Shown here: positions 1-64,000 of the stretch, one piece after another
Layout: each line of letters opens with the position of its first letter
How positions within the stretch are numbered: position 1 is the first letter of the stretch
From: an uncultured virus (IMG/VR IMGVR_UViG_3300020214_001677)
Lineage: Duplodnaviria > Heunggongvirae > Uroviricota > Caudoviricetes
Reading direction: 5' to 3' (one strand)
DNA length: 64,000 nt
IMG/VR virus record: IMGVR_UViG_3300020214_001677
Made by a program: the position numbers and the translations under genes
Notes under the pieces: generated by a model
Databases searched by the model: none
Told to the model about the DNA's origin: nothing
Seen by the model: only the letters and a program-made list of their open reading frames with translations

Positions 1-2
1 AA

Positions 3-209
3 GCGGTTTCTAAATGTGTTCAAGAAATTGTTTTGGAGACTGGTGATCTTTTGGTTATAGATAATAACAAAACCATACACGGTCGCAAACCATTTCAGCC
101 CAAGTATGATGGAACGGATAGGTGGGTACAAAGAATAATGGTAAGAAAAAAACTTCCACCAAAAGAACATATAGTTGGCCATGTAATAACAACCGATTTT
201 ATTGAGTAG
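3..209 (+). CDS. TauD/clavaminate-synthase-like 2OG-Fe(II) dioxygenase, C-terminal fragment (runs off window start)
   Basis: Frame from nt 3 reads ...GDLLVIDNNKTIHGRKPFQPKYDGTDRWVQR..., the distal His/Arg motif of CAS/AsnO-type enzymes; TAG at 207-209. Not in the ORF track. Confidence 0.8.
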   Translation, partial: AVSKCVQEIVLETGDLLVIDNNKTIHGRKPFQPKYDGTDRWVQRIMVRKKLPPKEHIVGHVITTDFIE

Positions 210-216
210 AGGAAAA

Positions 217-954
217 ATGGAATTATTAAATCATTCAAAGCAGGTGGCAGAGTTTCTAAAAATAGATTATAAAACATCTCTAGAAAGAATACAAAAAGGT
301 TTCCACTACAATCATGCAGAAGTAGCAAAAGACTTTCTAAATAAAAACGTAAATGTAAATAACCCCGTAGCTCTTTTAGACTGGTATAGAAATACAGATT
401 CATACATATGGGAGCTGTCTAGTTATCACTTAGAGCCAGGGTTTAACTATGGTGGAATGTGCGAAGGTATAGCTGTTGGATTAAAAAACTCAAATAAAAA
501 TAAAGTACTATCAGTTGGTGATGGTATAGGAACCTTGTCGATAAGATTAGCCGAAGAGGGACTAGAAACCACGTATAATGATTTGAGCGAAAGCAAAACG
601 GCCATTTTTGCCCAATATAGATTTAAAAATAGAAGTGATTTAAATATATCTATTTCGTTAACAAAGGACTTTAAGCCAACACTTGATCAAAATAAGTACG
701 ATGCTGTAGTGGCTTTAGATTTTTTTGAGCACGTAGTTAATGTAGATGAATGGGCAATAGCTGTTTTCAATTGCTTGACTTCTTCAGGAGTTTTTATAGC
801 ACAAAATGCATTTGGAATAGGCGATTTTGAGCATGGTAATTCAATACCTATGCATTTATCAATCAACAATAAATATGAAACCGAATGGCCAGATTTATTG
901 ACTTCAATAGGTTTTATTCTTCATGGGAACGGTCAATGGTGGGTAAAACCGTGA
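217..954 (+). CDS. Class I SAM-dependent methyltransferase
   Basis: VLSVGDGIG motif I and YDAVVALDFFEHV; ATG at 217 after GAGG. Confidence 0.8.
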   Translation: MELLNHSKQVAEFLKIDYKTSLERIQKGFHYNHAEVAKDFLNKNVNVNNPVALLDWYRNTDSYIWELSSYHLEPGFNYGGMCEGIAVGLKNSNKNKVLSVGDGIGTLSIRLAEEGLETTYNDLSESKTAIFAQYRFKNRSDLNISISLTKDFKPTLDQNKYDAVVALDFFEHVVNVDEWAIAVFNCLTSSGVFIAQNAFGIGDFEHGNSIPMHLSINNKYETEWPDLLTSIGFILHGNGQWWVKP

Positions 955-1811
955 GAATAGATTTCGGGGTTTCTAGCTACAATAATCCACTTAAATTAGA
1001 TAGGGCTATTCAAGCATTTAGGCAGAACAGCCATTCTGACTGGCGTCTTTTGGTTCTCGAAAATGCCTCGGAAGATCCAGCTACAATAAAAGTAGCAGAA
1101 AAACATAGATCAGAAGATTCAAGAGTAGTTATAAAGCAGCTTGATAAAAACGTTAGATACACTGGTGCCGTTAATCACATTCTTGATTGGGCAGAAACAA
1201 ATAATGTTGGCTACATAGATAACGATGCCTATATAGCAACTCCCGGATGGGATCTCAAGCTTGCTTCTTATTTAGAGTCAAATCATGAAGTTGCGATGGC
1301 ATTTCCAAACGGCGGTGCTTATCCAATACAGAGATCAAGATACATGGAAATTCTTTGGGGTGTCGGTTTTTGCTGGATTCTGAATAGACAACGCTATAAA
1401 GAAATTGGTGGATTTGATACTGAGATTGGTCACCAAGAAGAAGTTGATTTTCAAACTAGAATAAGATTGGGCGGCTGGAGAATAGTTGCTGATCCTAGTG
1501 TAATAGTCCACCACGATGCAACAAGCACCAGAAATCCAGAAGCTCAAGAGAGAATTAATCAAGGAGTAATTAACTGGGTGAACAAATGGAATAGATATTA
1601 TGTGGGTCCACATGTAAGTTACCATAGTCCAAATGTAACTAGATTTGAAGACTGGAATGCAATATACTTAGAGGAATGGTATCAACAACAGCCAGAACTA
1701 AAGGGTCTTAATGATAATCCAGAAACAATTTATGTCGCTGCTCTTGGTAGGGAAGTTGATTTAATAAAGGTTCCTAGATGGCAGCATCTATATAGGGGGA
1801 GAATTATATAA
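951..1811 (+). CDS. Glycosyltransferase family 2
   Basis: SSYN..., LVLENASED, YIDND (DxD), IGGFD, EEVDF; GTG start overlaps the upstream stop (GTGA). Confidence 0.85.
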   Translation: MRIDFGVSSYNNPLKLDRAIQAFRQNSHSDWRLLVLENASEDPATIKVAEKHRSEDSRVVIKQLDKNVRYTGAVNHILDWAETNNVGYIDNDAYIATPGWDLKLASYLESNHEVAMAFPNGGAYPIQRSRYMEILWGVGFCWILNRQRYKEIGGFDTEIGHQEEVDFQTRIRLGGWRIVADPSVIVHHDATSTRNPEAQERINQGVINWVNKWNRYYVGPHVSYHSPNVTRFEDWNAIYLEEWYQQQPELKGLNDNPETIYVAALGREVDLIKVPRWQHLYRGRII

Positions 1812-2348
1812 ATGAGATTGGAAACTATACCTAAAGGCGATGGCATTAAGGTTGTTATTGGCACTAGAACATACTTGGGTCCAGATTGGACCCATATAGA
1901 CATAGACCCAACACCTCTATACGATCATGCTAATGCTAAGTATGTTCCAGTAGATGTTGTTTGCGACGCAAGAAAAATAGACTTGCCCGATAATTATGCT
2001 GATATAGTCTATAACTCAGAATGCTTAGAGCATTTTCCTTGGAAAGAATATCAATCTGTGCTCGCAGAGTGGTGTAGAATAGTTAAACCTGGCGGCATGA
2101 TTAGAATAGAGGTGCCAGATTTTTTGTTGGCCTGTAATCAAATACTCAATTGGGACAGCCTTGAAGGCGATAGAAGAATGCAGCAAATATTTTTTGCCGA
2201 ACAGCTAAATCCTTTTGATTTTCATTTTGTTGGCTTGACACACAGAATGTTGGTAGATGATTTTAAGCAAATGGGATTTAATGTTATTGACGTTAAACGC
2301 GGTGACGAATGGGGATGGCTAAAAGTAGATGCGGTAAAACCAAATTAG
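1812..2348 (+). CDS. SAM-dependent methyltransferase (Methyltransf_11-like)
   Basis: DVVCDARKIDLPDNYADIVYNSECLEH and WCRIVKPGGMIRIEVPD. Confidence 0.8.
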   Translation: MRLETIPKGDGIKVVIGTRTYLGPDWTHIDIDPTPLYDHANAKYVPVDVVCDARKIDLPDNYADIVYNSECLEHFPWKEYQSVLAEWCRIVKPGGMIRIEVPDFLLACNQILNWDSLEGDRRMQQIFFAEQLNPFDFHFVGLTHRMLVDDFKQMGFNVIDVKRGDEWGWLKVDAVKPN

Positions 2349-2351
2349 TAT

Positions 2352-2813
2352 ATGAATTGGCATCACGTAGCTCATATTATTAGAGATATTTTTCCTAGTC
2401 AATCTCCAATAGTTTACTATGGAAAAGATTTTTCTATATTAAATCATTTTCGTTCCACAGAACATGGTTTAGAGACCCTTTGTTTAACTTCTGAAGTAGA
2501 ACAAATAGATTCTAAACTCAATAATGTTTATTATTGGAATTCTGGAATAAATTTTCCTGTTTTTGGTAAAGGTTTTTGTAATTTATTTATTTCTATAAAC
2601 TACAATATTGATAAAACTGAATATGAACAAATAGAAATCGTTAAACAATTAAAGTTTATGGTAAATAAAGGCTCAAAAATTTTAGTATGTAATCCAGGAT
2701 CATGGGCTAATCTTTTCGATTATTGTCTTAAGCAAGATTTAGATCTACAAAAAGAAATAAAAAGATTTTCAATTTTTAAAAATGAAAATATAAAAATATA
2801 TGAAAACGTTTGA
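2352..2813 (+). CDS. Hypothetical protein
   Basis: 153-aa ORF tightly packed in the operon. Confidence 0.6.
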   Translation: MNWHHVAHIIRDIFPSQSPIVYYGKDFSILNHFRSTEHGLETLCLTSEVEQIDSKLNNVYYWNSGINFPVFGKGFCNLFISINYNIDKTEYEQIEIVKQLKFMVNKGSKILVCNPGSWANLFDYCLKQDLDLQKEIKRFSIFKNENIKIYENV

Positions 2814-3528
2814 TTGTTTTACTTTCTTTAATGAAAAAGAAATCCTAAAAATTAGATTAAAAGAAATGAACAATTATGTAGATTTTTTTGTCATTATTGA
2901 ATCATCGCAGACTTTTACTGGAAAGGAAAAACCTTTTTATCTCGACACAATGCTTGATTCCATAAGTGAGTATTCCGATAAGATAATTCGCGTAAAAATT
3001 TCTTTTCCAAATCAACACATGACCTCTTGGGAAAGAGAACACTTTCAAAGAAATCAAATACTATTAGGTCTTAAGATGGCTAATGCTCAGGCTTCTGATA
3101 GGGTAATCATTTCTGATGTAGACGAAATAATAAGTTCAAAATTTTTATCTAAAAAATATCAGCCTAAAAATCCAGTAAGATTAGATGTGATTCAATATTT
3201 TTGGAATTTTAATTGGCAGGTTCCAGAACATTGTAACCAAGGATCTAGACCAGTCCTTTGCTTGTATGATCATCTATCTGTAAACACACCTCAAGAGTTA
3301 AGAGAAATGGAATTAAACTCCATAAAAAATTGCGGATGGCATTTTTCGTTTTTCCTAAGTGCAGATAACACAAAAGAAAAAATAGAATCTTTTTCACATA
3401 CTGAATACGATATCGAAAAATTTAAAACAGCTTCTAATATTTTATTTAGAATGACAAACGGCATAGATCCATTTGATAGGTTTCCGCTAAAATATACAGA
3501 AATTGATAATTCACTCCCCTCTTTGTAG
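2800..3528 (+). CDS. Glycosyltransferase family 17 (beta-1,4-GlcNAc transferase-like)
   Basis: DCFTFFNEKEILKIRL, FTGKEKP, REHFQRN, ISDVDEI and GWHFS motifs. Confidence 0.85.
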   Translation: MKTFDCFTFFNEKEILKIRLKEMNNYVDFFVIIESSQTFTGKEKPFYLDTMLDSISEYSDKIIRVKISFPNQHMTSWEREHFQRNQILLGLKMANAQASDRVIISDVDEIISSKFLSKKYQPKNPVRLDVIQYFWNFNWQVPEHCNQGSRPVLCLYDHLSVNTPQELREMELNSIKNCGWHFSFFLSADNTKEKIESFSHTEYDIEKFKTASNILFRMTNGIDPFDRFPLKYTEIDNSLPSL

Positions 3529-3580
3529 TTAAGTTAAGTTACTATTAGCCTAGCCTAACTATACCGGGGGGTGCGGCTAG

Positions 3581-6500
3581 ATGCCAAGACTATTTTTGCG
3601 CAATAGATGGCTTGCGTTCCTGCCTGCATTTGTCTGGTTTATAACGCTTATTCCAGCTACAACGGTCAAGGCGACAACTGACTGCAACACCGCCTACTCT
3701 GCTTCCAACTTCGTATTTGGCGGAGTCGGGCAGGACAACGCTGGCACTGTTCGCCTGACACCAGCGACGAACAGCCAGTTCGGTGCCATCTGGAACAAGA
3801 CCCGCATCAACCTGGCCAACGACTTCTGCGTCACGGCGGAGGTGTACCTGGGGAACTACGACCCTGGCGCCGACGGTATCGCCTTCGTGATGCAGCCGAA
3901 CTCGACGGCGGCAGGGGGCTCTGGCGGCGGCCTCGGCTACCAGTACGTGACCCCGTCCTTCGTCGTGGAGTACGACACCTACTGGAATAGTGATGCTGCG
4001 GACCTGTACAACGACCACGTCGGGCTGATGAAGAACGGAAGTACCTACCACAGCGCCGCCTCGCAGTGGGGTCAGAATCCTGTCGACGTCGGCAACATCG
4101 AAGACGGCCAGTGGCGCAAGACGAAAATTTTGTGGGAGTCAACGACCGACAAGGTCTCGGTCTGGCTCGACAAGAACTATGACGGCGACATGGACGACGC
4201 AGGCGAGAAGTTGTTCGATGCCGTCTCGGCCAACCTCGAAGCCAACTTCAGCGGGGAGGTCTACTGGGGTTTCACTGCCGCGACTGGTGGGATGAACAAC
4301 CTGCAGCAGGTGAGGAACATCACCTACACGACCGTGGCTCGCGTGAACACGCCGCCGACGGTAACCACCGCACCAACCATTGCGGCTTCAATCATTCGCA
4401 ATGTCGCTACGACCGCCTCGTTTGTTTTGGCTGATGACGCGACCACGCAGGCACAGTGGACATTCACGAAGGCATCCACCAACCAAACCGTGGTTCCGCT
4501 CGGCTCGATATCGGCATCGATGTCGAGCGCGACCGCTGGAACTATCACAATAACTGCGGCAACGGCAGGTACATCAAATGTGACGGTAAACGCGGTTGAT
4601 GCTGACGGTGCCTCGGTCGCAATGACCCTCACCGTAACGGCGACCGCTCCATCAGTCGAGGTGACCAGCCTTTCTGACGACGGCTCAAGCGGAACGTTGC
4701 GCTGGGCGATTACTCAAGCAAACGCAACCTCTGGCGGTATTTACGATTCAATTATTTTTGGCATTCAGGGGACGATAACGCTGACGAGCGACCTTCCCGC
4801 CATCACGCAAGACTTGGTGATTACGGGTACGGGAATTGGTACCACGATTATTGACGGTAACAATCTCTACAGGGTCATCACGAACAGCGGAAGCCGAACA
4901 ATCATCATTGAGGACATGACCCTCAAGCGAGGGAAGAACGCGGCGGGCGGTCTGGTCAACACGAACGGCGGAACCTTCACCGTTGACACGGTAAAATTCA
5001 GCGAGCAAACGGGCAACTCCGCCTGGTATCAGTCGAACGCGACCGTCACGACGTTCGAGGACTGCGTGTTCGCCAACAATTACGTCGGCATCGGTTCTGA
5101 CTACGGTTCCACCCCGTCGTCGCTCAGCATGACGGATGCCGACTACACCAACCGAATCTACATAAACGACGGTGTTTTCACGGACAACACCACGGGAATC
5201 AGTACCGAGAGGTTCGTGAAGATAAGCAACTCGACTTTCACCAACAACACCACCGCCGCTTCGCTGAGGGGTCTGAACAGGCAACAGGTTCTGACCTCGT
5301 CCTTCTCGGGCGGAACGCTGGGTCTTTACTTTTATTCGTGGATACCAACCAGTTGGACGCCTGGCGCGAACAACCAGTACATCTACAGCAACTCCTTCAA
5401 CGGAATCGCCACCGCAATACAGTTCGCGAATTCGTGGAACAACGGAGCGACCACCTACAACGGCGTGAGTTCCAACTCGTTCTCCACCTCGTCTGGCAAC
5501 ACCTTTGGCGCGACCACGTTGAACACTACAAACTTCTCGGGGTCGGGATATGTCTCCACGAACGATGTGATTACGGTTCCTACTACCACTACTACTACCA
5601 CTACTACCACTACTACCACGACTACGACTACGACGACCACTACGGTTCCGCCGACAACGACGACCACAACTACGATTCCGCCGACAACAACCACGACTAC
5701 TACAACAACGACAACTACAACAACCGTTTACGTTCCGCCCGCAACAACAACTACCACAACTGTCTATGTTCCGCCAGAGACAACTACCACTACAACTGTC
5801 TACGTTCCGCCCGCAACAACAACAACTGTTCCGGAAACCACTACAACAACTGTTCCGGAAACCACTACAACTACTGTTCCAGAAACAACCACAACAACAA
5901 CTCTTCCTGAACCAGAAGAAACTACTACTACTACAGTTCCAAAAACTACTATTCCTGAGGAGAAAAAGGAACCTCAGCCTGAGGAGCCTGAAACAACTTC
6001 GACGACTCTTCCTGATGAGCCAGAGCAATCCCCAGAAGAAGAACAGCAGCAAGAAGAAACAGACCAAGAAGAATCCACACAAGAAGAAACAGAATCATCA
6101 CAAGATGAAGTAGTAATAGAAAAAGACGCAACAGCTGAAGAAATTTTGGACGCAATAGACGAAGCTGGTCCAGAAGAGCTTGCGGAAATAATGGAACAAG
6201 TTGAACCGGACAAATTGGCTGAAGTTTTAGAAGAACTTTCGGAAGAAAAAACAACAGAACTTATTGAGTCAGTTAAAAGCACTGAGGGTCTAAGCAATGT
6301 TATTGAGGCGTTGACTAAAAAAGATGATGAACCTATAGCCGCAGCTGTAGCCGTAGCTATTATTTTAAATGAAAACTTTGATAATGTTTCTACAGAAACT
6401 GCTCAAGAAGTATTCGCTGCTATAGAGCCAGAGCTTTTTACTGAAGAACAAAAGTCTGAATTGTCTGAGGCTTTGACCGAAGCACCGGAAGAAATTAAAG

Positions 6501-7069
6501 AAGCTTTTGAAGAAGAAATTAATATATACGAAGAAGGCTTTGATGAATATGTGCCAACGGGCTCTAGCATAGACGTAGGGGATCGTAGAACGATCATAGC
6601 GGCCGCTACCGTAATATCCACAATAGGTACCGCAGCAGCTTCTACAGGGGCTCCTGGAGGCCCTAGGAGCCCTTCTGGCGGGTCTTCAGGGGGTGGGGGT
6701 AGTCCTGGTGGGGGTCAAGCTTCTGGAGGCTCTGGAGACGCTGCCAGAAGGGAGGAAGAACTAGAAGAAGAAGAGGAAGAGGGCGGTGGAATAGAAGGCC
6801 CAGAAGGCGACGAAGAAGATATTGTTTTGACAAGAAACAGTATATTTAATTACTATACAGAAGGGGGTATAGAAATGAAAAAAATGAATTGGTTTGGTTT
6901 GGGCAAAAAGGTTTGGGAGACCACAGCTGGACTAGCTTTCACATTGGCTGGTAGCTTTGTAATGTTTGTTACATTGTCTGGCGAGACAAGAAAGATGGCT
7001 ATCATCGCCACGGTTGTAGCCCTAGGTGTTCATTACATTCATGAAGTATTAAAAAACGACAGTGAGTAA
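3581..7069 (+). CDS. Large membrane-anchored surface protein: signal peptide, L-type (legume) lectin domain, Ig-like segment, beta-helix domain, Thr/Pro-rich stalk, acidic region, two C-terminal TM helices
   Basis: Lectin motifs GADGIAFVMQP, VVEYDTY and VYWGFTAATGG; GTLRWAITQANA start of a beta-helix domain; poly-Thr tract; hydrophobic C-terminus. Confidence 0.8.
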   Translation: MPRLFLRNRWLAFLPAFVWFITLIPATTVKATTDCNTAYSASNFVFGGVGQDNAGTVRLTPATNSQFGAIWNKTRINLANDFCVTAEVYLGNYDPGADGIAFVMQPNSTAAGGSGGGLGYQYVTPSFVVEYDTYWNSDAADLYNDHVGLMKNGSTYHSAASQWGQNPVDVGNIEDGQWRKTKILWESTTDKVSVWLDKNYDGDMDDAGEKLFDAVSANLEANFSGEVYWGFTAATGGMNNLQQVRNITYTTVARVNTPPTVTTAPTIAASIIRNVATTASFVLADDATTQAQWTFTKASTNQTVVPLGSISASMSSATAGTITITAATAGTSNVTVNAVDADGASVAMTLTVTATAPSVEVTSLSDDGSSGTLRWAITQANATSGGIYDSIIFGIQGTITLTSDLPAITQDLVITGTGIGTTIIDGNNLYRVITNSGSRTIIIEDMTLKRGKNAAGGLVNTNGGTFTVDTVKFSEQTGNSAWYQSNATVTTFEDCVFANNYVGIGSDYGSTPSSLSMTDADYTNRIYINDGVFTDNTTGISTERFVKISNSTFTNNTTAASLRGLNRQQVLTSSFSGGTLGLYFYSWIPTSWTPGANNQYIYSNSFNGIATAIQFANSWNNGATTYNGVSSNSFSTSSGNTFGATTLNTTNFSGSGYVSTNDVITVPTTTTTTTTTTTTTTTTTTTTTVPPTTTTTTTIPPTTTTTTTTTTTTTTVYVPPATTTTTTVYVPPETTTTTTVYVPPATTTTVPETTTTTVPETTTTTVPETTTTTTLPEPEETTTTTVPKTTIPEEKKEPQPEEPETTSTTLPDEPEQSPEEEQQQEETDQEESTQEETESSQDEVVIEKDATAEEILDAIDEAGPEELAEIMEQVEPDKLAEVLEELSEEKTTELIESVKSTEGLSNVIEALTKKDDEPIAAAVAVAIILNENFDNVSTETAQEVFAAIEPELFTEEQKSELSEALTEAPEEIKEAFEEEINIYEEGFDEYVPTGSSIDVGDRRTIIAAATVISTIGTAAASTGAPGGPRSPSGGSSGGGGSPGGGQASGGSGDAARREEELEEEEEEGGGIEGPEGDEEDIVLTRNSIFNYYTEGGIEMKKMNWFGLGKKVWETTAGLAFTLAGSFVMFVTLSGETRKMAIIATVVALGVHYIHEVLKNDSE
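5572..5955 (+). repeat. Coding tandem repeats (ACN runs; VPPTTTT / YVPPATTTT / VPETTTTT units)
   Basis: Runs of act/acc/acg/aca codons with repeated gttccg(g/c). Confidence 0.9.
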
Positions 7070-7229
7070 AATATTGTTTCGTAGTAAAAATGATGATAAG
7101 ATTAATGAAATTAAATCATCTTTAGAAAGTTTCTTAACAGAAATATCATCTACTGAGAGACAACTATTTTCTTATGAAGAAGTAGAAAACATTTTATTAG
7201 ATATATATAGTTTAACTACAAAGAATTAA
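7062..7229 (+). CDS. Small hypothetical protein (55 aa)
   Basis: GTG start overlapping the end of the upstream gene; open to TAA at 7229. Confidence 0.45.
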   Translation: MSKILFRSKNDDKINEIKSSLESFLTEISSTERQLFSYEEVENILLDIYSLTTKN

Positions 7230-7461
7230 TTTATGGAACTAAATATATACGATTCAGAAAAGCCGCAAGAATATATTTACGATCCAGAACTAAATAATAA
7301 ATGGTATTGGGAGGAAAAAGATGTTTAAAAAATGCTGTAGCCATAGAAAAAAGTGTCTTGTAAGTGCAATTGCTACGAAAGGTTAACTCACAACTGTGAG
7401 CAAAAGAAAAAGGGATTTTGGTCTAGATTTTTTGGCTAATATTCTGATATAATTATTTTAG

Positions 7462-8199
7462 ATGAAAACAGTTAGCATAATTACTTCCTCTACAGGAGCA
7501 AATGAACTGCATAGGGCTTGTGAGTCTGTCTTAAATCAAGATTATTTTGATGTTAATTATGTGATTGTTTCAGACGGTCCAAAATTTCATTCGAAAGTAA
7601 AAAAACAAATCAAAGAATTTAAAGATAGGTTATTGTTATTTAATCTACCAGAAAATACTGGAGCTAATGGAATAGGCGGCTACAGGGTATACGCAGCTTT
7701 TTCTTTTTTAGTTAACTCAGATTACATTTGTTTCTTGGATGAAGATAATTGGTTAGATAGCAATCATATTTCTTCTCTTGTTGAAACAATGCAATCGGAT
7801 ACAAAATTAGATTGGTGCTATTCGTTGAGAAAAGTTTATACCAAAGATGAAGAATATTTGTTTAATGATGATTGTGAATCATTGGGTAGGTGGCCAGTTT
7901 GGAATTCTCAAAACAATTATCACGTTGACATAGGTGCCTACTTTTTTAAAACAGAATTTGTAAGATCTTTTATAAGTGTTTTGAATAAACCCATAATAGG
8001 AGACAGAGTATTGTTGGCTCACCTACTTAGATATAGTGCCGACAATTTTAAGTGCTCTGGCAAATATACTCTTAACTATAGGCTTGGTGGTAATCCTAAT
8101 TCCGTTTCAAAAGAATTTTTTGTTACTGGAAATGAAAAAATGAAAGAAGTTTATCCAGAAAAATTTCCCTGGATTGATTACTCTTCTGAGTTGTCTTGA
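7462..8199 (+). CDS. Glycosyltransferase family 2
   Basis: VSIIT, SVLNQ, IVSDG, ICFLDEDN. Confidence 0.85.
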   Translation: MKTVSIITSSTGANELHRACESVLNQDYFDVNYVIVSDGPKFHSKVKKQIKEFKDRLLLFNLPENTGANGIGGYRVYAAFSFLVNSDYICFLDEDNWLDSNHISSLVETMQSDTKLDWCYSLRKVYTKDEEYLFNDDCESLGRWPVWNSQNNYHVDIGAYFFKTEFVRSFISVLNKPIIGDRVLLAHLLRYSADNFKCSGKYTLNYRLGGNPNSVSKEFFVTGNEKMKEVYPEKFPWIDYSSELS

Positions 8200-8453
8200 T
8201 TTTCTTCTTTGTTTCTTCCAGTTGATATCATTAAGCCAGCTAATGTTCCAGTGATGAATGTGGCAACGCTTGAGAGCACGCTAAAAAACATTTTATCATT
8301 CTCTGATTGAACACCTATAGGTTGAGTAACAAATACTAATGCATACAGTACTCCAGCAGTTGTCATTGCCAGCACTCCAGCAAGAACGCAACCAACTACA
8401 AATTTTAAACGCGCATCAAGTTCTTCTGGACTAAACTTTTTCTTATTCCTCAT
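8178..8453 (-). CDS. Two-TM membrane protein
   Basis: Two hydrophobic helices; ATG at 8453 (MRNKKKF). Confidence 0.65.
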   Translation of the reverse strand: MRNKKKFSPEELDARLKFVVGCVLAGVLAMTTAGVLYALVFVTQPIGVQSENDKMFFSVLSSVATFITGTLAGLMISTGRNKEENQDNSEE

Positions 8454-8637
8454 CTGTTTCTTCTTCCCAATCAAATCCAATAAGATCCTTTGAACACGCA
8501 CCATCAACTTTGCACATCGGCGGATTGCACTCTTTATTTTCCCAGTTTATGGGATCTTGACATGAGTAGCGATAACTTCCATCGTATCCACATCCAGATA
8601 AAAGCAAAATAGCCACCGCTACTATCGCTTTTTTCAT
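8443..8637 (-). CDS. Small lipoprotein
   Basis: Lipobox LLLSGC after a hydrophobic stretch; Cys-rich mature part. Confidence 0.7.
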   Translation of the reverse strand: MKKAIVAVAILLLSGCGYDGSYRYSCQDPINWENKECNPPMCKVDGACSKDLIGFDWEEETDEE

Positions 8638-8891
8638 TCTGCATCAGCGACTTTCTTTGCCTTCTTGTCCACCTTGTTGAAAACTTCATTGATTTCTTTG
8701 GCACTCAGTTTGCCATCGTCTAGAAATGCACGTGACAATCCCTCTACGACCGTGGCCACACCCGCTATGCCAGCCATAAATACAGCCTTCCAAATTGGCA
8801 CCCCAGCTATCGTGCCCGCACCAATCACACCCAAACCTGATGCGGCGAAGGTTGCAACCATTCTAAGTAGTATGTTCTTTAATTGTTCCAT
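8634..8891 (-). CDS. Holin-like small membrane protein
   Basis: Two TM segments and a charged C-terminus. Confidence 0.5.
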   Translation of the reverse strand: MEQLKNILLRMVATFAASGLGVIGAGTIAGVPIWKAVFMAGIAGVATVVEGLSRAFLDDGKLSAKEINEVFNKVDKKAKKVADAE

Positions 8892-8933
8892 TATTACTCC
8901 TGACTAATAATCAAGAGTATAGTAACTAATTAA

Positions 8934-9104
8934 TTATAAACCCGCCCTGTTATCGGGGTCAGTTTTTTTAGCGTCATATTTGGCTAATACTTTTTCCCAT
9001 TTGGCGATTTCTTTATCGGCTTTTAAAATTTCTTTCTTTATTTTTTTAAGTTCTTTTAACTCTTCTGTCAGTTTTTTTATGGCTTCATCAATATTAAAAT
9101 CCAT
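8934..9104 (-). CDS. Small coiled-coil protein (56 aa)
   Basis: MDFNIDEAIKKLTEELKELKK...; AGGAG Shine-Dalgarno upstream. Confidence 0.6.
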   Translation of the reverse strand: MDFNIDEAIKKLTEELKELKKIKKEILKADKEIAKWEKVLAKYDAKKTDPDNRAGL

Positions 9105-9112
9105 ATATTCTC

Positions 9113-9610
9113 CTATTTTAATCCGGTTATTTCACATGATCTATTTAAAACTTTACCTTCTTCAGTAGTGGGATCTACGCCAGCGTATGGGGAGTCGTCG
9201 GCTATGGCTTCAGACTTTATTTTTTCAAAATCTACTCCCAACTTCATCAAATTAAATTCAAGAGCCTTTGCTCTTTTTTGCGAAAGCTGTTCTCTGTTGG
9301 TTCTTTGCCCATCTCCAGAAGATCTACAAATCAGTTTAAGATTAGTATAGAATCCGGAGTTAACTCTATCTACATATGTGTCAATGCAAATTGTTTGCTC
9401 CATCAAAAATTTGTCGGAGTCTTTTATAAAAAGAACTAGACATGGAGATTCATCAATCTTTACTGATGTAGTTGTCGTTTCAACAATTGTTGTTTCGACT
9501 ACCTCTTCGACTATTTCTTGCGACTCTGGCCAAAATATATAAGCCAAAATGCCCAAGGCTACTAGCGCAGTTGCGAATCTAGCAACTATTTTTCTTAATT
9601 TGTCATTCAT
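9113..9610 (-). CDS. N-terminally anchored OmpA/MotB-like peptidoglycan-binding protein
   Basis: NREQLSQKRAKAL...LGV...I...P...TEEGKVLNRSCEI matches the OmpA-C signature. Confidence 0.7.
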   Translation of the reverse strand: MNDKLRKIVARFATALVALGILAYIFWPESQEIVEEVVETTIVETTTTSVKIDESPCLVLFIKDSDKFLMEQTICIDTYVDRVNSGFYTNLKLICRSSGDGQRTNREQLSQKRAKALEFNLMKLGVDFEKIKSEAIADDSPYAGVDPTTEEGKVLNRSCEITGLK

Positions 9611-10449
9611 GAATTTTTTTCTACCTTTTTACTAGCTTTAATAAAGTTTTTTCTAGCCATTGATTCTCTGTTTTTTGCGGCTTTTATAAAGTGATCATAC
9701 ACATCAGTATACCAGTAAGCTATAGCAGATATCACTAATCCAATTGTTGTCGCAGCTAATGATAGTATAAATTTGTCTGAGTAGTCAAGTTCTTGTTGAC
9801 TAAATCTCGCTCCAGTAGCAAGTGTTGTCAAGAGCAAGAATAATACAGAATTTATTCCCATTGTATTTTTTGCCGTTGATTTATTGTAAACTTCTTTTTC
9901 TTTGTCAGTTGTATCTTGTTTGTTTTTTCTTTTTTTTACGAGCATTCTTATTGCATAGGCTGCACCTAGTTGAGCACATACAAAAGCGTAAGAAAAAGAC
10001 ATGATAACAGCGGAGGCCCTTTCGGCTCTTTCGGCCCAAATATCTTCTCCAAATTTACCAACAAAAATATCTTTCCATAATAAAAAATCAAAAACTAAAC
10101 CAACTACAACTGAAAACCAAATGATTTCTGATCCGTAATTAGAGGTATTAGAAGAATGAGGATAAAGTTGTTCTTTTGTTTCTTGATAATTTGTTTGAGC
10201 TCCCTGATATTCCTTATAGGCTAATTCATACTCTGATAATAGTTCTTTTTTTTGTATTTCTTTTGGTGATGTAGCTTCTTGTAGTTTTTTTTCAAGCTCT
10301 TCGTTCTTTGTTTTTAGTTCAAAATTTTCTGTTTCAACTCCAGAATATTTTTGTGATAAACCATCCAAAAGCTTGCCAAAACGTTTCTTGTTTCTCTTAG
10401 ACAATAGATCAATTTGATCTTTGTCATCGACAGGATGTTGAGCGTTCAT
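9607..10449 (-). CDS. Coiled-coil plus 4-TM membrane protein
   Basis: Four hydrophobic segments; ATGA overlaps with both neighbours. Confidence 0.65.
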   Translation of the reverse strand: MNAQHPVDDKDQIDLLSKRNKKRFGKLLDGLSQKYSGVETENFELKTKNEELEKKLQEATSPKEIQKKELLSEYELAYKEYQGAQTNYQETKEQLYPHSSNTSNYGSEIIWFSVVVGLVFDFLLWKDIFVGKFGEDIWAERAERASAVIMSFSYAFVCAQLGAAYAIRMLVKKRKNKQDTTDKEKEVYNKSTAKNTMGINSVLFLLLTTLATGARFSQQELDYSDKFILSLAATTIGLVISAIAYWYTDVYDHFIKAAKNRESMARKNFIKASKKVEKNS

Positions 10450-10706
10450 TCTTCTATAAAAATGCATTCACCAGGACAGTCTTCGGCCGACTGAATAACT
10501 TCATCAAGCATTGTGTCGGGAAACTCGGTCGTTTCTGTCATTTTTAACTTTGGTTCGTTTCCTTTCCCATCTGGGCCAAACAAATTTGGCCAGCTCGGAT
10601 CCTTGACGTATGCAAGTCCATCCGAATGCATCATGAATACAGCCGGAGCTAGTTCCGTGCACAGGCCATCGCCAGTACATAGGTCTTGGTCAATCCAAAC
10701 TTTCAT
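10446..10706 (-). CDS. fdx: Ferredoxin (single cluster, actinobacterial type)
   Basis: MKVWIDQDLCTGDGLCTELAPAVF...CPGECI. Confidence 0.9.
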   Translation of the reverse strand: MKVWIDQDLCTGDGLCTELAPAVFMMHSDGLAYVKDPSWPNLFGPDGKGNEPKLKMTETTEFPDTMLDEVIQSAEDCPGECIFIEE

Positions 10707-10711
10707 GAAGA

Positions 10712-11134
10712 TTAGTCTTCATCGTCCATATCTTCTTCGTCCATATCAATATTAACCAATCCGTCTGGTATGGCCGCTAAACGGCAGCGTCCGCCTGGCT
10801 CTATCTTTTGTTTAATAATTCTACATACGGACTCTGACTCGTGCAGTACACAGTTCTCACAACGCACGCCTATATCGTAGTCGTCGTTCTCGGCTTTGGA
10901 AACATATCCAACCCATATTCCGTTGTTGTCCATGTCGGAAAGCTTCCCGTACTTTTGAGCAATCGACAATAAGCTATTAGCAAATTCTCTCTCGGCGGCG
11001 GACATTCTTACTCTGTCCATATCTGATACGTCGCAACATGGCATGGCTTTTGAAGATCCCTTTTTAGCGGCTTCACTAATGTTTTTAGCTACGCTTTTTT
11101 GATAGTTAATATCTGATAGCCAGTGATTAGACAT
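10712..11134 (-). CDS. HiPIP-like iron-sulfur protein
   Basis: RCENC-x8-C-x11-C (CENCVLHESESVCRIIKQKIEPGGRC). Confidence 0.55.
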   Translation of the reverse strand: MSNHWLSDINYQKSVAKNISEAAKKGSSKAMPCCDVSDMDRVRMSAAEREFANSLLSIAQKYGKLSDMDNNGIWVGYVSKAENDDYDIGVRCENCVLHESESVCRIIKQKIEPGGRCRLAAIPDGLVNIDMDEEDMDDED

Positions 11135-11256
11135 TTTTAATCTCCATAATTTGAGAATTATTAATATATAGTAACATATTTAATTGCCTTGCGCAATATA
11201 TATATGTTACTATTGAAATAAGAGGTGAATTATGATCGCTGGAATAGTTAAATAAT

Positions 11257-12552
11257 ATGAGCGGAATTGATCTCAATGTTGGATGGAAAATACATTTTGA
11301 TCCAATAAATGAAAGCGATAATACCCTGGCAGCCATAGATGAATTTGTTCGCGGCACTGGTCATAAATTTAAAAGAGTTGGACTTCCTGGCGGAGGCGAG
11401 CGCGGGGGAAAATACTATACGGCATATCCTCAGTCCCTTGAAGCAAGAGATGAATTGATAAATTCTCTAGAAGAATTTCATTCAAGAAAAAATCTTTTAG
11501 CGGAAATTGGACCCGATTTTCAACTAGAGGCTAACACAAAAGTCACTCCAAGGATATCTAGTCGTTTTACCACGGGATATTCCGAATTTGATCCCAAAAC
11601 AGGACTTCCACTTTTTGACAAATCAACAACGGCTCCAAATGAAGCTGCTGCATCAGATGCAGCACAAAAGATTGGTAAAATAAATCATTACATAAAAGAC
11701 AGCTGGACATCTACAGGCGCTCACACTCAAACTACTAAATCATTTGGTTTGAGGGTAACGGCAGAAGAGTTGGCAGAGGATACTGATTTACTTAAAAAAA
11801 ATTATCCAGAAGTTCATGAACTATTAGTTGGCAAACCAGGATATCAGTCTCCTTATCCTGGAATCCAGTCCAGCGCTCCAATAAAATTCAATCCTATAGA
11901 GACACAACCAAAACCAGTTACAAAAAGAGTAGGCCCTACACCACCAGAATCAGGAACTACATTAAAAAATGTTGGCGAAGAACCAGCGCAAACGAGGCTA
12001 AGAGGAAAAGCCATCAAAGAATACGAAAAGGTTTATCCAGCTCCAAACCAGAGCCATGAAGCCACAATGGCTGATATTGAAAATATAAAAAAACAGAGGC
12101 AAAAATCCGCTGAAGCAGCAGTAACAGCCGAACAAAACGCTCGCGAAAAAGCAGAAAGAAAAGTAAAAAGAAGAACCGAAAGAAAAACAAAAGCGGAGGC
12201 AGCCAGAGAAGCCAGAGAGGGAAGATTAAGGCATGGTGAACCAACTGATTTGCCAACCGAAACAAAGCCCATTGTTCCTAAAGTTGACGACGTTGTTCCA
12301 AAGGCCGCAGCAGAAACCGCCGCAGAAACTGCCCCTAAATCTCCTCCAATACCTTCTCCAGCCGATTCTACAAGGAGGGCTAGTAATACAACTAAAAAAA
12401 TTGCAGAATCCCTGGATGCCGCCAAAAAAGCAGTTAAAGGACACACCAATGCAAGAGGTCTTTTACTTGCTGGAGCCGCAAGTATAGTTGGAGTTGGCTT
12501 ATATCAAAGAAATAGGCAAACTAGAATTGAACCCGATGAGGACTACCACTAG
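11257..12552 (+). CDS. Protein with N-terminal RamC_N/OspF-like (phosphoSer/Thr lyase-like) domain, charged low-complexity linker and C-terminal hydrophobic segment
   Basis: GWKIHF ... FK ... GKYYTAYP resembles the GWKIHVS ... GKFITIYP of class III lanthipeptide synthetase lyase domains. Confidence 0.55.
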   Translation: MSGIDLNVGWKIHFDPINESDNTLAAIDEFVRGTGHKFKRVGLPGGGERGGKYYTAYPQSLEARDELINSLEEFHSRKNLLAEIGPDFQLEANTKVTPRISSRFTTGYSEFDPKTGLPLFDKSTTAPNEAAASDAAQKIGKINHYIKDSWTSTGAHTQTTKSFGLRVTAEELAEDTDLLKKNYPEVHELLVGKPGYQSPYPGIQSSAPIKFNPIETQPKPVTKRVGPTPPESGTTLKNVGEEPAQTRLRGKAIKEYEKVYPAPNQSHEATMADIENIKKQRQKSAEAAVTAEQNAREKAERKVKRRTERKTKAEAAREAREGRLRHGEPTDLPTETKPIVPKVDDVVPKAAAETAAETAPKSPPIPSPADSTRRASNTTKKIAESLDAAKKAVKGHTNARGLLLAGAASIVGVGLYQRNRQTRIEPDEDYH

Positions 12553-12555
12553 TTT

Positions 12556-12630
<75 letters not shown>

Positions 12631-12737
12631 AATTACTATTATAGTATGATAATTCGCATATTGTTCGCCCAATTATTTCAAATTCTGCGAAATTGGAAAA
12701 CATATATAAAAATTTTTAGTACAAAAATTGATTAAAA

Positions 12738-13001
12738 TTAATTTATAAACCAATCGGCATTTTCGTGCAGGTCGTAGGCGTTATTGCTAAGATTGTTCTT
12801 TATTATTTCTTTTATGTTTTCAATAGTATTTTGATAAGATTTAGATTCTCTACCTAGAAAAAGACAGATCTGCCAAACTGAATCAGTTAATCTTTTTGCC
12901 ATTGTTATGGCAAATTTTTCTTCTAACTTATCATTTTTTAATGAATTAAAAATAGATTTATATATTTGAGTATATTGATCATTATTTATTTCATCGGTCA
13001 T
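12738..13001 (-). CDS. Hypothetical protein
   Basis: ATG at 13001, just after the upstream stop. Confidence 0.55.
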   Translation of the reverse strand: MTDEINNDQYTQIYKSIFNSLKNDKLEEKFAITMAKRLTDSVWQICLFLGRESKSYQNTIENIKEIIKNNLSNNAYDLHENADWFIN

Positions 13002-13002
13002 T

Positions 13003-13368
13003 TTAGCTCTCCATTTCATGCCAGTTAGATACTTTTGCTCCAACCATTATATCTTTTTTGAAGATAATTTCATACTCTAACCAATAGTTCTTATGTTCAG
13101 AAACATTTATTATTCCGTAGCACGTAATATTTTTGTCAATTGAAATTGGTTCCGACTCCTCATAAAAATTGGTGCTTTCACTATATCTATTTATCTCTTT
13201 TAGCGCACCCTTCATAGTAACAACGTATCTTGTCATTACGTTCTCAAAATCTTTGGTTTGAAAGACGTCTTCGTCAAGAAATTTTTCTATTGCCAGACAC
13301 AATTCTTTATCCACATCTTTTGGTAGGGGCAATCTGGGTTCAAAATATATTTCATCAAACAATCCCAT
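13003..13368 (-). CDS. Phage hypothetical protein (MGxFD...FQTKD type)
   Basis: MGLFDEI...FQTKDFENVM. Confidence 0.6.
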   Translation of the reverse strand: MGLFDEIYFEPRLPLPKDVDKELCLAIEKFLDEDVFQTKDFENVMTRYVVTMKGALKEINRYSESTNFYEESEPISIDKNITCYGIINVSEHKNYWLEYEIIFKKDIMVGAKVSNWHEMES

Positions 13369-13652
13369 ATTTAATCCATTCTTGTATGGGGCTAGCAGTT
13401 TCATTTACTAACCCCATACAGAGCATCTGACTTCGTGATAGAAATTATACCACATCCCCTAATAGGGAAAAAACTCCAAAATGAAAAACCCCTCGAAAAA
13501 TTTTTCCCAATTTTACCCTATATAGGAAAAATAAAGATTGTTTTGAGATTACTATTTAGGCATGGCACAGACTAGAAGATTATATCGGACCAGGCGATAA
13601 ATTTAATTTAATTAATATTGGTAATCGAACTCCAATATCCACGAGATCTGGA

Positions 13653-14414
13653 TTGATTCCAGCAATTGCCTTAGATCTTGATAAAACTGTTTATACCAAT
13701 TCACCTGCAATGGAAGCAGCAGAAAACTCAGCTCTATATGACAGAATAATCCCATTTAATGAAACAAAAAAGATGTTTGGACTTACTAATTTTCCTGAAG
13801 AACAAGAAATTGCAATGAAAAAAGGATTTTGGGGTGAATGGGAAAAACTAGCAATTAAAGATATTGAACCAAATGAAGAAATGATAAAGTTTTTGCAAAG
13901 GCTACAGGGATCTGGAATTTCGCTAAATGCAATGACGGCAAGAAGTGCAAGAATTCAAGAGCCAACAATGAGATTATTGGAAAAAATGGGTATATTTCCA
14001 AATGAAGTATTTTTTAGACCAGATACGGTTGCAGGTGAGGATATGTCCGCTGCTACTATGAAAGTTAATTGGATGAAACAAACTGCAAACAAATATAATT
14101 ATGTTGCTATGTTTGATGATTCTAAGTCGAATGTAGAGGCTGCTTTAAAATATGGGGTTCCGACAATTCTTCAGCCATCCGACAAATCAAGTAAGGTGGA
14201 TCCAGAGTTTTTAGAGGGAGCTATTTCAAGGGGTCGTAGCAAAATGGAAGAATTCGCAGCAAAGGGCTTAATTACACCAAAGCAAATGAAAAAAGGAATA
14301 TATAATACAAGAGCTTTACTTGATATTGCGATAGGTGGATCAGCGTCAAGTCAAAGAACTTTTTCCGGAATATCTGAAGCCAAATCTTTGGCGAAACTTA
14401 TTATGAGAATTTAA
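13653..14414 (+). CDS. HAD-superfamily phosphatase (PNKP 3'-phosphatase-like); start uncertain
   Basis: DLDKT (motif I), MTAR (II), K (III), MFDDS (IV). Confidence 0.75.
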   Translation: MIPAIALDLDKTVYTNSPAMEAAENSALYDRIIPFNETKKMFGLTNFPEEQEIAMKKGFWGEWEKLAIKDIEPNEEMIKFLQRLQGSGISLNAMTARSARIQEPTMRLLEKMGIFPNEVFFRPDTVAGEDMSAATMKVNWMKQTANKYNYVAMFDDSKSNVEAALKYGVPTILQPSDKSSKVDPEFLEGAISRGRSKMEEFAAKGLITPKQMKKGIYNTRALLDIAIGGSASSQRTFSGISEAKSLAKLIMRI

Positions 14415-14444
14415 AAAGCAGTAATCTGAGGCCTAGGTATTTAT

Positions 14445-15002
14445 ATGAATGAAAACACTTTCAGAATATTAGTTGGCGAGACGGCCAGGGGTGTCGTTGA
14501 TCCTTCTTATATCGAGGAACTCAACGAAATTCTTTCTCGAGCAAGGTTTGGAAACATAACTTTTGAAAGGGTTGGAAGAAGCGGATCAGTTCAACTGGGC
14601 AGACCGGTTAATTTGAGCGGGGCAGTCAATATAATAACCGCAGATCCACAAACTGCAGAAGCAGAAACCTTTTTGGGTAAAAATATACCAGAAAAAGGAG
14701 GACGCGCATTAAGGGATCCTGTAACTGACGTAAGCTTTCAAAGATTTGTTTCCTCTGAAAATCTTGTTGATAAAATAAACAAAAATGCAAGAAGTCAGCT
14801 TTTTGTGAGCCCAAGTCTACTCGAAAGAGCTCAAGGTTCTAGACCTAGAGAAAGAATGCTAAGCAGAGTGATGAGTCTTGCCGTTCCGTTTCACGAAATA
14901 GGACATGCTGCGAGTTTTCAGGCTGGTCTTTTTGACGAAGCTGTAAAAGGTCAAAAAATGCGGACCGAATTTATCAAGAAATATAGCCGATATGATCCTT
15001 AA
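14445..15002 (+). CDS. Zincin-like metallopeptidase, N-terminal part (frameshifted)
   Basis: FHEIGHAAS (HExxH) near the end of the ORF. Confidence 0.55.
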   Translation: MNENTFRILVGETARGVVDPSYIEELNEILSRARFGNITFERVGRSGSVQLGRPVNLSGAVNIITADPQTAEAETFLGKNIPEKGGRALRDPVTDVSFQRFVSSENLVDKINKNARSQLFVSPSLLERAQGSRPRERMLSRVMSLAVPFHEIGHAASFQAGLFDEAVKGQKMRTEFIKKYSRYDP

Positions 15003-15666
15003 CAATACGATGAGCGATAACTACATACATGGTCAGGTAGACAGATTGAGAGAAATGTATTTAAAAAACGTAGTTGAATACGGGTTGGAAGAAGCCAGAG
15101 CCGATACTTTCATGTGGCAAGCGATAAAAGAAACTGAAATGGGAACCTTTTTGCATTCGGGGAGAATGGGGCCAATGGAAAGAAAATTAATTGCGAGCAC
15201 CTCAAATTATCTCTTGCCAGGATCCATGGACGATTTATCAACAAGAATAGCTAGAAAATTTAATCTAAATGGCAAGTTTGGCATTGATAATCTGATAGAT
15301 GATGAGCTTATAGAAGAAGCTTCTTATAGGTCAAGAGCGGCTTATTTGTCAAGTGTGGGTTACGGAGATCTAGAAAATGTGCTGGGCCCTACGAGAAAGG
15401 ATTTTATCGAGGGGACGACCTTTGACAGGGGAACACAATTGTCGGCCAGAAAAGCCCAAGAATCTTTCGTAGATGAGTACAACAAGCACAGCGCAGGAAG
15501 GTATGAAGTCAAATTCTCGTCTAGAGTGGCATATCCGGAAACAAGCACGATAGAATTTGGAAAAGAAATAATTAGGCCGTCCACAAAAGCGGGTTCTCGT
15601 AGCGCAAAAACGTTTCTTGGGATAGTCGACGCAAAACAGGTTGCAAGAGCGGTTACTAGAATATAA
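14992..15666 (+). CDS. Zincin-like metallopeptidase, C-terminal part
   Basis: GLEEARADTF could supply the third Zn ligand; overlaps the previous ORF in the +1 frame. Confidence 0.5.
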   Translation: MILNNTMSDNYIHGQVDRLREMYLKNVVEYGLEEARADTFMWQAIKETEMGTFLHSGRMGPMERKLIASTSNYLLPGSMDDLSTRIARKFNLNGKFGIDNLIDDELIEEASYRSRAAYLSSVGYGDLENVLGPTRKDFIEGTTFDRGTQLSARKAQESFVDEYNKHSAGRYEVKFSSRVAYPETSTIEFGKEIIRPSTKAGSRSAKTFLGIVDAKQVARAVTRI

Positions 15667-15734
15667 ATCAATAATCTGAATTTCTAGTATAAAAAATATT
15701 TTTTGAATCAACAAAAAAAGAGCATTTCAATCCA

Positions 15735-15843
15735 CTGTGAGGGTCGTCATAAGAAGGAATTCTATAGTCGCCCAATCCAGGAACAAACAGATGTACGAAC
15801 TCATCTATCTTTCGACTAAAGATTTATACGACGACCCTCACAG
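15735..15843. ncRNA. Long interrupted hairpin between convergent genes (candidate sRNA or bidirectional terminator)
   Basis: Perfect 14-bp IR ctgtgagggtcgtc/gacgaccctcacag with nested tagtcg/cgacta and agatg/catct stems. Confidence 0.5.
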
Positions 15844-15860
15844 CAGAAAACTGAAGCTTA

Positions 15861-16208
15861 TTACTTAGGCGAAACCATTACCCAAAGATCGTACATCTTT
15901 GTAGCGTCATTGAATACGCTAGACGATGACAAAGCAAGATTGTCTTTTGCCGCGCGTGCATAAAGAGAACCTATTATAGAGGCTTTTGTCTTCTTGTCGG
16001 TTATCGGAATGTTGACATGAGCCCAAACATTGCGGTTTCGAATCAACTCGTTGTATATCGCAGAAATTACTGGATTACGACGACGACCCCGTCCTGCGTT
16101 GTAGGGTGGTTCACCCTTAAGGAAAGTAACGAGCTTTGTCGGCTCTGCCATCGCAAACTTTTGCGGGTTCTGGATGACTTGTGTTTCGGTGCTGGCAACC
16201 ATCGGCAT
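15861..16208 (-). CDS. Hypothetical protein
   Basis: AGGAG SD; 115 aa. Confidence 0.65.
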   Translation of the reverse strand: MPMVASTETQVIQNPQKFAMAEPTKLVTFLKGEPPYNAGRGRRRNPVISAIYNELIRNRNVWAHVNIPITDKKTKASIIGSLYARAAKDNLALSSSSVFNDATKMYDLWVMVSPK

Positions 16209-16729
16209 GATGATCTCCTATTTGTTGTTTGGATGTTGAAAATATTATATGATAAGTTCAATACTTTGATTTACAATGAAAATATTTCTGTTTTCTGTAC
16301 CTTTATATTGGCAGTATCTACCTCTGCATTTCTTACAATGGCAAAATTGCAAGGGTTAGATATAGCCTCCAATGCTACGTCAACGGCTCTATTGGAAGAA
16401 GCGGCGTCAACGTACAAGGTTATGGGTACTGTTACTGAATATATGTTGTATTCGCTACTTTTGGTTACCATCGTCAGCCTACTTTGATTCCTTCCCAATC
16501 AACCAAAGGCTTCTTTCGATAAAACAAAGTAAAAACCAAAAGTAACAATAATTCAAATATTTTCGCAATATTTTTTATGTTAAACAAATTAGATATAAAC
16601 TTTATAATATTTTGGCCAAATTTTTCTGAAATATTTTTATCATCAGAATTAACATTGAAATCATTCATGATCTTCCTTTTTGTTTAAGAGTTGTTATACT
16701 ATGCTATATCAATACTCTATAAAACAAAA

Positions 16730-17038
16730 CTAAACCGCTACTTGCGCTTGCCGACCACTAATTTGCATTTCAATTTTTCTTGAAGAATGTGACACGGGAT
16801 TCTGACAAACAGGAGAATACTCCAAATTCACAAACACAGTAACGCTATTGCCACAAAGGGGACAAACCCATTTTGTAGCTTTTTTTGAAGACTGAGCAGG
16901 CATTACAGAACTGCACTCATGCAATACGATATTATCTTTAGTGCACTCGGGACAAACCCTAGGTTTTCTTCCCCTAGATTTGTTCCGTGTCCACGTAGAA
17001 CTACAAACTTCGCAAACCAAAGACTCTTTAAGTGCCAT
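16730..17038 (-). CDS. Zinc-ribbon protein
   Basis: CEVC, RGRKPRVCPEC, CPLC. Confidence 0.65.
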   Translation of the reverse strand: MALKESLVCEVCSSTWTRNKSRGRKPRVCPECTKDNIVLHECSSVMPAQSSKKATKWVCPLCGNSVTVFVNLEYSPVCQNPVSHSSRKIEMQISGRQAQVAV

Positions 17039-17099
17039 TTAAATCTCCATAAAAATAGTTAAAATATATAATAATCTATAAATAGATATTATACACAAA

Positions 17100-17729
17100 C
17101 TACCTACGTTTCTTGCCTACTTTAGGCGTTTCCTGCACAAAAGTATGAAAAGGAGCTCCAGTGCCTGGATCAAATCTTGCAGCGACGTTGACGGCCTTAA
17201 GGGCCAAAGTCTTAGCTTGATTTATGGATATCTTTCTTTTCCCTCTAATGACCTGCAAGGCACCCAGAGCATAAGAAGACCCTGTGCCTATAGCATAAAA
17301 ATTCTGCGCATCAGAAGTCCAAGAATAGTCTCCATCAAGTATGTATATTACTCCTGCAACAGAAATCAAAACAGTAGAATCGTTCTCTGCTATATGCTTT
17401 TTTTCATTGGTATCAGGCAAAGCATATCCGTGTTGTTCAAAACACTCTCTTATCGAAGGCACAACCTTAGAAGTAAAAAACTGATCTAACTTTTTACCGA
17501 CCGTTGCCGGAGGTACAGCCGGAGGCTGATAAACATGATGCAAAAGATTAATCGCCCTCATGTCTCCCGCCGCACCTAAAAGGTACTTTCCATTCACTGC
17601 AACTTTGCCGTTTCCATCTTTCAAAGTAGTAATTTGAGAAATGACACCATCATCATCAACGGTAGATATACGCGAATCAGAACAAACCACAGAAAAATTA
17701 TCGCCCTGTATACCCACTATGGTAGTCAT
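17100..17729 (-). CDS. Proteasome beta-subunit/HslV-like Ntn threonine protease
   Basis: M-TTIVG N-terminal nucleophile, SDSR, conserved Lys (GKV), GAAGD, AIGTGSSYALGA, DPGTG. Confidence 0.85.
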   Translation of the reverse strand: MTTIVGIQGDNFSVVCSDSRISTVDDDGVISQITTLKDGNGKVAVNGKYLLGAAGDMRAINLLHHVYQPPAVPPATVGKKLDQFFTSKVVPSIRECFEQHGYALPDTNEKKHIAENDSTVLISVAGVIYILDGDYSWTSDAQNFYAIGTGSSYALGALQVIRGKRKISINQAKTLALKAVNVAARFDPGTGAPFHTFVQETPKVGKKRR

Positions 17730-17886
17730 ATAGCAATACAGTCTAACATACTACAGCCTAGATTCAGAAGAACTGCTATAATACAAAGAACCAAAAACCT
17801 TGTGGGCAATATCATTTACTTCAGAAGATGTGACTGTTTTACAAGAAAGATCTACAAAAAGTATACGCCTATTTTTATTCCTCCAT

Positions 17887-18168
17887 TTATTCTTCTTCTT
17901 GTTTCTCTTTCCCATGTTGTTTATGTTCCTTAATATTCGACTTTTTATTTATAGTTTGACAAATATATTTATTCCTTATATTTTTGTTAAAATACTCTCC
18001 AACAGAAGGAGACCTAACTAAAGATTCATAAACTTCTTTAGGCACTCCATGATACATCCAAGTAGAACCACTAGAAAACTGAACTAAAAGAACCTCACTA
18101 TTAGAGTCCCAAGAAACATTCTTAATAAACGAACTTGTGCGATAGAAAATAGACCTTATTGAACTCAT
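17887..18168 (-). CDS. KTSC domain protein
   Basis: SSFIKNVSWD...LLVQFSSGSTWMYHGVP...SPSVGEYFNKNIRNKY. Confidence 0.9.
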   Translation of the reverse strand: MSSIRSIFYRTSSFIKNVSWDSNSEVLLVQFSSGSTWMYHGVPKEVYESLVRSPSVGEYFNKNIRNKYICQTINKKSNIKEHKQHGKEKQEEE

Positions 18169-18608
18169 GGGTAACCGTAAAACTCCTTTGTATACTCATT
18201 GACATAAAGACCAGCATCAGACACGGTGCCTTGAGTCCTAACTACATAATACATTCCGTTAGACCACAATGCACCCTCTACGATTTTTCCTTCTTTATGC
18301 TTAGAAGGTACAGTCTTAACATAGTACCATGTTCCATCGTCCAAAAGTTTATATCTGAATAACTCCAAGGGCACTCTAGAAGATATCTGTTGTTTTGAAG
18401 ACTCAAAAATATCTATCTTAGAATGAAACACAGCAAAAGTATTTATTAAATCTAAAATTTCATCCAAACTGTAATTTAAAGTAGTGTAAGAAACATAAGA
18501 AGGAAACATCGTCAAAAACTGCGTATGCAAATAATATGAACTGTCCTCAGAAATAGTCGAATCTATAGAAGATATAGTTTCTGGAACATGCAATAATATA
18601 CTAGGCAC
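18165..18608 (-). CDS. Hypothetical protein
   Basis: Overlaps neighbouring starts/stops in the operon. Confidence 0.55.
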   Translation of the reverse strand: MPSILLHVPETISSIDSTISEDSSYYLHTQFLTMFPSYVSYTTLNYSLDEILDLINTFAVFHSKIDIFESSKQQISSRVPLELFRYKLLDDGTWYYVKTVPSKHKEGKIVEGALWSNGMYYVVRTQGTVSDAGLYVNEYTKEFYGYP

Positions 18609-18976
18609 TAGACGACCTTATCTTGTAAGATACTTTCCTTCATAAGCAATTTGACATAAAGTATTTTCTTCTCTAAAGAATTCAAAAACTTAAGAGTATT
18701 TACTCTCCACAAAGATTCCGTTGCCAGTAATTTGTGGATGTCCTCTTTTGGTGCATTTCTATCCTTCATTTGCTGTAGCAATATCTTTCTACCGGCCTCG
18801 CGAGAAGAAATATTGTACTCTACATCTCTTTTTATTGAATACAAACAATAAAACCATTTATCAATATTTAAAACTAAAGTTTCCAATTCAGATGGAGTGA
18901 CCTGTGTTTTGATATCTTTGTTCACCAAAGCTTCAAAAGCCGACAAGTCACTTCGATTATACTGCTTTGCTTGCAT
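18608..18976 (-). CDS. Hypothetical protein
   Basis: In operon; AAGGA SD. Confidence 0.6.
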   Translation of the reverse strand: MQAKQYNRSDLSAFEALVNKDIKTQVTPSELETLVLNIDKWFYCLYSIKRDVEYNISSREAGRKILLQQMKDRNAPKEDIHKLLATESLWRVNTLKFLNSLEKKILYVKLLMKESILQDKVV

Positions 18977-19727
18977 AATGGGGTTCCTTTTTGATGTATA
19001 TATTATTTATATATTTATAAACCTGTACTAAATCAGCAATAAATTGTTCTGTCATGGATTCAAACTTTGATGCATAGCCTGGTGAATACATAGGCATCAC
19101 CATCCAATAGCCCAAGGCCGTTAAATTTCCACGGTAATCCTTTATCTTTACTTCCGTGCCAAACAAAACAGAAGTAGCTAAAGATCCCATTGTAATTATA
19201 ACGCTTGGGCGCAACAGCTGTAACTCAGAATGCAAATAAGGAGCACAATTTATAACTTCTTGATTTTCGTATTTGACACTCTTTGGACATCTGTTGACGT
19301 AAGTTAAACAAAGTTGATCGGATTTAAACCCAACCTGTTTGATTTTGTCAACCAAAAAACCGATTGAATTTGAATCAAGTGAAGGACTTTCGATCACTAT
19401 TGCAACTTTAGGATTAGTAGAATTCCATTTTGGCAATTCGGGCTTGGAAGCAATAGCGCACTTTCTACAATTTAACACAACAGTGTGAAGATCTTTTATG
19501 GTAGATTTAGACTTACCAGAAACAAGATCGACTCTTAATTCGTGTAAGAAAGCGTCGATAGAAGATTCAGGCAAATAGTCAGACAATCTTTTTGCAACAA
19601 CAGACAAAAGCTGCGAGTCACCATGACCAAGGTGATTAACCGCAAAAGCATGAGACTGACTTGTGCCTTTTTCGGCTAAAGCTTCTTGGATTAACGAATT
19701 TAGATTGTCTTCGTCAAAATCCGACAT
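18957..19727 (-). CDS. Uracil-DNA glycosylase family 4-like protein
   Basis: CRKC, IESP, TYVNRCP, NCAPYLHSELQLLRPSVIITMG, YSPGY; divergent catalytic motifs. Confidence 0.75.
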   Translation of the reverse strand: MSDFDEDNLNSLIQEALAEKGTSQSHAFAVNHLGHGDSQLLSVVAKRLSDYLPESSIDAFLHELRVDLVSGKSKSTIKDLHTVVLNCRKCAIASKPELPKWNSTNPKVAIVIESPSLDSNSIGFLVDKIKQVGFKSDQLCLTYVNRCPKSVKYENQEVINCAPYLHSELQLLRPSVIITMGSLATSVLFGTEVKIKDYRGNLTALGYWMVMPMYSPGYASKFESMTEQFIADLVQVYKYINNIYIKKEPHYASKAV

Positions 19728-20149
19728 TAGAAGCTATCTGGAACCGAAGACGAACCTACCGTAGCAGTTTCGTTAGTGCTAGAAGACTTTGAAGAGCTTG
19801 CAGTAGCAGCATAAGAAATATGCTCAGCAACTATGACAACCTTGCTTCTATTCTGATCTTCCTGCTTCCATCTTTCCTGAACCAAACGACCAACAATTGT
19901 TAGTTTAGAACCTTTCTTGATCTTGGAATCAGAAATTTGACCGTGCATAAAAGATGCATTCTTACTTGCAAAACCGTTTGCATCCTTGAGATAATAAACA
20001 ATATCAAAATAACCAGAATTGTTGTCTCCGCCTTTTTCTTGGCCGGCGTAATCAACCGCCAAACGAAACTTGGCAATTTTGTCATTGATTAACTCGGGGT
20101 CAGCTACGACACCACCTGTGATGTTAATTAGGTTTCTTGGATCAATCAT
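19727..20149 (-). CDS. ssb: Single-stranded DNA-binding protein
   Basis: NLINITGGVVADPE, FRLAV, KKGSKLTIVGRLVQERW, VVIVAEHI. Confidence 0.9.
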   Translation of the reverse strand: MIDPRNLINITGGVVADPELINDKIAKFRLAVDYAGQEKGGDNNSGYFDIVYYLKDANGFASKNASFMHGQISDSKIKKGSKLTIVGRLVQERWKQEDQNRSKVVIVAEHISYAATASSSKSSSTNETATVGSSSVPDSF

Positions 20150-20391
20150 TTTTTGTTACTCTCTTTTTGGTCAATTAATATTTGTTTAAAATTATATGAT
20201 ATTTCATCTAGAAACTGAGTAGACTGGCGTATGGCTTCCTCTACACCAACTTCTAGTATGAGACTATTATACATTGATATAAACAAGTTGTATATACCTG
20301 ACTTCAACTCAACAACCGAATCCGTAAATATTGGCTCTTCGACCTTATCTACTAAACTCAAATCTTCTGATTTATCATTACTCATGTTCAT
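20146..20391 (-). CDS. Hypothetical protein
   Basis: ATGA-coupled ORF. Confidence 0.55.
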   Translation of the reverse strand: MNMSNDKSEDLSLVDKVEEPIFTDSVVELKSGIYNLFISMYNSLILEVGVEEAIRQSTQFLDEISYNFKQILIDQKESNKK

Positions 20392-20681
20392 ACTCTCTTT
20401 GAAAAAACTTCGTCAATAATTTGCCCCAAAATCTTAGGATCAGTATAACCCTTGTCGTACATGACGGATATTACTGGTTTAGGATCGACATGACTATAGG
20501 TAATAAGCTGAAGATTAAATATGTCATTTAAAGTATACACCCTATAATTGTTTAGATCTCTTTTGGGAACAGGATACTTGCCAGCTTTTTCTCTATTCGA
20601 AACCGTAAGAACAGATATATTCAATATTTCAGCAACTTCAGACCTATTAAAAAATGGTTCAACAACAACCGTTCTAGCCAT
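20388..20681 (-). CDS. MerR-type HTH DNA-binding protein
   Basis: SEVAEILNISVLTVSNREKAG...PKRDLNNYRVYT. Confidence 0.8.
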   Translation of the reverse strand: MARTVVVEPFFNRSEVAEILNISVLTVSNREKAGKYPVPKRDLNNYRVYTLNDIFNLQLITYSHVDPKPVISVMYDKGYTDPKILGQIIDEVFSKRV

Positions 20682-20778
20682 TTTATGCACCTTTACTTAA
20701 CTTTATATACGTGTATATAATTAGTAAAGGATAGACCTAAGTTTTGATAGTTGAATATGTTAAGCCTTATGTAATAAC

Positions 20779-21993
20779 TTAAACTTCTGTATTTTTGGAC
20801 TTTTGAGCCTTCTGTATAAAAGCGGCAGAAACAAATGAATTGTATCTAGACTTTATCGCAACCAAAGTGCTACTTTCCGAAGATATATTCTTCAATATAT
20901 TTCCACAAGTAAGATACTTATATATATACGGCTTAACAGATATCTTACCGCTATTAAGGACATATTCATAATATGCGTCGCCGTTATAATCTCCATTCTC
21001 AATCATGTGCGCGATATCTTCTGGATCCTCTCCCTCGTAATAATCATGAGCCCAATCGTTGAGCCAATCGTAATAAGAAGGATGTTCATACAATTCATCA
21101 CCTATACCCGATGGCTTGTAAGCACTGGGGGGAAAATGCTGCTCAACAGAAGAAGCGGGCCAAACAACACTTAAAATTTCTTCTAACGGTATTTTTTCCC
21201 ACGCAGAAAGTATCGTCATAACTTGAGGGGCGGCGTAGTACACCGTGCCATACGGATTGGCAAACATGCCCGTATAATCATTATAAGATACATGCTTAAA
21301 CACCGTGTCCTTGACGGCACTAGTGTAAGATTCCAAACTAAACCCAGTAGATTCCAACTTAGGACCTACAGATTGTAAGTTAACGTGAACCACAGCTTCA
21401 TTCAAGTCATTGTTGGTTCCATTGTTCCAAACCCAATCATAAGCTGACGCAATAACACCAGAAATATTCTTCTGATATCTTTCTACATCCTGCATCTCAG
21501 CAAAAAAGGGTCTGCACAATTGCCCGTTTGTATAAAAATTGGGCAATGGTGGCAAACATAACTGCTGTGTTTCTTCAGTCAATGAAGCAGAAGAAAAGAA
21601 CATGTTTACGTCTGTTAGATAATAATTAGAATCAAACCTAGCAATATATATCTGCCATGGCAAAGGAATCCTATACACTTGCATGGTGTTATCAGACATT
21701 TTAGAATGTACTTTATCGGTGTTGTAAAAAATGTTTTGATAACAAGGAGGACGCTCAAACAGTACATAATTGCTGTCAATAATTCTTACGCCCGGAGGTA
21801 AAACACCGGAATTTCTACCATCAAGAACACTACCACTAAACCCAGAAAACACTGTACCCAACAAATAACTAACAGCATCATAGCCAGAAAAACTAACCGA
21901 CTCATCATTATGATCAGTAACGATGACCTTAAAGTTTGTATTTGTGCTATGATAAGCTGTAGTGCCATCAAATATTGATATTAAACTTGACAT
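20779..21993 (-). CDS. Prokaryotic E2-like (Prok-E2 family D-like) protein, paralog 1
   Basis: ERPP...IPLPW...LPPLPNFYTNGQLC...WNNGTNNDL; PN-x6-C candidate catalytic motif. Confidence 0.7.
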   Translation of the reverse strand: MSSLISIFDGTTAYHSTNTNFKVIVTDHNDESVSFSGYDAVSYLLGTVFSGFSGSVLDGRNSGVLPPGVRIIDSNYVLFERPPCYQNIFYNTDKVHSKMSDNTMQVYRIPLPWQIYIARFDSNYYLTDVNMFFSSASLTEETQQLCLPPLPNFYTNGQLCRPFFAEMQDVERYQKNISGVIASAYDWVWNNGTNNDLNEAVVHVNLQSVGPKLESTGFSLESYTSAVKDTVFKHVSYNDYTGMFANPYGTVYYAAPQVMTILSAWEKIPLEEILSVVWPASSVEQHFPPSAYKPSGIGDELYEHPSYYDWLNDWAHDYYEGEDPEDIAHMIENGDYNGDAYYEYVLNSGKISVKPYIYKYLTCGNILKNISSESSTLVAIKSRYNSFVSAAFIQKAQKSKNTEV

Positions 21994-22133
21994 ATGATCT
22001 CCTATAAAATATTGGTTTATTAAGACAAATAATAAGCAAACACACCCTCAATCGCTGCAACAAGTATTGCGGCGATTGCGGTCAGTATGGCTGCAATGAT
22101 TACTGGATCCATTATGTTATATCTCCTTCTATT

Positions 22134-23888
22134 TCAACTAACTTTAATGTAATTCATAACTTCATTGATACGATACACTAGATGTTTATTATTCTTTGAA
22201 TGCTTACTCTTGGATTTTGAAGGAGACTTAAGATCAGCAAGCCCATCTATACGAGCCAACAAATCAGCCTTAAAATTATCATAATAATTAGTAAGATCTT
22301 CTTTGGTATAAAATGTGTAGGTCTTTTCTTTACAATCAGCGTGAACAAAAAAGGTAGTTGAATTTTGATTCTTCAACTGAGAATAAAACTCCATCACAGG
22401 AACAAGATCAAATCCTTGACTCTCAAGAACATGATATACATCATCTCCTTTATACACATCCATTTTCTGAACTTGAGACCTACTGATATTTTTAAATAGA
22501 TAAACTATTGTATAATTTGAATAATAAGAAGATGCTTTTTCTATGGTGCAACGAGGATCATTTGCAGCAACCGTCTTAACAATCGGATCCTGAACACAAA
22601 GACCAAGTTGACCCACCGTGGTAGGCCTATCTACAGATTGCGACTGAAACACGCTATTAGGAGGAGAAACAAGAGCGTGTGCGGGACTAAACGAAAGATC
22701 TTCGTCTAGATCTACATCAATATCTGAATCAAAATCATCAATTGCATCTTGACGATCATCCTCTTGATTTAAAAGTTCAAACTCAATATCTGCACAATAC
22801 TCTTTGACAACCTCAGAAAACTTCTGGGCAACACACGAAAGCAGAGAATAAACATTCTTTTTATTCTTGCTATTCTTCTTATTCTGTACCTCAACATCCT
22901 TAACAACATCACCAATTTGTTTGTAGAAAGACAAAGTCTCTTCCAATGACAATAAAGACATAAAAGACAATAATTTTACGTAATCGTAATTACTGATATA
23001 GGAATCATATTGTGCATTTGAAACAACATCCAATGCCTTGGATCTAGAAAAATTAAACTTGTTAATTACAACAGAAACCAACCTATCGCAAAACTCAGGA
23101 TAAGATTGAGGATTTCTGTACATATCTACCAAAGGATACTTAGATTTATAATCTCCTTCTAAGATCTGATTAAATGCCCCAGCTTCTCCCACGTTAGTTC
23201 TACCAGACAAAGCATACAATGGTCTTGATGTCAGGTCATTGTTCCATCCACCTAACATATAATCATTAAAAATCATAGAATGCCAATATCTATAATCAAA
23301 AGTATTAAAGTCGGACTGATCTTTTACATGAGTTAATAAATTTGAAAAAGAACCAGACCAACATATTCTTGCATCTGAATGCGTATTGGGAAACAAAGAA
23401 TTAATATACATTTGAGTAGAAGAAGACAACGCAGAATGAGAATAATAAATCCTTACATCGCCTGGATCATATTTATTTATGAACGTAACTGGCATTATTG
23501 TTATTGTCCAAGGTACCCATATAAACAGATCTTCAACCTCTGGAGCATTGTGCGACGCTCTTGCATTTTTGTATTTAACATTAATTCTGCATGGTGGGCG
23601 TTCAATATAATAAGACTGAGACTTGTCTACGTACCTAACTGCCATAGGCAATATATGCCGTTTCGAACGCATCTGTAAATTATAGTCCTGCTGATCATAA
23701 ATTAGCTCAGTAGGAACAACATATTGCAAAGATACTAGTGACTGCAAAAGAAAATCAAAATCATTCTTAGGAAATAATTGACTTGCTATTTCTACACAAG
23801 TATGATAACCAGATATTGATGTGTTCCTTACCTGAAACCAACTAGAATTGTCGGGTGAATACTGCACTATATTATACACGCCTGGCAT
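22134..23888 (-). CDS. Prokaryotic E2-like protein, paralog 2, with long C-terminal extension
   Basis: ERPP...WVPW...LFPNTHSDARICW...GGWNNDL aligns with paralog 1. Confidence 0.65.
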   Translation of the reverse strand: MPGVYNIVQYSPDNSSWFQVRNTSISGYHTCVEIASQLFPKNDFDFLLQSLVSLQYVVPTELIYDQQDYNLQMRSKRHILPMAVRYVDKSQSYYIERPPCRINVKYKNARASHNAPEVEDLFIWVPWTITIMPVTFINKYDPGDVRIYYSHSALSSSTQMYINSLFPNTHSDARICWSGSFSNLLTHVKDQSDFNTFDYRYWHSMIFNDYMLGGWNNDLTSRPLYALSGRTNVGEAGAFNQILEGDYKSKYPLVDMYRNPQSYPEFCDRLVSVVINKFNFSRSKALDVVSNAQYDSYISNYDYVKLLSFMSLLSLEETLSFYKQIGDVVKDVEVQNKKNSKNKKNVYSLLSCVAQKFSEVVKEYCADIEFELLNQEDDRQDAIDDFDSDIDVDLDEDLSFSPAHALVSPPNSVFQSQSVDRPTTVGQLGLCVQDPIVKTVAANDPRCTIEKASSYYSNYTIVYLFKNISRSQVQKMDVYKGDDVYHVLESQGFDLVPVMEFYSQLKNQNSTTFFVHADCKEKTYTFYTKEDLTNYYDNFKADLLARIDGLADLKSPSKSKSKHSKNNKHLVYRINEVMNYIKVS

Positions 23889-23902
23889 AAAAACTCCTCT
23901 CG

Positions 23903-25168
23903 CTATATAAGAGACAATATAAAGCTTTTCTTCTCAACGGGTGTCTCAATAGAAGGAGGCACTTCAAGAGAAACCAACGTGGAAGACACTTCCTCTGGAC
24001 AAGAAGAAACAACCTCATTGACCACAGAATCAATTTCAGAAACTACTTGATCATAAGGTGCGTCTACGGGAGGAACCAACGTATAAGACACCTGATCATT
24101 TTCAGAATTGACCAAATTAAAAACCTTATTTCCCTTGGAATCTGTATGCTCATAAAGATCAAAAGATAATGATCCTTTACCCTTAGAAGTGTACTTCTTT
24201 CGTAGCACAGAACTAGACTTATAATAAGGACAGATAGTTTGGTTTGGAGTCAAACCAAAACCACAATAAGATGCTTTGTCAGGTTTAGATAAAGCAGAAT
24301 GCGTACAAATGCAAGTGTTTTCCGGACGGTTTGCATAAACATAATCCTTGCTGACTATGTCTACGTTTTGAGTTTTCAAACTAAAATGAGAACATATTGA
24401 AAACTGCGACATGGACTCTTCCTCCCCTAATATTATATCGGTATGAAATATTGGTGCGTTACTTTGACCCTTACCCTTAAGAACACTAAATGCTTCATGA
24501 CCTTTAGTCTTATTCGGCGACAAATTTGTTGTCTTCATCTTCTTGATTGCCTTAGTGAGTTTCTCAATATCATTACTAAGTTTATCTGATAAATTCTTAG
24601 ATTGATCATTGGATATGACAAATTTTTTCATAGAGTCTACATAAAACATATGCCCTATCATAATTTCCCAACCATCATAAAATTCAGATACGTGACGCTT
24701 AAAATGCAACGTATAATCAGCCTGAAATGGATCACTAAAAGGTATCTGGATTGCATATACAAATCCATGTGGATATTCAGTATTAGTCAACGGAGAAGAT
24801 TTCCAAACATTATTGATATGGACATACAAAGGTAATGAATTAGACTTAATTCCATTCATTATATTAGCTTTGGAAATATAAAAATTACCGGTATTAAATA
24901 AATCAAATATGATAATTTCATCAATAGAATAACCCTTATCCAACTCCGCGGCACTATTAACATAATTAGAATTTATTGGATACACATAAAAATTCATAAC
25001 AGAATTTAATTGTATAAGCAAGTTCCCCGCCGGTTTTCCTGTATCGATATTGGGAGAACAAGGAATCTCCAGTTTCAAATAAGTTACCGCATCTAAATTT
25101 ATTTGAGGTTTACCTATAAAAGCGTAATCCAACAAACTTGCTTCGGCAACACTGCTATCGTTATCCAT
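23903..25168 (-). CDS. Hypothetical protein with Cys/His cluster
   Basis: 421-aa ORF; CSH, CICTH, YCG, ICPYY; GGAG SD. Confidence 0.65.
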   Translation of the reverse strand: MDNDSSVAEASLLDYAFIGKPQINLDAVTYLKLEIPCSPNIDTGKPAGNLLIQLNSVMNFYVYPINSNYVNSAAELDKGYSIDEIIIFDLFNTGNFYISKANIMNGIKSNSLPLYVHINNVWKSSPLTNTEYPHGFVYAIQIPFSDPFQADYTLHFKRHVSEFYDGWEIMIGHMFYVDSMKKFVISNDQSKNLSDKLSNDIEKLTKAIKKMKTTNLSPNKTKGHEAFSVLKGKGQSNAPIFHTDIILGEEESMSQFSICSHFSLKTQNVDIVSKDYVYANRPENTCICTHSALSKPDKASYCGFGLTPNQTICPYYKSSSVLRKKYTSKGKGSLSFDLYEHTDSKGNKVFNLVNSENDQVSYTLVPPVDAPYDQVVSEIDSVVNEVVSSCPEEVSSTLVSLEVPPSIETPVEKKSFILSLI

Positions 25169-25178
25169 AACATTCTCC

Positions 25179-25931
25179 TTAATGCCAAGTCATTAAATAA
25201 CCATTAATTCCCTGTTTATCTTGCAATTCCATTTTTTTCAACAAAGATTCGTAACTGTTTTGAACAAAATTGTTATCCTTAATTAGGTTCTCAATGTATG
25301 ATTGCATAGACTTAAGTACATCAAAAACATCTTTAGAATCAGAAAGCATCGTGTCATACGCAAGGGAAGTAGAAGATTTATTCATGGTGAATATATGCTC
25401 GTTACTCGGATCGTAAGGAACAATTGTTACAAACTTATTCGATTTATCCGGAACAATTATTTTATTCTTAGACATAAAACTTAACAAGGAAATACGAACC
25501 GAAGGATAAAAAGAACCAAAAATAATATTAAAAAAATCATTAAAAAAATAAGGTAAAACTACAGCCTTCTTCTGCGCGGCAGTAAGAGATTGATACGAAA
25601 CATTAAAAGCATCTAACCGCTTTTGAGTAACAGCTTTTTTTCTTGGTTGATACCTCATGTAAAAATTAAACGCAATAGCATGACAATTCATAAAAGTTTC
25701 TAAATTCATTTTACAATATGCTTCGTGTGTATTTATATCAGACTGAGGTATCTGATCAGATACACCAATCATTGAATCAGCTAAAGCCCGCAAAAAGAAA
25801 GTAATGTTGAGATCGTAAAGACAAGCAACAACGGGTCGATTCTCAAAATGTTTACTAAACAAAGATACCTTTTTATTCCAAATTTGATCAAAATGATCAA
25901 CTGACTTAATATGAGAATGTATATCCATCAT
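25179..25931 (-). CDS. Hypothetical protein
   Basis: 250-aa ORF in the operon; GGAGG SD. Confidence 0.65.
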   Translation of the reverse strand: MMDIHSHIKSVDHFDQIWNKKVSLFSKHFENRPVVACLYDLNITFFLRALADSMIGVSDQIPQSDINTHEAYCKMNLETFMNCHAIAFNFYMRYQPRKKAVTQKRLDAFNVSYQSLTAAQKKAVVLPYFFNDFFNIIFGSFYPSVRISLLSFMSKNKIIVPDKSNKFVTIVPYDPSNEHIFTMNKSSTSLAYDTMLSDSKDVFDVLKSMQSYIENLIKDNNFVQNSYESLLKKMELQDKQGINGYLMTWH

Positions 25932-26212
25932 AACGCCTCCAATGAATAAAGTTCGATTTTTTGAGATTTAAGATAATCTAAAAACGAAGTATTAGCCAAA
26001 TGCAAAGATCTAAACTCCGGATAAACAGTTTTAACACAGGCGTATATTTCAGAAAGATAACTTAAATGATTTAACAAAACGTGATTGTATCTATCTAGAA
26101 ACAATACGCATTCGTGATCATTGACCAAGGTCAGATAGCTTTTCTGCAACCACGTCTGCAATGGCTTGTCCAATTTTTTTGTCGCCGTCTGCCACAAAAG
26201 ATTGTGTTCCAT
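25928..26212 (-). CDS. Hypothetical protein
   Basis: GGAGG SD; ATGA-coupled to the downstream gene. Confidence 0.5.
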   Translation of the reverse strand: MEHNLLWQTATKKLDKPLQTWLQKSYLTLVNDHECVLFLDRYNHVLLNHLSYLSEIYACVKTVYPEFRSLHLANTSFLDYLKSQKIELYSLEAL

Positions 26213-26498
26213 CTTGCATTACCTCCAACATAGACTTTCTTGCCTCTTTCAAAGTATCGCGAAAAGACTTTTGGGCTTCAACGGTAGAAAAAGCTATCTG
26301 ACCTATCAAAGCTTCCATAAAAACAGCCTGTTCGCCGTACGCCAAAACTAAAGTAGCAATCTGTTTTTCGACTGCTTCTACTCTCTGTTCGATATCCTTT
26401 TGAACCGAAGTGACTTCTTTGGCGAGAACGTTTAACATATTATCAATTGCAATTTGTATGGTAGAAAAGTCAGTATCATAATTTCCCTGTTCGGTCAT
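26118..26498 (-). CDS. Coiled-coil hypothetical protein
   Basis: ATGA-coupled; helical composition. Confidence 0.6.
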   Translation of the reverse strand: MTEQGNYDTDFSTIQIAIDNMLNVLAKEVTSVQKDIEQRVEAVEKQIATLVLAYGEQAVFMEALIGQIAFSTVEAQKSFRDTLKEARKSMLEVMQDGTQSFVADGDKKIGQAIADVVAEKLSDLGQ

Positions 26499-27118
26499 AC
26501 GGCATACCAATCTGATTTGTTTGCCACATGAGATATCAACGAAAGATTCAACACGTGAGAAATGCTGACTATTTCTGATCTAGTGACCTTTATGCTATCA
26601 ACGGACAAAGAAGACTTCATGTCCGGGATGAATGCACCTGACTCAGTTTTTCTAGCAGCAAAATGACCGCACTTCCAAACAAACGCAGAAGAATCAAAAC
26701 TATTGTCTGAATTCTGCCAATAGTGAGACTTGAAAATCCTAGAAATAGGTTTTGACTCTATTATGCCTCCACCGTAAGAAACAAAACCTTCATCGGTTGG
26801 AATACCGGTTTTGCTGTTCGCGGGAAAATTTATGCTTCCTATACCAATAGCAATAGAATTTAAATAACCAGAAAAATCTATGGCATCTAAATATACCATC
26901 GTGCTAGAAATGAGTTTGCCATCGGGCGAAGTTTTACCTATGTCCAACTTAAACTTAAGACCTTGATACCAAGGCCTTATGGACAAAAATCCACTTTGAG
27001 TTTTAGACCTAAACCATTTCTTGTAAAGATCTTTCTCGTAATCTTTCTGTAAGATATCAGATACAACAGGCTCAGCAGTCTGAGACATCTGATATTCTAT
27101 TTGATCCATGTCTGACAT
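26495..27118 (-). CDS. Hypothetical protein
   Basis: AAGGAG SD before MSDMDQ. Confidence 0.65.
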   Translation of the reverse strand: MSDMDQIEYQMSQTAEPVVSDILQKDYEKDLYKKWFRSKTQSGFLSIRPWYQGLKFKLDIGKTSPDGKLISSTMVYLDAIDFSGYLNSIAIGIGSINFPANSKTGIPTDEGFVSYGGGIIESKPISRIFKSHYWQNSDNSFDSSAFVWKCGHFAARKTESGAFIPDMKSSLSVDSIKVTRSEIVSISHVLNLSLISHVANKSDWYAV

Positions 27119-27126
27119 ATGTCTCC

Positions 27127-28725
27127 TTATATTTTCCAAGTAACCTGCGGCTGATCAACGGTACGACCAGATAGTACGTTTTGTGCATCGATCTGTTGTT
27201 CAGAAGAAGCCCAATCCCATTGTGCCAAGGCATAACTGTACATTGATTTTATCATATCTCTATGTTTATTCCAAATTATGTTCTTAACATTAGGGGCATG
27301 AACCATAATGTCCTGAGTGTTGATTGCACGAAATTCATCTGCAACAACAAAGAACTTGACCTCTTTAATCAAAGCAGAAATCTCTGCACCGGTGAAATTT
27401 TCAGTTACTCTTGCAAGGGCATCATAATCGTACTCGTGATCGGTATCTATACCAGACAAATATATCTTTAGTATCTCTACACGCTCACTGTAAGATGGCA
27501 AACCAACGAACACTATCTTGTCGAAACGATCAGCGCGAAGCATCTCTGGTCGCAAATTATCAAGTTGATTTGCGGCACACATCAAAAATGTATCTTCTGG
27601 TAATTCCTGTAATCCAGTCAAGAACTCGCCATGGACACGATCTGTGGTACCGGCGTCAACTTGTGACGAACTCGAACCACCAGAAAGATCACGACCAAAC
27701 TCGTCAATCCAAACGCACAAAGGCGTCATAGCTCTGATCTGATTAAACACCGCACGCATGTTGGCTTCTGACTGACCAACAAAAGAATTCATGACTTGGC
27801 TGATGCCGGTTCTGGCAAGATCAAGTCCAAGTTCGCTAGCAGTAGCTTGACAGATGGCCGACTTGCCAGTGCCGGGGACACCAACCATCAATATTCTTCT
27901 GATCGGAGACACACCAAAAGACTCAGCCTTCTGTCTATTGTTCCTAAGGAAAGCGGTACGTTTGATTATGTTTTTGATGTTATCAAGACCACCGATTTCG
28001 GCAAATGTCAACCGAGGCTTTAGGATCTCAAGAATGCCCTTTTGTTTAACGGTGGCCATCTTTCTCTCGTATATGTACTTTGGATCCAAAATACCGTTGT
28101 CGACTATTGAAGTCAAACAATAATCAATGAAATCGATTTCCGTTAGACCAACGCCAGATTTTACGAGATCTTTTACGGTTTCTGGATTAACAAAACGACC
28201 ATGTGAAGACACATTAATATGATCCACAATGTGGAACAACTCTTCGGAAGTGGGAACTCCATGACCTATGACCTTGAAAAGGTTAGGATAATCAACAGGC
28301 ACATCGAAAGCGGAAAGAAATATGAACTGCATTTCTTCATACATGGTGTCGGTCCAAAAGGACTTACGATACTTTTCAACAAGTTGATATACCATAGGCA
28401 CGTACCTAAACAAATTAACCTCTGGCTTGCCATGTATGGGAAGCAAGAACGTAGGCGCCTTGCCTCCAGAAACGGTATTATTCTTTATATGATTTACGGC
28501 AATAGATAAATCATAAGTGTGAACATGAGCGACTGTGCCTGATTCGTCAGTAAATTCTACGAGCACCGGTTTCCAATCTGAATCAACGTACTTGGAAAGC
28601 CCCTGCTGTGGGTCTATCATATAATAGTCTCTGAAATCAAAAGACACGATATTACTAATAACCCTAGAATACTCAGTGGTTTTTATCCATAAAGCAGGAT
28701 AACCGATCTTTATTTCGTTTAACAT
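27127..28725 (-). CDS. AAA+ ATPase (Ycf46/Cdc48-like; degenerate N-terminal module plus an active AAA domain)
   Basis: IGGLDNIK, Walker A GVPGTGKS, pore loop FVG, Walker B VWIDE, AAN sensor, RADRFD Arg finger, FTGAEI. Confidence 0.9.
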   Translation of the reverse strand: MLNEIKIGYPALWIKTTEYSRVISNIVSFDFRDYYMIDPQQGLSKYVDSDWKPVLVEFTDESGTVAHVHTYDLSIAVNHIKNNTVSGGKAPTFLLPIHGKPEVNLFRYVPMVYQLVEKYRKSFWTDTMYEEMQFIFLSAFDVPVDYPNLFKVIGHGVPTSEELFHIVDHINVSSHGRFVNPETVKDLVKSGVGLTEIDFIDYCLTSIVDNGILDPKYIYERKMATVKQKGILEILKPRLTFAEIGGLDNIKNIIKRTAFLRNNRQKAESFGVSPIRRILMVGVPGTGKSAICQATASELGLDLARTGISQVMNSFVGQSEANMRAVFNQIRAMTPLCVWIDEFGRDLSGGSSSSQVDAGTTDRVHGEFLTGLQELPEDTFLMCAANQLDNLRPEMLRADRFDKIVFVGLPSYSERVEILKIYLSGIDTDHEYDYDALARVTENFTGAEISALIKEVKFFVVADEFRAINTQDIMVHAPNVKNIIWNKHRDMIKSMYSYALAQWDWASSEQQIDAQNVLSGRTVDQPQVTWKI

Positions 28726-28767
28726 AAAATACTGCTTTCTATTGTATTAAATATCGCCTTTATATAA

Positions 28768-28809
28768 GAGTGGGGGAAACCATTTGAAAGGTTATGGTCC
28801 CCCCCACTC
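28768..28809 (-). terminator. GC-rich stem-loop after the Ubl gene
   Basis: gagtggggg...cccccactc IR with inner accat/atggt. Confidence 0.5.
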
Positions 28810-28824
28810 AAACCTTGAACTATA

Positions 28825-29076
28825 TCAGCCCTTCTCGCCTGCGCGACGGTGGAACTCCACGTTGTCGCCTGGCTGGATGACATAGTTTTCATCAAGTTTG
28901 TCCTTGCCTTTGTAGGCAACAGCGTCCGTGGGAATGCCCCACAGTCGAGAAAACTGCTCTCTTGCCTGAGAAACTGTTTTACCTCCAATATTGCTTGGCT
29001 GATTGTATACACCAAAGCGAACATTGGCAATACCTTGCGATGCAGAAGGTTGATTCTGCGATGCTGACTGATCCAT
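28825..29076 (-). CDS. Ubiquitin-like (beta-grasp) protein ending in ...RRAGEKG
   Basis: VRFG...GKTVSQAR...IPTDAVAY...LDENYVIQPGDNVEF pattern of ThiS/MoaD-like Ubls; C-terminal Gly; AGGAG SD; next to E1. Confidence 0.8.
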   Translation of the reverse strand: MDQSASQNQPSASQGIANVRFGVYNQPSNIGGKTVSQAREQFSRLWGIPTDAVAYKGKDKLDENYVIQPGDNVEFHRRAGEKG

Positions 29077-29101
29077 TTTATTCTCCTATTGTGTTGTTGT
29101 T

Positions 29102-29869
29102 TTATACCATCGCAGGTTGATTGACCTGCGAAACCATTCTGTTGTAGGGCTCAGATTTTCCCAAACCCAAATCAAAGTAGATTTCGGTTTCTTCGGGACT
29201 TTGATCTAGAACAATGGTCTTATGAACCCTACCAAGTATGAATGCGGCCACCGCCATATTGGTAGCCAATAATTGCGTACCACCCTCAAGCTTAGATCTT
29301 TCCTGACAAGAAAGTTCGCCTGGATTTTTGTCGGGAGGATTCTCGTATTCAGGATGAAAAACGACAGGATGTTCAGTTATATTCTTGCCATCTCTTCTTT
29401 GGTAATGATAGATGGAACCGAACAGAGCATCGTCGTTACCGCCCGTGAATACATCGACGTTTATAAGTTTTGCAGCGGCGTCGAAAAGTATCTTGCGAGC
29501 AGCAAAATTATCGACGACAGCAAAAACAACGTCGCCGTCAATCAACAAGTCGGAAGCCTTAATTCTGGGAGAATCACTATCAGCGGAAACTCCAGTGTTG
29601 TCGTCAGACACGACCCACTTTGGTACCGGTATGATCGTGGTCTTGGGAAACTGAGGCGTCAACTCGGCCGCTTTCACAACAGCCTTGTTGCCTAACTTTG
29701 TAAAATCCTGGCGCTCCTTGTTCTTCTCTTCGTAGTTGTCTCCGTCTACGAGAATCAAACCAGAACCAGGCATTTTCCATTCCAAAAGACGTACAAGACC
29801 AGCAGCAAGCCACGTGCCTATGCCGCCTGTACCTACGATAACGAATCTTTTTGATTGCATTTTATCCAC
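29102..29869 (-). CDS. ThiF/E1-like ubiquitin-activating enzyme
   Basis: IVGTGGIG, LVDGDNYEEKNKERQ, NKA, AVVDNFAAR, ELSC (candidate catalytic Cys), QLLATN. Confidence 0.9.
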   Translation of the reverse strand: MDKMQSKRFVIVGTGGIGTWLAAGLVRLLEWKMPGSGLILVDGDNYEEKNKERQDFTKLGNKAVVKAAELTPQFPKTTIIPVPKWVVSDDNTGVSADSDSPRIKASDLLIDGDVVFAVVDNFAARKILFDAAAKLINVDVFTGGNDDALFGSIYHYQRRDGKNITEHPVVFHPEYENPPDKNPGELSCQERSKLEGGTQLLATNMAVAAFILGRVHKTIVLDQSPEETEIYFDLGLGKSEPYNRMVSQVNQPAMV

Positions 29870-29872
29870 CTT

Positions 29873-31645
29873 CTATCTAATTTCGTCATTATATTGAATT
29901 TCAGCAAAAGAATTTGCATAATGTTCATAATTGCTGCAACCATTGACGGAATGTGTATAAAGAATAATGTTGAAACTATCTCTAGACCTTACCCATTCTG
30001 TCAAAAGCTCTCTAAACGCAGGGCATTTGATGGAATAAAAATGGGTACAATCATGGCATGGAGAATTCGGAACATATATGTCAGCATTTTCAGCCAAATA
30101 ACTATCAAAATCCACAACATCATCGGGCATCAGTCTCACGGCACAAACGCAGTCAACTTCAGCATTCTCTATCCTTACACCACAACAAGCAGTATGTCCA
30201 GAGCTGAAAGCACTGTCTATGGGTATCACGTCTTCCGTATGTGTTGGCAAATGAACATAATCAGACAAGTCAGAAACGTCCGCCTTTTTGACGGCAGAAT
30301 TCTGAACGATAGGCTTCATTGCCGTACCCGTATAATATCTCAATTCGTCACTGATATTCATTATGCTTGGAAGATTATCATCCGTAAACGAATACAAATA
30401 AACGGGAGTAGTATACGGCAAATAATTGTCGATCAAATAAGACTCTACCTTTTCAACAATCGTGGACATATGGTCTTCTGAATGAACAAGAGGAACTTCG
30501 CATGTGGGACACAAACCGATTCTTACATCAGAGATATTAATCTCGGTTTCGCACACAAGACAATGTCCTCTGTTCCGCTCATCAAGCTCCGCCTCAATAG
30601 CCAGAACGGCATTATACGGCATATGATAAGCTGCCAGCACGTCCTCGTACTTTTCAAGAAATCTGGCCTGCTTCAAAGGAGTTCTAGATCCCCCAACCGC
30701 CTTCCCAGTCTGAAGCCCAGGCTGCTGTTGTGGTGTCGTCGTTTGAGTTGTTTGCGTGTCCCGACCATTTTGAATGGTACTGTGCCCCCCCTGGTAGGGG
30801 GGGTAGGCTTTTTTTACTTTAGTGGACCACTCCACAACTTCAGGATCAGGATCTTTCTGCACCGTTACAGTTTCAAAAACATCTTCCATGTCAAGTTTGT
30901 ATCCTGTGCCTGCCATTTGTAACTCGGCATAATACTGTGTAGCGCCATTGTTTACACTCTTTTGCCAACCATAAGTTATGTGTAAACCATCAAAATCAGC
31001 TTGATCGTCATGATCTGTGCCTGAAGCATAGGCAGGCATATCCGGGTGCGAATGTACCGAACCAACGATCATGACGTTCTCGGGTTTTAATGCAACGATG
31101 CTGTCGGCATCGTACTTGCAATGGGCTGCGGTGTTTGTTTGTTCTGGAACCAGAACACCCCAACCTGCTGGTCCGGTCTTGGTAGTATCGTATGTGAGTA
31201 TAACGATTGACTCCGTACCGTGCTGTGAGTGTACAAGCCTAAAGAACTCATCCAGCTTATTGACAACATCAATGGGAATGAGAGGCATGCTATAAGTACA
31301 TTCGTCTTCGATGTCAATGAATTCAGCAGGGAACTCGTCATTACTTACCGCAACTACCCTACCTACGTAATTGTTTACGACCTTGAAAAGTCTAGGCTTT
31401 TTTTCTATCTTTATCGACGTAATGGTTGAATTTCCATAAGTGGTATAACCATAATTGTGCGGCGACGCAGAAGGGGTACTATTTGTGACCGACTTGGTTT
31501 CGGTTTTGTGGTTCGAAAGCAAGTAATATATTTGAAAACCCATATTCTCCACGACATCGCATATGTCTTGACGATCTGCGATAAAACATGGAACACCTGA
31601 AGGCATCCAAAAATGCTTCAGGTCATTTAGTTGTGGTGCTGTCAT
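29873..31645 (-). CDS. JAB/MPN+ metalloprotease (deubiquitinase-like) with Cys-rich C-terminal extension
   Basis: GTE...VPEQ...IVGSVHSHPDMPAYASGTDHDD (E...HxH-x7-S-x2-D), GLHITYG; several CxxC downstream. Confidence 0.85.
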   Translation of the reverse strand: MTAPQLNDLKHFWMPSGVPCFIADRQDICDVVENMGFQIYYLLSNHKTETKSVTNSTPSASPHNYGYTTYGNSTITSIKIEKKPRLFKVVNNYVGRVVAVSNDEFPAEFIDIEDECTYSMPLIPIDVVNKLDEFFRLVHSQHGTESIVILTYDTTKTGPAGWGVLVPEQTNTAAHCKYDADSIVALKPENVMIVGSVHSHPDMPAYASGTDHDDQADFDGLHITYGWQKSVNNGATQYYAELQMAGTGYKLDMEDVFETVTVQKDPDPEVVEWSTKVKKAYPPYQGGHSTIQNGRDTQTTQTTTPQQQPGLQTGKAVGGSRTPLKQARFLEKYEDVLAAYHMPYNAVLAIEAELDERNRGHCLVCETEINISDVRIGLCPTCEVPLVHSEDHMSTIVEKVESYLIDNYLPYTTPVYLYSFTDDNLPSIMNISDELRYYTGTAMKPIVQNSAVKKADVSDLSDYVHLPTHTEDVIPIDSAFSSGHTACCGVRIENAEVDCVCAVRLMPDDVVDFDSYLAENADIYVPNSPCHDCTHFYSIKCPAFRELLTEWVRSRDSFNIILYTHSVNGCSNYEHYANSFAEIQYNDEIR

Positions 31646-31673
31646 ATCATATCCTCCTCAATTTGTTATTTAA

Positions 31674-32462
31674 TTAAACTATTTCTTTAGAGAAATATCC
31701 TACATAGCCGTGACTTTTGATCTGAGCCTGTAAATAAATTGCAGGCACTAACACTTCGCCAACAGCATCGTCTGTAGGCTTTTTGTAGTAAGTCTCAACC
31801 AGTTGTATATCTTTTGTCTCGATATCACCCAAAGAATCAGCAATACAAGACAAACTTTCTATATTAATATTAGTTGATATCTTATTTATAAATTTATTGT
31901 AATCAAATGGGTTTTCTGAATAACAAGAAGAACAAATCTTAGTAGCATAAAGATAAACATTATCAGCATGCTCTAGTTGAAGCCTATCCTTCAAGGCAAA
32001 AAATGCATCTGAATGATGCATGCTGGTTATTTTATCTATAGCTATCGGTTTGATTTGATACATGTCAACTTCTGAAACTGCTTCACCACACAGACACATC
32101 ATAGGGTGATACCAATGAGTACTAGAACAAGAATTACAAATAAGATGTTTACAATGATTAGTATCTTTAAATTCGTGAACATGAGAATAATGTTCCTTTG
32201 GAGGTATATCAACAAGACATAATTTACATTTTGAAATATCATCTATGTAATCTTTTTTACAAGTACTACAAATAACAACAGGCATATCAGAAAAACTGTT
32301 GAAAGCCTCTTGATTTTGGTACCAAATATTAAAACTTTCATACGGATTAGACTCATTATAATTTTCTTCAAAACAAAAATGTACTTGACCGCAATTTGAA
32401 CAAACAGCCAAGTAATCCCCATCTTTAGAATACCAAAATCCAGTAGTATTGGAATAGACCAA
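31674..32462 (-). CDS. Multi-zinc-finger protein with RING-HC-like motif (candidate E3); start uncertain
   Basis: C-x2-C-x21-C-x-H-x2-C-x2-C-x10-C-x-C (CKLC...CKHLICNSC...CLC) plus three more CxxC. Confidence 0.55.
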   Translation of the reverse strand: MVYSNTTGFWYSKDGDYLAVCSNCGQVHFCFEENYNESNPYESFNIWYQNQEAFNSFSDMPVVICSTCKKDYIDDISKCKLCLVDIPPKEHYSHVHEFKDTNHCKHLICNSCSSTHWYHPMMCLCGEAVSEVDMYQIKPIAIDKITSMHHSDAFFALKDRLQLEHADNVYLYATKICSSCYSENPFDYNKFINKISTNINIESLSCIADSLGDIETKDIQLVETYYKKPTDDAVGEVLVPAIYLQAQIKSHGYVGYFSKEIV

Positions 32463-32563
32463 TGTAGTATTGTCAAAATCAACAGTATCAATACTGCCAG
32501 TTGTGTAATCTTGGGCCAGTATTGTAAGTGGTACACCATCGAAAGTCTCTTTAGAATTTATAT

Positions 32564-33643
32564 CTAAAAAGGACCTTCTTCTCCCCCTTGATCATGGTCG
32601 TCATCATCATGATCTTCATCTTCTTCGGACTCAGACTCTTCAAACAACTGACCTTGGTTAACTTCTTTTCTAGAGTCTCTAAACTTCTTACTATCCTCCA
32701 TTGTGTCCCTACCAACATACTGTGTTGAAGAAGTATTGTAAGACTGTACAAAATAGTTGGTGATATCGGTAATTACGCTCTCTCCATTGCGCTGCAATGC
32801 ATTTATGGGTTTCAATGGCATCTTATCAGTGTAATAAGATTTGTATGTACCAGTCAAAGCCATTGAAAATGTAAGCGGAACAGCTTCAGAAGAAGTTGAA
32901 TGTGCTGCCTGCTGGTCGAGACCCTCAACTACAACAGGAATCCACGGGGCAAACAAAGTCCATTCATAACCGTCCTGAGATGTTTTGTTCTGCCAAACGC
33001 TGGGATTCCACATGTAGGAAAAAGAAGCATCGTTCTGGTACATGTCTCGATAGAATCTCGGACCATCAGTTTCCGACATATTGTTGTCGTTGTATGCTTC
33101 AGAACCCGAACAACGCTCCAAAGCAAGCGCCAAACGCTCATTAAACGTCAGACTACTCCAATCGGTATTATGATACAAACAAATCCATCCAACGCCATTG
33201 CCGCGGTACCCTCTGCAATTTATGTTGGGAAGATTAACATGATACAACTGGACATCTGGATGCGTAACAGGGGTAATGGTGTAAAACGTTCTAGCACCCA
33301 ACAAATTGTTGGACTTAAAATCTATTATAACCACTCGATAAGGTTGCGCCAAAAGATACTTTTTGGCTTCGGGATCCTTTTCGTATGTCCCCCAGTTAAC
33401 ATAATAACTACCTGGTTTGTACTGGTAGGCAACCTGTGTGTATTCGCCTGCTTTGCGAATACAAAGCAAACCAGTTCCGTCCAACGGTAACAAACCAGTA
33501 TCAAAGGCAGCATACTGTGAAAACTGCAAATAAAAAGAACGAATGTCTTTGTCCGTTACATGATCAAGGTTGAATGCCTGTACCTTGGAACGAAAGACAA
33601 TGCTATCTTCTTGCTTTACAAATGAGTAAGACACTTTGTCCAT
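32564..33643 (-). CDS. Prokaryotic E2-like protein, paralog 3, with acidic tail ending GPF
   Basis: LAQPY...QLYHVNLPNINCRGYRGNGVGWICL...YNDNNM. Confidence 0.65.
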   Translation of the reverse strand: MDKVSYSFVKQEDSIVFRSKVQAFNLDHVTDKDIRSFYLQFSQYAAFDTGLLPLDGTGLLCIRKAGEYTQVAYQYKPGSYYVNWGTYEKDPEAKKYLLAQPYRVVIIDFKSNNLLGARTFYTITPVTHPDVQLYHVNLPNINCRGYRGNGVGWICLYHNTDWSSLTFNERLALALERCSGSEAYNDNNMSETDGPRFYRDMYQNDASFSYMWNPSVWQNKTSQDGYEWTLFAPWIPVVVEGLDQQAAHSTSSEAVPLTFSMALTGTYKSYYTDKMPLKPINALQRNGESVITDITNYFVQSYNTSSTQYVGRDTMEDSKKFRDSRKEVNQGQLFEESESEEDEDHDDDDHDQGGEEGPF

Positions 33644-33664
33644 GATGTTATATCCAATCTATAA

Positions 33665-34027
33665 TTATTCTTCTGTTAGAATTTGCTCAATACCTTTGTC
33701 TATGTCTTCTTTGAAATCACCAAAAGCCAAAGCAAACCAATTCGGATCCTTTTCTGCGGCATTGATAACCGACAACTTTGAATCCAATGTATTATAAATT
33801 TCTACCAAATCAGACAAACGATCTAAAGCTTTAGATAATTTTTTAAGGTCTTCTCTGGTAGGATTCATATTAAGAATGAACTTCAATATCGGTGCGTCAT
33901 TTATCGTAAAATGATCGACTATCTTTTCTATCCTAGACTCTACGCTAGAAACTTGTTCCTCCAAAGAATCCTTGGCTTTTGCAGCCATGGCAAAAGAAAA
34001 ATTGAAACTTTCTATGTTAGACGACAT
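33665..34027 (-). CDS. Coiled-coil hypothetical protein
   Basis: ATG at 34027 (MSSNIESF). Confidence 0.55.
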   Translation of the reverse strand: MSSNIESFNFSFAMAAKAKDSLEEQVSSVESRIEKIVDHFTINDAPILKFILNMNPTREDLKKLSKALDRLSDLVEIYNTLDSKLSVINAAEKDPNWFALAFGDFKEDIDKGIEQILTEE

Positions 34028-34254
34028 TATAACCCTTTCTGCGTTTTTCTGATTTTTAAAAACTGTCTCAACTCCATAACACTCCACCAAATAGAAGCAC
34101 CACCGACCACTATTTTGGTAAGTATTCTTGCAAGCTGTGCTTCAGCGGTGTTCATCAAAGATTGAGAACTTGAAATTCCTTGTATGTCAAAACAACAATC
34201 ATTAAGATACTGTTGTATTCTGTCTATCTTCTGTTGTCTGTTTAACTGTGTCAT
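34027..34254 (-). CDS. Hypothetical protein
   Basis: GAGG SD. Confidence 0.5.
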   Translation of the reverse strand: MTQLNRQQKIDRIQQYLNDCCFDIQGISSSQSLMNTAEAQLARILTKIVVGGASIWWSVMELRQFLKIRKTQKGL

Positions 34255-34350
34255 TTTGTTCCTCTTGAACGTTGATCATATGTTTAAGTTTATTGTTATA
34301 AATCCTTAAAACTAAACCAGTTATCAAAATAGGAATAAAAATAGCGTACA

Positions 34351-34782
34351 TCATAACTCCTTGTTAGATATTCTGCGGTATCTTGAACCGTCAGAACCGA
34401 AATAATTTAAAATGATCTCAAGCAATGCTATTATCAGCATATAAAGTGGGGAAATGATTGGATTTGTAAGGAGATATATAAATATACTTATAGCTGTAAT
34501 TACGCCAAACAAAGGCCCACCAAAAAGTATGGACTTTTGAGAGTTTGGCTTGAGCTCTTGAAAGTTATGTACTCTTGTTATTCCTATTGCAATTAATGGT
34601 AACGGTATAATATAAGGTAAGTCAGGACTTGCTCTGTTCAATAAAGATATAAAATAATGTCCAAATTCATGAGCCAAAAGAACAAGTATTATAAAAAACA
34701 CAAATGGCGTAGGCATTAGGGCATAGTTTATAGCCGCTGTTGCTACTGCCGTTACAATAAGAATGGCAACAGACTTTATCAT
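34351..34782 (-). CDS. Site-2 protease (M50)-like membrane metallopeptidase
   Basis: TM-embedded HEFGH, GGP, NYFGSDG. Confidence 0.7.
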   Translation of the reverse strand: MIKSVAILIVTAVATAAINYALMPTPFVFFIILVLLAHEFGHYFISLLNRASPDLPYIIPLPLIAIGITRVHNFQELKPNSQKSILFGGPLFGVITAISIFIYLLTNPIISPLYMLIIALLEIILNYFGSDGSRYRRISNKEL

Positions 34783-35540
34783 ATGCTACGCAGCTGATAA
34801 TCTACTTGAGTGCCATTCAAATTATTCAACTTCTCAGCAAAAACCATGTCAACTGATTTATTGAATGTTTCTTGCAACAAACAATCCGAAGCCGCTTTGA
34901 CGTTCTGTTGAGAATTGTTGTACACTTCGCTAGGTGAGGAAGTAGACTCTAGTACAGACGCATTGGGTACGATATCAAGTTTATTTGCCAATGTGATATA
35001 CATTGCGCGGTCCTTGGCAAGAATATGAGAAGAAATTCTTACCAATGTACCTACGTAAGTAGGAATATAAGAATCAGAAACCTTCACATCAAGTCTGGCC
35101 AAAAACTCTCTAAAAGAATCGTCGTCGTCTTTGTTCCGAGAAACTTGATCAAATGTTTGACTCAAAAGATATATAATATGTTTGCGTCTAAGTATACTGG
35201 TTTCCAAATAATTGTAAAGGTATAAACTGGAAAATCTTCCACCAGTCAACTGATCAAGAACCTGTGATATAGTAACAAAAGACGATATGGCGCCGATTGG
35301 CGATATCCAATAATCATAAGAATTCAAAATAGCCTGAGAAAATTTTATCCGCAAACCGTTGACCTTCAAATAATTTTCATCATCGTTTTCTTCAATGCTT
35401 TTTGTAATCTGATCATAAACTTCATTAGATACTTTTGAATTAGAAGAAGAAGAAATATAATCGTGTGATACCTTTGGTTTATCCTTAGACGGATCGTAAT
35501 CAAACAAATCATCGTCATTCTGACGTGAAAACTCAGACAT
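34779..35540 (-). CDS. Hypothetical protein
   Basis: Long ORF in the operon. Confidence 0.6.
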   Translation of the reverse strand: MSEFSRQNDDDLFDYDPSKDKPKVSHDYISSSSNSKVSNEVYDQITKSIEENDDENYLKVNGLRIKFSQAILNSYDYWISPIGAISSFVTISQVLDQLTGGRFSSLYLYNYLETSILRRKHIIYLLSQTFDQVSRNKDDDDSFREFLARLDVKVSDSYIPTYVGTLVRISSHILAKDRAMYITLANKLDIVPNASVLESTSSPSEVYNNSQQNVKAASDCLLQETFNKSVDMVFAEKLNNLNGTQVDYQLRSI

Positions 35541-35551
35541 AATCAACCCTT

Positions 35552-35845
35552 CTAGTCATTGTTTTGACTTTGACCATTGGTAAAATCTGACTCAAATATT
35601 ATCGTATATATTTCTTTATTAATAGAGTTCAAATTCTTTACCAATCTATAAAAATTTTCTTTAAGTTCTGTAATCTTATTTTCATCCGGAGAAGGAGTAG
35701 AATATATTTCAGCAATCAATTTAGACAATTCGCGATAACGAGGAAAGAGATCCTGAACTTCTAAAATCATCGCATTAAGCTGACTGACTCTATCGTTAAA
35801 ATTTTTAGTTACACTATTAAAGATTTCATCAATATCTTTGTCCAT
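35552..35845 (-). CDS. Hypothetical protein
   Basis: GGAG SD before MDKDID. Confidence 0.55.
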   Translation of the reverse strand: MDKDIDEIFNSVTKNFNDRVSQLNAMILEVQDLFPRYRELSKLIAEIYSTPSPDENKITELKENFYRLVKNLNSINKEIYTIIFESDFTNGQSQNND

Positions 35846-35875
35846 CGTAATCTCCAATAATAAAAATAAATAATA

Positions 35876-36367
35876 TCAATGTATACTAAATCCACCGGAA
35901 TGTATACAAAACTCAGCAAAATCTCTAAGATTTTCTGCAGAGAAAGGATAATTCTTATTAAAAGAATCAGTAAATCCTTCTCCAGAACAAACATGGCAAA
36001 CTTTACTGCCTGATACGGATTCTGCATCAGCTGAAACGTACAATTCATTTTCTTTTACAATGATACCTGTACCATGGCAAAGATGACATTTTTCTTTTGG
36101 CAATTGACTCAACTCTGCCATGTATCTTCTTTCGTACTCCGAAGCAAGTCCGGATACGCAATCCTGTCTAAGTTTTATTCCAAGCTTATACGCGTCAGTT
36201 GAATCTAAGCCATGGCCACTATTGCTATGACCGTCCTCTACCTTTTGTGCAATGTCATTGTGCACAGTTTCGCAGTAATGCCATAAAGGATGCCACCACC
36301 ATACGCTATTCCGAAAATACTCACCCTTTTTATTTTTCGGCTTGTGACCGTATACATCCATTCCCAT
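35876..36367 (-). CDS. Phage protein with DnaJ-type CxxCxGxG zinc finger
   Basis: CHLCHGTG and CHVCSGEG; AGGAG SD. Confidence 0.7.
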   Translation of the reverse strand: MGMDVYGHKPKNKKGEYFRNSVWWWHPLWHYCETVHNDIAQKVEDGHSNSGHGLDSTDAYKLGIKLRQDCVSGLASEYERRYMAELSQLPKEKCHLCHGTGIIVKENELYVSADAESVSGSKVCHVCSGEGFTDSFNKNYPFSAENLRDFAEFCIHSGGFSIH

Positions 36368-36451
36368 AGTTATTTCTCCTTGGGGACGTCCGCTGGTGGC
36401 GGTGGTGGTGGTGTGGGAGGCTTTTTAGGACCTTTGGAAACTTTGCGAGAC

Positions 36452-36766
36452 TTAGCGAGACTCATTTTTAAGATTCACTCTCGTATATTTTGTGCCAACC
36501 AAAACATAATCACTATAAGAAAGTGAACCGCGTTCCTTCCTCTTTACAAAAAAATGATATGTACCATCTTCTAACAATGAATAAGATATGCCAACATACT
36601 CTCGTGTGTCTCTACTCTGACCAATATAAAAGGTGGGCTGTGTGGGCATTCTAGATATTTCTTCCATCGTAGAAGCTCTTCCATAATAATTATCAGGGCT
36701 TGAAGGTAAACAAAAAACGTTGTTTCTTGGTATTGCTATTCCATCTGGACCTATAATATCTGCCAT
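36452..36766 (-). CDS. Hypothetical protein
   Basis: ORF in the operon. Confidence 0.5.
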   Translation of the reverse strand: MADIIGPDGIAIPRNNVFCLPSSPDNYYGRASTMEEISRMPTQPTFYIGQSRDTREYVGISYSLLEDGTYHFFVKRKERGSLSYSDYVLVGTKYTRVNLKNESR

Positions 36767-36767
36767 T

Positions 36768-37085
36768 CTAAACCGCTGTTTCGTCAGACGGATCTATCGA
36801 ATAAAAATCCTCAATATCAAGATCATCATCAATATCCGAATCAAAATCATCAACTTCTTTATTTCTATGATGAGATGTCTCGATATTCTCAACAACAGAA
36901 TACATGTAAGCTTTAGAAGTTAAACTTACACCTTCTTCATCATATTCGTCGTCATTTAAACCACAAAGCTTCAAACCAGAAACGGCTAAACCATTCAAGA
37001 AATCGTGAACGCTAAAAGGCAATTCATTCTCAACGCAAAAGCGCAAAGCCATTCTGTACTGATTGACTATATCTTGACTGTCCAT
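36768..37085 (-). CDS. Acidic hypothetical protein
   Basis: AAGGAG SD. Confidence 0.6.
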   Translation of the reverse strand: MDSQDIVNQYRMALRFCVENELPFSVHDFLNGLAVSGLKLCGLNDDEYDEEGVSLTSKAYMYSVVENIETSHHRNKEVDDFDSDIDDDLDIEDFYSIDPSDETAV

Positions 37086-37106
37086 AATCTGACTCCTTTA
37101 TAACTT

Positions 37107-37412
37107 TTATAACTGTTTGATATACAGCGAATCGGCAGAATAAAGAAACTCTCTACGAAGAGTACGCTCAAAAGAAACCTGCAGCCGAGCGTGCCAACGA
37201 GCTATGTCGAGCATTCTATCCCTAATGATCATCAAATGATATGGCATTCTATAGGGAATGACTGCAGGCTGATTTTTGTTTGCAAACAAACAGGGTTCAG
37301 ACTCCATCATTAGTTTAACCATCAGGGCTGGTTGAACATTGGTGCTCCGTTGTTCGCGTTGGTATTCTTCTATATCATGCGTATCTCTGCTTGTCATGAC
37401 ATGACCTTTCAT
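37107..37412 (-). CDS. Hypothetical protein
   Basis: ATGA-coupled. Confidence 0.5.
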   Translation of the reverse strand: MKGHVMTSRDTHDIEEYQREQRSTNVQPALMVKLMMESEPCLFANKNQPAVIPYRMPYHLMIIRDRMLDIARWHARLQVSFERTLRREFLYSADSLYIKQL

Positions 37413-37660
37413 TCGGCAAAATATTCTGTTCGATAATTCTGTATACTTAATTGTTTTCTCATTAGATCATTTACGACCTTTTGGCCCTCTAAAGCTTGGG
37501 CTATAAGTTCTAACTGACGAACCTTATAATGCTCCAAAGAATAGGCAGAGGCAACTCTTTGATTCTTCTTTGTACTTGGACCACTGTATGACTCACCCTT
37601 GTAAACATAAGCACCAAGCTCGTGATCCCAAACTATTGGATGATGTACATGATTGTTCAT
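37409..37660 (-). CDS. Hypothetical protein
   Basis: AAGGG SD. Confidence 0.55.
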   Translation of the reverse strand: MNNHVHHPIVWDHELGAYVYKGESYSGPSTKKNQRVASAYSLEHYKVRQLELIAQALEGQKVVNDLMRKQLSIQNYRTEYFAE

Positions 37661-37884
37661 TTGTAATCCCTTTCATCTTTCTCTTCCTGAACATATGATT
37701 TTACGGTTATAGCAAACATTAGACCAAGAAGAACAAGAATTATCAAACCAAAAATAGATTCAACAATCATTATTGATCCTCCTTGTCTATTAAACGCTTA
37801 ACATAAAATCCTATTATAGCGCATAATATAATCGTTACCACAAAAAATATATCTATTTCCGTGGTATCTAATATATTATGATGA

Positions 37885-38169
37885 TCAGCTATCACTGCCG
37901 TCTTCTTCTAACATTTTATTTATAGCTTGATCCAAATCAAAAATCTCTCTATCAACTAATTCGCTTTCCCATTGGTCCACCGCATAGCTGATATGTGGTT
38001 CTAGAATTTGTTGGACTTGAGTCAGCCAATTTATTTCTAAATCTTTTTCAGACAAAACTCCAGCCCCTACCCAATCAGCTATCCGAGCGGATATGGCTTT
38101 AGACACTTCCCACATCTGCTGATATGTCAAAACTATTGACGCTTTATAATCTGAAGGATCATGTATCAT
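37885..38169 (-). CDS. Hypothetical protein
   Basis: 94-aa ORF. Confidence 0.55.
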   Translation of the reverse strand: MIHDPSDYKASIVLTYQQMWEVSKAISARIADWVGAGVLSEKDLEINWLTQVQQILEPHISYAVDQWESELVDREIFDLDQAINKMLEEDGSDS

Positions 38170-38370
38170 AAATTATTACCTATACATGAACTAACAAAAG
38201 CAGTCATAAATATAAAGTACAATACTACACCACTCGCTAATAAGTACTTGCCAAATGTGCGATACTTTCTAATGTATTTATATTCGTTTTTCATTGGCAT
38301 TTCCGTGGTACTCCTTGTAATCTGATGAATCATGTATCAAACATACTTATTTGCTGTCCTTTAAGAAACG

Positions 38371-38619
38371 TCACGAACCAGGCCAGTATTGAGCGCCATC
38401 TTTCCAAGCCATCTCCGACTCATCGTCAAACAACACATAGTTGTCATCTCCGTCGTCCATCAAACCCGTGTAGATAACGATTTGCCCGTCGCCATCTTCA
38501 TCTATCAGATAGTTGGGGCAAAGTGCAGCGATTTTGGCGCGGAACCGCTCCCCACTCGTCGTCTTTGCGCGTTTAGCGCGGGGTCTCGCTTTGGCTTTGC
38601 GCTTCTTTGCTTTCGCCAT
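38371..38619 (-). CDS. Basic N-terminus/acidic C-terminus small protein
   Basis: AAGGAG SD before MAKAKKRKAK. Confidence 0.6.
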   Translation of the reverse strand: MAKAKKRKAKARPRAKRAKTTSGERFRAKIAALCPNYLIDEDGDGQIVIYTGLMDDGDDNYVLFDDESEMAWKDGAQYWPGS

Positions 38620-38671
38620 TATTCGCACTCCTTGTCTAATATTTAACACTACCGTTTCGGGATACTTAACG

Positions 38672-39052
38672 CTACTGTTTCCTTATTTTAAAATACATTA
38701 ATCCAGTTAAAGAAACCAATACAAGAACCATTGTTCTTGTTGGACTAAATTGTTTTATTCCAAAACAGTATTCTATACGAGATTGCTTAGTAGGAAAATC
38801 ACAATCTTTGTATCCCCAAAGTTCTTCTTTTACAAGACACTTTTCATACCCATGCAGACGAGACGCTAAATGTGAAATTGGTTCACCAGGTAATCTATTT
38901 GGATTTTGTTGTTGCAAACAAGCCTCATCATATTCAGCCTGTTGTACAACCCCATCATATACATAACGAGTTTCTTTAATAATTCCTGTTACATAAATAA
39001 CAGAAAAAAAAGAAATAACTAATAAAATAATAAACAATAATCTAGACTTCAT
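38672..39052 (-). CDS. Two-TM membrane protein
   Basis: Hydrophobic N- and C-terminal helices. Confidence 0.6.
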   Translation of the reverse strand: MKSRLLFIILLVISFFSVIYVTGIIKETRYVYDGVVQQAEYDEACLQQQNPNRLPGEPISHLASRLHGYEKCLVKEELWGYKDCDFPTKQSRIEYCFGIKQFSPTRTMVLVLVSLTGLMYFKIRKQ

Positions 39053-39067
39053 ATCATCTCTTTCTAG

Positions 39068-39140
39068 TGGGCCGTGTAGGGATCGAACCTACGACCAAGG
39101 CATTATGAGTGCCACGCTCTAACCACTGAGCTAACGGCCC
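39068..39140 (-). tRNA. tRNA-Ile2/Met(CAT); Ile2 favoured
   Basis: GGGCCGT acceptor, GCTC/GAGC D arm, CT-CAT-AA loop, GTTCGAT T loop. Confidence 0.9.
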
Positions 39141-39148
39141 GTATGTCG

Positions 39149-39220
39149 TGAGCCGAGAGGGAATCGAACCCCCGACACTCACCATGTAAAGGTGAGACTC
39201 TGCCACTGAGCTACCGGCCC
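39149..39220 (-). tRNA. tRNA-Val(TAC)
   Basis: TCACC-TT-TAC-AT-GGTGA anticodon arm, GGTTCGATTCC. Confidence 0.9.
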
Positions 39221-39223
39221 CTA

Positions 39224-39592
39224 TCAAAGTTTATCGTAACCATACTTTAAATTGGCGCTGTTTATGCCAGCATCCCGCTTATGTTTAATCTCTCTTCTTC
39301 TTCTAAGAGCCGCAAGTCTATACACGCAATCTATACCACGGTCGGTAATGAAATATCGTTTACCGTCAGCGTGTGAATAGAAGTTCACTAATTTCATTTT
39401 CAACAATCTAGACAGAGCTCTTTCTAAATTGTCTTTCTTTTTATATCTTGCAGCATTTATTGTATAGAGCTCACTAGACGTAGGATCTGTATACGCAGTG
39501 GTTCTACTATACATATAAATGAAATGCAACAATACGTCGCTCATAGAACCGGACTCTATAAAAGGTCTAAGTGCTTTCGACTTCTTCGACAT
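39224..39592 (-). CDS. Winged-helix DNA-binding protein (putative)
   Basis: LERALSRLLKMKLV...RYFITDRG. Confidence 0.55.
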   Translation of the reverse strand: MSKKSKALRPFIESGSMSDVLLHFIYMYSRTTAYTDPTSSELYTINAARYKKKDNLERALSRLLKMKLVNFYSHADGKRYFITDRGIDCVYRLAALRRRREIKHKRDAGINSANLKYGYDKL

Positions 39593-39920
39593 TAGCAGTT
39601 TCCTTGCCTTTGATATAACCATTTACAAGATCTATGATCTTTGTCCATTTAGGATCATACAAATCAGAAAAAGCCGTAAGATCCTTTAAAATCTTTTCTT
39701 TCATTCCTCTTTGGGTCAAATCCCAAACCATTTCAAGAAAGACTTCACTATCTGTCTTCAGATGATGATCCTTTCCGGTAATTGGATTACGAACGGTGAC
39801 ATAATCTGCGTACAGATGAGGAATCATACAGTAACTACTGGAATTTATTGCTGCTTGTACCTTTTGTTCCAAAGTCGTTTTTTCTTCCTTGACGACCTTA
39901 TTCTTTTTCAATGGTGGCAT
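39567..39920 (-). CDS. Hypothetical protein
   Basis: AGGAGG SD before MPPLKK. Confidence 0.6.
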   Translation of the reverse strand: MPPLKKNKVVKEEKTTLEQKVQAAINSSSYCMIPHLYADYVTVRNPITGKDHHLKTDSEVFLEMVWDLTQRGMKEKILKDLTAFSDLYDPKWTKIIDLVNGYIKGKETANVEEVEST

Positions 39921-40008
39921 AAAAATTCCTCCTACTGTTTGTTTAATTAGTTTGAAATGTATGTCACTGCATACTTTTATTTCAAACAAACTTTTTAATG
40001 CTGGACCG

Positions 40009-40081
40009 TGCGCCCTGCGGGGATCGAACCCGCGACCAGCGGATTAAAAGTCCGTTACTCTACCAACTGAGCTAAAGGCGC
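40009..40081 (-). tRNA. tRNA-Lys(TTT)
   Basis: GCGCCTT/AGGGCGC, CT-TTT-AA loop, GGTTCGATCC. Confidence 0.92.
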
Positions 40082-40088
40082 GATCTAA

Positions 40089-40745
40089 TCAGTTGTAGAC
40101 TATCTTGGTTACGGGTGGTGAACCTGTTGAAACAACGACTGCCTTGGTCTTAGAGTCTTTGTTCTTTCGAAAAGCAACACGCGTATTGTCAGCGGCAACT
40201 TTTGCTTGTTCTACCGTACCCAAAGAAACCAACCTAATCTTGGTCTCCAAAGCAATTGAAATTGTATCATCTGTGCTACCAGAAACAGACAAAGTCTTTT
40301 TGGATCTTTGTAGTGTACCTGGTGCAACATGGTTGTTGTCAATGCCGATTTTGCATCCTGCATTGAATGATCTTTGCAATACCTCATAAACCGCGTCGTA
40401 AGATACACCGGCCTTCTGAGCCAAAGATCTGACGGTAAATGCTTTACCGGTTGCAAACAACTGGAATGCATAGGATGCGCCACCGAACTTTGGACGGTAA
40501 CGATAAAGTGCCGCAAGGAACTCTGCAGTACCGCTTAAGTACGTCTCCATTACTTCTGCGACTACCTTGGATTCACTCTTGGCATCATCTTTGCTCTTTG
40601 GCTTTGAACTCCCGTTCAATCTTTTGGGATCAAAAACATAAACCTCAGAACTCTTTGAAGAAACTGAAGAATCATGTTTGCCAATAAGCTTGACAAATTC
40701 TTCAGGAGTTCCTTCAAACTCAATTCCATTAATAATTGCTTTCAT
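40089..40745 (-). CDS. Hypothetical protein with possible HTH
   Basis: TVRSLAQKAGVSYDAVYEVL. Confidence 0.6.
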   Translation of the reverse strand: MKAIINGIEFEGTPEEFVKLIGKHDSSVSSKSSEVYVFDPKRLNGSSKPKSKDDAKSESKVVAEVMETYLSGTAEFLAALYRYRPKFGGASYAFQLFATGKAFTVRSLAQKAGVSYDAVYEVLQRSFNAGCKIGIDNNHVAPGTLQRSKKTLSVSGSTDDTISIALETKIRLVSLGTVEQAKVAADNTRVAFRKNKDSKTKAVVVSTGSPPVTKIVYN

Positions 40746-40776
40746 TTTATATTTCCTTTCTTGATGAGATAAGGCA

Positions 40777-42213
40777 TTATTTTAACTTGAAATAATCAGT
40801 ATACTGACCTACAACACCAGACTTTGAAACAGCAGCAATTCTGCATGAATCAATGTTGGATACTGGTATAGCAACGTAAAAATAATTTAATCTATGACCT
40901 CTATTACGAATAGATCTTGAAACATTGTTTAACCCAGAATATGAACAATCAAATAAGTATGCAGAAAGAAAATCTGTTTTACCAGTATACTTGAAATCAA
41001 GATACAGATAATCTTTTCCGTGTACATCTTTGTATATGCCCAATATCTCAGGAACGGTCAAAACAAACTCAGTGTCTCCTTCAGGAGGAGCCGGCGCAAC
41101 AACCGTTGTAGTTGTAACAGGAGGCTTGATAGTGGTTACTGGCGAACGCAAAACCGTTGTTGTTGTAGTTGTGGGTGCCGTTGTTGTTGTAGTTGTGGGT
41201 GAAGGCATTTGACCGTCACCAAACAAATATCCAAGGTCTATTCTTTTTGTGACGATGGATGTGAAATCATCTATTGCAGGCATTGAACTATCTTTAAAAT
41301 CTTGTGTTACTTTGTCTACAGACTGTACTCCGTACTTGGATCTGTATACTGCGTAAGCACCAGCAACGTGAGGAGCTGCCATGGAAGTACCTGAAGCAGT
41401 TCTGTAAGAACCGCTCAATTCTGAAGAATATATATTATCTCCAGGAGCGGAAAAATCTGTATCTTCATGAACATTAGAAAACTTAGTTACTTCGTCCCTA
41501 TTATAATAGGTTGCAGCTACACTGATAGTGTCGGTTATGCATGCAGGAGAACTCATTCCGTGAGAATAAGCGTTTCCTGCCGATACAACTGTAGCAATAT
41601 TTTTTGACTTAAGTTTAGAGATAATACTTGTAAGATCTGGAATATAGCTATTGCAAGACGATTTAAATACCATCGTCGTGCCAAGAGACATGTTTACTGC
41701 AGCAATGTTGTATTCGGATGATATCGAATCAACCCATTGCAGTGCGGCAATGATATTGCCGTCAAACGTAGATCCGTATCTGTCAAAGATATTTACTGCA
41801 ATTATCTTTGCTTCTGGTGCGACTCCTGACATGCTGTCGTTGGAACCGGCAACGATTCCTGCCACGTGAGTGCCATGCCAGTGAACCGGCTTTGCAGCTC
41901 CCTGTCCAATCATTTTGGTTGTACCATTTGGACAGGCCACTGCAAAACATGCTTCCAACGCCACCTTGTTGGACAAAAATGGAGACTGGGCATCTACGCC
42001 TGAATCTATGACGACCACAAAAGAGCCATTGCCTTTGTGTAGATTCTGGTGAGCCTTGACAGCAGCAATCTGCGACAAACTTCTTGTAAGATTCATTCTG
42101 AACTTAACTGGCCCTAACGCCTGTAATGTATCTGCTCTGACACTTGTTGTGTTCGAGAAAACAAACAAAGGCATTAATGCCAAAACAATAAGTGCAATAA
42201 CAATCTTTTTCAT
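40777..42213 (-). CDS. Secreted subtilisin-family (S8) serine protease with Thr-rich linker
   Basis: Signal peptide; VIDSG, HGTHVAG, SAGN, SGTSMAAPHVAG. Confidence 0.95.
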   Translation of the reverse strand: MKKIVIALIVLALMPLFVFSNTTSVRADTLQALGPVKFRMNLTRSLSQIAAVKAHQNLHKGNGSFVVVIDSGVDAQSPFLSNKVALEACFAVACPNGTTKMIGQGAAKPVHWHGTHVAGIVAGSNDSMSGVAPEAKIIAVNIFDRYGSTFDGNIIAALQWVDSISSEYNIAAVNMSLGTTMVFKSSCNSYIPDLTSIISKLKSKNIATVVSAGNAYSHGMSSPACITDTISVAATYYNRDEVTKFSNVHEDTDFSAPGDNIYSSELSGSYRTASGTSMAAPHVAGAYAVYRSKYGVQSVDKVTQDFKDSSMPAIDDFTSIVTKRIDLGYLFGDGQMPSPTTTTTTAPTTTTTTVLRSPVTTIKPPVTTTTVVAPAPPEGDTEFVLTVPEILGIYKDVHGKDYLYLDFKYTGKTDFLSAYLFDCSYSGLNNVSRSIRNRGHRLNYFYVAIPVSNIDSCRIAAVSKSGVVGQYTDYFKLK

Positions 42214-42250
42214 AATATTCCTTTCATAAATATTATGTGTATAAACCGTG

Positions 42251-42323
42251 CTGGCGAGGCAGGGCTCGAACCTGCGACCCAGGGATTAACAGTCCCTTGC
42301 TCTGCCAACTGAGCTACTCGCCA
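42251..42323 (-). tRNA. tRNA-Asn(GTT)
   Basis: TGGCGAG/CTCGCCA, AGGGA-CT-GTT-AA-TCCCT, GGTTCGAGCC. Confidence 0.92.
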
Positions 42324-42640
42324 ATATCTTCACCTTCAATGGTGTTGGCTGCTCTGCGATAAACAGTTGAACGACGGAGCTTTATGTTCGGTGGACCAAA
42401 TCCAAGTAAAGATCTGTCGTATTCATTCTCGCCAGCCCAGAAACCATGCTCTCTGTTCGAGCGGGCATAGTTTCTGCACTGCTCAAAAACATCGCAGCTA
42501 TTGCATATTTTACGAGCCTTTTCTTCGCGCTTATGAGCAGCTTGTGGACGCTCAGATACATGCCCGAAAAATAAGTGTGTCATGCCTTTGCATGCTGCAC
42601 TTTCTATCCAAGAACAATCTTGATCAAACGTTTCTGGCAT
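42314..42640 (-). CDS. whiB: WhiB-family Fe-S transcription factor
   Basis: W..SAACKG...LFF...ARKICNSCDVFEQCRNYA...GFWAG. Confidence 0.9.
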   Translation of the reverse strand: MPETFDQDCSWIESAACKGMTHLFFGHVSERPQAAHKREEKARKICNSCDVFEQCRNYARSNREHGFWAGENEYDRSLLGFGPPNIKLRRSTVYRRAANTIEGEDIGE

Positions 42641-42661
42641 AACACCTCCCTAACCAATATG

Positions 42662-42747
42662 TGCCCAAGACGGGAATTGAACCCGTACGACTATCTCTAG
42701 TCGAGGGGGTTTAAGCCCCTTGCGTCTGCCTGTTCCGCCACCTGGGC
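42662..42747 (-). tRNA. tRNA-Leu(TAA)
   Basis: GCCCAGG acceptor, AGGGG-CT-TAA-AC-CCCCT, long variable arm. Confidence 0.92.
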
Positions 42748-42753
42748 ATAGAA

Positions 42754-42984
42754 CTATTTGACCAACTCACTTGGATCGTAAAGCTGTTCAGACGAAACCA
42801 AGGGATTGGTCAAGACGTCGTACATGGACTGGTACCAAGTAATCAGATATTCCAATTCTTCAAACCGTTCGTCATCTATAAGCCCAAGAGGTTTCAATTC
42901 CTTGACGGCTTCCAGAAAAACTATAGTATTCTTAATATTCTTATAATCTTCTGCTTCCGAACCAATCATAATACTTAATGACAT
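42754..42984 (-). CDS. Hypothetical protein
   Basis: AAAGGA SD. Confidence 0.55.
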   Translation of the reverse strand: MSLSIMIGSEAEDYKNIKNTIVFLEAVKELKPLGLIDDERFEELEYLITWYQSMYDVLTNPLVSSEQLYDPSELVK

Positions 42985-43151
42985 ATATATCCTTTCTGTA
43001 TAACCTTATTTATTGCCCAAACTTTTTATTTCTCTGTTGACATAACAGGAAACGCAAAGTTTAAGATCAAACTTTTTCTTATAACTTACTTGACTAGAAT
43101 AAACGTTGCAATCATAACATTTCAATTTAGGAGGTGGCGAATATTTGGACT

Positions 43152-43625
43152 TCATACTATCATTTTCTGGTCGTAGTATCTTGATACCTGTTCAACAAGC
43201 TCGTATGGAACAGAATAATCTACTTCATGATTCTGCTGATCAAGAGCACTTGCTGAACCGAATACAAGCACATCACCAGATATCACGTTAGTAGAAAGAA
43301 ATCCAAGCATCGCCAAAGTGCATGATCTGTACAAACACGTTGCAACAAAATTGACGTTATGATGATGAACCGCAAAATCAGTAACAACATACATATGATA
43401 ATATGGGTGCAACGGTATCAACAAAAGCGAAGAAACCTGCTGTTTAAATACCTCCGATTTGATATCACCGGGGGTATTAAAACATATCTTTGGTTCTTTT
43501 GAACCAATTGGTATGTACAAAGACTTTATTCTTCGTTCAGCGTCTTTTTCTACAGACGGAAAATTTTCTGGAGTAATGCTAAAATGGTTTACTAAATATT
43601 TTGAGACATACATAGTGATAACCAT
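43152..43625 (-). CDS. Hypothetical protein
   Basis: ORF following the helicase. Confidence 0.55.
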   Translation of the reverse strand: MVITMYVSKYLVNHFSITPENFPSVEKDAERRIKSLYIPIGSKEPKICFNTPGDIKSEVFKQQVSSLLLIPLHPYYHMYVVTDFAVHHHNVNFVATCLYRSCTLAMLGFLSTNVISGDVLVFGSASALDQQNHEVDYSVPYELVEQVSRYYDQKMIV

Positions 43626-43635
43626 TATAGCATAT

Positions 43636-45324
43636 TTACTTCCATTTCTTATTTGAAGCTATTTTGTTTTCAAGCCATTTAGGTTTGGGATTAGCTTCAT
43701 AGTACTTTGTTATGATGTTGCTTGCAGTACCTTTGGTCATGTCTGCAGTCAAAGGTACGCCAATTCTTTTGAGCAATCTTTTCTGCTTGTCCGTTGGTTC
43801 ATCATGTCTCCAAACAGATTGATTGTCAATTAAATTTACGCTGGAAGATCTATTGTTTATGACCCACTTGTCGCTTCTTGCAAAAGCTTCCCTAATATCA
43901 GCTGGGTATCCTAATACGGTCTCATTAGGAACAGTACTGAATCCAACCTTTTGTATGTGCACAACAGACAATCTTCCAAGAGTGTCTGTGTGTATCTTTA
44001 AAGATTCGTTGTTTCCAATGCCCAATCTGTATTCATCCTGTGCAGTTTCAGCCCAAACAAAAGTTGAATATTGTAATATGAACTGATTAGGTGGTGGCGG
44101 CATGAACAAATCAATTCTCTTGTACGCTAAATCAATGTCCTGTGGTTTAAGCACCCTAACGGCCTCTCCTGGGCAGTAGGCTTCCAGTTCTTTGTATTTG
44201 TTGGCAACATCGACTAAATCTTGACCTTGCAGGTCAAAATCTGGCGGCATGCCCAGCAATGTGGGAAGACCCAAAGGCTTTTTGCCTTTCGTGGTATCGG
44301 CCACGTCTATGATCATGCAATTGTTTTTTCCTTCAAATAGACGGGTTCCACGACCGACTATCTGAGTGTACAACAATGATGATCGTGTTGGTCTAGCCAA
44401 TATAACGACCTCTACAGAAGGCTCGTCAAAGCCCTCGGTTAGTACACCCACATTGACAACTACTTTTATTTTTCCGGAACGAAAATCATTGAAAGTAGAT
44501 TGTCTTTGTTCGTCTGGAGTGTCGCCAAGAACTACTCGTACAGGTGTCCCTTGCCTCGCAAAGGATGCGGCCAAGTCTTTTGCGTGCTGTACTCCAGCGG
44601 CAAATACGAGGGCTTTTTTATCTTTTGCAATCTCCAGATAAGACTTAACAACAAGATTGTTACGGTAAGGATTATTGATAGTATCTTCCAATTGAGACGC
44701 GATATAATCGCCATTTGTTGTCTCCACTTCCGAAATGTCAGTGTCTGTGTTTATTCTATAACCTACTAACCTACAAAGATATCCTTCTTGAATTAAATCA
44801 AGAATATTTTTATAGTAAACTATCTCGTCGAAAACATCTGTCAATCTTACCGAATCACTTCGTTGTGGTGTAGCGGTAACGCCCAAAAGAAGATTGGGAT
44901 CAAAATAATCCAATATTCTTCTGTACGTTGTGGCTGCAGCATGATGTGCTTCGTCCACGACTATAGTCTTAAAATAATTTTTAGAAAATTTATTTATTCT
45001 GTTAGAATCTGACCTACCAAGAGTTTGCACAGAAGCAACTACAACGTCACAGAGTTCTGCAATTTGTTCTGCTTTTTCTGTTTGAACATCCAGATCAGGA
45101 TTGGACCATAAAATTTTGTCCTTGGCCTGTTCTAGAAGTTCACCTCTGTGGGCAAGAACGAGCATCGGTAAAGCATCGGGTATAGTTTGGGGTAGATGAC
45201 TAAATACAACTGTTTTACCTGAACCAGTCGGAAGAACTATCAGCTGTCTAAAAATATTCTTGTCAATATTATTGACTATTGCATCTAGCGCTTCCTGTTG
45301 ATATGGTCTAAGTTGTATAGTCAC
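43636..45324 (-). CDS. SF2 DEAH helicase (ResIII/Irc3-like)
   Basis: LRPYQ, PTGSGKT, DEAHH, TAT, TEGFD, QIVGRGTR. Confidence 0.95.
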   Translation of the reverse strand: MTIQLRPYQQEALDAIVNNIDKNIFRQLIVLPTGSGKTVVFSHLPQTIPDALPMLVLAHRGELLEQAKDKILWSNPDLDVQTEKAEQIAELCDVVVASVQTLGRSDSNRINKFSKNYFKTIVVDEAHHAAATTYRRILDYFDPNLLLGVTATPQRSDSVRLTDVFDEIVYYKNILDLIQEGYLCRLVGYRINTDTDISEVETTNGDYIASQLEDTINNPYRNNLVVKSYLEIAKDKKALVFAAGVQHAKDLAASFARQGTPVRVVLGDTPDEQRQSTFNDFRSGKIKVVVNVGVLTEGFDEPSVEVVILARPTRSSLLYTQIVGRGTRLFEGKNNCMIIDVADTTKGKKPLGLPTLLGMPPDFDLQGQDLVDVANKYKELEAYCPGEAVRVLKPQDIDLAYKRIDLFMPPPPNQFILQYSTFVWAETAQDEYRLGIGNNESLKIHTDTLGRLSVVHIQKVGFSTVPNETVLGYPADIREAFARSDKWVINNRSSSVNLIDNQSVWRHDEPTDKQKRLLKRIGVPLTADMTKGTASNIITKYYEANPKPKWLENKIASNKKWK

Positions 45325-45497
45325 AACTCTCCTAACTATATGACTCTTGATATTCGTACGACACAGACTCGGTCATCATGTCTTCTACTTGTTCGTCAGA
45401 AACAGTGTCGATCTTAACATAATAAACTACGGTTTTGTCTTTTAATGTTATATATTCTTTTTCTGTTTTTATATTTTGTTTGTTTTTTTGCATATTT

Positions 45498-46103
45498 TTA
45501 TTTACTCTTACTGTAATCAATATACGTTATATTCATATTCTTAAATGATCTAAACTGATAATGCATTGATGTATAGTACGATAACAAATCATTTATACTG
45601 AACGGAGGTTTATCAAGATGTGTATAAGCATAAAGCAATTCTATCATCTCCTGAGTAACTCCGTCGTGATCCTTTAGATCTATCTCCTTTGAATTTTGTT
45701 GGGCAATATCCCAAACTACTTCTTTGCCGTTCAAAGTGTAAGGAAGAAAGACTACGCCGGCCGATTTGTCACCCACAAAATAACAATGCAAACAATTGTT
45801 AACATTTTTAGAGTCTTTAGATTTATACGTAGAGTCAAGCACAAGCACACATGCTTCTGCGTGCACAGCACTGTAAGAATACATCATCTCTGCAATGCAA
45901 GACTTGAAATCCGTTTCATCTACATAAGATCTGGCCACAATACCAAAAATCTTGTCTCCAAAGAAATCGAAAAATACCAATCTAGGGCGATAAGCAGCAT
46001 TGTTAGTTAGCTTAACGTGGTCACTAAAAGAACTAGTGATATTTTTTATTTCTTCTTCTGGACTATTCACATAGTCTTGTAAAGAAGGATACTTAATCGC
46101 CAT
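45498..46103 (-). CDS. Hypothetical protein
   Basis: 201-aa ORF. Confidence 0.6.
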   Translation of the reverse strand: MAIKYPSLQDYVNSPEEEIKNITSSFSDHVKLTNNAAYRPRLVFFDFFGDKIFGIVARSYVDETDFKSCIAEMMYSYSAVHAEACVLVLDSTYKSKDSKNVNNCLHCYFVGDKSAGVVFLPYTLNGKEVVWDIAQQNSKEIDLKDHDGVTQEMIELLYAYTHLDKPPFSINDLLSYYTSMHYQFRSFKNMNITYIDYSKSK

Positions 46104-46111
46104 AATATTTT

Positions 46112-46492
46112 CTACAATCCTTTGATTATACTATTGAATACGACAGAATCTTTGAGCATGTCAAAGAAAGCATAAGTAATATAAACATACAAGGCTGTCC
46201 ACAATGCAGCAGTAACTACTGCACCGGAAGACAACAATACCAAGAACGTCAATGCATAGGCGATGCTTTCTACTACCCATGTAGCAACAAGAACGCCTGT
46301 TTTTGACTCTGTTCTTTTCATGTAGTTTACGGTCTTTTTGGTGTATTTACCAATCTTATAAACTATTCCCTTACGTGACTCAGGATGATAGTCAATAATA
46401 GTTGGCTCAACTCTAGGTGAAGAAATTAAAGTCCGCAAAACGTCCAACATTTTGTCAACGTCGGATGTTTTGGTGTATACTGTAGTCGTCAC
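46112..46492 (-). CDS. Membrane protein (two C-terminal TM helices)
   Basis: GTG at 46492 with AAGGAG SD; the longer track ORF starts inside the repeat array. Confidence 0.55.
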   Translation of the reverse strand: MTTTVYTKTSDVDKMLDVLRTLISSPRVEPTIIDYHPESRKGIVYKIGKYTKKTVNYMKRTESKTGVLVATWVVESIAYALTFLVLLSSGAVVTAALWTALYVYITYAFFDMLKDSVVFNSIIKGL

Positions 46493-46519
46493 TTTGTGAC
46501 TCCTTTGTGGTTGGTAGGG

Positions 46520-46552
46520 TCGGAATGGGTGGTATGGGTCCACTCGTTCCGA
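46520..46552. terminator. 13-bp stem-loop at the distal end of the guide array
   Basis: tcggaatgggtgg / ccactcgttccga; followed by T-rich sequence on the + strand. Confidence 0.45.
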
Positions 46553-46567
46553 TCCTTTTATTTGAAA

Positions 46568-47021
46568 TGGTTCATTTTTCGTACGTGTTACAATCAAAGG
46601 TGTTGATTCACTCGCCAGATATGTTACAATCTCATCAGCTTTGATTCATTTCAGTGAAGTGTTACAAATCTCGCTCGGTGATTCATTCGGTCGTGATGTT
46701 GCAAATCGACTGCATTGATTCATTTCTACCTAATGATACATGTTTCGATGTGCGATTCATTCAGATGGTTTGCTACGAATTCATCCTGATGATTCATTCC
46801 CAGTAATTGTTACAAATCAATGACTATAATTCATTCGTGCATCATGTTCAAAATCGTTGTTAGTGATTCATTCGTCGATATTGTTATAAATCTAGTTCGT
46901 TGATTCATTCGCTTTACATGTTACCATTAAATGTTTGTGATTCATTCCTCAGACATGATACTAATCCCAAATGATGATTCATTCATGGTCCTTGTTACAA
47001 ATTGAAATCAATGATTCACTC
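46568..47021 (-). ncRNA. TIGR-like dual-repeat guide-RNA array: 12 units, 37-nt period
   Basis: 13 copies of repeat 1 (+ strand tgattcattc consensus at 46568, 46604, 46642, 46679, 46716, 46753, 46790, 46827, 46864, 46901, 46938, 46975, 47012) alternate with 12 copies of repeat 2 (tgttacaaatc consensus), separated by unique spacers of about 8-9 nt. Confidence 0.85.
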
Positions 47022-47059
47022 TGGTGAACGGCACTCTCTTCAGGCTACGGTTAAAAATA

Positions 47060-47593
47060 TTATTCAAATAACGGGTATTGAATCTTGATCTGCTGATACC
47101 GCTGGGTCTCAATATTGGACACATTCCAAAGGTTGATAGCCCAACGTTGCGGATCTACGTTCTCAACCCAATGAACATTTTTACTGTTGAAAGAAAATAC
47201 CTCTCCTCCAACAAGATCGATCTTCTCGACCTGTTCTTTTTCCCCCATGCACCAAGTAACTCTACCCAAGTTAATACTTATTGCATGGGCGCACAAAGCT
47301 GATGCATCTCTATGTGGGCCTATCTGACCACCCTTTGACACCAAACCAAAGTCAGGGCTGAACTTATAAGGTCGACATATCGACTGTATATAAGTCCATA
47401 TTCTTTGGTCTCTATGTCCGGGTAACCATGGTCTAGATGCAGTAAGAGGCGCTTCGTACTGAAGCCACAATCTTCTGCGTCCAGGCGCATATCTAGATAC
47501 ATCGGTAACCAATAGTGGATCAAGATGTTCGTCGAAATAACTTACGATTGTACTCACTACATCAGGATGTATTTTCGTTAACATTTGTGTCAT
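47060..47593 (-). CDS. 2OG-Fe(II) dioxygenase (AlkB/TET-like DSBH fold)
   Basis: IGPHRDA (HxD), ISINLG, FSFNSKNVHWV (distal His), RWAINLW (2OG-binding Arg). Confidence 0.75.
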   Translation of the reverse strand: MTQMLTKIHPDVVSTIVSYFDEHLDPLLVTDVSRYAPGRRRLWLQYEAPLTASRPWLPGHRDQRIWTYIQSICRPYKFSPDFGLVSKGGQIGPHRDASALCAHAISINLGRVTWCMGEKEQVEKIDLVGGEVFSFNSKNVHWVENVDPQRWAINLWNVSNIETQRYQQIKIQYPLFE

Positions 47594-47632
47594 ATTATCC
47601 TCCGGTATTTTGGGTCAAAATAAAGAAGTTAT

Positions 47633-48559
47633 TTATTTGTCCAAAATGATGTATCCGGAAGAAACACCGTCCACTGCTTGATGATAATTCGGCACTTCGA
47701 TCATATGAGAATGACCGCCATGCTGAATGACATAAGGTCGGGGTGCGCGTACGGGAGTACCCTGAAGGTTAGTGTGGTAATCTTCGTACCACACCGTATG
47801 AAAATGAGACAGAAAGATCTTGGCAGCAAAGCGACGTGCCTGACCATCTATCTGACCGTCAGGTAAATAACCTTCCTGCAGTCTGCGACGGGTAGGATTG
47901 TTTTTCTTCCATTGTTTCTGCTCCAAGATTGACTTGGCTCTTTCGGAATATGTTCCGGATTCGTTCAACTGTACACGACGTGCCTTGTCCTGCAGATACA
48001 ACTTGCCATAAAAGCACTGGTCGCGACCAGAGAACTTCATAAAACTCTGTCCAATTTTCCAAACGAGAGTCTTTAGATCTGCGTTATAAGGGCGCTTTTC
48101 GCCCTTCTGCCAAACAACCGTGGGATCCATTCCAGCAAAACGCCAAATGCTACCAGCAGTATGGGCCTTGGAAATGTCAATGTTGGACAACAATCCAGCG
48201 GTGATTACCGGACCTATGCCGTACTGGGAAAGTGCCCATCGTCCGGCCAAGTACTTGCCACTGAAGTGCTTGAATGGATCAACCAACGACTGCTCCATGT
48301 ACTTCATGTTGATGGCCATGTGTTCGTTCATTTGATTCGGCTTTTCGCGTTTGGCCAATTCTCTGGACTGGGCTGCAATCGCAATGCGTGCATCCTGCAG
48401 TCGATAATAGGCCTTGACCAATTCCCGAACAGTGTGAGGATCTTCGGGATAAGTCATCTTGCGAACGTCCTTCACGAAATTTCTCCACAAGGGAACGTTG
48501 ATCTCCAAATCAGAACCAATTTCATCTTGCTGCATTTGAATCTCTGTATCTTTATTCAT
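47633..48559 (-). CDS. Nop/IS110-type RNA-binding protein lacking a nuclease domain (TasA-like)
   Basis: Coiled coil (YYRLQDARIA), GIGPVITAGLL, IWRFAGMDP, YNADLK, ARRFAAKIFL; no RuvC/DEDD N-terminus and no catalytic Ser loop; lies upstream of the dual-repeat array. Confidence 0.8.
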   Translation of the reverse strand: MNKDTEIQMQQDEIGSDLEINVPLWRNFVKDVRKMTYPEDPHTVRELVKAYYRLQDARIAIAAQSRELAKREKPNQMNEHMAINMKYMEQSLVDPFKHFSGKYLAGRWALSQYGIGPVITAGLLSNIDISKAHTAGSIWRFAGMDPTVVWQKGEKRPYNADLKTLVWKIGQSFMKFSGRDQCFYGKLYLQDKARRVQLNESGTYSERAKSILEQKQWKKNNPTRRRLQEGYLPDGQIDGQARRFAAKIFLSHFHTVWYEDYHTNLQGTPVRAPRPYVIQHGGHSHMIEVPNYHQAVDGVSSGYIILDK

Positions 48560-48591
48560 ATAATATACTTACCTTTCATATGTTGTTGTTA

Positions 48592-51177
48592 TTAATATCT
48601 TGATACGCTGGAAGTTCTGGTGAACTTGATCGTGGGTGTGAACACAACTTCCGTGTCCTGACGATGTGCTTCTTGGAAAGACATCGGGTCGTGATAGACG
48701 TGCTTGTCGTACTGCCATTTGTCGCTCTTGAACGTGTTTACGTCCACATCGCCGTCCGCTTTCGGGGTGAAAAAGACGGTGCTTGCAATACCGTAAAACT
48801 GTAATGCAGACTCCAGATAAGGATAAACGAATCGATTCATTACGATCTGATCCGTAACCTTACCTGCAGATGTGGGAACGTTCAAAGAAACCGAATACAT
48901 GGACAACACAAAATCATGCTTGTCTTCTATACGCTGGAAAGAATTAATGATATTAACAATCTCAGTGTACATTGACTCCCATGATCCTCTGACTATGTTG
49001 CCAGTTGATTGCGTGGTTTCAGAAATGTTGACCTGATAGATCTTGCTACGAAAGTCCTTTACCGTGGAAAGTGCCTGAAAGTAGAGGCGTTGGGCGAGAT
49101 CATGTACGATCTGCGGTGGCTTAGCGTTTAGCTGCGCCCAATTGCGTACTTTCTGGCAATACTCCGAATACTTTTGTGAACAAAGTAGATTTATTTGTGT
49201 TATCTTACCGTCGTGCAGTACGATCTCTTCTCCGTCCTTCAGATAACGTTTGAAACCTCGTTTCAGCCAAACATTCGTGTCTATTGGTTGTGCGGAATCA
49301 ATGATCTCTCTGACGATCTTCTTGGCTTCCTCGTCAATCGCAAGTACATCCTCTGCAAAGTCAGGATTGATGCACTTGTCAATTGCCTTTTCCATAGAAC
49401 AAAGTTGGACTGGACGATGTTTGTGAATGATCAAAGAATGAACCATTGCGGCATTGACGTAACCTCCGACATTGCCGCCAGTCATGGCGACTTTGATATC
49501 TGAAATGACGTCGTCTTGTGTATACAAGCCGGTTTTCTTGGACTTCTTGACGTGTTCGGATGGAAATCCAGTGTAACGTACTTCTTTATCACGAATACAT
49601 TCACTGAGTCGTTTTGGCCATCCGCGCCCGGAAACGGTGGGGAACTTGATCGGAGTGCCGTCTGCTTTGTGCCAAGTGGGTGACCATTGGCCCTCTACAT
49701 ACCGAAAGATCGAGTACTCACCGATACCGTTTGGTGAACGGCATACGATGACGACTTTCTGTCCGTCAAATTTCCCGCCTTCCATGGTGCGGTAGAACAG
49801 CTTGAAATAATCGTCCTCGTCGTGGCCGCCGTGCGACTCGTACATCTCGAGCCAATCAGCGTCGTTGACGACGTGAACGCCTATCTCGTTGATACGAATG
49901 ATTTGACCCTGTTCCACCTGTACGCTCAGCTCATAGCCAGCCATATGTGCCAACGACTCTGGTATCACCTGTTCATAAACAGAACAAGGAATAGGAACCC
50001 GAGACTGATATGGTTTTGCGTGGCTGGTTGCCAATGTTTCAAAGAGCCAAGGTGAATCGGTTATCTTCATTCCAGAGGATACCCATCGATAACCAACGTA
50101 CGACATTCTAGAATTGGCTTCTTCGTCTTCTGCGTCTGCGAGGTTACGGAACTGTCGTTTATAGATTTCACGCCAGTTCGTAAGCAGACGACAGTTGATT
50201 GCATCATCAAACATCTTCTTGTACTCTTCGTCCAGCCAGAATTCCATGTCTGACTGGCGAAACAGATTGGGAAGGTTGATGAGTGTTTGGTCGTCGGTGA
50301 TTACTCGTTCGTGGGAACCTTGCGGCTCTGCAATGAATTTGAATCCGTTTTCATACTTAATTTCTGACTTGATGTTGTCCTGGGAAGTGATGACATCAAC
50401 TCCCTTAGGTAGGTTGTCAGAAACTATGCAATTACCCTTGAGGAAACCCTTATCGAAAACAATGCGGGCATTGTATACTCTCTGCTTCAAGAGATTGCGT
50501 ACCAGCTTCTTGCGAATCCGCCAATCGTAATAATACTCTTTGGTGTCGGTGGTCTTTGAGGGCTCGTATACCGGCAAGTTGGCTACAGCACGCTGTATCA
50601 ACTTTGAAGATACGACAAAACCACCGTCCAACAAGCGGGCAAGAACTTTTGGATTCTTGAAATCTACGCCAGGATAGTCTTGTGACAAAGACGCTAACAT
50701 TTCGGGATCATTGAAATTGTATTCTGAATATTGAGTAGAATCTACGATCATTACGTTCAACTCGTCCTTGGCGAACGTTGCGTTCAACAGTGCAGGACGG
50801 TGGAAAGTCTTGAGTCGTTTTGCGGTCTTGTCTCCGGCGTAAACTTCGTAACCAAGACGTTTGAATGCTTCTAGCCAACCTGGACACCCCTCGATGATAA
50901 CGAAGGCCATTTTGTCCTTGTCCACGATTGCATAAGAAATCTGTGGATGGCGAACGATGGCTTCTGCTATCCGTAATTCGGATGGTGTCTGAGGTATTGG
51001 TAGAGTGGCCATTCTAAACGACACAGGTTTTTCCGTAGAATGCTGCTCAGAAAGTGCCTGTACGGCTTGACGCAGAAAGCCTGTGTCATAGAAGCCGAAC
51101 TGGTAATCGTTCATGCTACGCAAAGGACCGTATATTTCTGCGTTGAGCCGAACTCTTGGACGATAGGACAATGTCAT
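48592..51177 (-). CDS. Single-subunit two-barrel (YonO/RdRP-like) RNA polymerase homolog A
   Basis: LDGGFVVS, ARIVFDKGFLKG, GGHDEDDY, VCRSPNG, NVGGYVN, KAID. Confidence 0.65.
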   Translation of the reverse strand: MTLSYRPRVRLNAEIYGPLRSMNDYQFGFYDTGFLRQAVQALSEQHSTEKPVSFRMATLPIPQTPSELRIAEAIVRHPQISYAIVDKDKMAFVIIEGCPGWLEAFKRLGYEVYAGDKTAKRLKTFHRPALLNATFAKDELNVMIVDSTQYSEYNFNDPEMLASLSQDYPGVDFKNPKVLARLLDGGFVVSSKLIQRAVANLPVYEPSKTTDTKEYYYDWRIRKKLVRNLLKQRVYNARIVFDKGFLKGNCIVSDNLPKGVDVITSQDNIKSEIKYENGFKFIAEPQGSHERVITDDQTLINLPNLFRQSDMEFWLDEEYKKMFDDAINCRLLTNWREIYKRQFRNLADAEDEEANSRMSYVGYRWVSSGMKITDSPWLFETLATSHAKPYQSRVPIPCSVYEQVIPESLAHMAGYELSVQVEQGQIIRINEIGVHVVNDADWLEMYESHGGHDEDDYFKLFYRTMEGGKFDGQKVVIVCRSPNGIGEYSIFRYVEGQWSPTWHKADGTPIKFPTVSGRGWPKRLSECIRDKEVRYTGFPSEHVKKSKKTGLYTQDDVISDIKVAMTGGNVGGYVNAAMVHSLIIHKHRPVQLCSMEKAIDKCINPDFAEDVLAIDEEAKKIVREIIDSAQPIDTNVWLKRGFKRYLKDGEEIVLHDGKITQINLLCSQKYSEYCQKVRNWAQLNAKPPQIVHDLAQRLYFQALSTVKDFRSKIYQVNISETTQSTGNIVRGSWESMYTEIVNIINSFQRIEDKHDFVLSMYSVSLNVPTSAGKVTDQIVMNRFVYPYLESALQFYGIASTVFFTPKADGDVDVNTFKSDKWQYDKHVYHDPMSFQEAHRQDTEVVFTPTIKFTRTSSVSRY

Positions 51178-51224
51178 ATAATCTCCATTTTCTCCATAGT
51201 TGCGTTGGTATGGCTGTAAGTATA

Positions 51225-51638
51225 CTATCTATTGTTTATTTTGTTTGCTACCCATCTCAATCCCCAGACGGGAAAGGTAATTACTCTAATGACAGTGTAA
51301 AGCACCTTGAATAAATCCTTGAATGCTTGAACCCATTTTTCGCGCATGTGTGACAACATGTTGCCGCCATAACGCTCTGCTTGTGGTGAATCGTAGTTCC
51401 AGTGCAAGAATGCATAACCTGGAATTGACATGGCAGTTGATATCATGGCTGCACCCATTACAATGAGACCCGCCGCTCCGAACATGATACCAAGGATCCA
51501 TGACAATACGAGTGATATAAGCATATTGAACCACTTCAGCCGATAGGCATTCTGTCTCCACCACTTGATTCTTGCGGCGAACATGAGCTCGACAATGGAT
51601 GAAGCTATGGCTAGCAATATCATCATAGAAAGCAACAT
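51225..51638 (-). CDS. Multi-TM membrane protein
   Basis: Three or four hydrophobic helices. Confidence 0.6.
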   Translation of the reverse strand: MLLSMMILLAIASSIVELMFAARIKWWRQNAYRLKWFNMLISLVLSWILGIMFGAAGLIVMGAAMISTAMSIPGYAFLHWNYDSPQAERYGGNMLSHMREKWVQAFKDLFKVLYTVIRVITFPVWGLRWVANKINNR

Positions 51639-51709
51639 ACAACTACCCTTTCTTTAGTTTGATGCTGGCTGTATTTTGGATTAAAACTGGGGAAATAGTA
51701 TCCCCTATT

Positions 51710-52357
51710 TTAGTCAGATATCGATACCTTTTTTGGACACTTGGAAATATCCCATGTACAGGGATTCCATGGTGACCATCCTGATATATCATAAAGAAGT
51801 TTACCGGCTTTAAGATTGATCAATGGATCCAACAAAGGCTCTTGTGTGCAGACAGACATTTTATTGCATACTGCTGCCCACTTGTTGCGCTTAGTGTTGT
51901 AATTGACTCCGTTGATCTGTAACAAGCCTGTGTCTGAACGGTGGTTCCATTCAGAAACTCTGGTTATGACACAATTAGAATTTACGACATCACCGCCACG
52001 ACGGTTGGGACAACCGCCTGACTCGCGTAAGATTATCTGGCCTAACTTATTCCATGTGTGTTCTGGCCAACCTGCTTGAGCAGCAAGGTATGGTAACCAA
52101 GAAATATCACCATGTTTAAATGTTAGTCCGTAATGCTGAACGCTATTTATATTAGAACCAATATCTTTAATTTCATTTAATGAATAAAGATTGTTATGTT
52201 GTTGTACGGTGTGATGTGTTTGTACCACAAGGGTACTAGGGGGCTCCTTAACTTGCTTTGTTTCTTCATGTAACTGATTGACTACAAACAGCCCAGTAAA
52301 GTTAACAAAGGTAAGTAAGGTTACTACAAAATGTTTTATCGCGTTTTGTACTAGCAT
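51710..52357 (-). CDS. Lytic transglycosylase (SLT/lysozyme-like) with N-terminal TM/signal
   Basis: IILRESGG (catalytic Glu), DTGLLQIN, NLKAG, GWSPW; ATG at 52357 after AAGGAG. Confidence 0.8.
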   Translation of the reverse strand: MLVQNAIKHFVVTLLTFVNFTGLFVVNQLHEETKQVKEPPSTLVVQTHHTVQQHNNLYSLNEIKDIGSNINSVQHYGLTFKHGDISWLPYLAAQAGWPEHTWNKLGQIILRESGGCPNRRGGDVVNSNCVITRVSEWNHRSDTGLLQINGVNYNTKRNKWAAVCNKMSVCTQEPLLDPLINLKAGKLLYDISGWSPWNPCTWDISKCPKKVSISD

Positions 52358-52409
52358 GCGTTTTCGCTCCTTATCGTCTAGTTTGACAATCAATTGACAA
52401 TTGTCATTA

Positions 52410-52546
52410 GTATAACGCAGGTTGCGAACCCGAAGATGTGCGGACAAAAACGAAATGCCCGTCACAGATGGCAGGTTGCCTATCTCCGACTTCACAGTAT
52501 TGCTCTGTTATGTTAGGGATCTTTTCCCTGCCCGCTGGAAACGGGC
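52410..52546 (-). ncRNA. Candidate structured 5' leader of the transglycosylase gene
   Basis: Consecutive stems GCCCG/CGGGC, AGGGA/TCCCT, AGAT/ATCT, GGGCA/TGTCC, GGTT/AACC. Confidence 0.45.
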
Positions 52547-52584
52547 ATTATATCCTTATATAGTAACCTTATCTAATAATAAAG

Positions 52585-52791
52585 TTAAGAATTAGCAGAA
52601 GTTGAAGCTTGAACTATGGTGTAAGTACCGTAGGATACAAGCTGAAATCTGTTTTGATTGGCTCTGATATAGTTCAACAAAGTTGGAAGGCTCACTCCGA
52701 TTTGTTCGCACATCTCTTTTGTTGAAAAAGTATTGTTGACGTGTGTGTTGATGAATTGTTCAATTTGTGGTGTTTTTGATGGCTTAGCCAT
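52585..52791 (-). CDS. Small HTH protein
   Basis: STKEMCEQIGVSLPTLLNYI. Confidence 0.65.
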   Translation of the reverse strand: MAKPSKTPQIEQFINTHVNNTFSTKEMCEQIGVSLPTLLNYIRANQNRFQLVSYGTYTIVQASTSANS

Positions 52792-52957
52792 TATGGTACT
52801 CTCCGTTTAAGGTGTATAAAGGTGTATAAATATTATAGTGTAGAAAGGTAAAATATGCAAGTTTTGTTGAAATTTATTTTATTTGGATTACAACATATTA
52901 ATATATATATAGTATGGTTGAGAACAAACCTATATAAATTTGACCCATTAACAATTT

Positions 52958-53416
52958 CTAGTATTTAGACTTGGCAGGCAAGTAAAAAGGCATGTTAGTC
53001 CATAGGACTTGAGTTGGTTCATCTTGGTAGTAACGCTCAATGATTATGTCTTCTTGGCCGTCAAAATAATTGCAAGTATGGACCGAACCAAGGTACAAAA
53101 ACTTAGAGTTTGAGTTGTCTACGATCCATGTAATTCTTTTGTCGTTACCCAACGAACGGGCTTTTTTAATCTCTAAAGATCCTGAAGTGGATTTATTCAG
53201 ATTCTGAGTAATCCATAATAAGTTATGACCCTGTTCGTTTGGCAATACGACGGATATGTAACCATCATGAGCTGGTACAAAAGGCGTGTACTTCTGGCCG
53301 CCCCGCTCAATGAAAGATTCTCTATTCCATAATGCATGATGAACTCTAAGAATAGAAACTATCTTAGGGTCATCTGTCATTGGTAGGCGTTTAGAATCCA
53401 TGAGCTGCGTTGACAT
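52958..53416 (-). CDS. Hypothetical protein
   Basis: 152-aa ORF. Confidence 0.6.
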   Translation of the reverse strand: MSTQLMDSKRLPMTDDPKIVSILRVHHALWNRESFIERGGQKYTPFVPAHDGYISVVLPNEQGHNLLWITQNLNKSTSGSLEIKKARSLGNDKRITWIVDNSNSKFLYLGSVHTCNYFDGQEDIIIERYYQDEPTQVLWTNMPFYLPAKSKY

Positions 53417-53605
53417 ATGATAATGAACCTTTCTTAAGTTGGATATAGTTCTGGCGATTCACAGGGGGAGTAGGAATCGGGAACATGTTAGGATAAATGG
53501 AGGGAATCCTACAAGGTTGGTCTTCATCCACACATTTTTGTTATGTGCCCAGAAACTATACCGAATTGGCTGACGCAACAGCCGATACTTTTAGTTTCCA
53601 TTTTG

Positions 53606-53678
53606 CGCCCTGGGTAGGAGTCGAACCTACGACCTGCGGATTAGAAGTCCGTTGCTCTATCCACTGAGCTACCAGGGC
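53606..53678 (-). tRNA. tRNA-Arg(TCT)
   Basis: GCCCTGG/CCAGGGC, CT-TCT-AA loop, GGTTCGACTCC. Confidence 0.92.
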
Positions 53679-54110
53679 AGGCCGCCCGCAAAAATTTTTA
53701 TAATTTTTACGTATATGCTAATAGGGATAGAGTATATGCTTGTAGGAATATAAAGATATCCCCACTGTTCACCACTACAACCCACTGAGAGTTAATCGAA
53801 GTTGTGATCCAAGGGTATTTTTATTCTACAAGCCTTTTTGTTCCACTTCTTTTTTTTATCCTGTATGGTAACAGCACGTAGGCGTACTCCATTTTTGAAG
53901 TCTTTGCGATCCTGATCATTCCATTTGTTGGGCAATTTAGCCATAACATTACCGCCTTTGATATTGATATAGTATGTTGATAATACAAAATATAATAAAA
54001 GTATAATGGGTTCAGGCCCGAGAGAGCCTTTAATTTTACTTTTAATAACATTTTATTCTAATACTGATATTTATTTAAGTTTAATAATAAAAAGTCCTTT
54101 TAAGTAAATC

Positions 54111-54155
54111 GAGCTACGAGGTCACAATATAGGGGCATATTTAACCTCGTAGCTC
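54111..54155. terminator. 12-bp inverted repeat downstream of the HicA-like gene
   Basis: gagctacgaggt / acctcgtagctc. Confidence 0.5.
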
Positions 54156-54172
54156 TAACAAACTTTTCCTTG

Positions 54173-54403
54173 TTATTTGACTTTAAGAGTAGATTGAAGA
54201 GTTATGTTATAATATTTTTTGAAGTCACGGCGTATTGGGTGTAACGCTGATTCTGTGCCGTGAGTTGTGTATATCGGGCCCGGAATTGTGGAAGGGGGGA
54301 CAATCCGGTATGCGCCTGATTTCTTCTGTTCTACTACAAAGCCAAGTCTTCTCAGCTCCCGAAAGACTTCTTTGATGGCTTTGGATTGATGTTGCTTTGG
54401 CAT
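54173..54403 (-). CDS. HicA-like (dsRBD-fold) small protein
   Basis: KEVFRELRRLGFVVEQKKSGAYRIV...TTHGT; AAGGAG SD. Confidence 0.55.
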   Translation of the reverse strand: MPKQHQSKAIKEVFRELRRLGFVVEQKKSGAYRIVPPSTIPGPIYTTHGTESALHPIRRDFKKYYNITLQSTLKVK

Positions 54404-54666
54404 ACATTGCTCCTTGTAAGTTTGGATAATTTTGGTATTGCTTGCTGAATATACTATAGCATATATTCTTTTTTAGATGCAACACCTAAAAGAACTTTTT
54501 TCTGGGGCCCCCCGAAAAATTCGGTGACCAGAGGACTAATAAAAATAAAAATATTTATTACCGTAAAGGACCGAATTTTTTCGGTACCCAGAAGACTAAA
54601 AATATTTTTTGTTACTGCTACCCTATAGCCTTATATATACTATAGAGTAGACAGTACACATTCGTT

Positions 54667-54897
54667 CTATAGATCGTGATTGTAACCGATAAACCTGAGT
54701 CGTTTGGATTGAACCAAGTCGTCTACACATTCGTCACACACAATGCCGGCAAATTTAGAGGTATCAAACTCACTACCATAATGAGCATTGATCCTGATGT
54801 CACAGCCACCATTGAGGTTGGTGGCGTTGTTTTCCCATAGGTGCATTACTGCTTTTTCACAAATGATACATGGTGTTAATGGTGGGCGTTTTGTCAT
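54667..54897 (-). CDS. Small zinc-binding protein
   Basis: CIIC...HYGSEFD...CDEC; AAGGAG SD. Confidence 0.6.
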   Translation of the reverse strand: MTKRPPLTPCIICEKAVMHLWENNATNLNGGCDIRINAHYGSEFDTSKFAGIVCDECVDDLVQSKRLRFIGYNHDL

Positions 54898-54982
54898 TGT
54901 TTGCTCCTTTTTGAATTAGTAAAATTTTTTTTATAGGGGTTTGTGGGTGATAGTGCAAGGACACTACCACCCACTACTACCT

Positions 54983-55282
54983 TTAACGCGTCAAAGCGTC
55001 AGTGATTTCATCTACGGTTTTAGTAGCGACCACGATGGCAAATGCCGAACCAACGACATTCAACCATTGATCTCCACCAAATCCATAGGCTCCCAGAATG
55101 CTGACATCTGCTGCCCAGACCGTCAAGACGGTCAACACCGGAAACAGAACTTCAGGCTTTCCTAGGTATGGAACCTTCTGCAGGAACGGAAGATAATTGA
55201 GAATTGCATCAGTGGCAAACGCCACAGCAAAACCCAAGAACACCGCCAAGGCAATCGGGTACATAAATAGCCTACCTTTCAT
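54983..55282 (-). CDS. Three-TM holin-like membrane protein
   Basis: Three hydrophobic segments. Confidence 0.5.
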   Translation of the reverse strand: MKGRLFMYPIALAVFLGFAVAFATDAILNYLPFLQKVPYLGKPEVLFPVLTVLTVWAADVSILGAYGFGGDQWLNVVGSAFAIVVATKTVDEITDALTR

Positions 55283-55385
55283 TAGGGCTAGTATTATTTT
55301 TTATTATTATAAGTATTGGTGGTGTCCCCGCCAGATGGGCTTTTTGCTCTGATGGCAACTAACTGGCGGGAACAACACCTTCTAC

Positions 55386-56423
55386 TTAGAACGGTGCAAC
55401 CGTGGTGTCAACCTGTACTGCGACAGATGCGTTGGCTGGCTTGTTGGTCGAGTTAGACCAGACATCCAGATCCACGTTACCATTGGCAGTCACAACCGTC
55501 CAACGACCACACGGTGCGTTGGTTGCGTTGTACTTGTCTCTGGTAACTTTCTCACCATTGGCTTGCACATCAACCTGACGAGAAGCACCAGACCAGATCA
55601 CTGGGTACTGACGGCTCATGTCAAGTTCGTTCTTGATCTTGGCTTCGTGCAGTTTGACATCCGCTTGGGACATCTCGGCTGCCTTCTCCTGAATCTGCTT
55701 GGACAGGATGCTCGCTGCGGTCTTGTGTTCAATGACACGCACGAGGTTGCTGAACACCGCGTCAACGATGTCAATGAAACCCTGACCAGTGGTGGACTGC
55801 TTGCGGTCGGCTGAACCCAACTCGAAGGCAACCACTTCCAGACCCTGATTGGCTTTCATGTCATAGCAGGTGTGGAAACGCGGATTCTTGTGCAGCGTTG
55901 CCAGATCGTCAATACCACCTGCCGCCTTGAAGATTTCCACCGCGTGGGCGAAACCGTTCTGGCTGGCACCCATCTGTTGGAACATCAGTGGCATACCGTC
56001 GCTGAGGCCCTTGATCAGGTTGGTGTCGTTGAGGATCTTACGCACGTCATCAAGGCTCTTGCCCTTGGCGCTCTCAAGAATGAGGGTTTCGATCAACTCA
56101 CTCAGCGTCATTACCTGACCGCCGAGTTCGACTTCAACCTTCAACTTGACTGGCTTGAACACGCCACCAAAGACTTGGCTGATACGGGGCTCTGCGTTCT
56201 GGCGGCGGACTTCGTGGTCACGAACCGTCAGACGAGTCCAGAATGCGGACTCCAGAGTCGCATAGGTGTCAATGGCATTGCCGTTGATGGAACCCTTGAC
56301 CTTGACGCGCTTGTCCTTGATCAACTTGACGGTTGAGCTCTGGGACTTGAGCGCATCGGGGTTCTCGGTGACAACAGCGAATGTGTCGCTCTTGATACCG
56401 AACTTGTTGCTTAGTGTGGACAT
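55386..56423 (-). CDS. Hypothetical protein ending in APF, GC-rich codon usage
   Basis: 345-aa ORF; AAGGA SD. Confidence 0.75.
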   Translation of the reverse strand: MSTLSNKFGIKSDTFAVVTENPDALKSQSSTVKLIKDKRVKVKGSINGNAIDTYATLESAFWTRLTVRDHEVRRQNAEPRISQVFGGVFKPVKLKVEVELGGQVMTLSELIETLILESAKGKSLDDVRKILNDTNLIKGLSDGMPLMFQQMGASQNGFAHAVEIFKAAGGIDDLATLHKNPRFHTCYDMKANQGLEVVAFELGSADRKQSTTGQGFIDIVDAVFSNLVRVIEHKTAASILSKQIQEKAAEMSQADVKLHEAKIKNELDMSRQYPVIWSGASRQVDVQANGEKVTRDKYNATNAPCGRWTVVTANGNVDLDVWSNSTNKPANASVAVQVDTTVAPF

Positions 56424-56516
56424 AATATGTTTTTTTCCTTTGTTATTTGTTGTTTGATATGATATGATGTATTGCTGAAGGAAAGTTCACTGCTGAACGA
56501 TCCCCTATTTTGTATT

Positions 56517-56717
56517 TCAATCGCTTGATTCAGGAACGATTGGTGTGGACTTTTCGCCACCAGCCTGTTCCTTGTAACCAGCAACGAAGTCGTCTTTGGC
56601 CGTTACCAATGTTGACTTTGTCTTGCTGATCGCAGCCTTACCACCACTCTTGGTGGACTTGGCGAGGTTCTTTGTTTGGGCGGTTGTCTTGCCCAACAGT
56701 TTACCTAACTTACGCAT
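56517..56717 (-). CDS. Small Lys-rich protein
   Basis: GAGGT SD. Confidence 0.55.
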   Translation of the reverse strand: MRKLGKLLGKTTAQTKNLAKSTKSGGKAAISKTKSTLVTAKDDFVAGYKEQAGGEKSTPIVPESSD

Positions 56718-57062
56718 GACATTACCTCTTTCTTTTGTTGTTAGAATTCTTCGTATGTTCCGAATATTGCATCCATTAGTTCAGTGATTAGATCGAACAA
56801 CCAATCGAACACGCATCACCTCCCTTCAATATGACCCCTATTTTCCTAGGAATTTTTAAAACAGGAAGGCTAGTGTTATTTTTTTCTATTGTCATTAGCC
56901 TTGGCCAATCCGACTAAGGCTATGATAATAAGATTTAGAATGATTGCCACGAATATTCCCGGTAACAGCATTACGAGCTCTGCTTTCGCCGGAACTTGTA
57001 TGCTGCACCAGAAATTAGGAATGCAATCGTGGTGACGATCAAACCAATTTTAGTGATCGGTT

Positions 57063-57383
57063 TCATGAGTACAACTCCTCTTTACGAACTTCACCCAGCA
57101 TTTCGTACAAACCTGCACGATAGTTGTCCACAATGGCTTTTGCCTGTTCGAAATTCGCACAGGGCATCGTGTAGTCGAAGTGGTCTGACGAGTCACCAGT
57201 TGGTGATTGAACGGCGAACTCGATCTGGCTGAAAGAAGGGAACCTATCCAAGGTTTTGTACCACATCGCATTGAACGAAGTGATCATACCCTTGGGCATG
57301 GACTTTCCGTCTTTGCGGTAGACAAAGAACCCGTAGATACTGCTGCTATCGGTGTCGTACTGGTTTTCGTGGAATATGTACAT
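57063..57383 (-). CDS. Hypothetical protein
   Basis: 106-aa ORF. Confidence 0.6.
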   Translation of the reverse strand: MYIFHENQYDTDSSSIYGFFVYRKDGKSMPKGMITSFNAMWYKTLDRFPSFSQIEFAVQSPTGDSSDHFDYTMPCANFEQAKAIVDNYRAGLYEMLGEVRKEELYS

Positions 57384-57503
57384 TATTCACTCTCTTTCTT
57401 TTTGGCTTTGGGATTGTGTATACCGGGATTTGCTTTGCGGCGGGCAGAACGACGCTTGTTCTTTTCCTTCAAGCGTTCGGATTCCTTCCACCATTTGGTG
57501 TTT

Positions 57504-57710
57504 TCAGGGCTGGCCATACTTCATCTCCTTGTTCACATAGTGATCGTAGACGGACTGCATTTCTTCGGTCTTGAAACCATCCTTGGTCCTTTTGCTTGGA
57601 ACCTTGTCCTTGGTCACAAACAAACCGACGATGAACATTACCGAAAATGCGATGACCATCCAGATTAGTTGAGCACGCATTACTGCTTTGGTTAACTTCC
57701 ATGATGACAT
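57504..57710 (-). CDS. Small single-TM protein
   Basis: Hydrophobic helix; AGGGG SD. Confidence 0.5.
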   Translation of the reverse strand: MSSWKLTKAVMRAQLIWMVIAFSVMFIVGLFVTKDKVPSKRTKDGFKTEEMQSVYDHYVNKEMKYGQP

Positions 57711-57897
57711 TACTTTACCCCTTTGTTGTTGAATATTTTCTTAGCCCACTGCCTATCAGCATAGTGAGGATCAATTGCATCGATACGATCAAGTATCGTG
57801 TATTCAAGTTTGCTCAATTTGACGGATATGCGCCAACAAGCATTCTTTAATTTCCACATTACTGGCAATAACAAATATTTCATAATTACCCCTATTT

Positions 57898-58119
57898 TTA
57901 GTGCGATTTTGGAATACCAAGTATATCCGCCCCGTCGTCCTCAATGATGGAAACCCAAACAATGCGGCACGAATCACAAACCCAGTGTTTGCGCGTGTCA
58001 TCAATGATCAAGCGACAATCACGTACACTGCGTTCTTCAGTGAGTGTCAGTTGTTTTACTCTCATCGGAACATTGTGTATCGTGCACTCGGGCACCAAAT
58101 CTGTCCATTCTTGCGTCAT
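57898..58119 (-). CDS. Small zinc-ribbon protein
   Basis: CTIH...CDSC. Confidence 0.55.
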   Translation of the reverse strand: MTQEWTDLVPECTIHNVPMRVKQLTLTEERSVRDCRLIIDDTRKHWVCDSCRIVWVSIIEDDGADILGIPKSH

Positions 58120-58194
58120 GAAACACCCCCCTATTTTTCTAGTGTAAATTTTTAGAATTATAATCTAATAAAAAATTTTTTAAATAGCATACTA

Positions 58195-58510
58195 TTGCAC
58201 TTTGTGCCTTGGTATGCCAGCAAGGAGTTCCTGATGCTGCAATTACACCATTGATGAATTTATGGGACATCAATCTCCCATTAGATGGCAACTAATTATA
58301 AGCGCCCTATCTGCTGCTTCGAAGATATCAACAGATTCCGACATCCTTTGGGACGGGCCAGCCCAGTTCACAATAAGTTTCGTTTATCCTGTACGGAACT
58401 TCCACTAAGGGGCCGACACAGAATAAACCCGGACAATCCAACCATTCTCCGCTAACATCGGTTCTTCGCCCGATGGCATAACCCTGAAATGTGATTACGG
58501 TTGTTCAGGG
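58195..58510 (-). ncRNA. Candidate structured ncRNA of about 310 nt
   Basis: At least six stems; two contain U-G wobbles only on the minus strand; no ORF of 60 aa or more in the track. Confidence 0.55.
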
Positions 58511-58517
58511 AAACATC

Positions 58518-58724
58518 TTATACGTTATTGTCCTCCGGGATTGAGGAAGCTGCCATCACATTGAAGAGATGGAACTCTTGTTCTGCACTTTGGTACTTGT
58601 CCCACTTGGAAGAAGGTGCGTTCTCAACGATGCTGACGATTTCCGCCAACACCTGAGACCTATCTCCCCGCTTGGGAATCATTACTTCAAACGGAATTAC
58701 TGGATTCACTGATTGCTTAGGCAT
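58518..58724 (-). CDS. Hypothetical protein
   Basis: GGAGG SD before MPKQSV. Confidence 0.5.
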   Translation of the reverse strand: MPKQSVNPVIPFEVMIPKRGDRSQVLAEIVSIVENAPSSKWDKYQSAEQEFHLFNVMAASSIPEDNNV

Positions 58725-58877
58725 GATGCCCTCCATTGTTGACTTGGATACTACCCCTATTTTTTTTGTATTACCATTCAAGAACCCACACGAAAAGACA
58801 GCCCAGCCCGACGGTGAGAAGTGCGTAGCACCGCCGGACTGGGTGTCCCCAAGGAGGGTTAGCAAGAAATCATACGC

Positions 58878-59144
58878 CTAGTCCCGAAAGACTTGAAAAC
58901 CCTGCAAGGGCTGTTGTTCGATTGCCCACATTGCGTCATAGCACTGTGGATGAACACCATTGATCATGAACTCACGCTCACCTGGTGTCTTGTCAGGAAA
59001 GACATGTTGAATGAACTGACCCATTACCTGCCAAGCATTCCACTGGGCAAGAGTAATCTGGTACATACCTTCTGTCTTGCAATGAACACAGAAGTTGTGC
59101 ACGACCACCACATCATCCTCGAATTCTACTTTTGTCGCTATCAC
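58878..59144 (-). CDS. Small Cys-containing phage protein
   Basis: CVHC...EREFMINGVHPQC; GGGGAGG SD. Confidence 0.6.
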   Translation of the reverse strand: MIATKVEFEDDVVVVHNFCVHCKTEGMYQITLAQWNAWQVMGQFIQHVFPDKTPGEREFMINGVHPQCYDAMWAIEQQPLQGFQVFRD

Positions 59145-59189
59145 GGGTTTACCTCCCCATTGTCGATTTGATGACTAGACCAATTTTTT

Positions 59190-59222
59190 TGTTGGCAGGG
59201 GGGCCGAAGCCCCCCCACCAAC
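59190..59222 (-). terminator. Intrinsic terminator-like hairpin
   Basis: GGGGGC-TTCG-GCCCCC with extended flanking pairing. Confidence 0.6.
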
Positions 59223-59238
59223 ACATTCCGCCGTTCGG

Positions 59239-59751
59239 TCAGAACGGTGCGTCACTGCTCTCAGCGACCACCACTGGCCGCGTCGGCTGCGACATCCGAC
59301 TCTTCAGCGCTGCGAACGCTGCGTTGTCCATCTTCACCGCTGCTGGCCTGCTCCGCTGGTAGGTCTCAACCACGAAGTTCACGGGGTACACCGTGATTTG
59401 CGGGTGGACGCTGCCATCCTTGTAGGTCAACTCGGTGGTCTTCCCCAACACGATGTCGTCGCACAAGACGCGCAACACACCCTTCGGGTTGATTCCACCA
59501 GTCGCACTGCGAACCACTTCGTCCACATAGGACTTCAGGTTCACTGAGTGCTTGGCACCGTCCACTTCCACGGTCAACTGGTCATCTTCGTTGATTGCCC
59601 AGTTGTACGCGTTGACCTGACGGTCTTCCGCCGAAACGGCATCAAAGCCAACAGGCCCAACTAGCACCTGCCAGAATCGCTTGCCCGTCTCGGTGTTCAC
59701 TCGCTCCTGCCAATCGTTGTTGGCATAGAGCGCCTTCAGTATCTGCTTCAT
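59239..59751 (-). CDS. Beta-rich protein with ...ESSDAPF tail (possible SSB-like)
   Basis: ATG at 59751 after AAGGAG; acidic PF C-terminus. Confidence 0.6.
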   Translation of the reverse strand: MKQILKALYANNDWQERVNTETGKRFWQVLVGPVGFDAVSAEDRQVNAYNWAINEDDQLTVEVDGAKHSVNLKSYVDEVVRSATGGINPKGVLRVLCDDIVLGKTTELTYKDGSVHPQITVYPVNFVVETYQRSRPAAVKMDNAAFAALKSRMSQPTRPVVVAESSDAPF

Positions 59752-60009
59752 ATTGCTGCGGCTCCTTGACCGCTTTGCCACTTTCTTACGCAGGCAGTGA
59801 CCGCCTGAAGAGGCTCGGGAATGAGCCCCTATTTTCAGAGTCAAACCCGTTCAGCAACGCCAAACGGGAAAAGACCCCTATTTTGCGCGTTAGACCCGTA
59901 GGAAGAGTCAACACGCAACAACCCAAGCCAGCCAAGCAACCAAGAGCCTAGCCAGCCAGAGAGACCTATTTAGAATACCCATAGGTATTCACAATCAATG
60001 AAGGGTTAA

Positions 60010-62652
60010 TTACCTCAGATTAGTCAGACCTTGGATCAACAGATCCATGACCGCCGGTTGTCCTTCCTGGCCATTCTGGAAGATGATCCGGTCACTGAGA
60101 CCGTACTTGCCAGAGTTCAGGCTCGGATCCACGATGTACCGGTACAGCAGTACAGCCCACTTTTCTGGAGCTGTGTGTGAATTGATCCTGTTGTACAGGT
60201 CCGATTGAATATCGCCAATGTCCCTGCTGCGCTCGGTTTCGGCAAACATCTTGAGATACTTGCTGTTGAACCCGAGTTTACCGGCCTTGGCCATTGAGGA
60301 GTGGTACTTTGCGTCTGCACGCTTGAGGCGCACATCAAACTCCTTGAAGAGTCCACTTGCCCACTCGACATGTTCCGGCTTGACTATCGACAGTTTGTCC
60401 ATGACCAACTGACGAGTTTCAGATTCCAGACGACGACCGAATGAAACTTCAACGATCATCTTCTTGACTTGATCCAGGGTGTGCTTGTTCACATTGTCCA
60501 TACGGGTGAATTTACCTTCCACCAGAATGTCCTCAAACGCCTCCTGATCTTGTTTCTCCATGCCAATCGACAGACGTGTCTTGAACACGAACTTGTCAAC
60601 AGGAATCTGTTCGCGAATGATCTCGTTCACGATCAACTGCTGCATGTGCATCATTCCAAACTTCAGGTAGATGAAGGAATCGATGTCTGCCTCCTGTTGA
60701 TTGGTGTCAATGACATCATTGCTGTTTGCCGGCAGCCACTCAGGATAGCTCACTCCCATGATTGCAGAGTAAGCCATGATCAAGTTGGCATACGTGCCCA
60801 CGTTGGGATTCGCAAACTGTGCCCTGATCATCCGTTTGATGTTGTCTCGTGTGATCATCCTGCTGGTGTACTCCACTGAATGAGGAATTTCTCCTCGCTC
60901 AGAGGTTTCCAACAGAGTCGACATGCCGAACGGAGCAGTGTTCAAGTCGATGACCGGAACCCGCTCGTCATTACGCCTGTGCCATGGCATGGTCTCTGCA
61001 TCAAACCACTCAATGCTGTACCCACCTGGTCCGTTTGGTGAACGAATCACTACGCAGACGTCGATGGCTTCTTCCGGTGTCTCAGGCACAACCATGTTGA
61101 CTGGCAGTACCGAATCCGAATACAGCTTCTCCAGTTTCTCTCGACCATACTGGCTGCACCAGATTTTGATCCAGATGAACTTGGCTTGATCACCGTCTTG
61201 ATCCCATGTGTCATGCAACACAGCGGTATCAACGAACCTGTCGGTGGGGATTACCACACCAACATTCTCCAGATAGAAGACACAATTGCGCTTCTCTTCC
61301 GGAAGGTCCATCATCGCCATGTGCTCCAAGGCAGCATAGGTATTGACGGTTGCCATGAATGCATTGCTCATTGGCAGCCACCAACGGTTGTTGTCTCGTG
61401 CTGATTGCATCTGCATTTCTACAGAACCAATCGCCAGCCTGTTAAAGCAAGCAGAAGCAGACAGATCATTCCCTGCCTCAAGCCACCTGACAACAGCGGT
61501 CTTCCAACCAGCCACTACAGGTTCTTCGTGGTGCACACCAGCTTCGTCATGAGCAAACTTTACTTGGTGCAAGATGAAGTCCGGCACTTTGTTGTCTGCG
61601 AACGATTTGGTGATGTCATTCACCAACGATTCCGAATCCTGAACAAAGCGTTCCTCGGTGAACAACCAATCGTGATTGTGGAACGTGCTTTGCATATCCC
61701 ACATCGCCGTGTGAATGTTCTCATGAATGAACGCCGTTGCCAGATAGTTGTTGCCATCTGAATGGAACTCCGGTTTGATTGCACTGCTGTGGAAGATGAC
61801 ATCGTGAGACATCACCCTGTCAGGCCTGCACAAACCCAGACCCTTTACGAGTCCGTATGGAGTCCTCAGTCGGAAGATGAACCGGTCAATCTTGTTGCCC
61901 ATGATCATTGCAATCATACGGCGCTTTTCATGACCTTCTTCCATCTTGTAGCACATCTCCCGCAAGAAGCTCTGACTGACAATGATTGGTCCGTCGTACG
62001 GATTGCAGTTATTGCCATCAGGGCTCATCTCCAGGGTGACTTCTTCACGAGCAGCAGGCCAGTTACCCGGTCCGTGATCATGTTCAGCTTCTGGGATTTC
62101 ATTGCTGGGGTCCACCAACATCAAGCAGCTCAGTTCGTCGAACTTACCAGACTTGTACATCTGGCATGAACGACCAACTTCTTGCAGTCGCTTTGGTGTC
62201 TTCTTTGCATCCAGTGCAATCATGTCCATTGCCTCGAGGCTGAAGATCTCACGATCCATTCCATCGATGTAAAGGAAGAATGCATAGGTCGCATTTGCCC
62301 AAGCAAAAGTGGATCCATCAACCAACAGGTCGATATTGGTCCTCTTCAACTTGATTTCATGCTTTAGGTCACTGATTGAGATTGAACCAAGTCGGAATGT
62401 GAATCCTCTTTTGTTCAACTTGCTCAACGCAGGGTAGATCCAGGTTCCATTGTGGATTTCCATCAGGTAGTTGGAAATTGTCCTACCTTGTGGAGTCCGT
62501 GTCTGGACTTGGATTGGCTCTTTGGTATCCCTGAACAGTTCCAGAGCAGACTTTTCGTGTGCCCTGGGATTGTTGGTCAGGATTCGCCACTTTCCTGACA
62601 GGAATGCGATGATCGGGATTTCGCCCTTCACCGCTTGGTTGATTGCGCTCAT
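60010..62652 (-). CDS. Single-subunit two-barrel (YonO/RdRP-like) RNA polymerase homolog B
   Basis: YDGPIIVS, FRLRTPYGLVKG, WDQDGDQ (DxDGD), VIRSPNG, NVGTYAN, DVID. Confidence 0.75.
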   Translation of the reverse strand: MSAINQAVKGEIPIIAFLSGKWRILTNNPRAHEKSALELFRDTKEPIQVQTRTPQGRTISNYLMEIHNGTWIYPALSKLNKRGFTFRLGSISISDLKHEIKLKRTNIDLLVDGSTFAWANATYAFFLYIDGMDREIFSLEAMDMIALDAKKTPKRLQEVGRSCQMYKSGKFDELSCLMLVDPSNEIPEAEHDHGPGNWPAAREEVTLEMSPDGNNCNPYDGPIIVSQSFLREMCYKMEEGHEKRRMIAMIMGNKIDRFIFRLRTPYGLVKGLGLCRPDRVMSHDVIFHSSAIKPEFHSDGNNYLATAFIHENIHTAMWDMQSTFHNHDWLFTEERFVQDSESLVNDITKSFADNKVPDFILHQVKFAHDEAGVHHEEPVVAGWKTAVVRWLEAGNDLSASACFNRLAIGSVEMQMQSARDNNRWWLPMSNAFMATVNTYAALEHMAMMDLPEEKRNCVFYLENVGVVIPTDRFVDTAVLHDTWDQDGDQAKFIWIKIWCSQYGREKLEKLYSDSVLPVNMVVPETPEEAIDVCVVIRSPNGPGGYSIEWFDAETMPWHRRNDERVPVIDLNTAPFGMSTLLETSERGEIPHSVEYTSRMITRDNIKRMIRAQFANPNVGTYANLIMAYSAIMGVSYPEWLPANSNDVIDTNQQEADIDSFIYLKFGMMHMQQLIVNEIIREQIPVDKFVFKTRLSIGMEKQDQEAFEDILVEGKFTRMDNVNKHTLDQVKKMIVEVSFGRRLESETRQLVMDKLSIVKPEHVEWASGLFKEFDVRLKRADAKYHSSMAKAGKLGFNSKYLKMFAETERSRDIGDIQSDLYNRINSHTAPEKWAVLLYRYIVDPSLNSGKYGLSDRIIFQNGQEGQPAVMDLLIQGLTNLR

Positions 62653-62699
62653 GATGAGTTTCCTTTCTCTTGAGCTACTAGCGGCCTCAGAATAGAGAC

Positions 62700-62739
62700 C
62701 TAAGTACTAGTCATAAAGTAAAAGGGGCCGAAGCCCCTT
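62700..62739 (-). terminator. Terminator GGGGC-TTCG-GCCCC-TTTT followed by a conserved 19-mer
   Basis: Hairpin plus U tract; ctaagtactagtcataaag repeated at 63193. Confidence 0.7.
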
Positions 62740-62800
62740 CTACTGTCGGCTGAACCCGACTCTTGTTTTGCAGGGGTGACTTCTTTCCCCTGCTAGGTTA

Positions 62801-63112
62801 TTACTTCAAGCTCTCGATGACCTGATAGGTCTTCTCGGGCTGTCCGTCCACGTACTTGACTTTCGTCGTTCCGAGTCGGGTCTTTGGCGTTTTGGCAATG
62901 AATGCCTCGGCGCCTTCCTTGTTCGGGAACACATGGACCTTGTAGGTCTTGGGCTCCTGTGGCTTGGGAGTCTTGACGACTTTGGTCGTTGACCCCTTGG
63001 TCTGCACCTGGGTGTCTTCAGCGAAGACTCCTTTGGTGCTGTGGCAGAGGCGAACCTCTTCCACGCTCGAGTGCGCATGCCCGCAGGCAACGCACTTGAT
63101 TTGCTTGTTCAT
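62801..63112 (-). CDS. Small protein with N-terminal CxxC-H zinc knuckle
   Basis: CVACGHAHSSVEEVRLC; AAGGAGG SD. Confidence 0.7.
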   Translation of the reverse strand: MNKQIKCVACGHAHSSVEEVRLCHSTKGVFAEDTQVQTKGSTTKVVKTPKPQEPKTYKVHVFPNKEGAEAFIAKTPKTRLGTTKVKYVDGQPEKTYQVIESLK

Positions 63113-63192
63113 GTCATCCTCCTTGTATGGATGTACATTGCGTCATTTTTGATTTGGGAAACGACACTTCAACCCTGACTGATACTTGAAGT

Positions 63193-63237
63193 CTAAGTAC
63201 TAGTCATAAAGAAAAAGGGGCCCTTTTGGACCCCTTC
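63193..63237 (-). terminator. Terminator hairpin followed by the same 19-mer
   Basis: AAGGGGTCC-AAAA-GGGCCCCTTTTT. Confidence 0.7.
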
Positions 63238-63257
63238 TTCTTTTCCTGCTTGCCTTG

Positions 63258-63695
63258 TTATTCGTAGATGTGACCGAAGTCGATCTCGCATTGATCAAGG
63301 CTTTCTTTTTCCTTGGTCTTCTTCGAGTTCATCAGTTCACCAATGATTTTTCTGCCTTCTGCCATTGACAGATAGGGCATGCCAGCCAAATGGCCAGCCA
63401 TCTTGTGTTCGATACGTGACCATTGCGCGGTAATGCCTCCGAAAGCGGACTCCCTGGCAATAACTTGGTCCACCAACATCAGTTTCCTGATGAGTGCAAC
63501 TTGCGCGATGCTCATTATCTGAACTTGTCCAGTTCCATCGCACCGAAAGCACTTGTGGTGCAAGCCTTCCGGATCATCGATGGTTGGCCACAATCCAGTG
63601 CCAGCACATGGCTCGCACTTGATGGTCAGTCCTTCAACGTAACCCTTTTCTATTGCCTTCTGTACTTGTTCATCAAACCGCTTACTCTTACTCAT
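63258..63695 (-). CDS. Protein with DnaJ-type zinc finger
   Basis: CEPCAGTG and CFRCDGTG; GGGAGG SD. Confidence 0.7.
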   Translation of the reverse strand: MSKSKRFDEQVQKAIEKGYVEGLTIKCEPCAGTGLWPTIDDPEGLHHKCFRCDGTGQVQIMSIAQVALIRKLMLVDQVIARESAFGGITAQWSRIEHKMAGHLAGMPYLSMAEGRKIIGELMNSKKTKEKESLDQCEIDFGHIYE

Positions 63696-64000
63696 GGGTT
63701 TTTCCTCCCCATTGTGATTTTGGTAGCCGGATGGCTAGCCATAAAAAATAAAGACTAGTAATATAGTTAAATTTACTAGCCATATATAGATCCCTTATTA
63801 CCAACCAATTAGCTGGTTAAAGCTTCTTGGTGGTGTCAACGATAAATGCAGGCTTGCCAACCTCCTTGGAGTAGGCAAAGCACTGAGCAGTACCGCGGGT
63901 AGTCGGGTTATACACCCAGAGAATGTCCGCATGGTCAACCATCCACTCATTGCGATGGAAGTTGGCATGACGGCCATCAGGTCCATATATGCCATCGCAT

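Follow-up and report, generated by a model that had tools for sequence, protein, structure and literature searches.

Two related phage genes for predicted two-barrel RNA polymerases in which R-x-P follows the catalytic aspartates

Introduction

To our knowledge, all cell-type RNA polymerases are regarded as sharing one fixed core, the barrel in which R-x-P and DxDxD lie. Two related genes for single-chain RNA polymerases in an uncultured phage of about 210 kb raise the question of whether this core can be connected in another way. We analysed a stretch of 64,000 nucleotides (the window) that contains both. The initial annotation, made from the sequence, saw in their products a circularly permuted barrel. 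The reading that we favour, at a probability of roughly three in four, is that both proteins are two-barrel RNA polymerases with a rewired catalytic barrel and that they take part in a polymerase cascade. Genome-wide statements rest on a near-identical relative, G002, which is 93–98% identical over most of the window.

Results and Discussion

Two distant paralogues with a predicted two-barrel fold

The reported open reading frames of 861 and 880 amino acids are present, and their products are referred to as P0001 and P0002 (Table 1). All the motifs listed for them were recovered in the order claimed, namely DG-x3-[VI]S (residue 184 in P0001 and 220 in P0002), R-x8-KG (238 and 261), the Asp motif (DEDD at 453 and DQDGD at 484), V-x-RSPNG-x-G-x-YSI (478 and 535), NVG-x-Y-x-N (569 and 617) and [AV]ID (AID at 598 and VID at 647). 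The relationship between the two is above chance, with a BLASTP E of 2e-9 and a profile–profile probability of 99.65 (E 5e-25) over 582 collinear columns; by these alignments they are distant paralogues.

Table 1. Positions of the polymerase genes, their catalytic motifs and the candidate promoter words in the window
Feature	Position	Strand	Assignment	Basis or remark
P0001 gene, 861 aa, D-x-D-D type	48592..51177	-	putative single-chain two-barrel polymerase	ORF, model, Foldseek, VIA
P0001 catalytic barrel, residues 399-493	49699..49983	-	six predicted strands	model DSSP and covariation; strand names inferred
P0001 R480-S-P482	49732..49740	-	displaced Pro-gate motif	invariant in 129/129
P0001 D453-E-D455-D456	49810..49821	-	shortened metal-binding motif	three Asp invariant in 129/129
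Motif 2, AAAATAGGGG, eight copies (starts near 59883, 59834, 58762, 58136, 57897, 56843, 56510, 51710)	51702..59884	-	candidate promoter for P0002
P0002 gene, 880 aa, DxDGD type	60010..62652	-	putative single-chain two-barrel polymerase	ORF, model, Foldseek, VIA
P0002 R537-S-P539	61036..61044	-	displaced Pro-gate motif	sequence motif
P0002 D484-Q-D486-G-D488	61189..61203	-	metal-binding motif	sequence motif
Motif 1, T-run plus TATG[AG]CTAG, last three copies (starts 63743, 63208, 62715)	62707..63743	-	candidate phage promoter

The structural models are confident (pLDDT 92 and pTM 0.90 for P0001, 91 and 0.90 for P0002), and the Foldseek matches shown at E ≤ 0.001 are two-barrel polymerases without exception, among them QDE-1 for P0001 (E 4e-9) and RDR2 for P0002 (E 6e-7). 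Against RDR2, VIA gave Z 11.9 for P0001 (rmsd 7.5, 570 aligned) and Z 12.0 for P0002 (rmsd 6.5, 594 aligned), and a wide structural search of 48,161 chains returned RDR2, QDE-1 and P74-26 gp62 as its top three. The QDE-1 and RDR2 matches are distant ones (TM 0.35–0.46, rmsd 5–7.5 Å in VIA). The first barrel, about residues 165–308 of P0002, also matches stand-alone double-psi barrels (VIA Z about 4.4). The single-chain two-barrel fold claimed for the pair is supported by confident models that match QDE-1/RDR2 and the P23-45 polymerases. P0001 and P0002 are predicted to be DNA-dependent RNA polymerases of this kind (QDE-1/YonO/P23-45 architecture), belonging to one unnamed phage family.

That the family is distinct, as had been proposed, and has no existing name agrees with the sequence searches. 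Pfam, PHROGs and PDB searches of P0001, P0002 and three profiles gave nothing significant, and tblastn of P0001, P0002 and P0267 against 50,697 GenBank phage records gave no match. The Pfam RdRP model PF05183 matched neither P0001, P0002 nor any of 20 diverse relatives, its link to the family being limited to a language-model feature similarity of 0.94–0.95 to clusters with 15–57% PF05183. For the YonO family (PHROG 4291) we obtained E 0.29 with phrog_4291, an hhalign probability of 0.6 and no significant match of the family HMM to YonO; the same HMM did not match gp64 or gp96. Sequence comparison, whether whole or by segment, demonstrated no similarity to YonO, gp64 or gp96. Segment-wise hhalign against the YonO alignment did no better than with shuffled columns, a test without power because even the first barrel failed it. 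The family comprises 217 clusters at 50% identity. In the literature searched we found no paper describing it; the 23 family alignments of PMC10770324 (Supplementary Data 3) may bear on its novelty.

The R-x-P motif lies downstream of the aspartates

In P0001 the R-S-P motif lies 27 residues downstream of the Asp motif, and in P0002 53. The claimed separation of about 20–50 residues extends to 22–67 among the 129 full-length distant relatives (at least 600 aa; 23 shorter proteins of 152 were excluded), all of which have R-x-P after the Asp motif, many of them after just 22–24 residues. The same order is found in all 121 P0001 relatives and all 56 P0002 relatives. The controls have the opposite order: none of 116 YonO relatives is reversed, R-x-P stands 38 residues ahead of DxDGD in both gp64 and gp96 of P23-45, and R962 of QDE-1 is ahead of D1007. 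Measured against these three controls, the change in motif order is real.

In P0002 numbering, D220, R261 and K270 are conserved in 126, 121 and 128 of the 129 proteins, and D484, D486, D488, R537 and P539 in every one. PMC2919709 gives eight residues as common to two-barrel polymerases, an Asp and two basic residues in barrel B and an Arg, a Pro and three Asp in barrel A; the family keeps counterparts of these eight, equivalence being assigned by motif context. A point absent from the initial annotation is that, across the aligned sequences, the four-residue D-x-D-D is the family norm, found in P0001 and 121/129 relatives; the DxDxD spacing is present in P0002 and the other 8/129. Loss of the third Asp abolishes the activity of QDE-1 (PMC9508822), which counts against taking a working D-x-D-D geometry for granted. 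The three Asp are nevertheless likely to bind Mg2+ still, through a loop that is one residue shorter in most members.

A published filter demands [RK]xP 20–100 residues ahead of the Asp motif (PMC10770324, Supplementary Data 4). At the catalytic motif only 2/129 members pass it, both by a chance D-x-D-D-D, and the invariant R-x-P is downstream in all 129; since the filter demands the canonical order, the family could not be found that way. R393-V-P395 of P0001, 60 residues ahead of the Asp motif, was considered as a canonical upstream R-x-P. It was rejected because it comes before the barrel's first strand, P0002 has no equivalent of it, and its Arg column is unconserved among the 129, in contrast to the invariant R480 and P482.

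A third paralogue and candidate promoter words

A third family member, missed by the initial annotation, is encoded in the tail module of all 17 related records, G002 among them, and each of the nine records at least 96% complete has three members. In 20/20 loci its sequence contains G-[GT]-F-D-L-D-D with R-x-P downstream. This tail copy is a gene of its own, adjoining putative tape-measure genes, in a phage with a tail sheath.

Two short DNA words, both strand-specific, mark the blocks before the P0002 and P0001 genes. In G002, motif 1 occurs 15 times in a 12-kb block and not at all in the other 407 kb. The block ends just before the P0002 gene, the two nearest copies standing behind a G+C hairpin and the last lying about 55 nt upstream of where P0002 starts. 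Motif 2 occurs eight times between the polymerase genes of G002 and nowhere else. Related motif 2 words are present in relatives, and in all seven genomes with the whole interval an A-rich word ending in G is repeated between both genes. Scans for sigma-70 promoters and terminators did no better than chance (32 against 34; 22 against 16). A sigma region-4 protein is encoded in 4/5 genomes, and the host enzyme may therefore transcribe late genes.

Three further observations concern the surroundings. Of the TTACTAT sites in G002, 16 of 31 on the minus strand and 4 of 22 on the plus strand are intergenic; this word may be a late promoter. WhiB is present in the window. An array of 37-bp repeats lies 1.6 kb from P0001, and in other phages upstream of the P0001-type gene.

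A possible polymerase cascade and its alternatives

The initial annotation attributed the duplication to successive transcription stages. The two motif blocks lend this indirect support, but 8/15 P0002-type loci showed no evident motif 1 upstream, and neither did G004 and G009. On balance we lean slightly towards a cascade that would run from a virion through an early to a later polymerase, like that of P23-45 with one step added. The tail-module paralogue would be injected and would read motif 1, whose block ends with the P0002 gene; P0002 would read motif 2 and thereby switch on the block ending with the P0001 gene; and P0001 would transcribe later genes.

We consider it rather unlikely that the polymerases are rewired but form no three-step cascade, the blocks being read by an enzyme other than the one proposed (for instance the virion copy for both, or the host enzyme aided by a phage factor) while P0001 serves another purpose such as middle-gene or tRNA transcription. 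Besides the eight loci that lack motif 1, this would accommodate the sigma region-4 protein and WhiB, as well as two results on the words themselves: a third promoter word was sought after P0001 and not found, and G019 went against the expected match between motif-1 word and tail paralogue, its tail protein being G002-like (50% against 29–38%) but its word of the G011/G016 type. It sits less well with the confinement of motif 2 between both genes and with its variants, which sort by the clade to which the P0002-slot protein belongs. Moreover, G008, with no P0002-slot gene in the 119.6 kb scanned, has only a motif-1-like block and no enrichment of motif 2.

It is improbable that the D-x-D-D members, P0001 included, are instead primases or replication-associated polymerases making RNA primers, for instance at the nearby 37-bp array. 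The shortened Asp motif, the short distance to that array and the fusion of two family representatives, P0224 and P0277, to PIF1-like helicases would fit such a role. However, D-x-D-D also occurs in the tail-module copy and in most P0002-slot proteins of other phages, the genome encodes its own DNA polymerase, and the array, being upstream of the P0001-type gene elsewhere, has no fixed place.

Wiring of the catalytic barrel

The second barrel has six strands by prediction, with changed connections: the models show three strands, then the Asp loop, then two strands, R-x-P and one more strand. No rotation of 1-2-3-4-5-6 puts three strands ahead of the loop and a single one behind R-x-P, which points to an internal swap. 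Predicted strands and covariation, rather than coordinates, suggest the order 1-2-5-6-3-4, in which the beta3–beta4 hairpin has moved behind beta6; the P0001 barrel would then run beta1-beta2-beta5-(helix, Asp loop)-beta6-beta3-beta4. In this arrangement beta2 would join beta5 through a short hairpin, and the hairpin bearing R-x-P would come after beta6, so that the Arg-Pro gate would remain next to the Asp loop. The catalytic barrel has very probably kept its shape and changed its wiring. A tandem duplication of beta3–beta6 followed by two deletions would yield this order.

The strongest covarying pair, 408–439, joins strands a and c at their ends, as expected for parallel strands. The second strongest is G450–E487, and none of the 11 sequences that have Asp at 450 has Glu at 487; this coupling places the loop that follows R-x-P next to the Asp loop. 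The hairpins d–e and e–f reach 5.8, above each of 12 shuffled controls, and are the only two of the six predicted strand pairs that clearly exceed controls (column shuffles, with the relatedness of the sequences uncorrected). The pairs a–d (4.5) and a–c (3.8) are above their own controls and not above the all-pairs maxima (3.3–5.5), and b–c and b–f (2.5 and 2.4) are at noise level.

Those last two pairs would be unsurprising if there were no rewiring, the downstream R-S-P hairpin being of independent origin in some other topology or in a mere double-psi barrel look-alike. So would the non-significant YonO segment comparison, and the lack of any clean match between a stand-alone double-psi barrel and the second barrel in the structural match lists, an absence that is in itself uninformative. 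Yet a barrel with swapped strands should escape an aligner that works sequentially, the whole-chain structural matches extend through the second barrel region, R-S-P-x4-E is spelled alike in YonO (RSPHLFRE) and here (RSPNGIGE), and there is the G450–E487 coupling; we give this explanation little credence. The circular permutation originally proposed, a true one of the whole barrel with its halves swapped, is not borne out and is highly improbable: whilst it would put the Asp motif ahead of R-x-P, and hhalign laid strand a and the helix on YonO beta5–alpha2 (not significant) and a–c scored nearly as well antiparallel (3.5) as parallel (3.8), it needs beta6, beta1, beta2, a helix and beta3 between motifs that the models separate by two strands and some members by as few as 22 residues, and the 408–439 pair fits a parallel arrangement of strands a and c, whose ends it joins.

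Implications and relation to known polymerases

Taking the swapped wiring and the cascade together, we tentatively picture an active RNA polymerase family with one psi crossover lost (1-2-5-6-3-4), a metal loop that would work as D-x-D-D and DxDGD regained twice by insertion, in which one phage lineage has three such enzymes (one injected, two early) in relay, each reading its own short DNA word and switching on the next. If true, a widespread natural variant with swapped strands and a short metal loop would show which features of the core are needed. Paralogues of one genome allow D-x-D-D to be compared with DxDGD, and the G/E pair to be swapped for D/G. With three small enzymes and candidate promoter words of 10–11 bases, a phage transcription relay becomes testable without culture, and the enzymes are candidates for orthogonal transcription tools.

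The best structural matches are QDE-1 and RDR2 (PF05183; PDB 2J7N, 7Y7P-7Y7T, 7W82, 7W84), with VIA Z of 9–12 over 540–615 aligned residues. The two barrels predicted here likewise follow each other in the same way along a single chain, and there are counterparts of QDE-1 D709, R738, K743, R962, P964 and the Asp triad. Unlike QDE-1, which has R-x-P 45 residues before the Asp loop, the phage proteins have it after; they also differ from QDE-1/RDR2 in the D-x-D-D of most members, in an identity of about 10%, in the lack of a PF05183 match and in being phage genes.

Thermus phage P23-45 has a non-virion polymerase, gp64, and a virion polymerase, gp96, which is fused to the tape measure protein (PMC10770324). 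It resembles the present phage in having paralogous single-chain polymerases, one of them tail-linked, with separate DNA words per enzyme, the words here being candidates. The structural matches to gp64 and gp96 have VIA Z of 8.8 and 7.3. P23-45 differs in having two enzymes rather than three, in the canonical order of both and in the absence of a profile match, and here the tail-module member, unlike gp96, has a gene to itself.

YonO of Bacillus phage SPbeta (839 aa) is a single chain of similar size with the R-S-P-x4-E hairpin and the same strand–helix start of the catalytic barrel, but it has the canonical order (RSP at 492, then DNDGD at 535), besides the low profile probability given above. 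The single-chain two-barrel polymerase gp66 of crAss-like phage phi14:2 (PDB 6VR4), virion-packaged and with 2,166 residues in the structure, is a weak match (VIA Z 4.8–5.9).

Two distant paralogues in a large phage genome

The two ORFs that the initial annotation had presented as paralogous polymerase genes were found on the minus strand (Table), and every motif it had named is present, in the order claimed, in both P0001 (861 aa) and P0002 (880 aa). R-S-P follows the Asp motif (the metal-binding DxDGD or D-x-D-D) after 27 residues in P0001 and after 53 in P0002. The paralogy holds as a distant one (BLASTP E 2e-9), and the profile-profile alignment of the two families, collinear over 582 columns, has a probability of 99.65.

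A near-identical relative, G002 (209,701 bases, with terminal repeats), is 93–98% identical to most of the window and carries terminase, portal, major head, tail sheath, baseplate and DNA polymerase genes. Scanning 70 ORFs in the window gave WhiB, proteasome-subunit, ThiF and JAB domains, and we infer an actinobacterial host because of the WhiB gene. The proteasome-subunit, AAA ATPase, ThiF and JAB-domain genes together suggest a module of the ubiquitin-like or PRTRC type. The window also holds seven tRNA genes and a lectin-domain protein, partly replaced in G002, with a G+C-rich interior (54% vs 37%).

Table. Coordinates of the polymerase genes and other features
Feature	Sequence	Position	Strand	Basis or note
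P0001 gene, 861 aa	window	48592-51177	minus	ORF
P0002 gene, 880 aa	window	60010-62652	minus	ORF
Third family member	G002	64095-65945		family HMM, E 1.7e-9
Tail-module polymerase gene, four successive frames	L018 = G002	1624-6528 = 61624-66528	minus
P0001-clade genes	G010 (268-kb record)	1579-3930 and 210279-212621
168-codon frame	G002	5176-5310		sigma region-4 match
308-aa ORF directly after P0001	window	47633-48559		phrog_4285 (transposase, E 2e-35)
WhiB gene	window	42314-42640
tRNA genes (Gly, Met, Val, Lys, Asn, Leu, Arg)	window	12559-53678
Proteasome-subunit, AAA ATPase, ThiF and JAB-domain genes	window	17100-17729 and 27127-31645
1162-aa lectin-domain protein	window	3581-7069
37-bp-period array	window	46602-47030		between two ORFs

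Predicted fold and conserved motif order

Neither P0001 nor P0002 has a significant sequence match in Pfam, PHROG or PDB, and three family queries matched no GenBank phage. Relatives number 254 for P0001 (the best 120 listed) and 56 for P0002, itself included, and a P0002-family profile search gave 217 representatives at 50% identity. The best 150 of these 217, with P0001 and P0002, made up a set of 152 proteins, 129 of which passed a length cut-off of at least 600 aa. Fused domains occur in some members: a PIF1-like helicase in P0224 and P0277, which sit in different clades, NADAR in P0124, P0125 and P0277, and DUF4326 in P0242.

The AlphaFold2 models of P0002 and P0001 (85 and 88 sequences) have pLDDT values of 91 and 92 and a pTM of 0.90. 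Their top Foldseek matches are RDR2, QDE-1 and the P23-45/P74-26 polymerases (E 6e-7 for P0002 and 4e-9 for P0001; TM 0.35–0.46 to QDE-1/RDR2). With VIA, P0002 aligned to RDR2 over 594 residues (Z 12.0, rmsd 6.5) and P0001 over 570 (Z 11.9, rmsd 7.5), and Z to the P23-45 polymerases was 8.8 (gp64) and 7.3 (gp96). A wider search of 48,161 chains gave Z of at least 8 for just three: RDR2, QDE-1 and gp62. Residues ∼165–308 of P0002 were matched by stand-alone double-psi barrels, and the two close BFVD matches are both uncharacterised proteins from uncultured phages. Two-barrel polymerases have eight residues in common (PMC2919709, partial text); with equivalence assigned by motif context, their counterparts among the 129 proteins from the matches listed are D220 (in 126), R261 (121), K270 (128) and D484, D486, D488, R537 and P539 (129/129 each).

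The claim that the Arg-Pro gate motif, R-x-P, lies downstream of the Asp motif, unlike in RdRPs and beta', was borne out throughout: in all 129 proteins of at least 600 aa among the matches listed, an invariant R-x-P follows the Asp motif at a distance of 22–67 residues. In the control enzymes, by contrast, R-x-P comes first. R962-x-P964 of QDE-1 precedes D1007 (PMC9508822, partial text), YonO carries RSP (492) ahead of DNDGD (535), and R-x-P lies 38 residues upstream of DxDGD in gp64 and gp96, with none downstream. The Asp motif is present in 116 of 121 YonO-family proteins, with RSP/RTP upstream in 91 and downstream in 0. A published survey filter, [RK]xPx{20,100}DxDxD (PMC10770324, Supplementary Data 4, partial text), is passed at the catalytic motif by 2/129 family members among the matches listed. 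Structure prediction shows the fold and sequence alignment the motif order, and the family appears to be a real variant of the single-chain two-barrel polymerases. R393-V-P395 of P0001 was considered as a canonical upstream R-x-P and rejected: it sits ahead of barrel strand a, P0002 has no counterpart, and the Arg lacks conservation.

Strand order of the catalytic barrel

The canonical barrel runs beta1, beta2, beta3 (bearing R-x-P), beta4, beta5, helix, Asp loop, beta6, with beta1-beta5 and beta2-beta4 parallel and beta2-beta5, beta3-beta4, beta3-beta6 and beta1-beta6 antiparallel. For the REARRANGEMENT, the P0001 model has strands a (399–406), b (425–429) and c (434–437), a helix (439–448), the Asp loop, and strands d (457–466), e (474–480, with R480 at its end) and f (488–493). 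The P0002 model has the same series, plus an insertion between d and e. The initial annotation had proposed a circular permutation of the whole barrel, which we reject because four strands and a helix would be required between the motifs, and 22 residues cannot hold them. Predicted strands and covariation instead favour, with a probability of about 0.85, strands a–f in the order 1-2-5-6-3-4. This order would need just two new hairpins, joining strands already adjacent, and would leave the Asp loop and R-x-P together at one end of the barrel, as in the canonical fold.

Strand pairing was tested by covariation in 346 sequences (effective number 160). The top four strand pairs, e-f, d-e and a-d antiparallel and a-c parallel, all match the prediction; b-c and b-f came 10th and 11th among 21, at noise level against 12 column-shuffled alignments. 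Only e-f and d-e (5.8) exceed every all-pairs maximum of these controls (3.3–5.5), and a-d (4.5) and a-c (3.8) exceed their own shuffled controls only. The support from e-f and d-e is the least surprising, because these hairpins are also adjacent in sequence. More telling is G450-E487, the second strongest covarying pair overall: G/E occurs in 114/129 among the matches listed, and the 11 sequences with Asp at 450, spread over several tree clades, all lack Glu at 487. This coupling puts the loop that follows R-x-P next to the Asp loop. A segment comparison of the family with YonO was without power.

A short metal loop

D-x-D-D is the family norm (121 of the 129 analysed among matches listed, with D-x-D-G-D in 8), and DxDGD is confined to two separate clades (support 1.0 and 0.999), both among D-x-D-D lineages in a FastTree tree. 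That tree took its motif labels from the 129-protein count, dropped 8/11 tail-module sequences for low coverage, and was midpoint-rooted without an outgroup. Given this root, the simplest reading is that DxDGD would have been regained twice by insertion. QDE-1 needs all three Asp (PMC9508822, partial text); the D-x-D-D enzymes are probably active, judging by residue invariance.

A third copy in the tail module

G002 holds a third family member after its tail sheath and putative tape-measure genes. This tail-module copy was matched in 17/17 related records, which were chosen for holding a P0001- or P0002-type gene, and reads G-[GT]-F-D-L-D-D, then R-x-P, in 20/20 loci. It occupies a frame of 1,247–2,073 codons in 11/17 records and shorter frames in six, G002 included, where the four frames may mean that the gene is truly split or that the assembly is at fault.

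Two early copies were detected in 10/17 records. In six of the seven records with one early copy the gene lies ∼10 kb or less from a contig end on the expected partner side; in G008 no second early copy was found in 119.6 kb scanned. Every one of the nine records with a completeness of 96% or more carries three copies. The position of the P0002-type gene is occupied by a D-x-D-D protein of another clade in G009, G011, G013, G015 and G016, and both early copies of G010 belong to the P0001 clade, the second preceded by 16–18 copies of a TATATCTTTAAAT word.

Repeated DNA words and a possible cascade

Motif 1, TTTATG[AG]CTAG, has 15 copies in the 12 kb of G002 that run up to the P0002 gene, in most cases preceded by a hairpin and a T-run, and 0 in the other 407 kb (both strands). 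Motif 2, AAAATAGGGG, has eight copies between the polymerase genes and nowhere else in G002; the window includes all eight, and the last three of motif 1. An A-rich word with a final G, related to motif 2, recurs between the two genes in 7/7 genomes with the whole interval and lies downstream in 11/15 P0002-type loci, three of the other four having less than 1.5 kb of sequence. Its variants group by clade of the protein in the P0002 position. Motif 1 is evident in just 7/15 P0002-type loci, and in G019 its word does not track the tail paralogue; both results speak against the cascade. In G008 a motif-1-like word occurs ten times, with motif-2-like words at background counts. No enriched word follows P0001.

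In phage P23-45, one polymerase is linked to the tail, recognises its own word and transcribes the gene for another polymerase, which recognises a different word (PMC10770324, partial text). The layout of genes and words in the present phage agrees with such a relay, extended by a step: an injected tail-module enzyme would act at motif 1 to express P0002, P0002 at motif 2 to express P0001, and P0001 would transcribe later genes. Polymerase activity, virion packaging and the word assignments are inferred parts of this scheme.

Literature searches yielded no description of the family or of a polymerase barrel with reordered strands, and the accessible parts of PMC7824862 and PMC11258233 describe neither. 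Several polymerases in one phage were already known (PMC10770324, partial text); to this the present analysis adds a count across the family, a reading of the strand order, the pattern of three copies and a second block of motifs.

Sigma region 2 was not found in five genomes, four of which have a region 4 match. TTACTAT / TACTATAT, a candidate late promoter, lies just upstream of many structural genes on the G002 minus strand (2.8–110 kb and 197–208 kb). The 37-bp array of the window, ∼12 units with GATTCATTC and TGTTACAAAT cores, resembles a replication origin or an array of protein-binding sites, and its AATGAATCA word is repeated 5–21 times near P0001-type genes of other phages.
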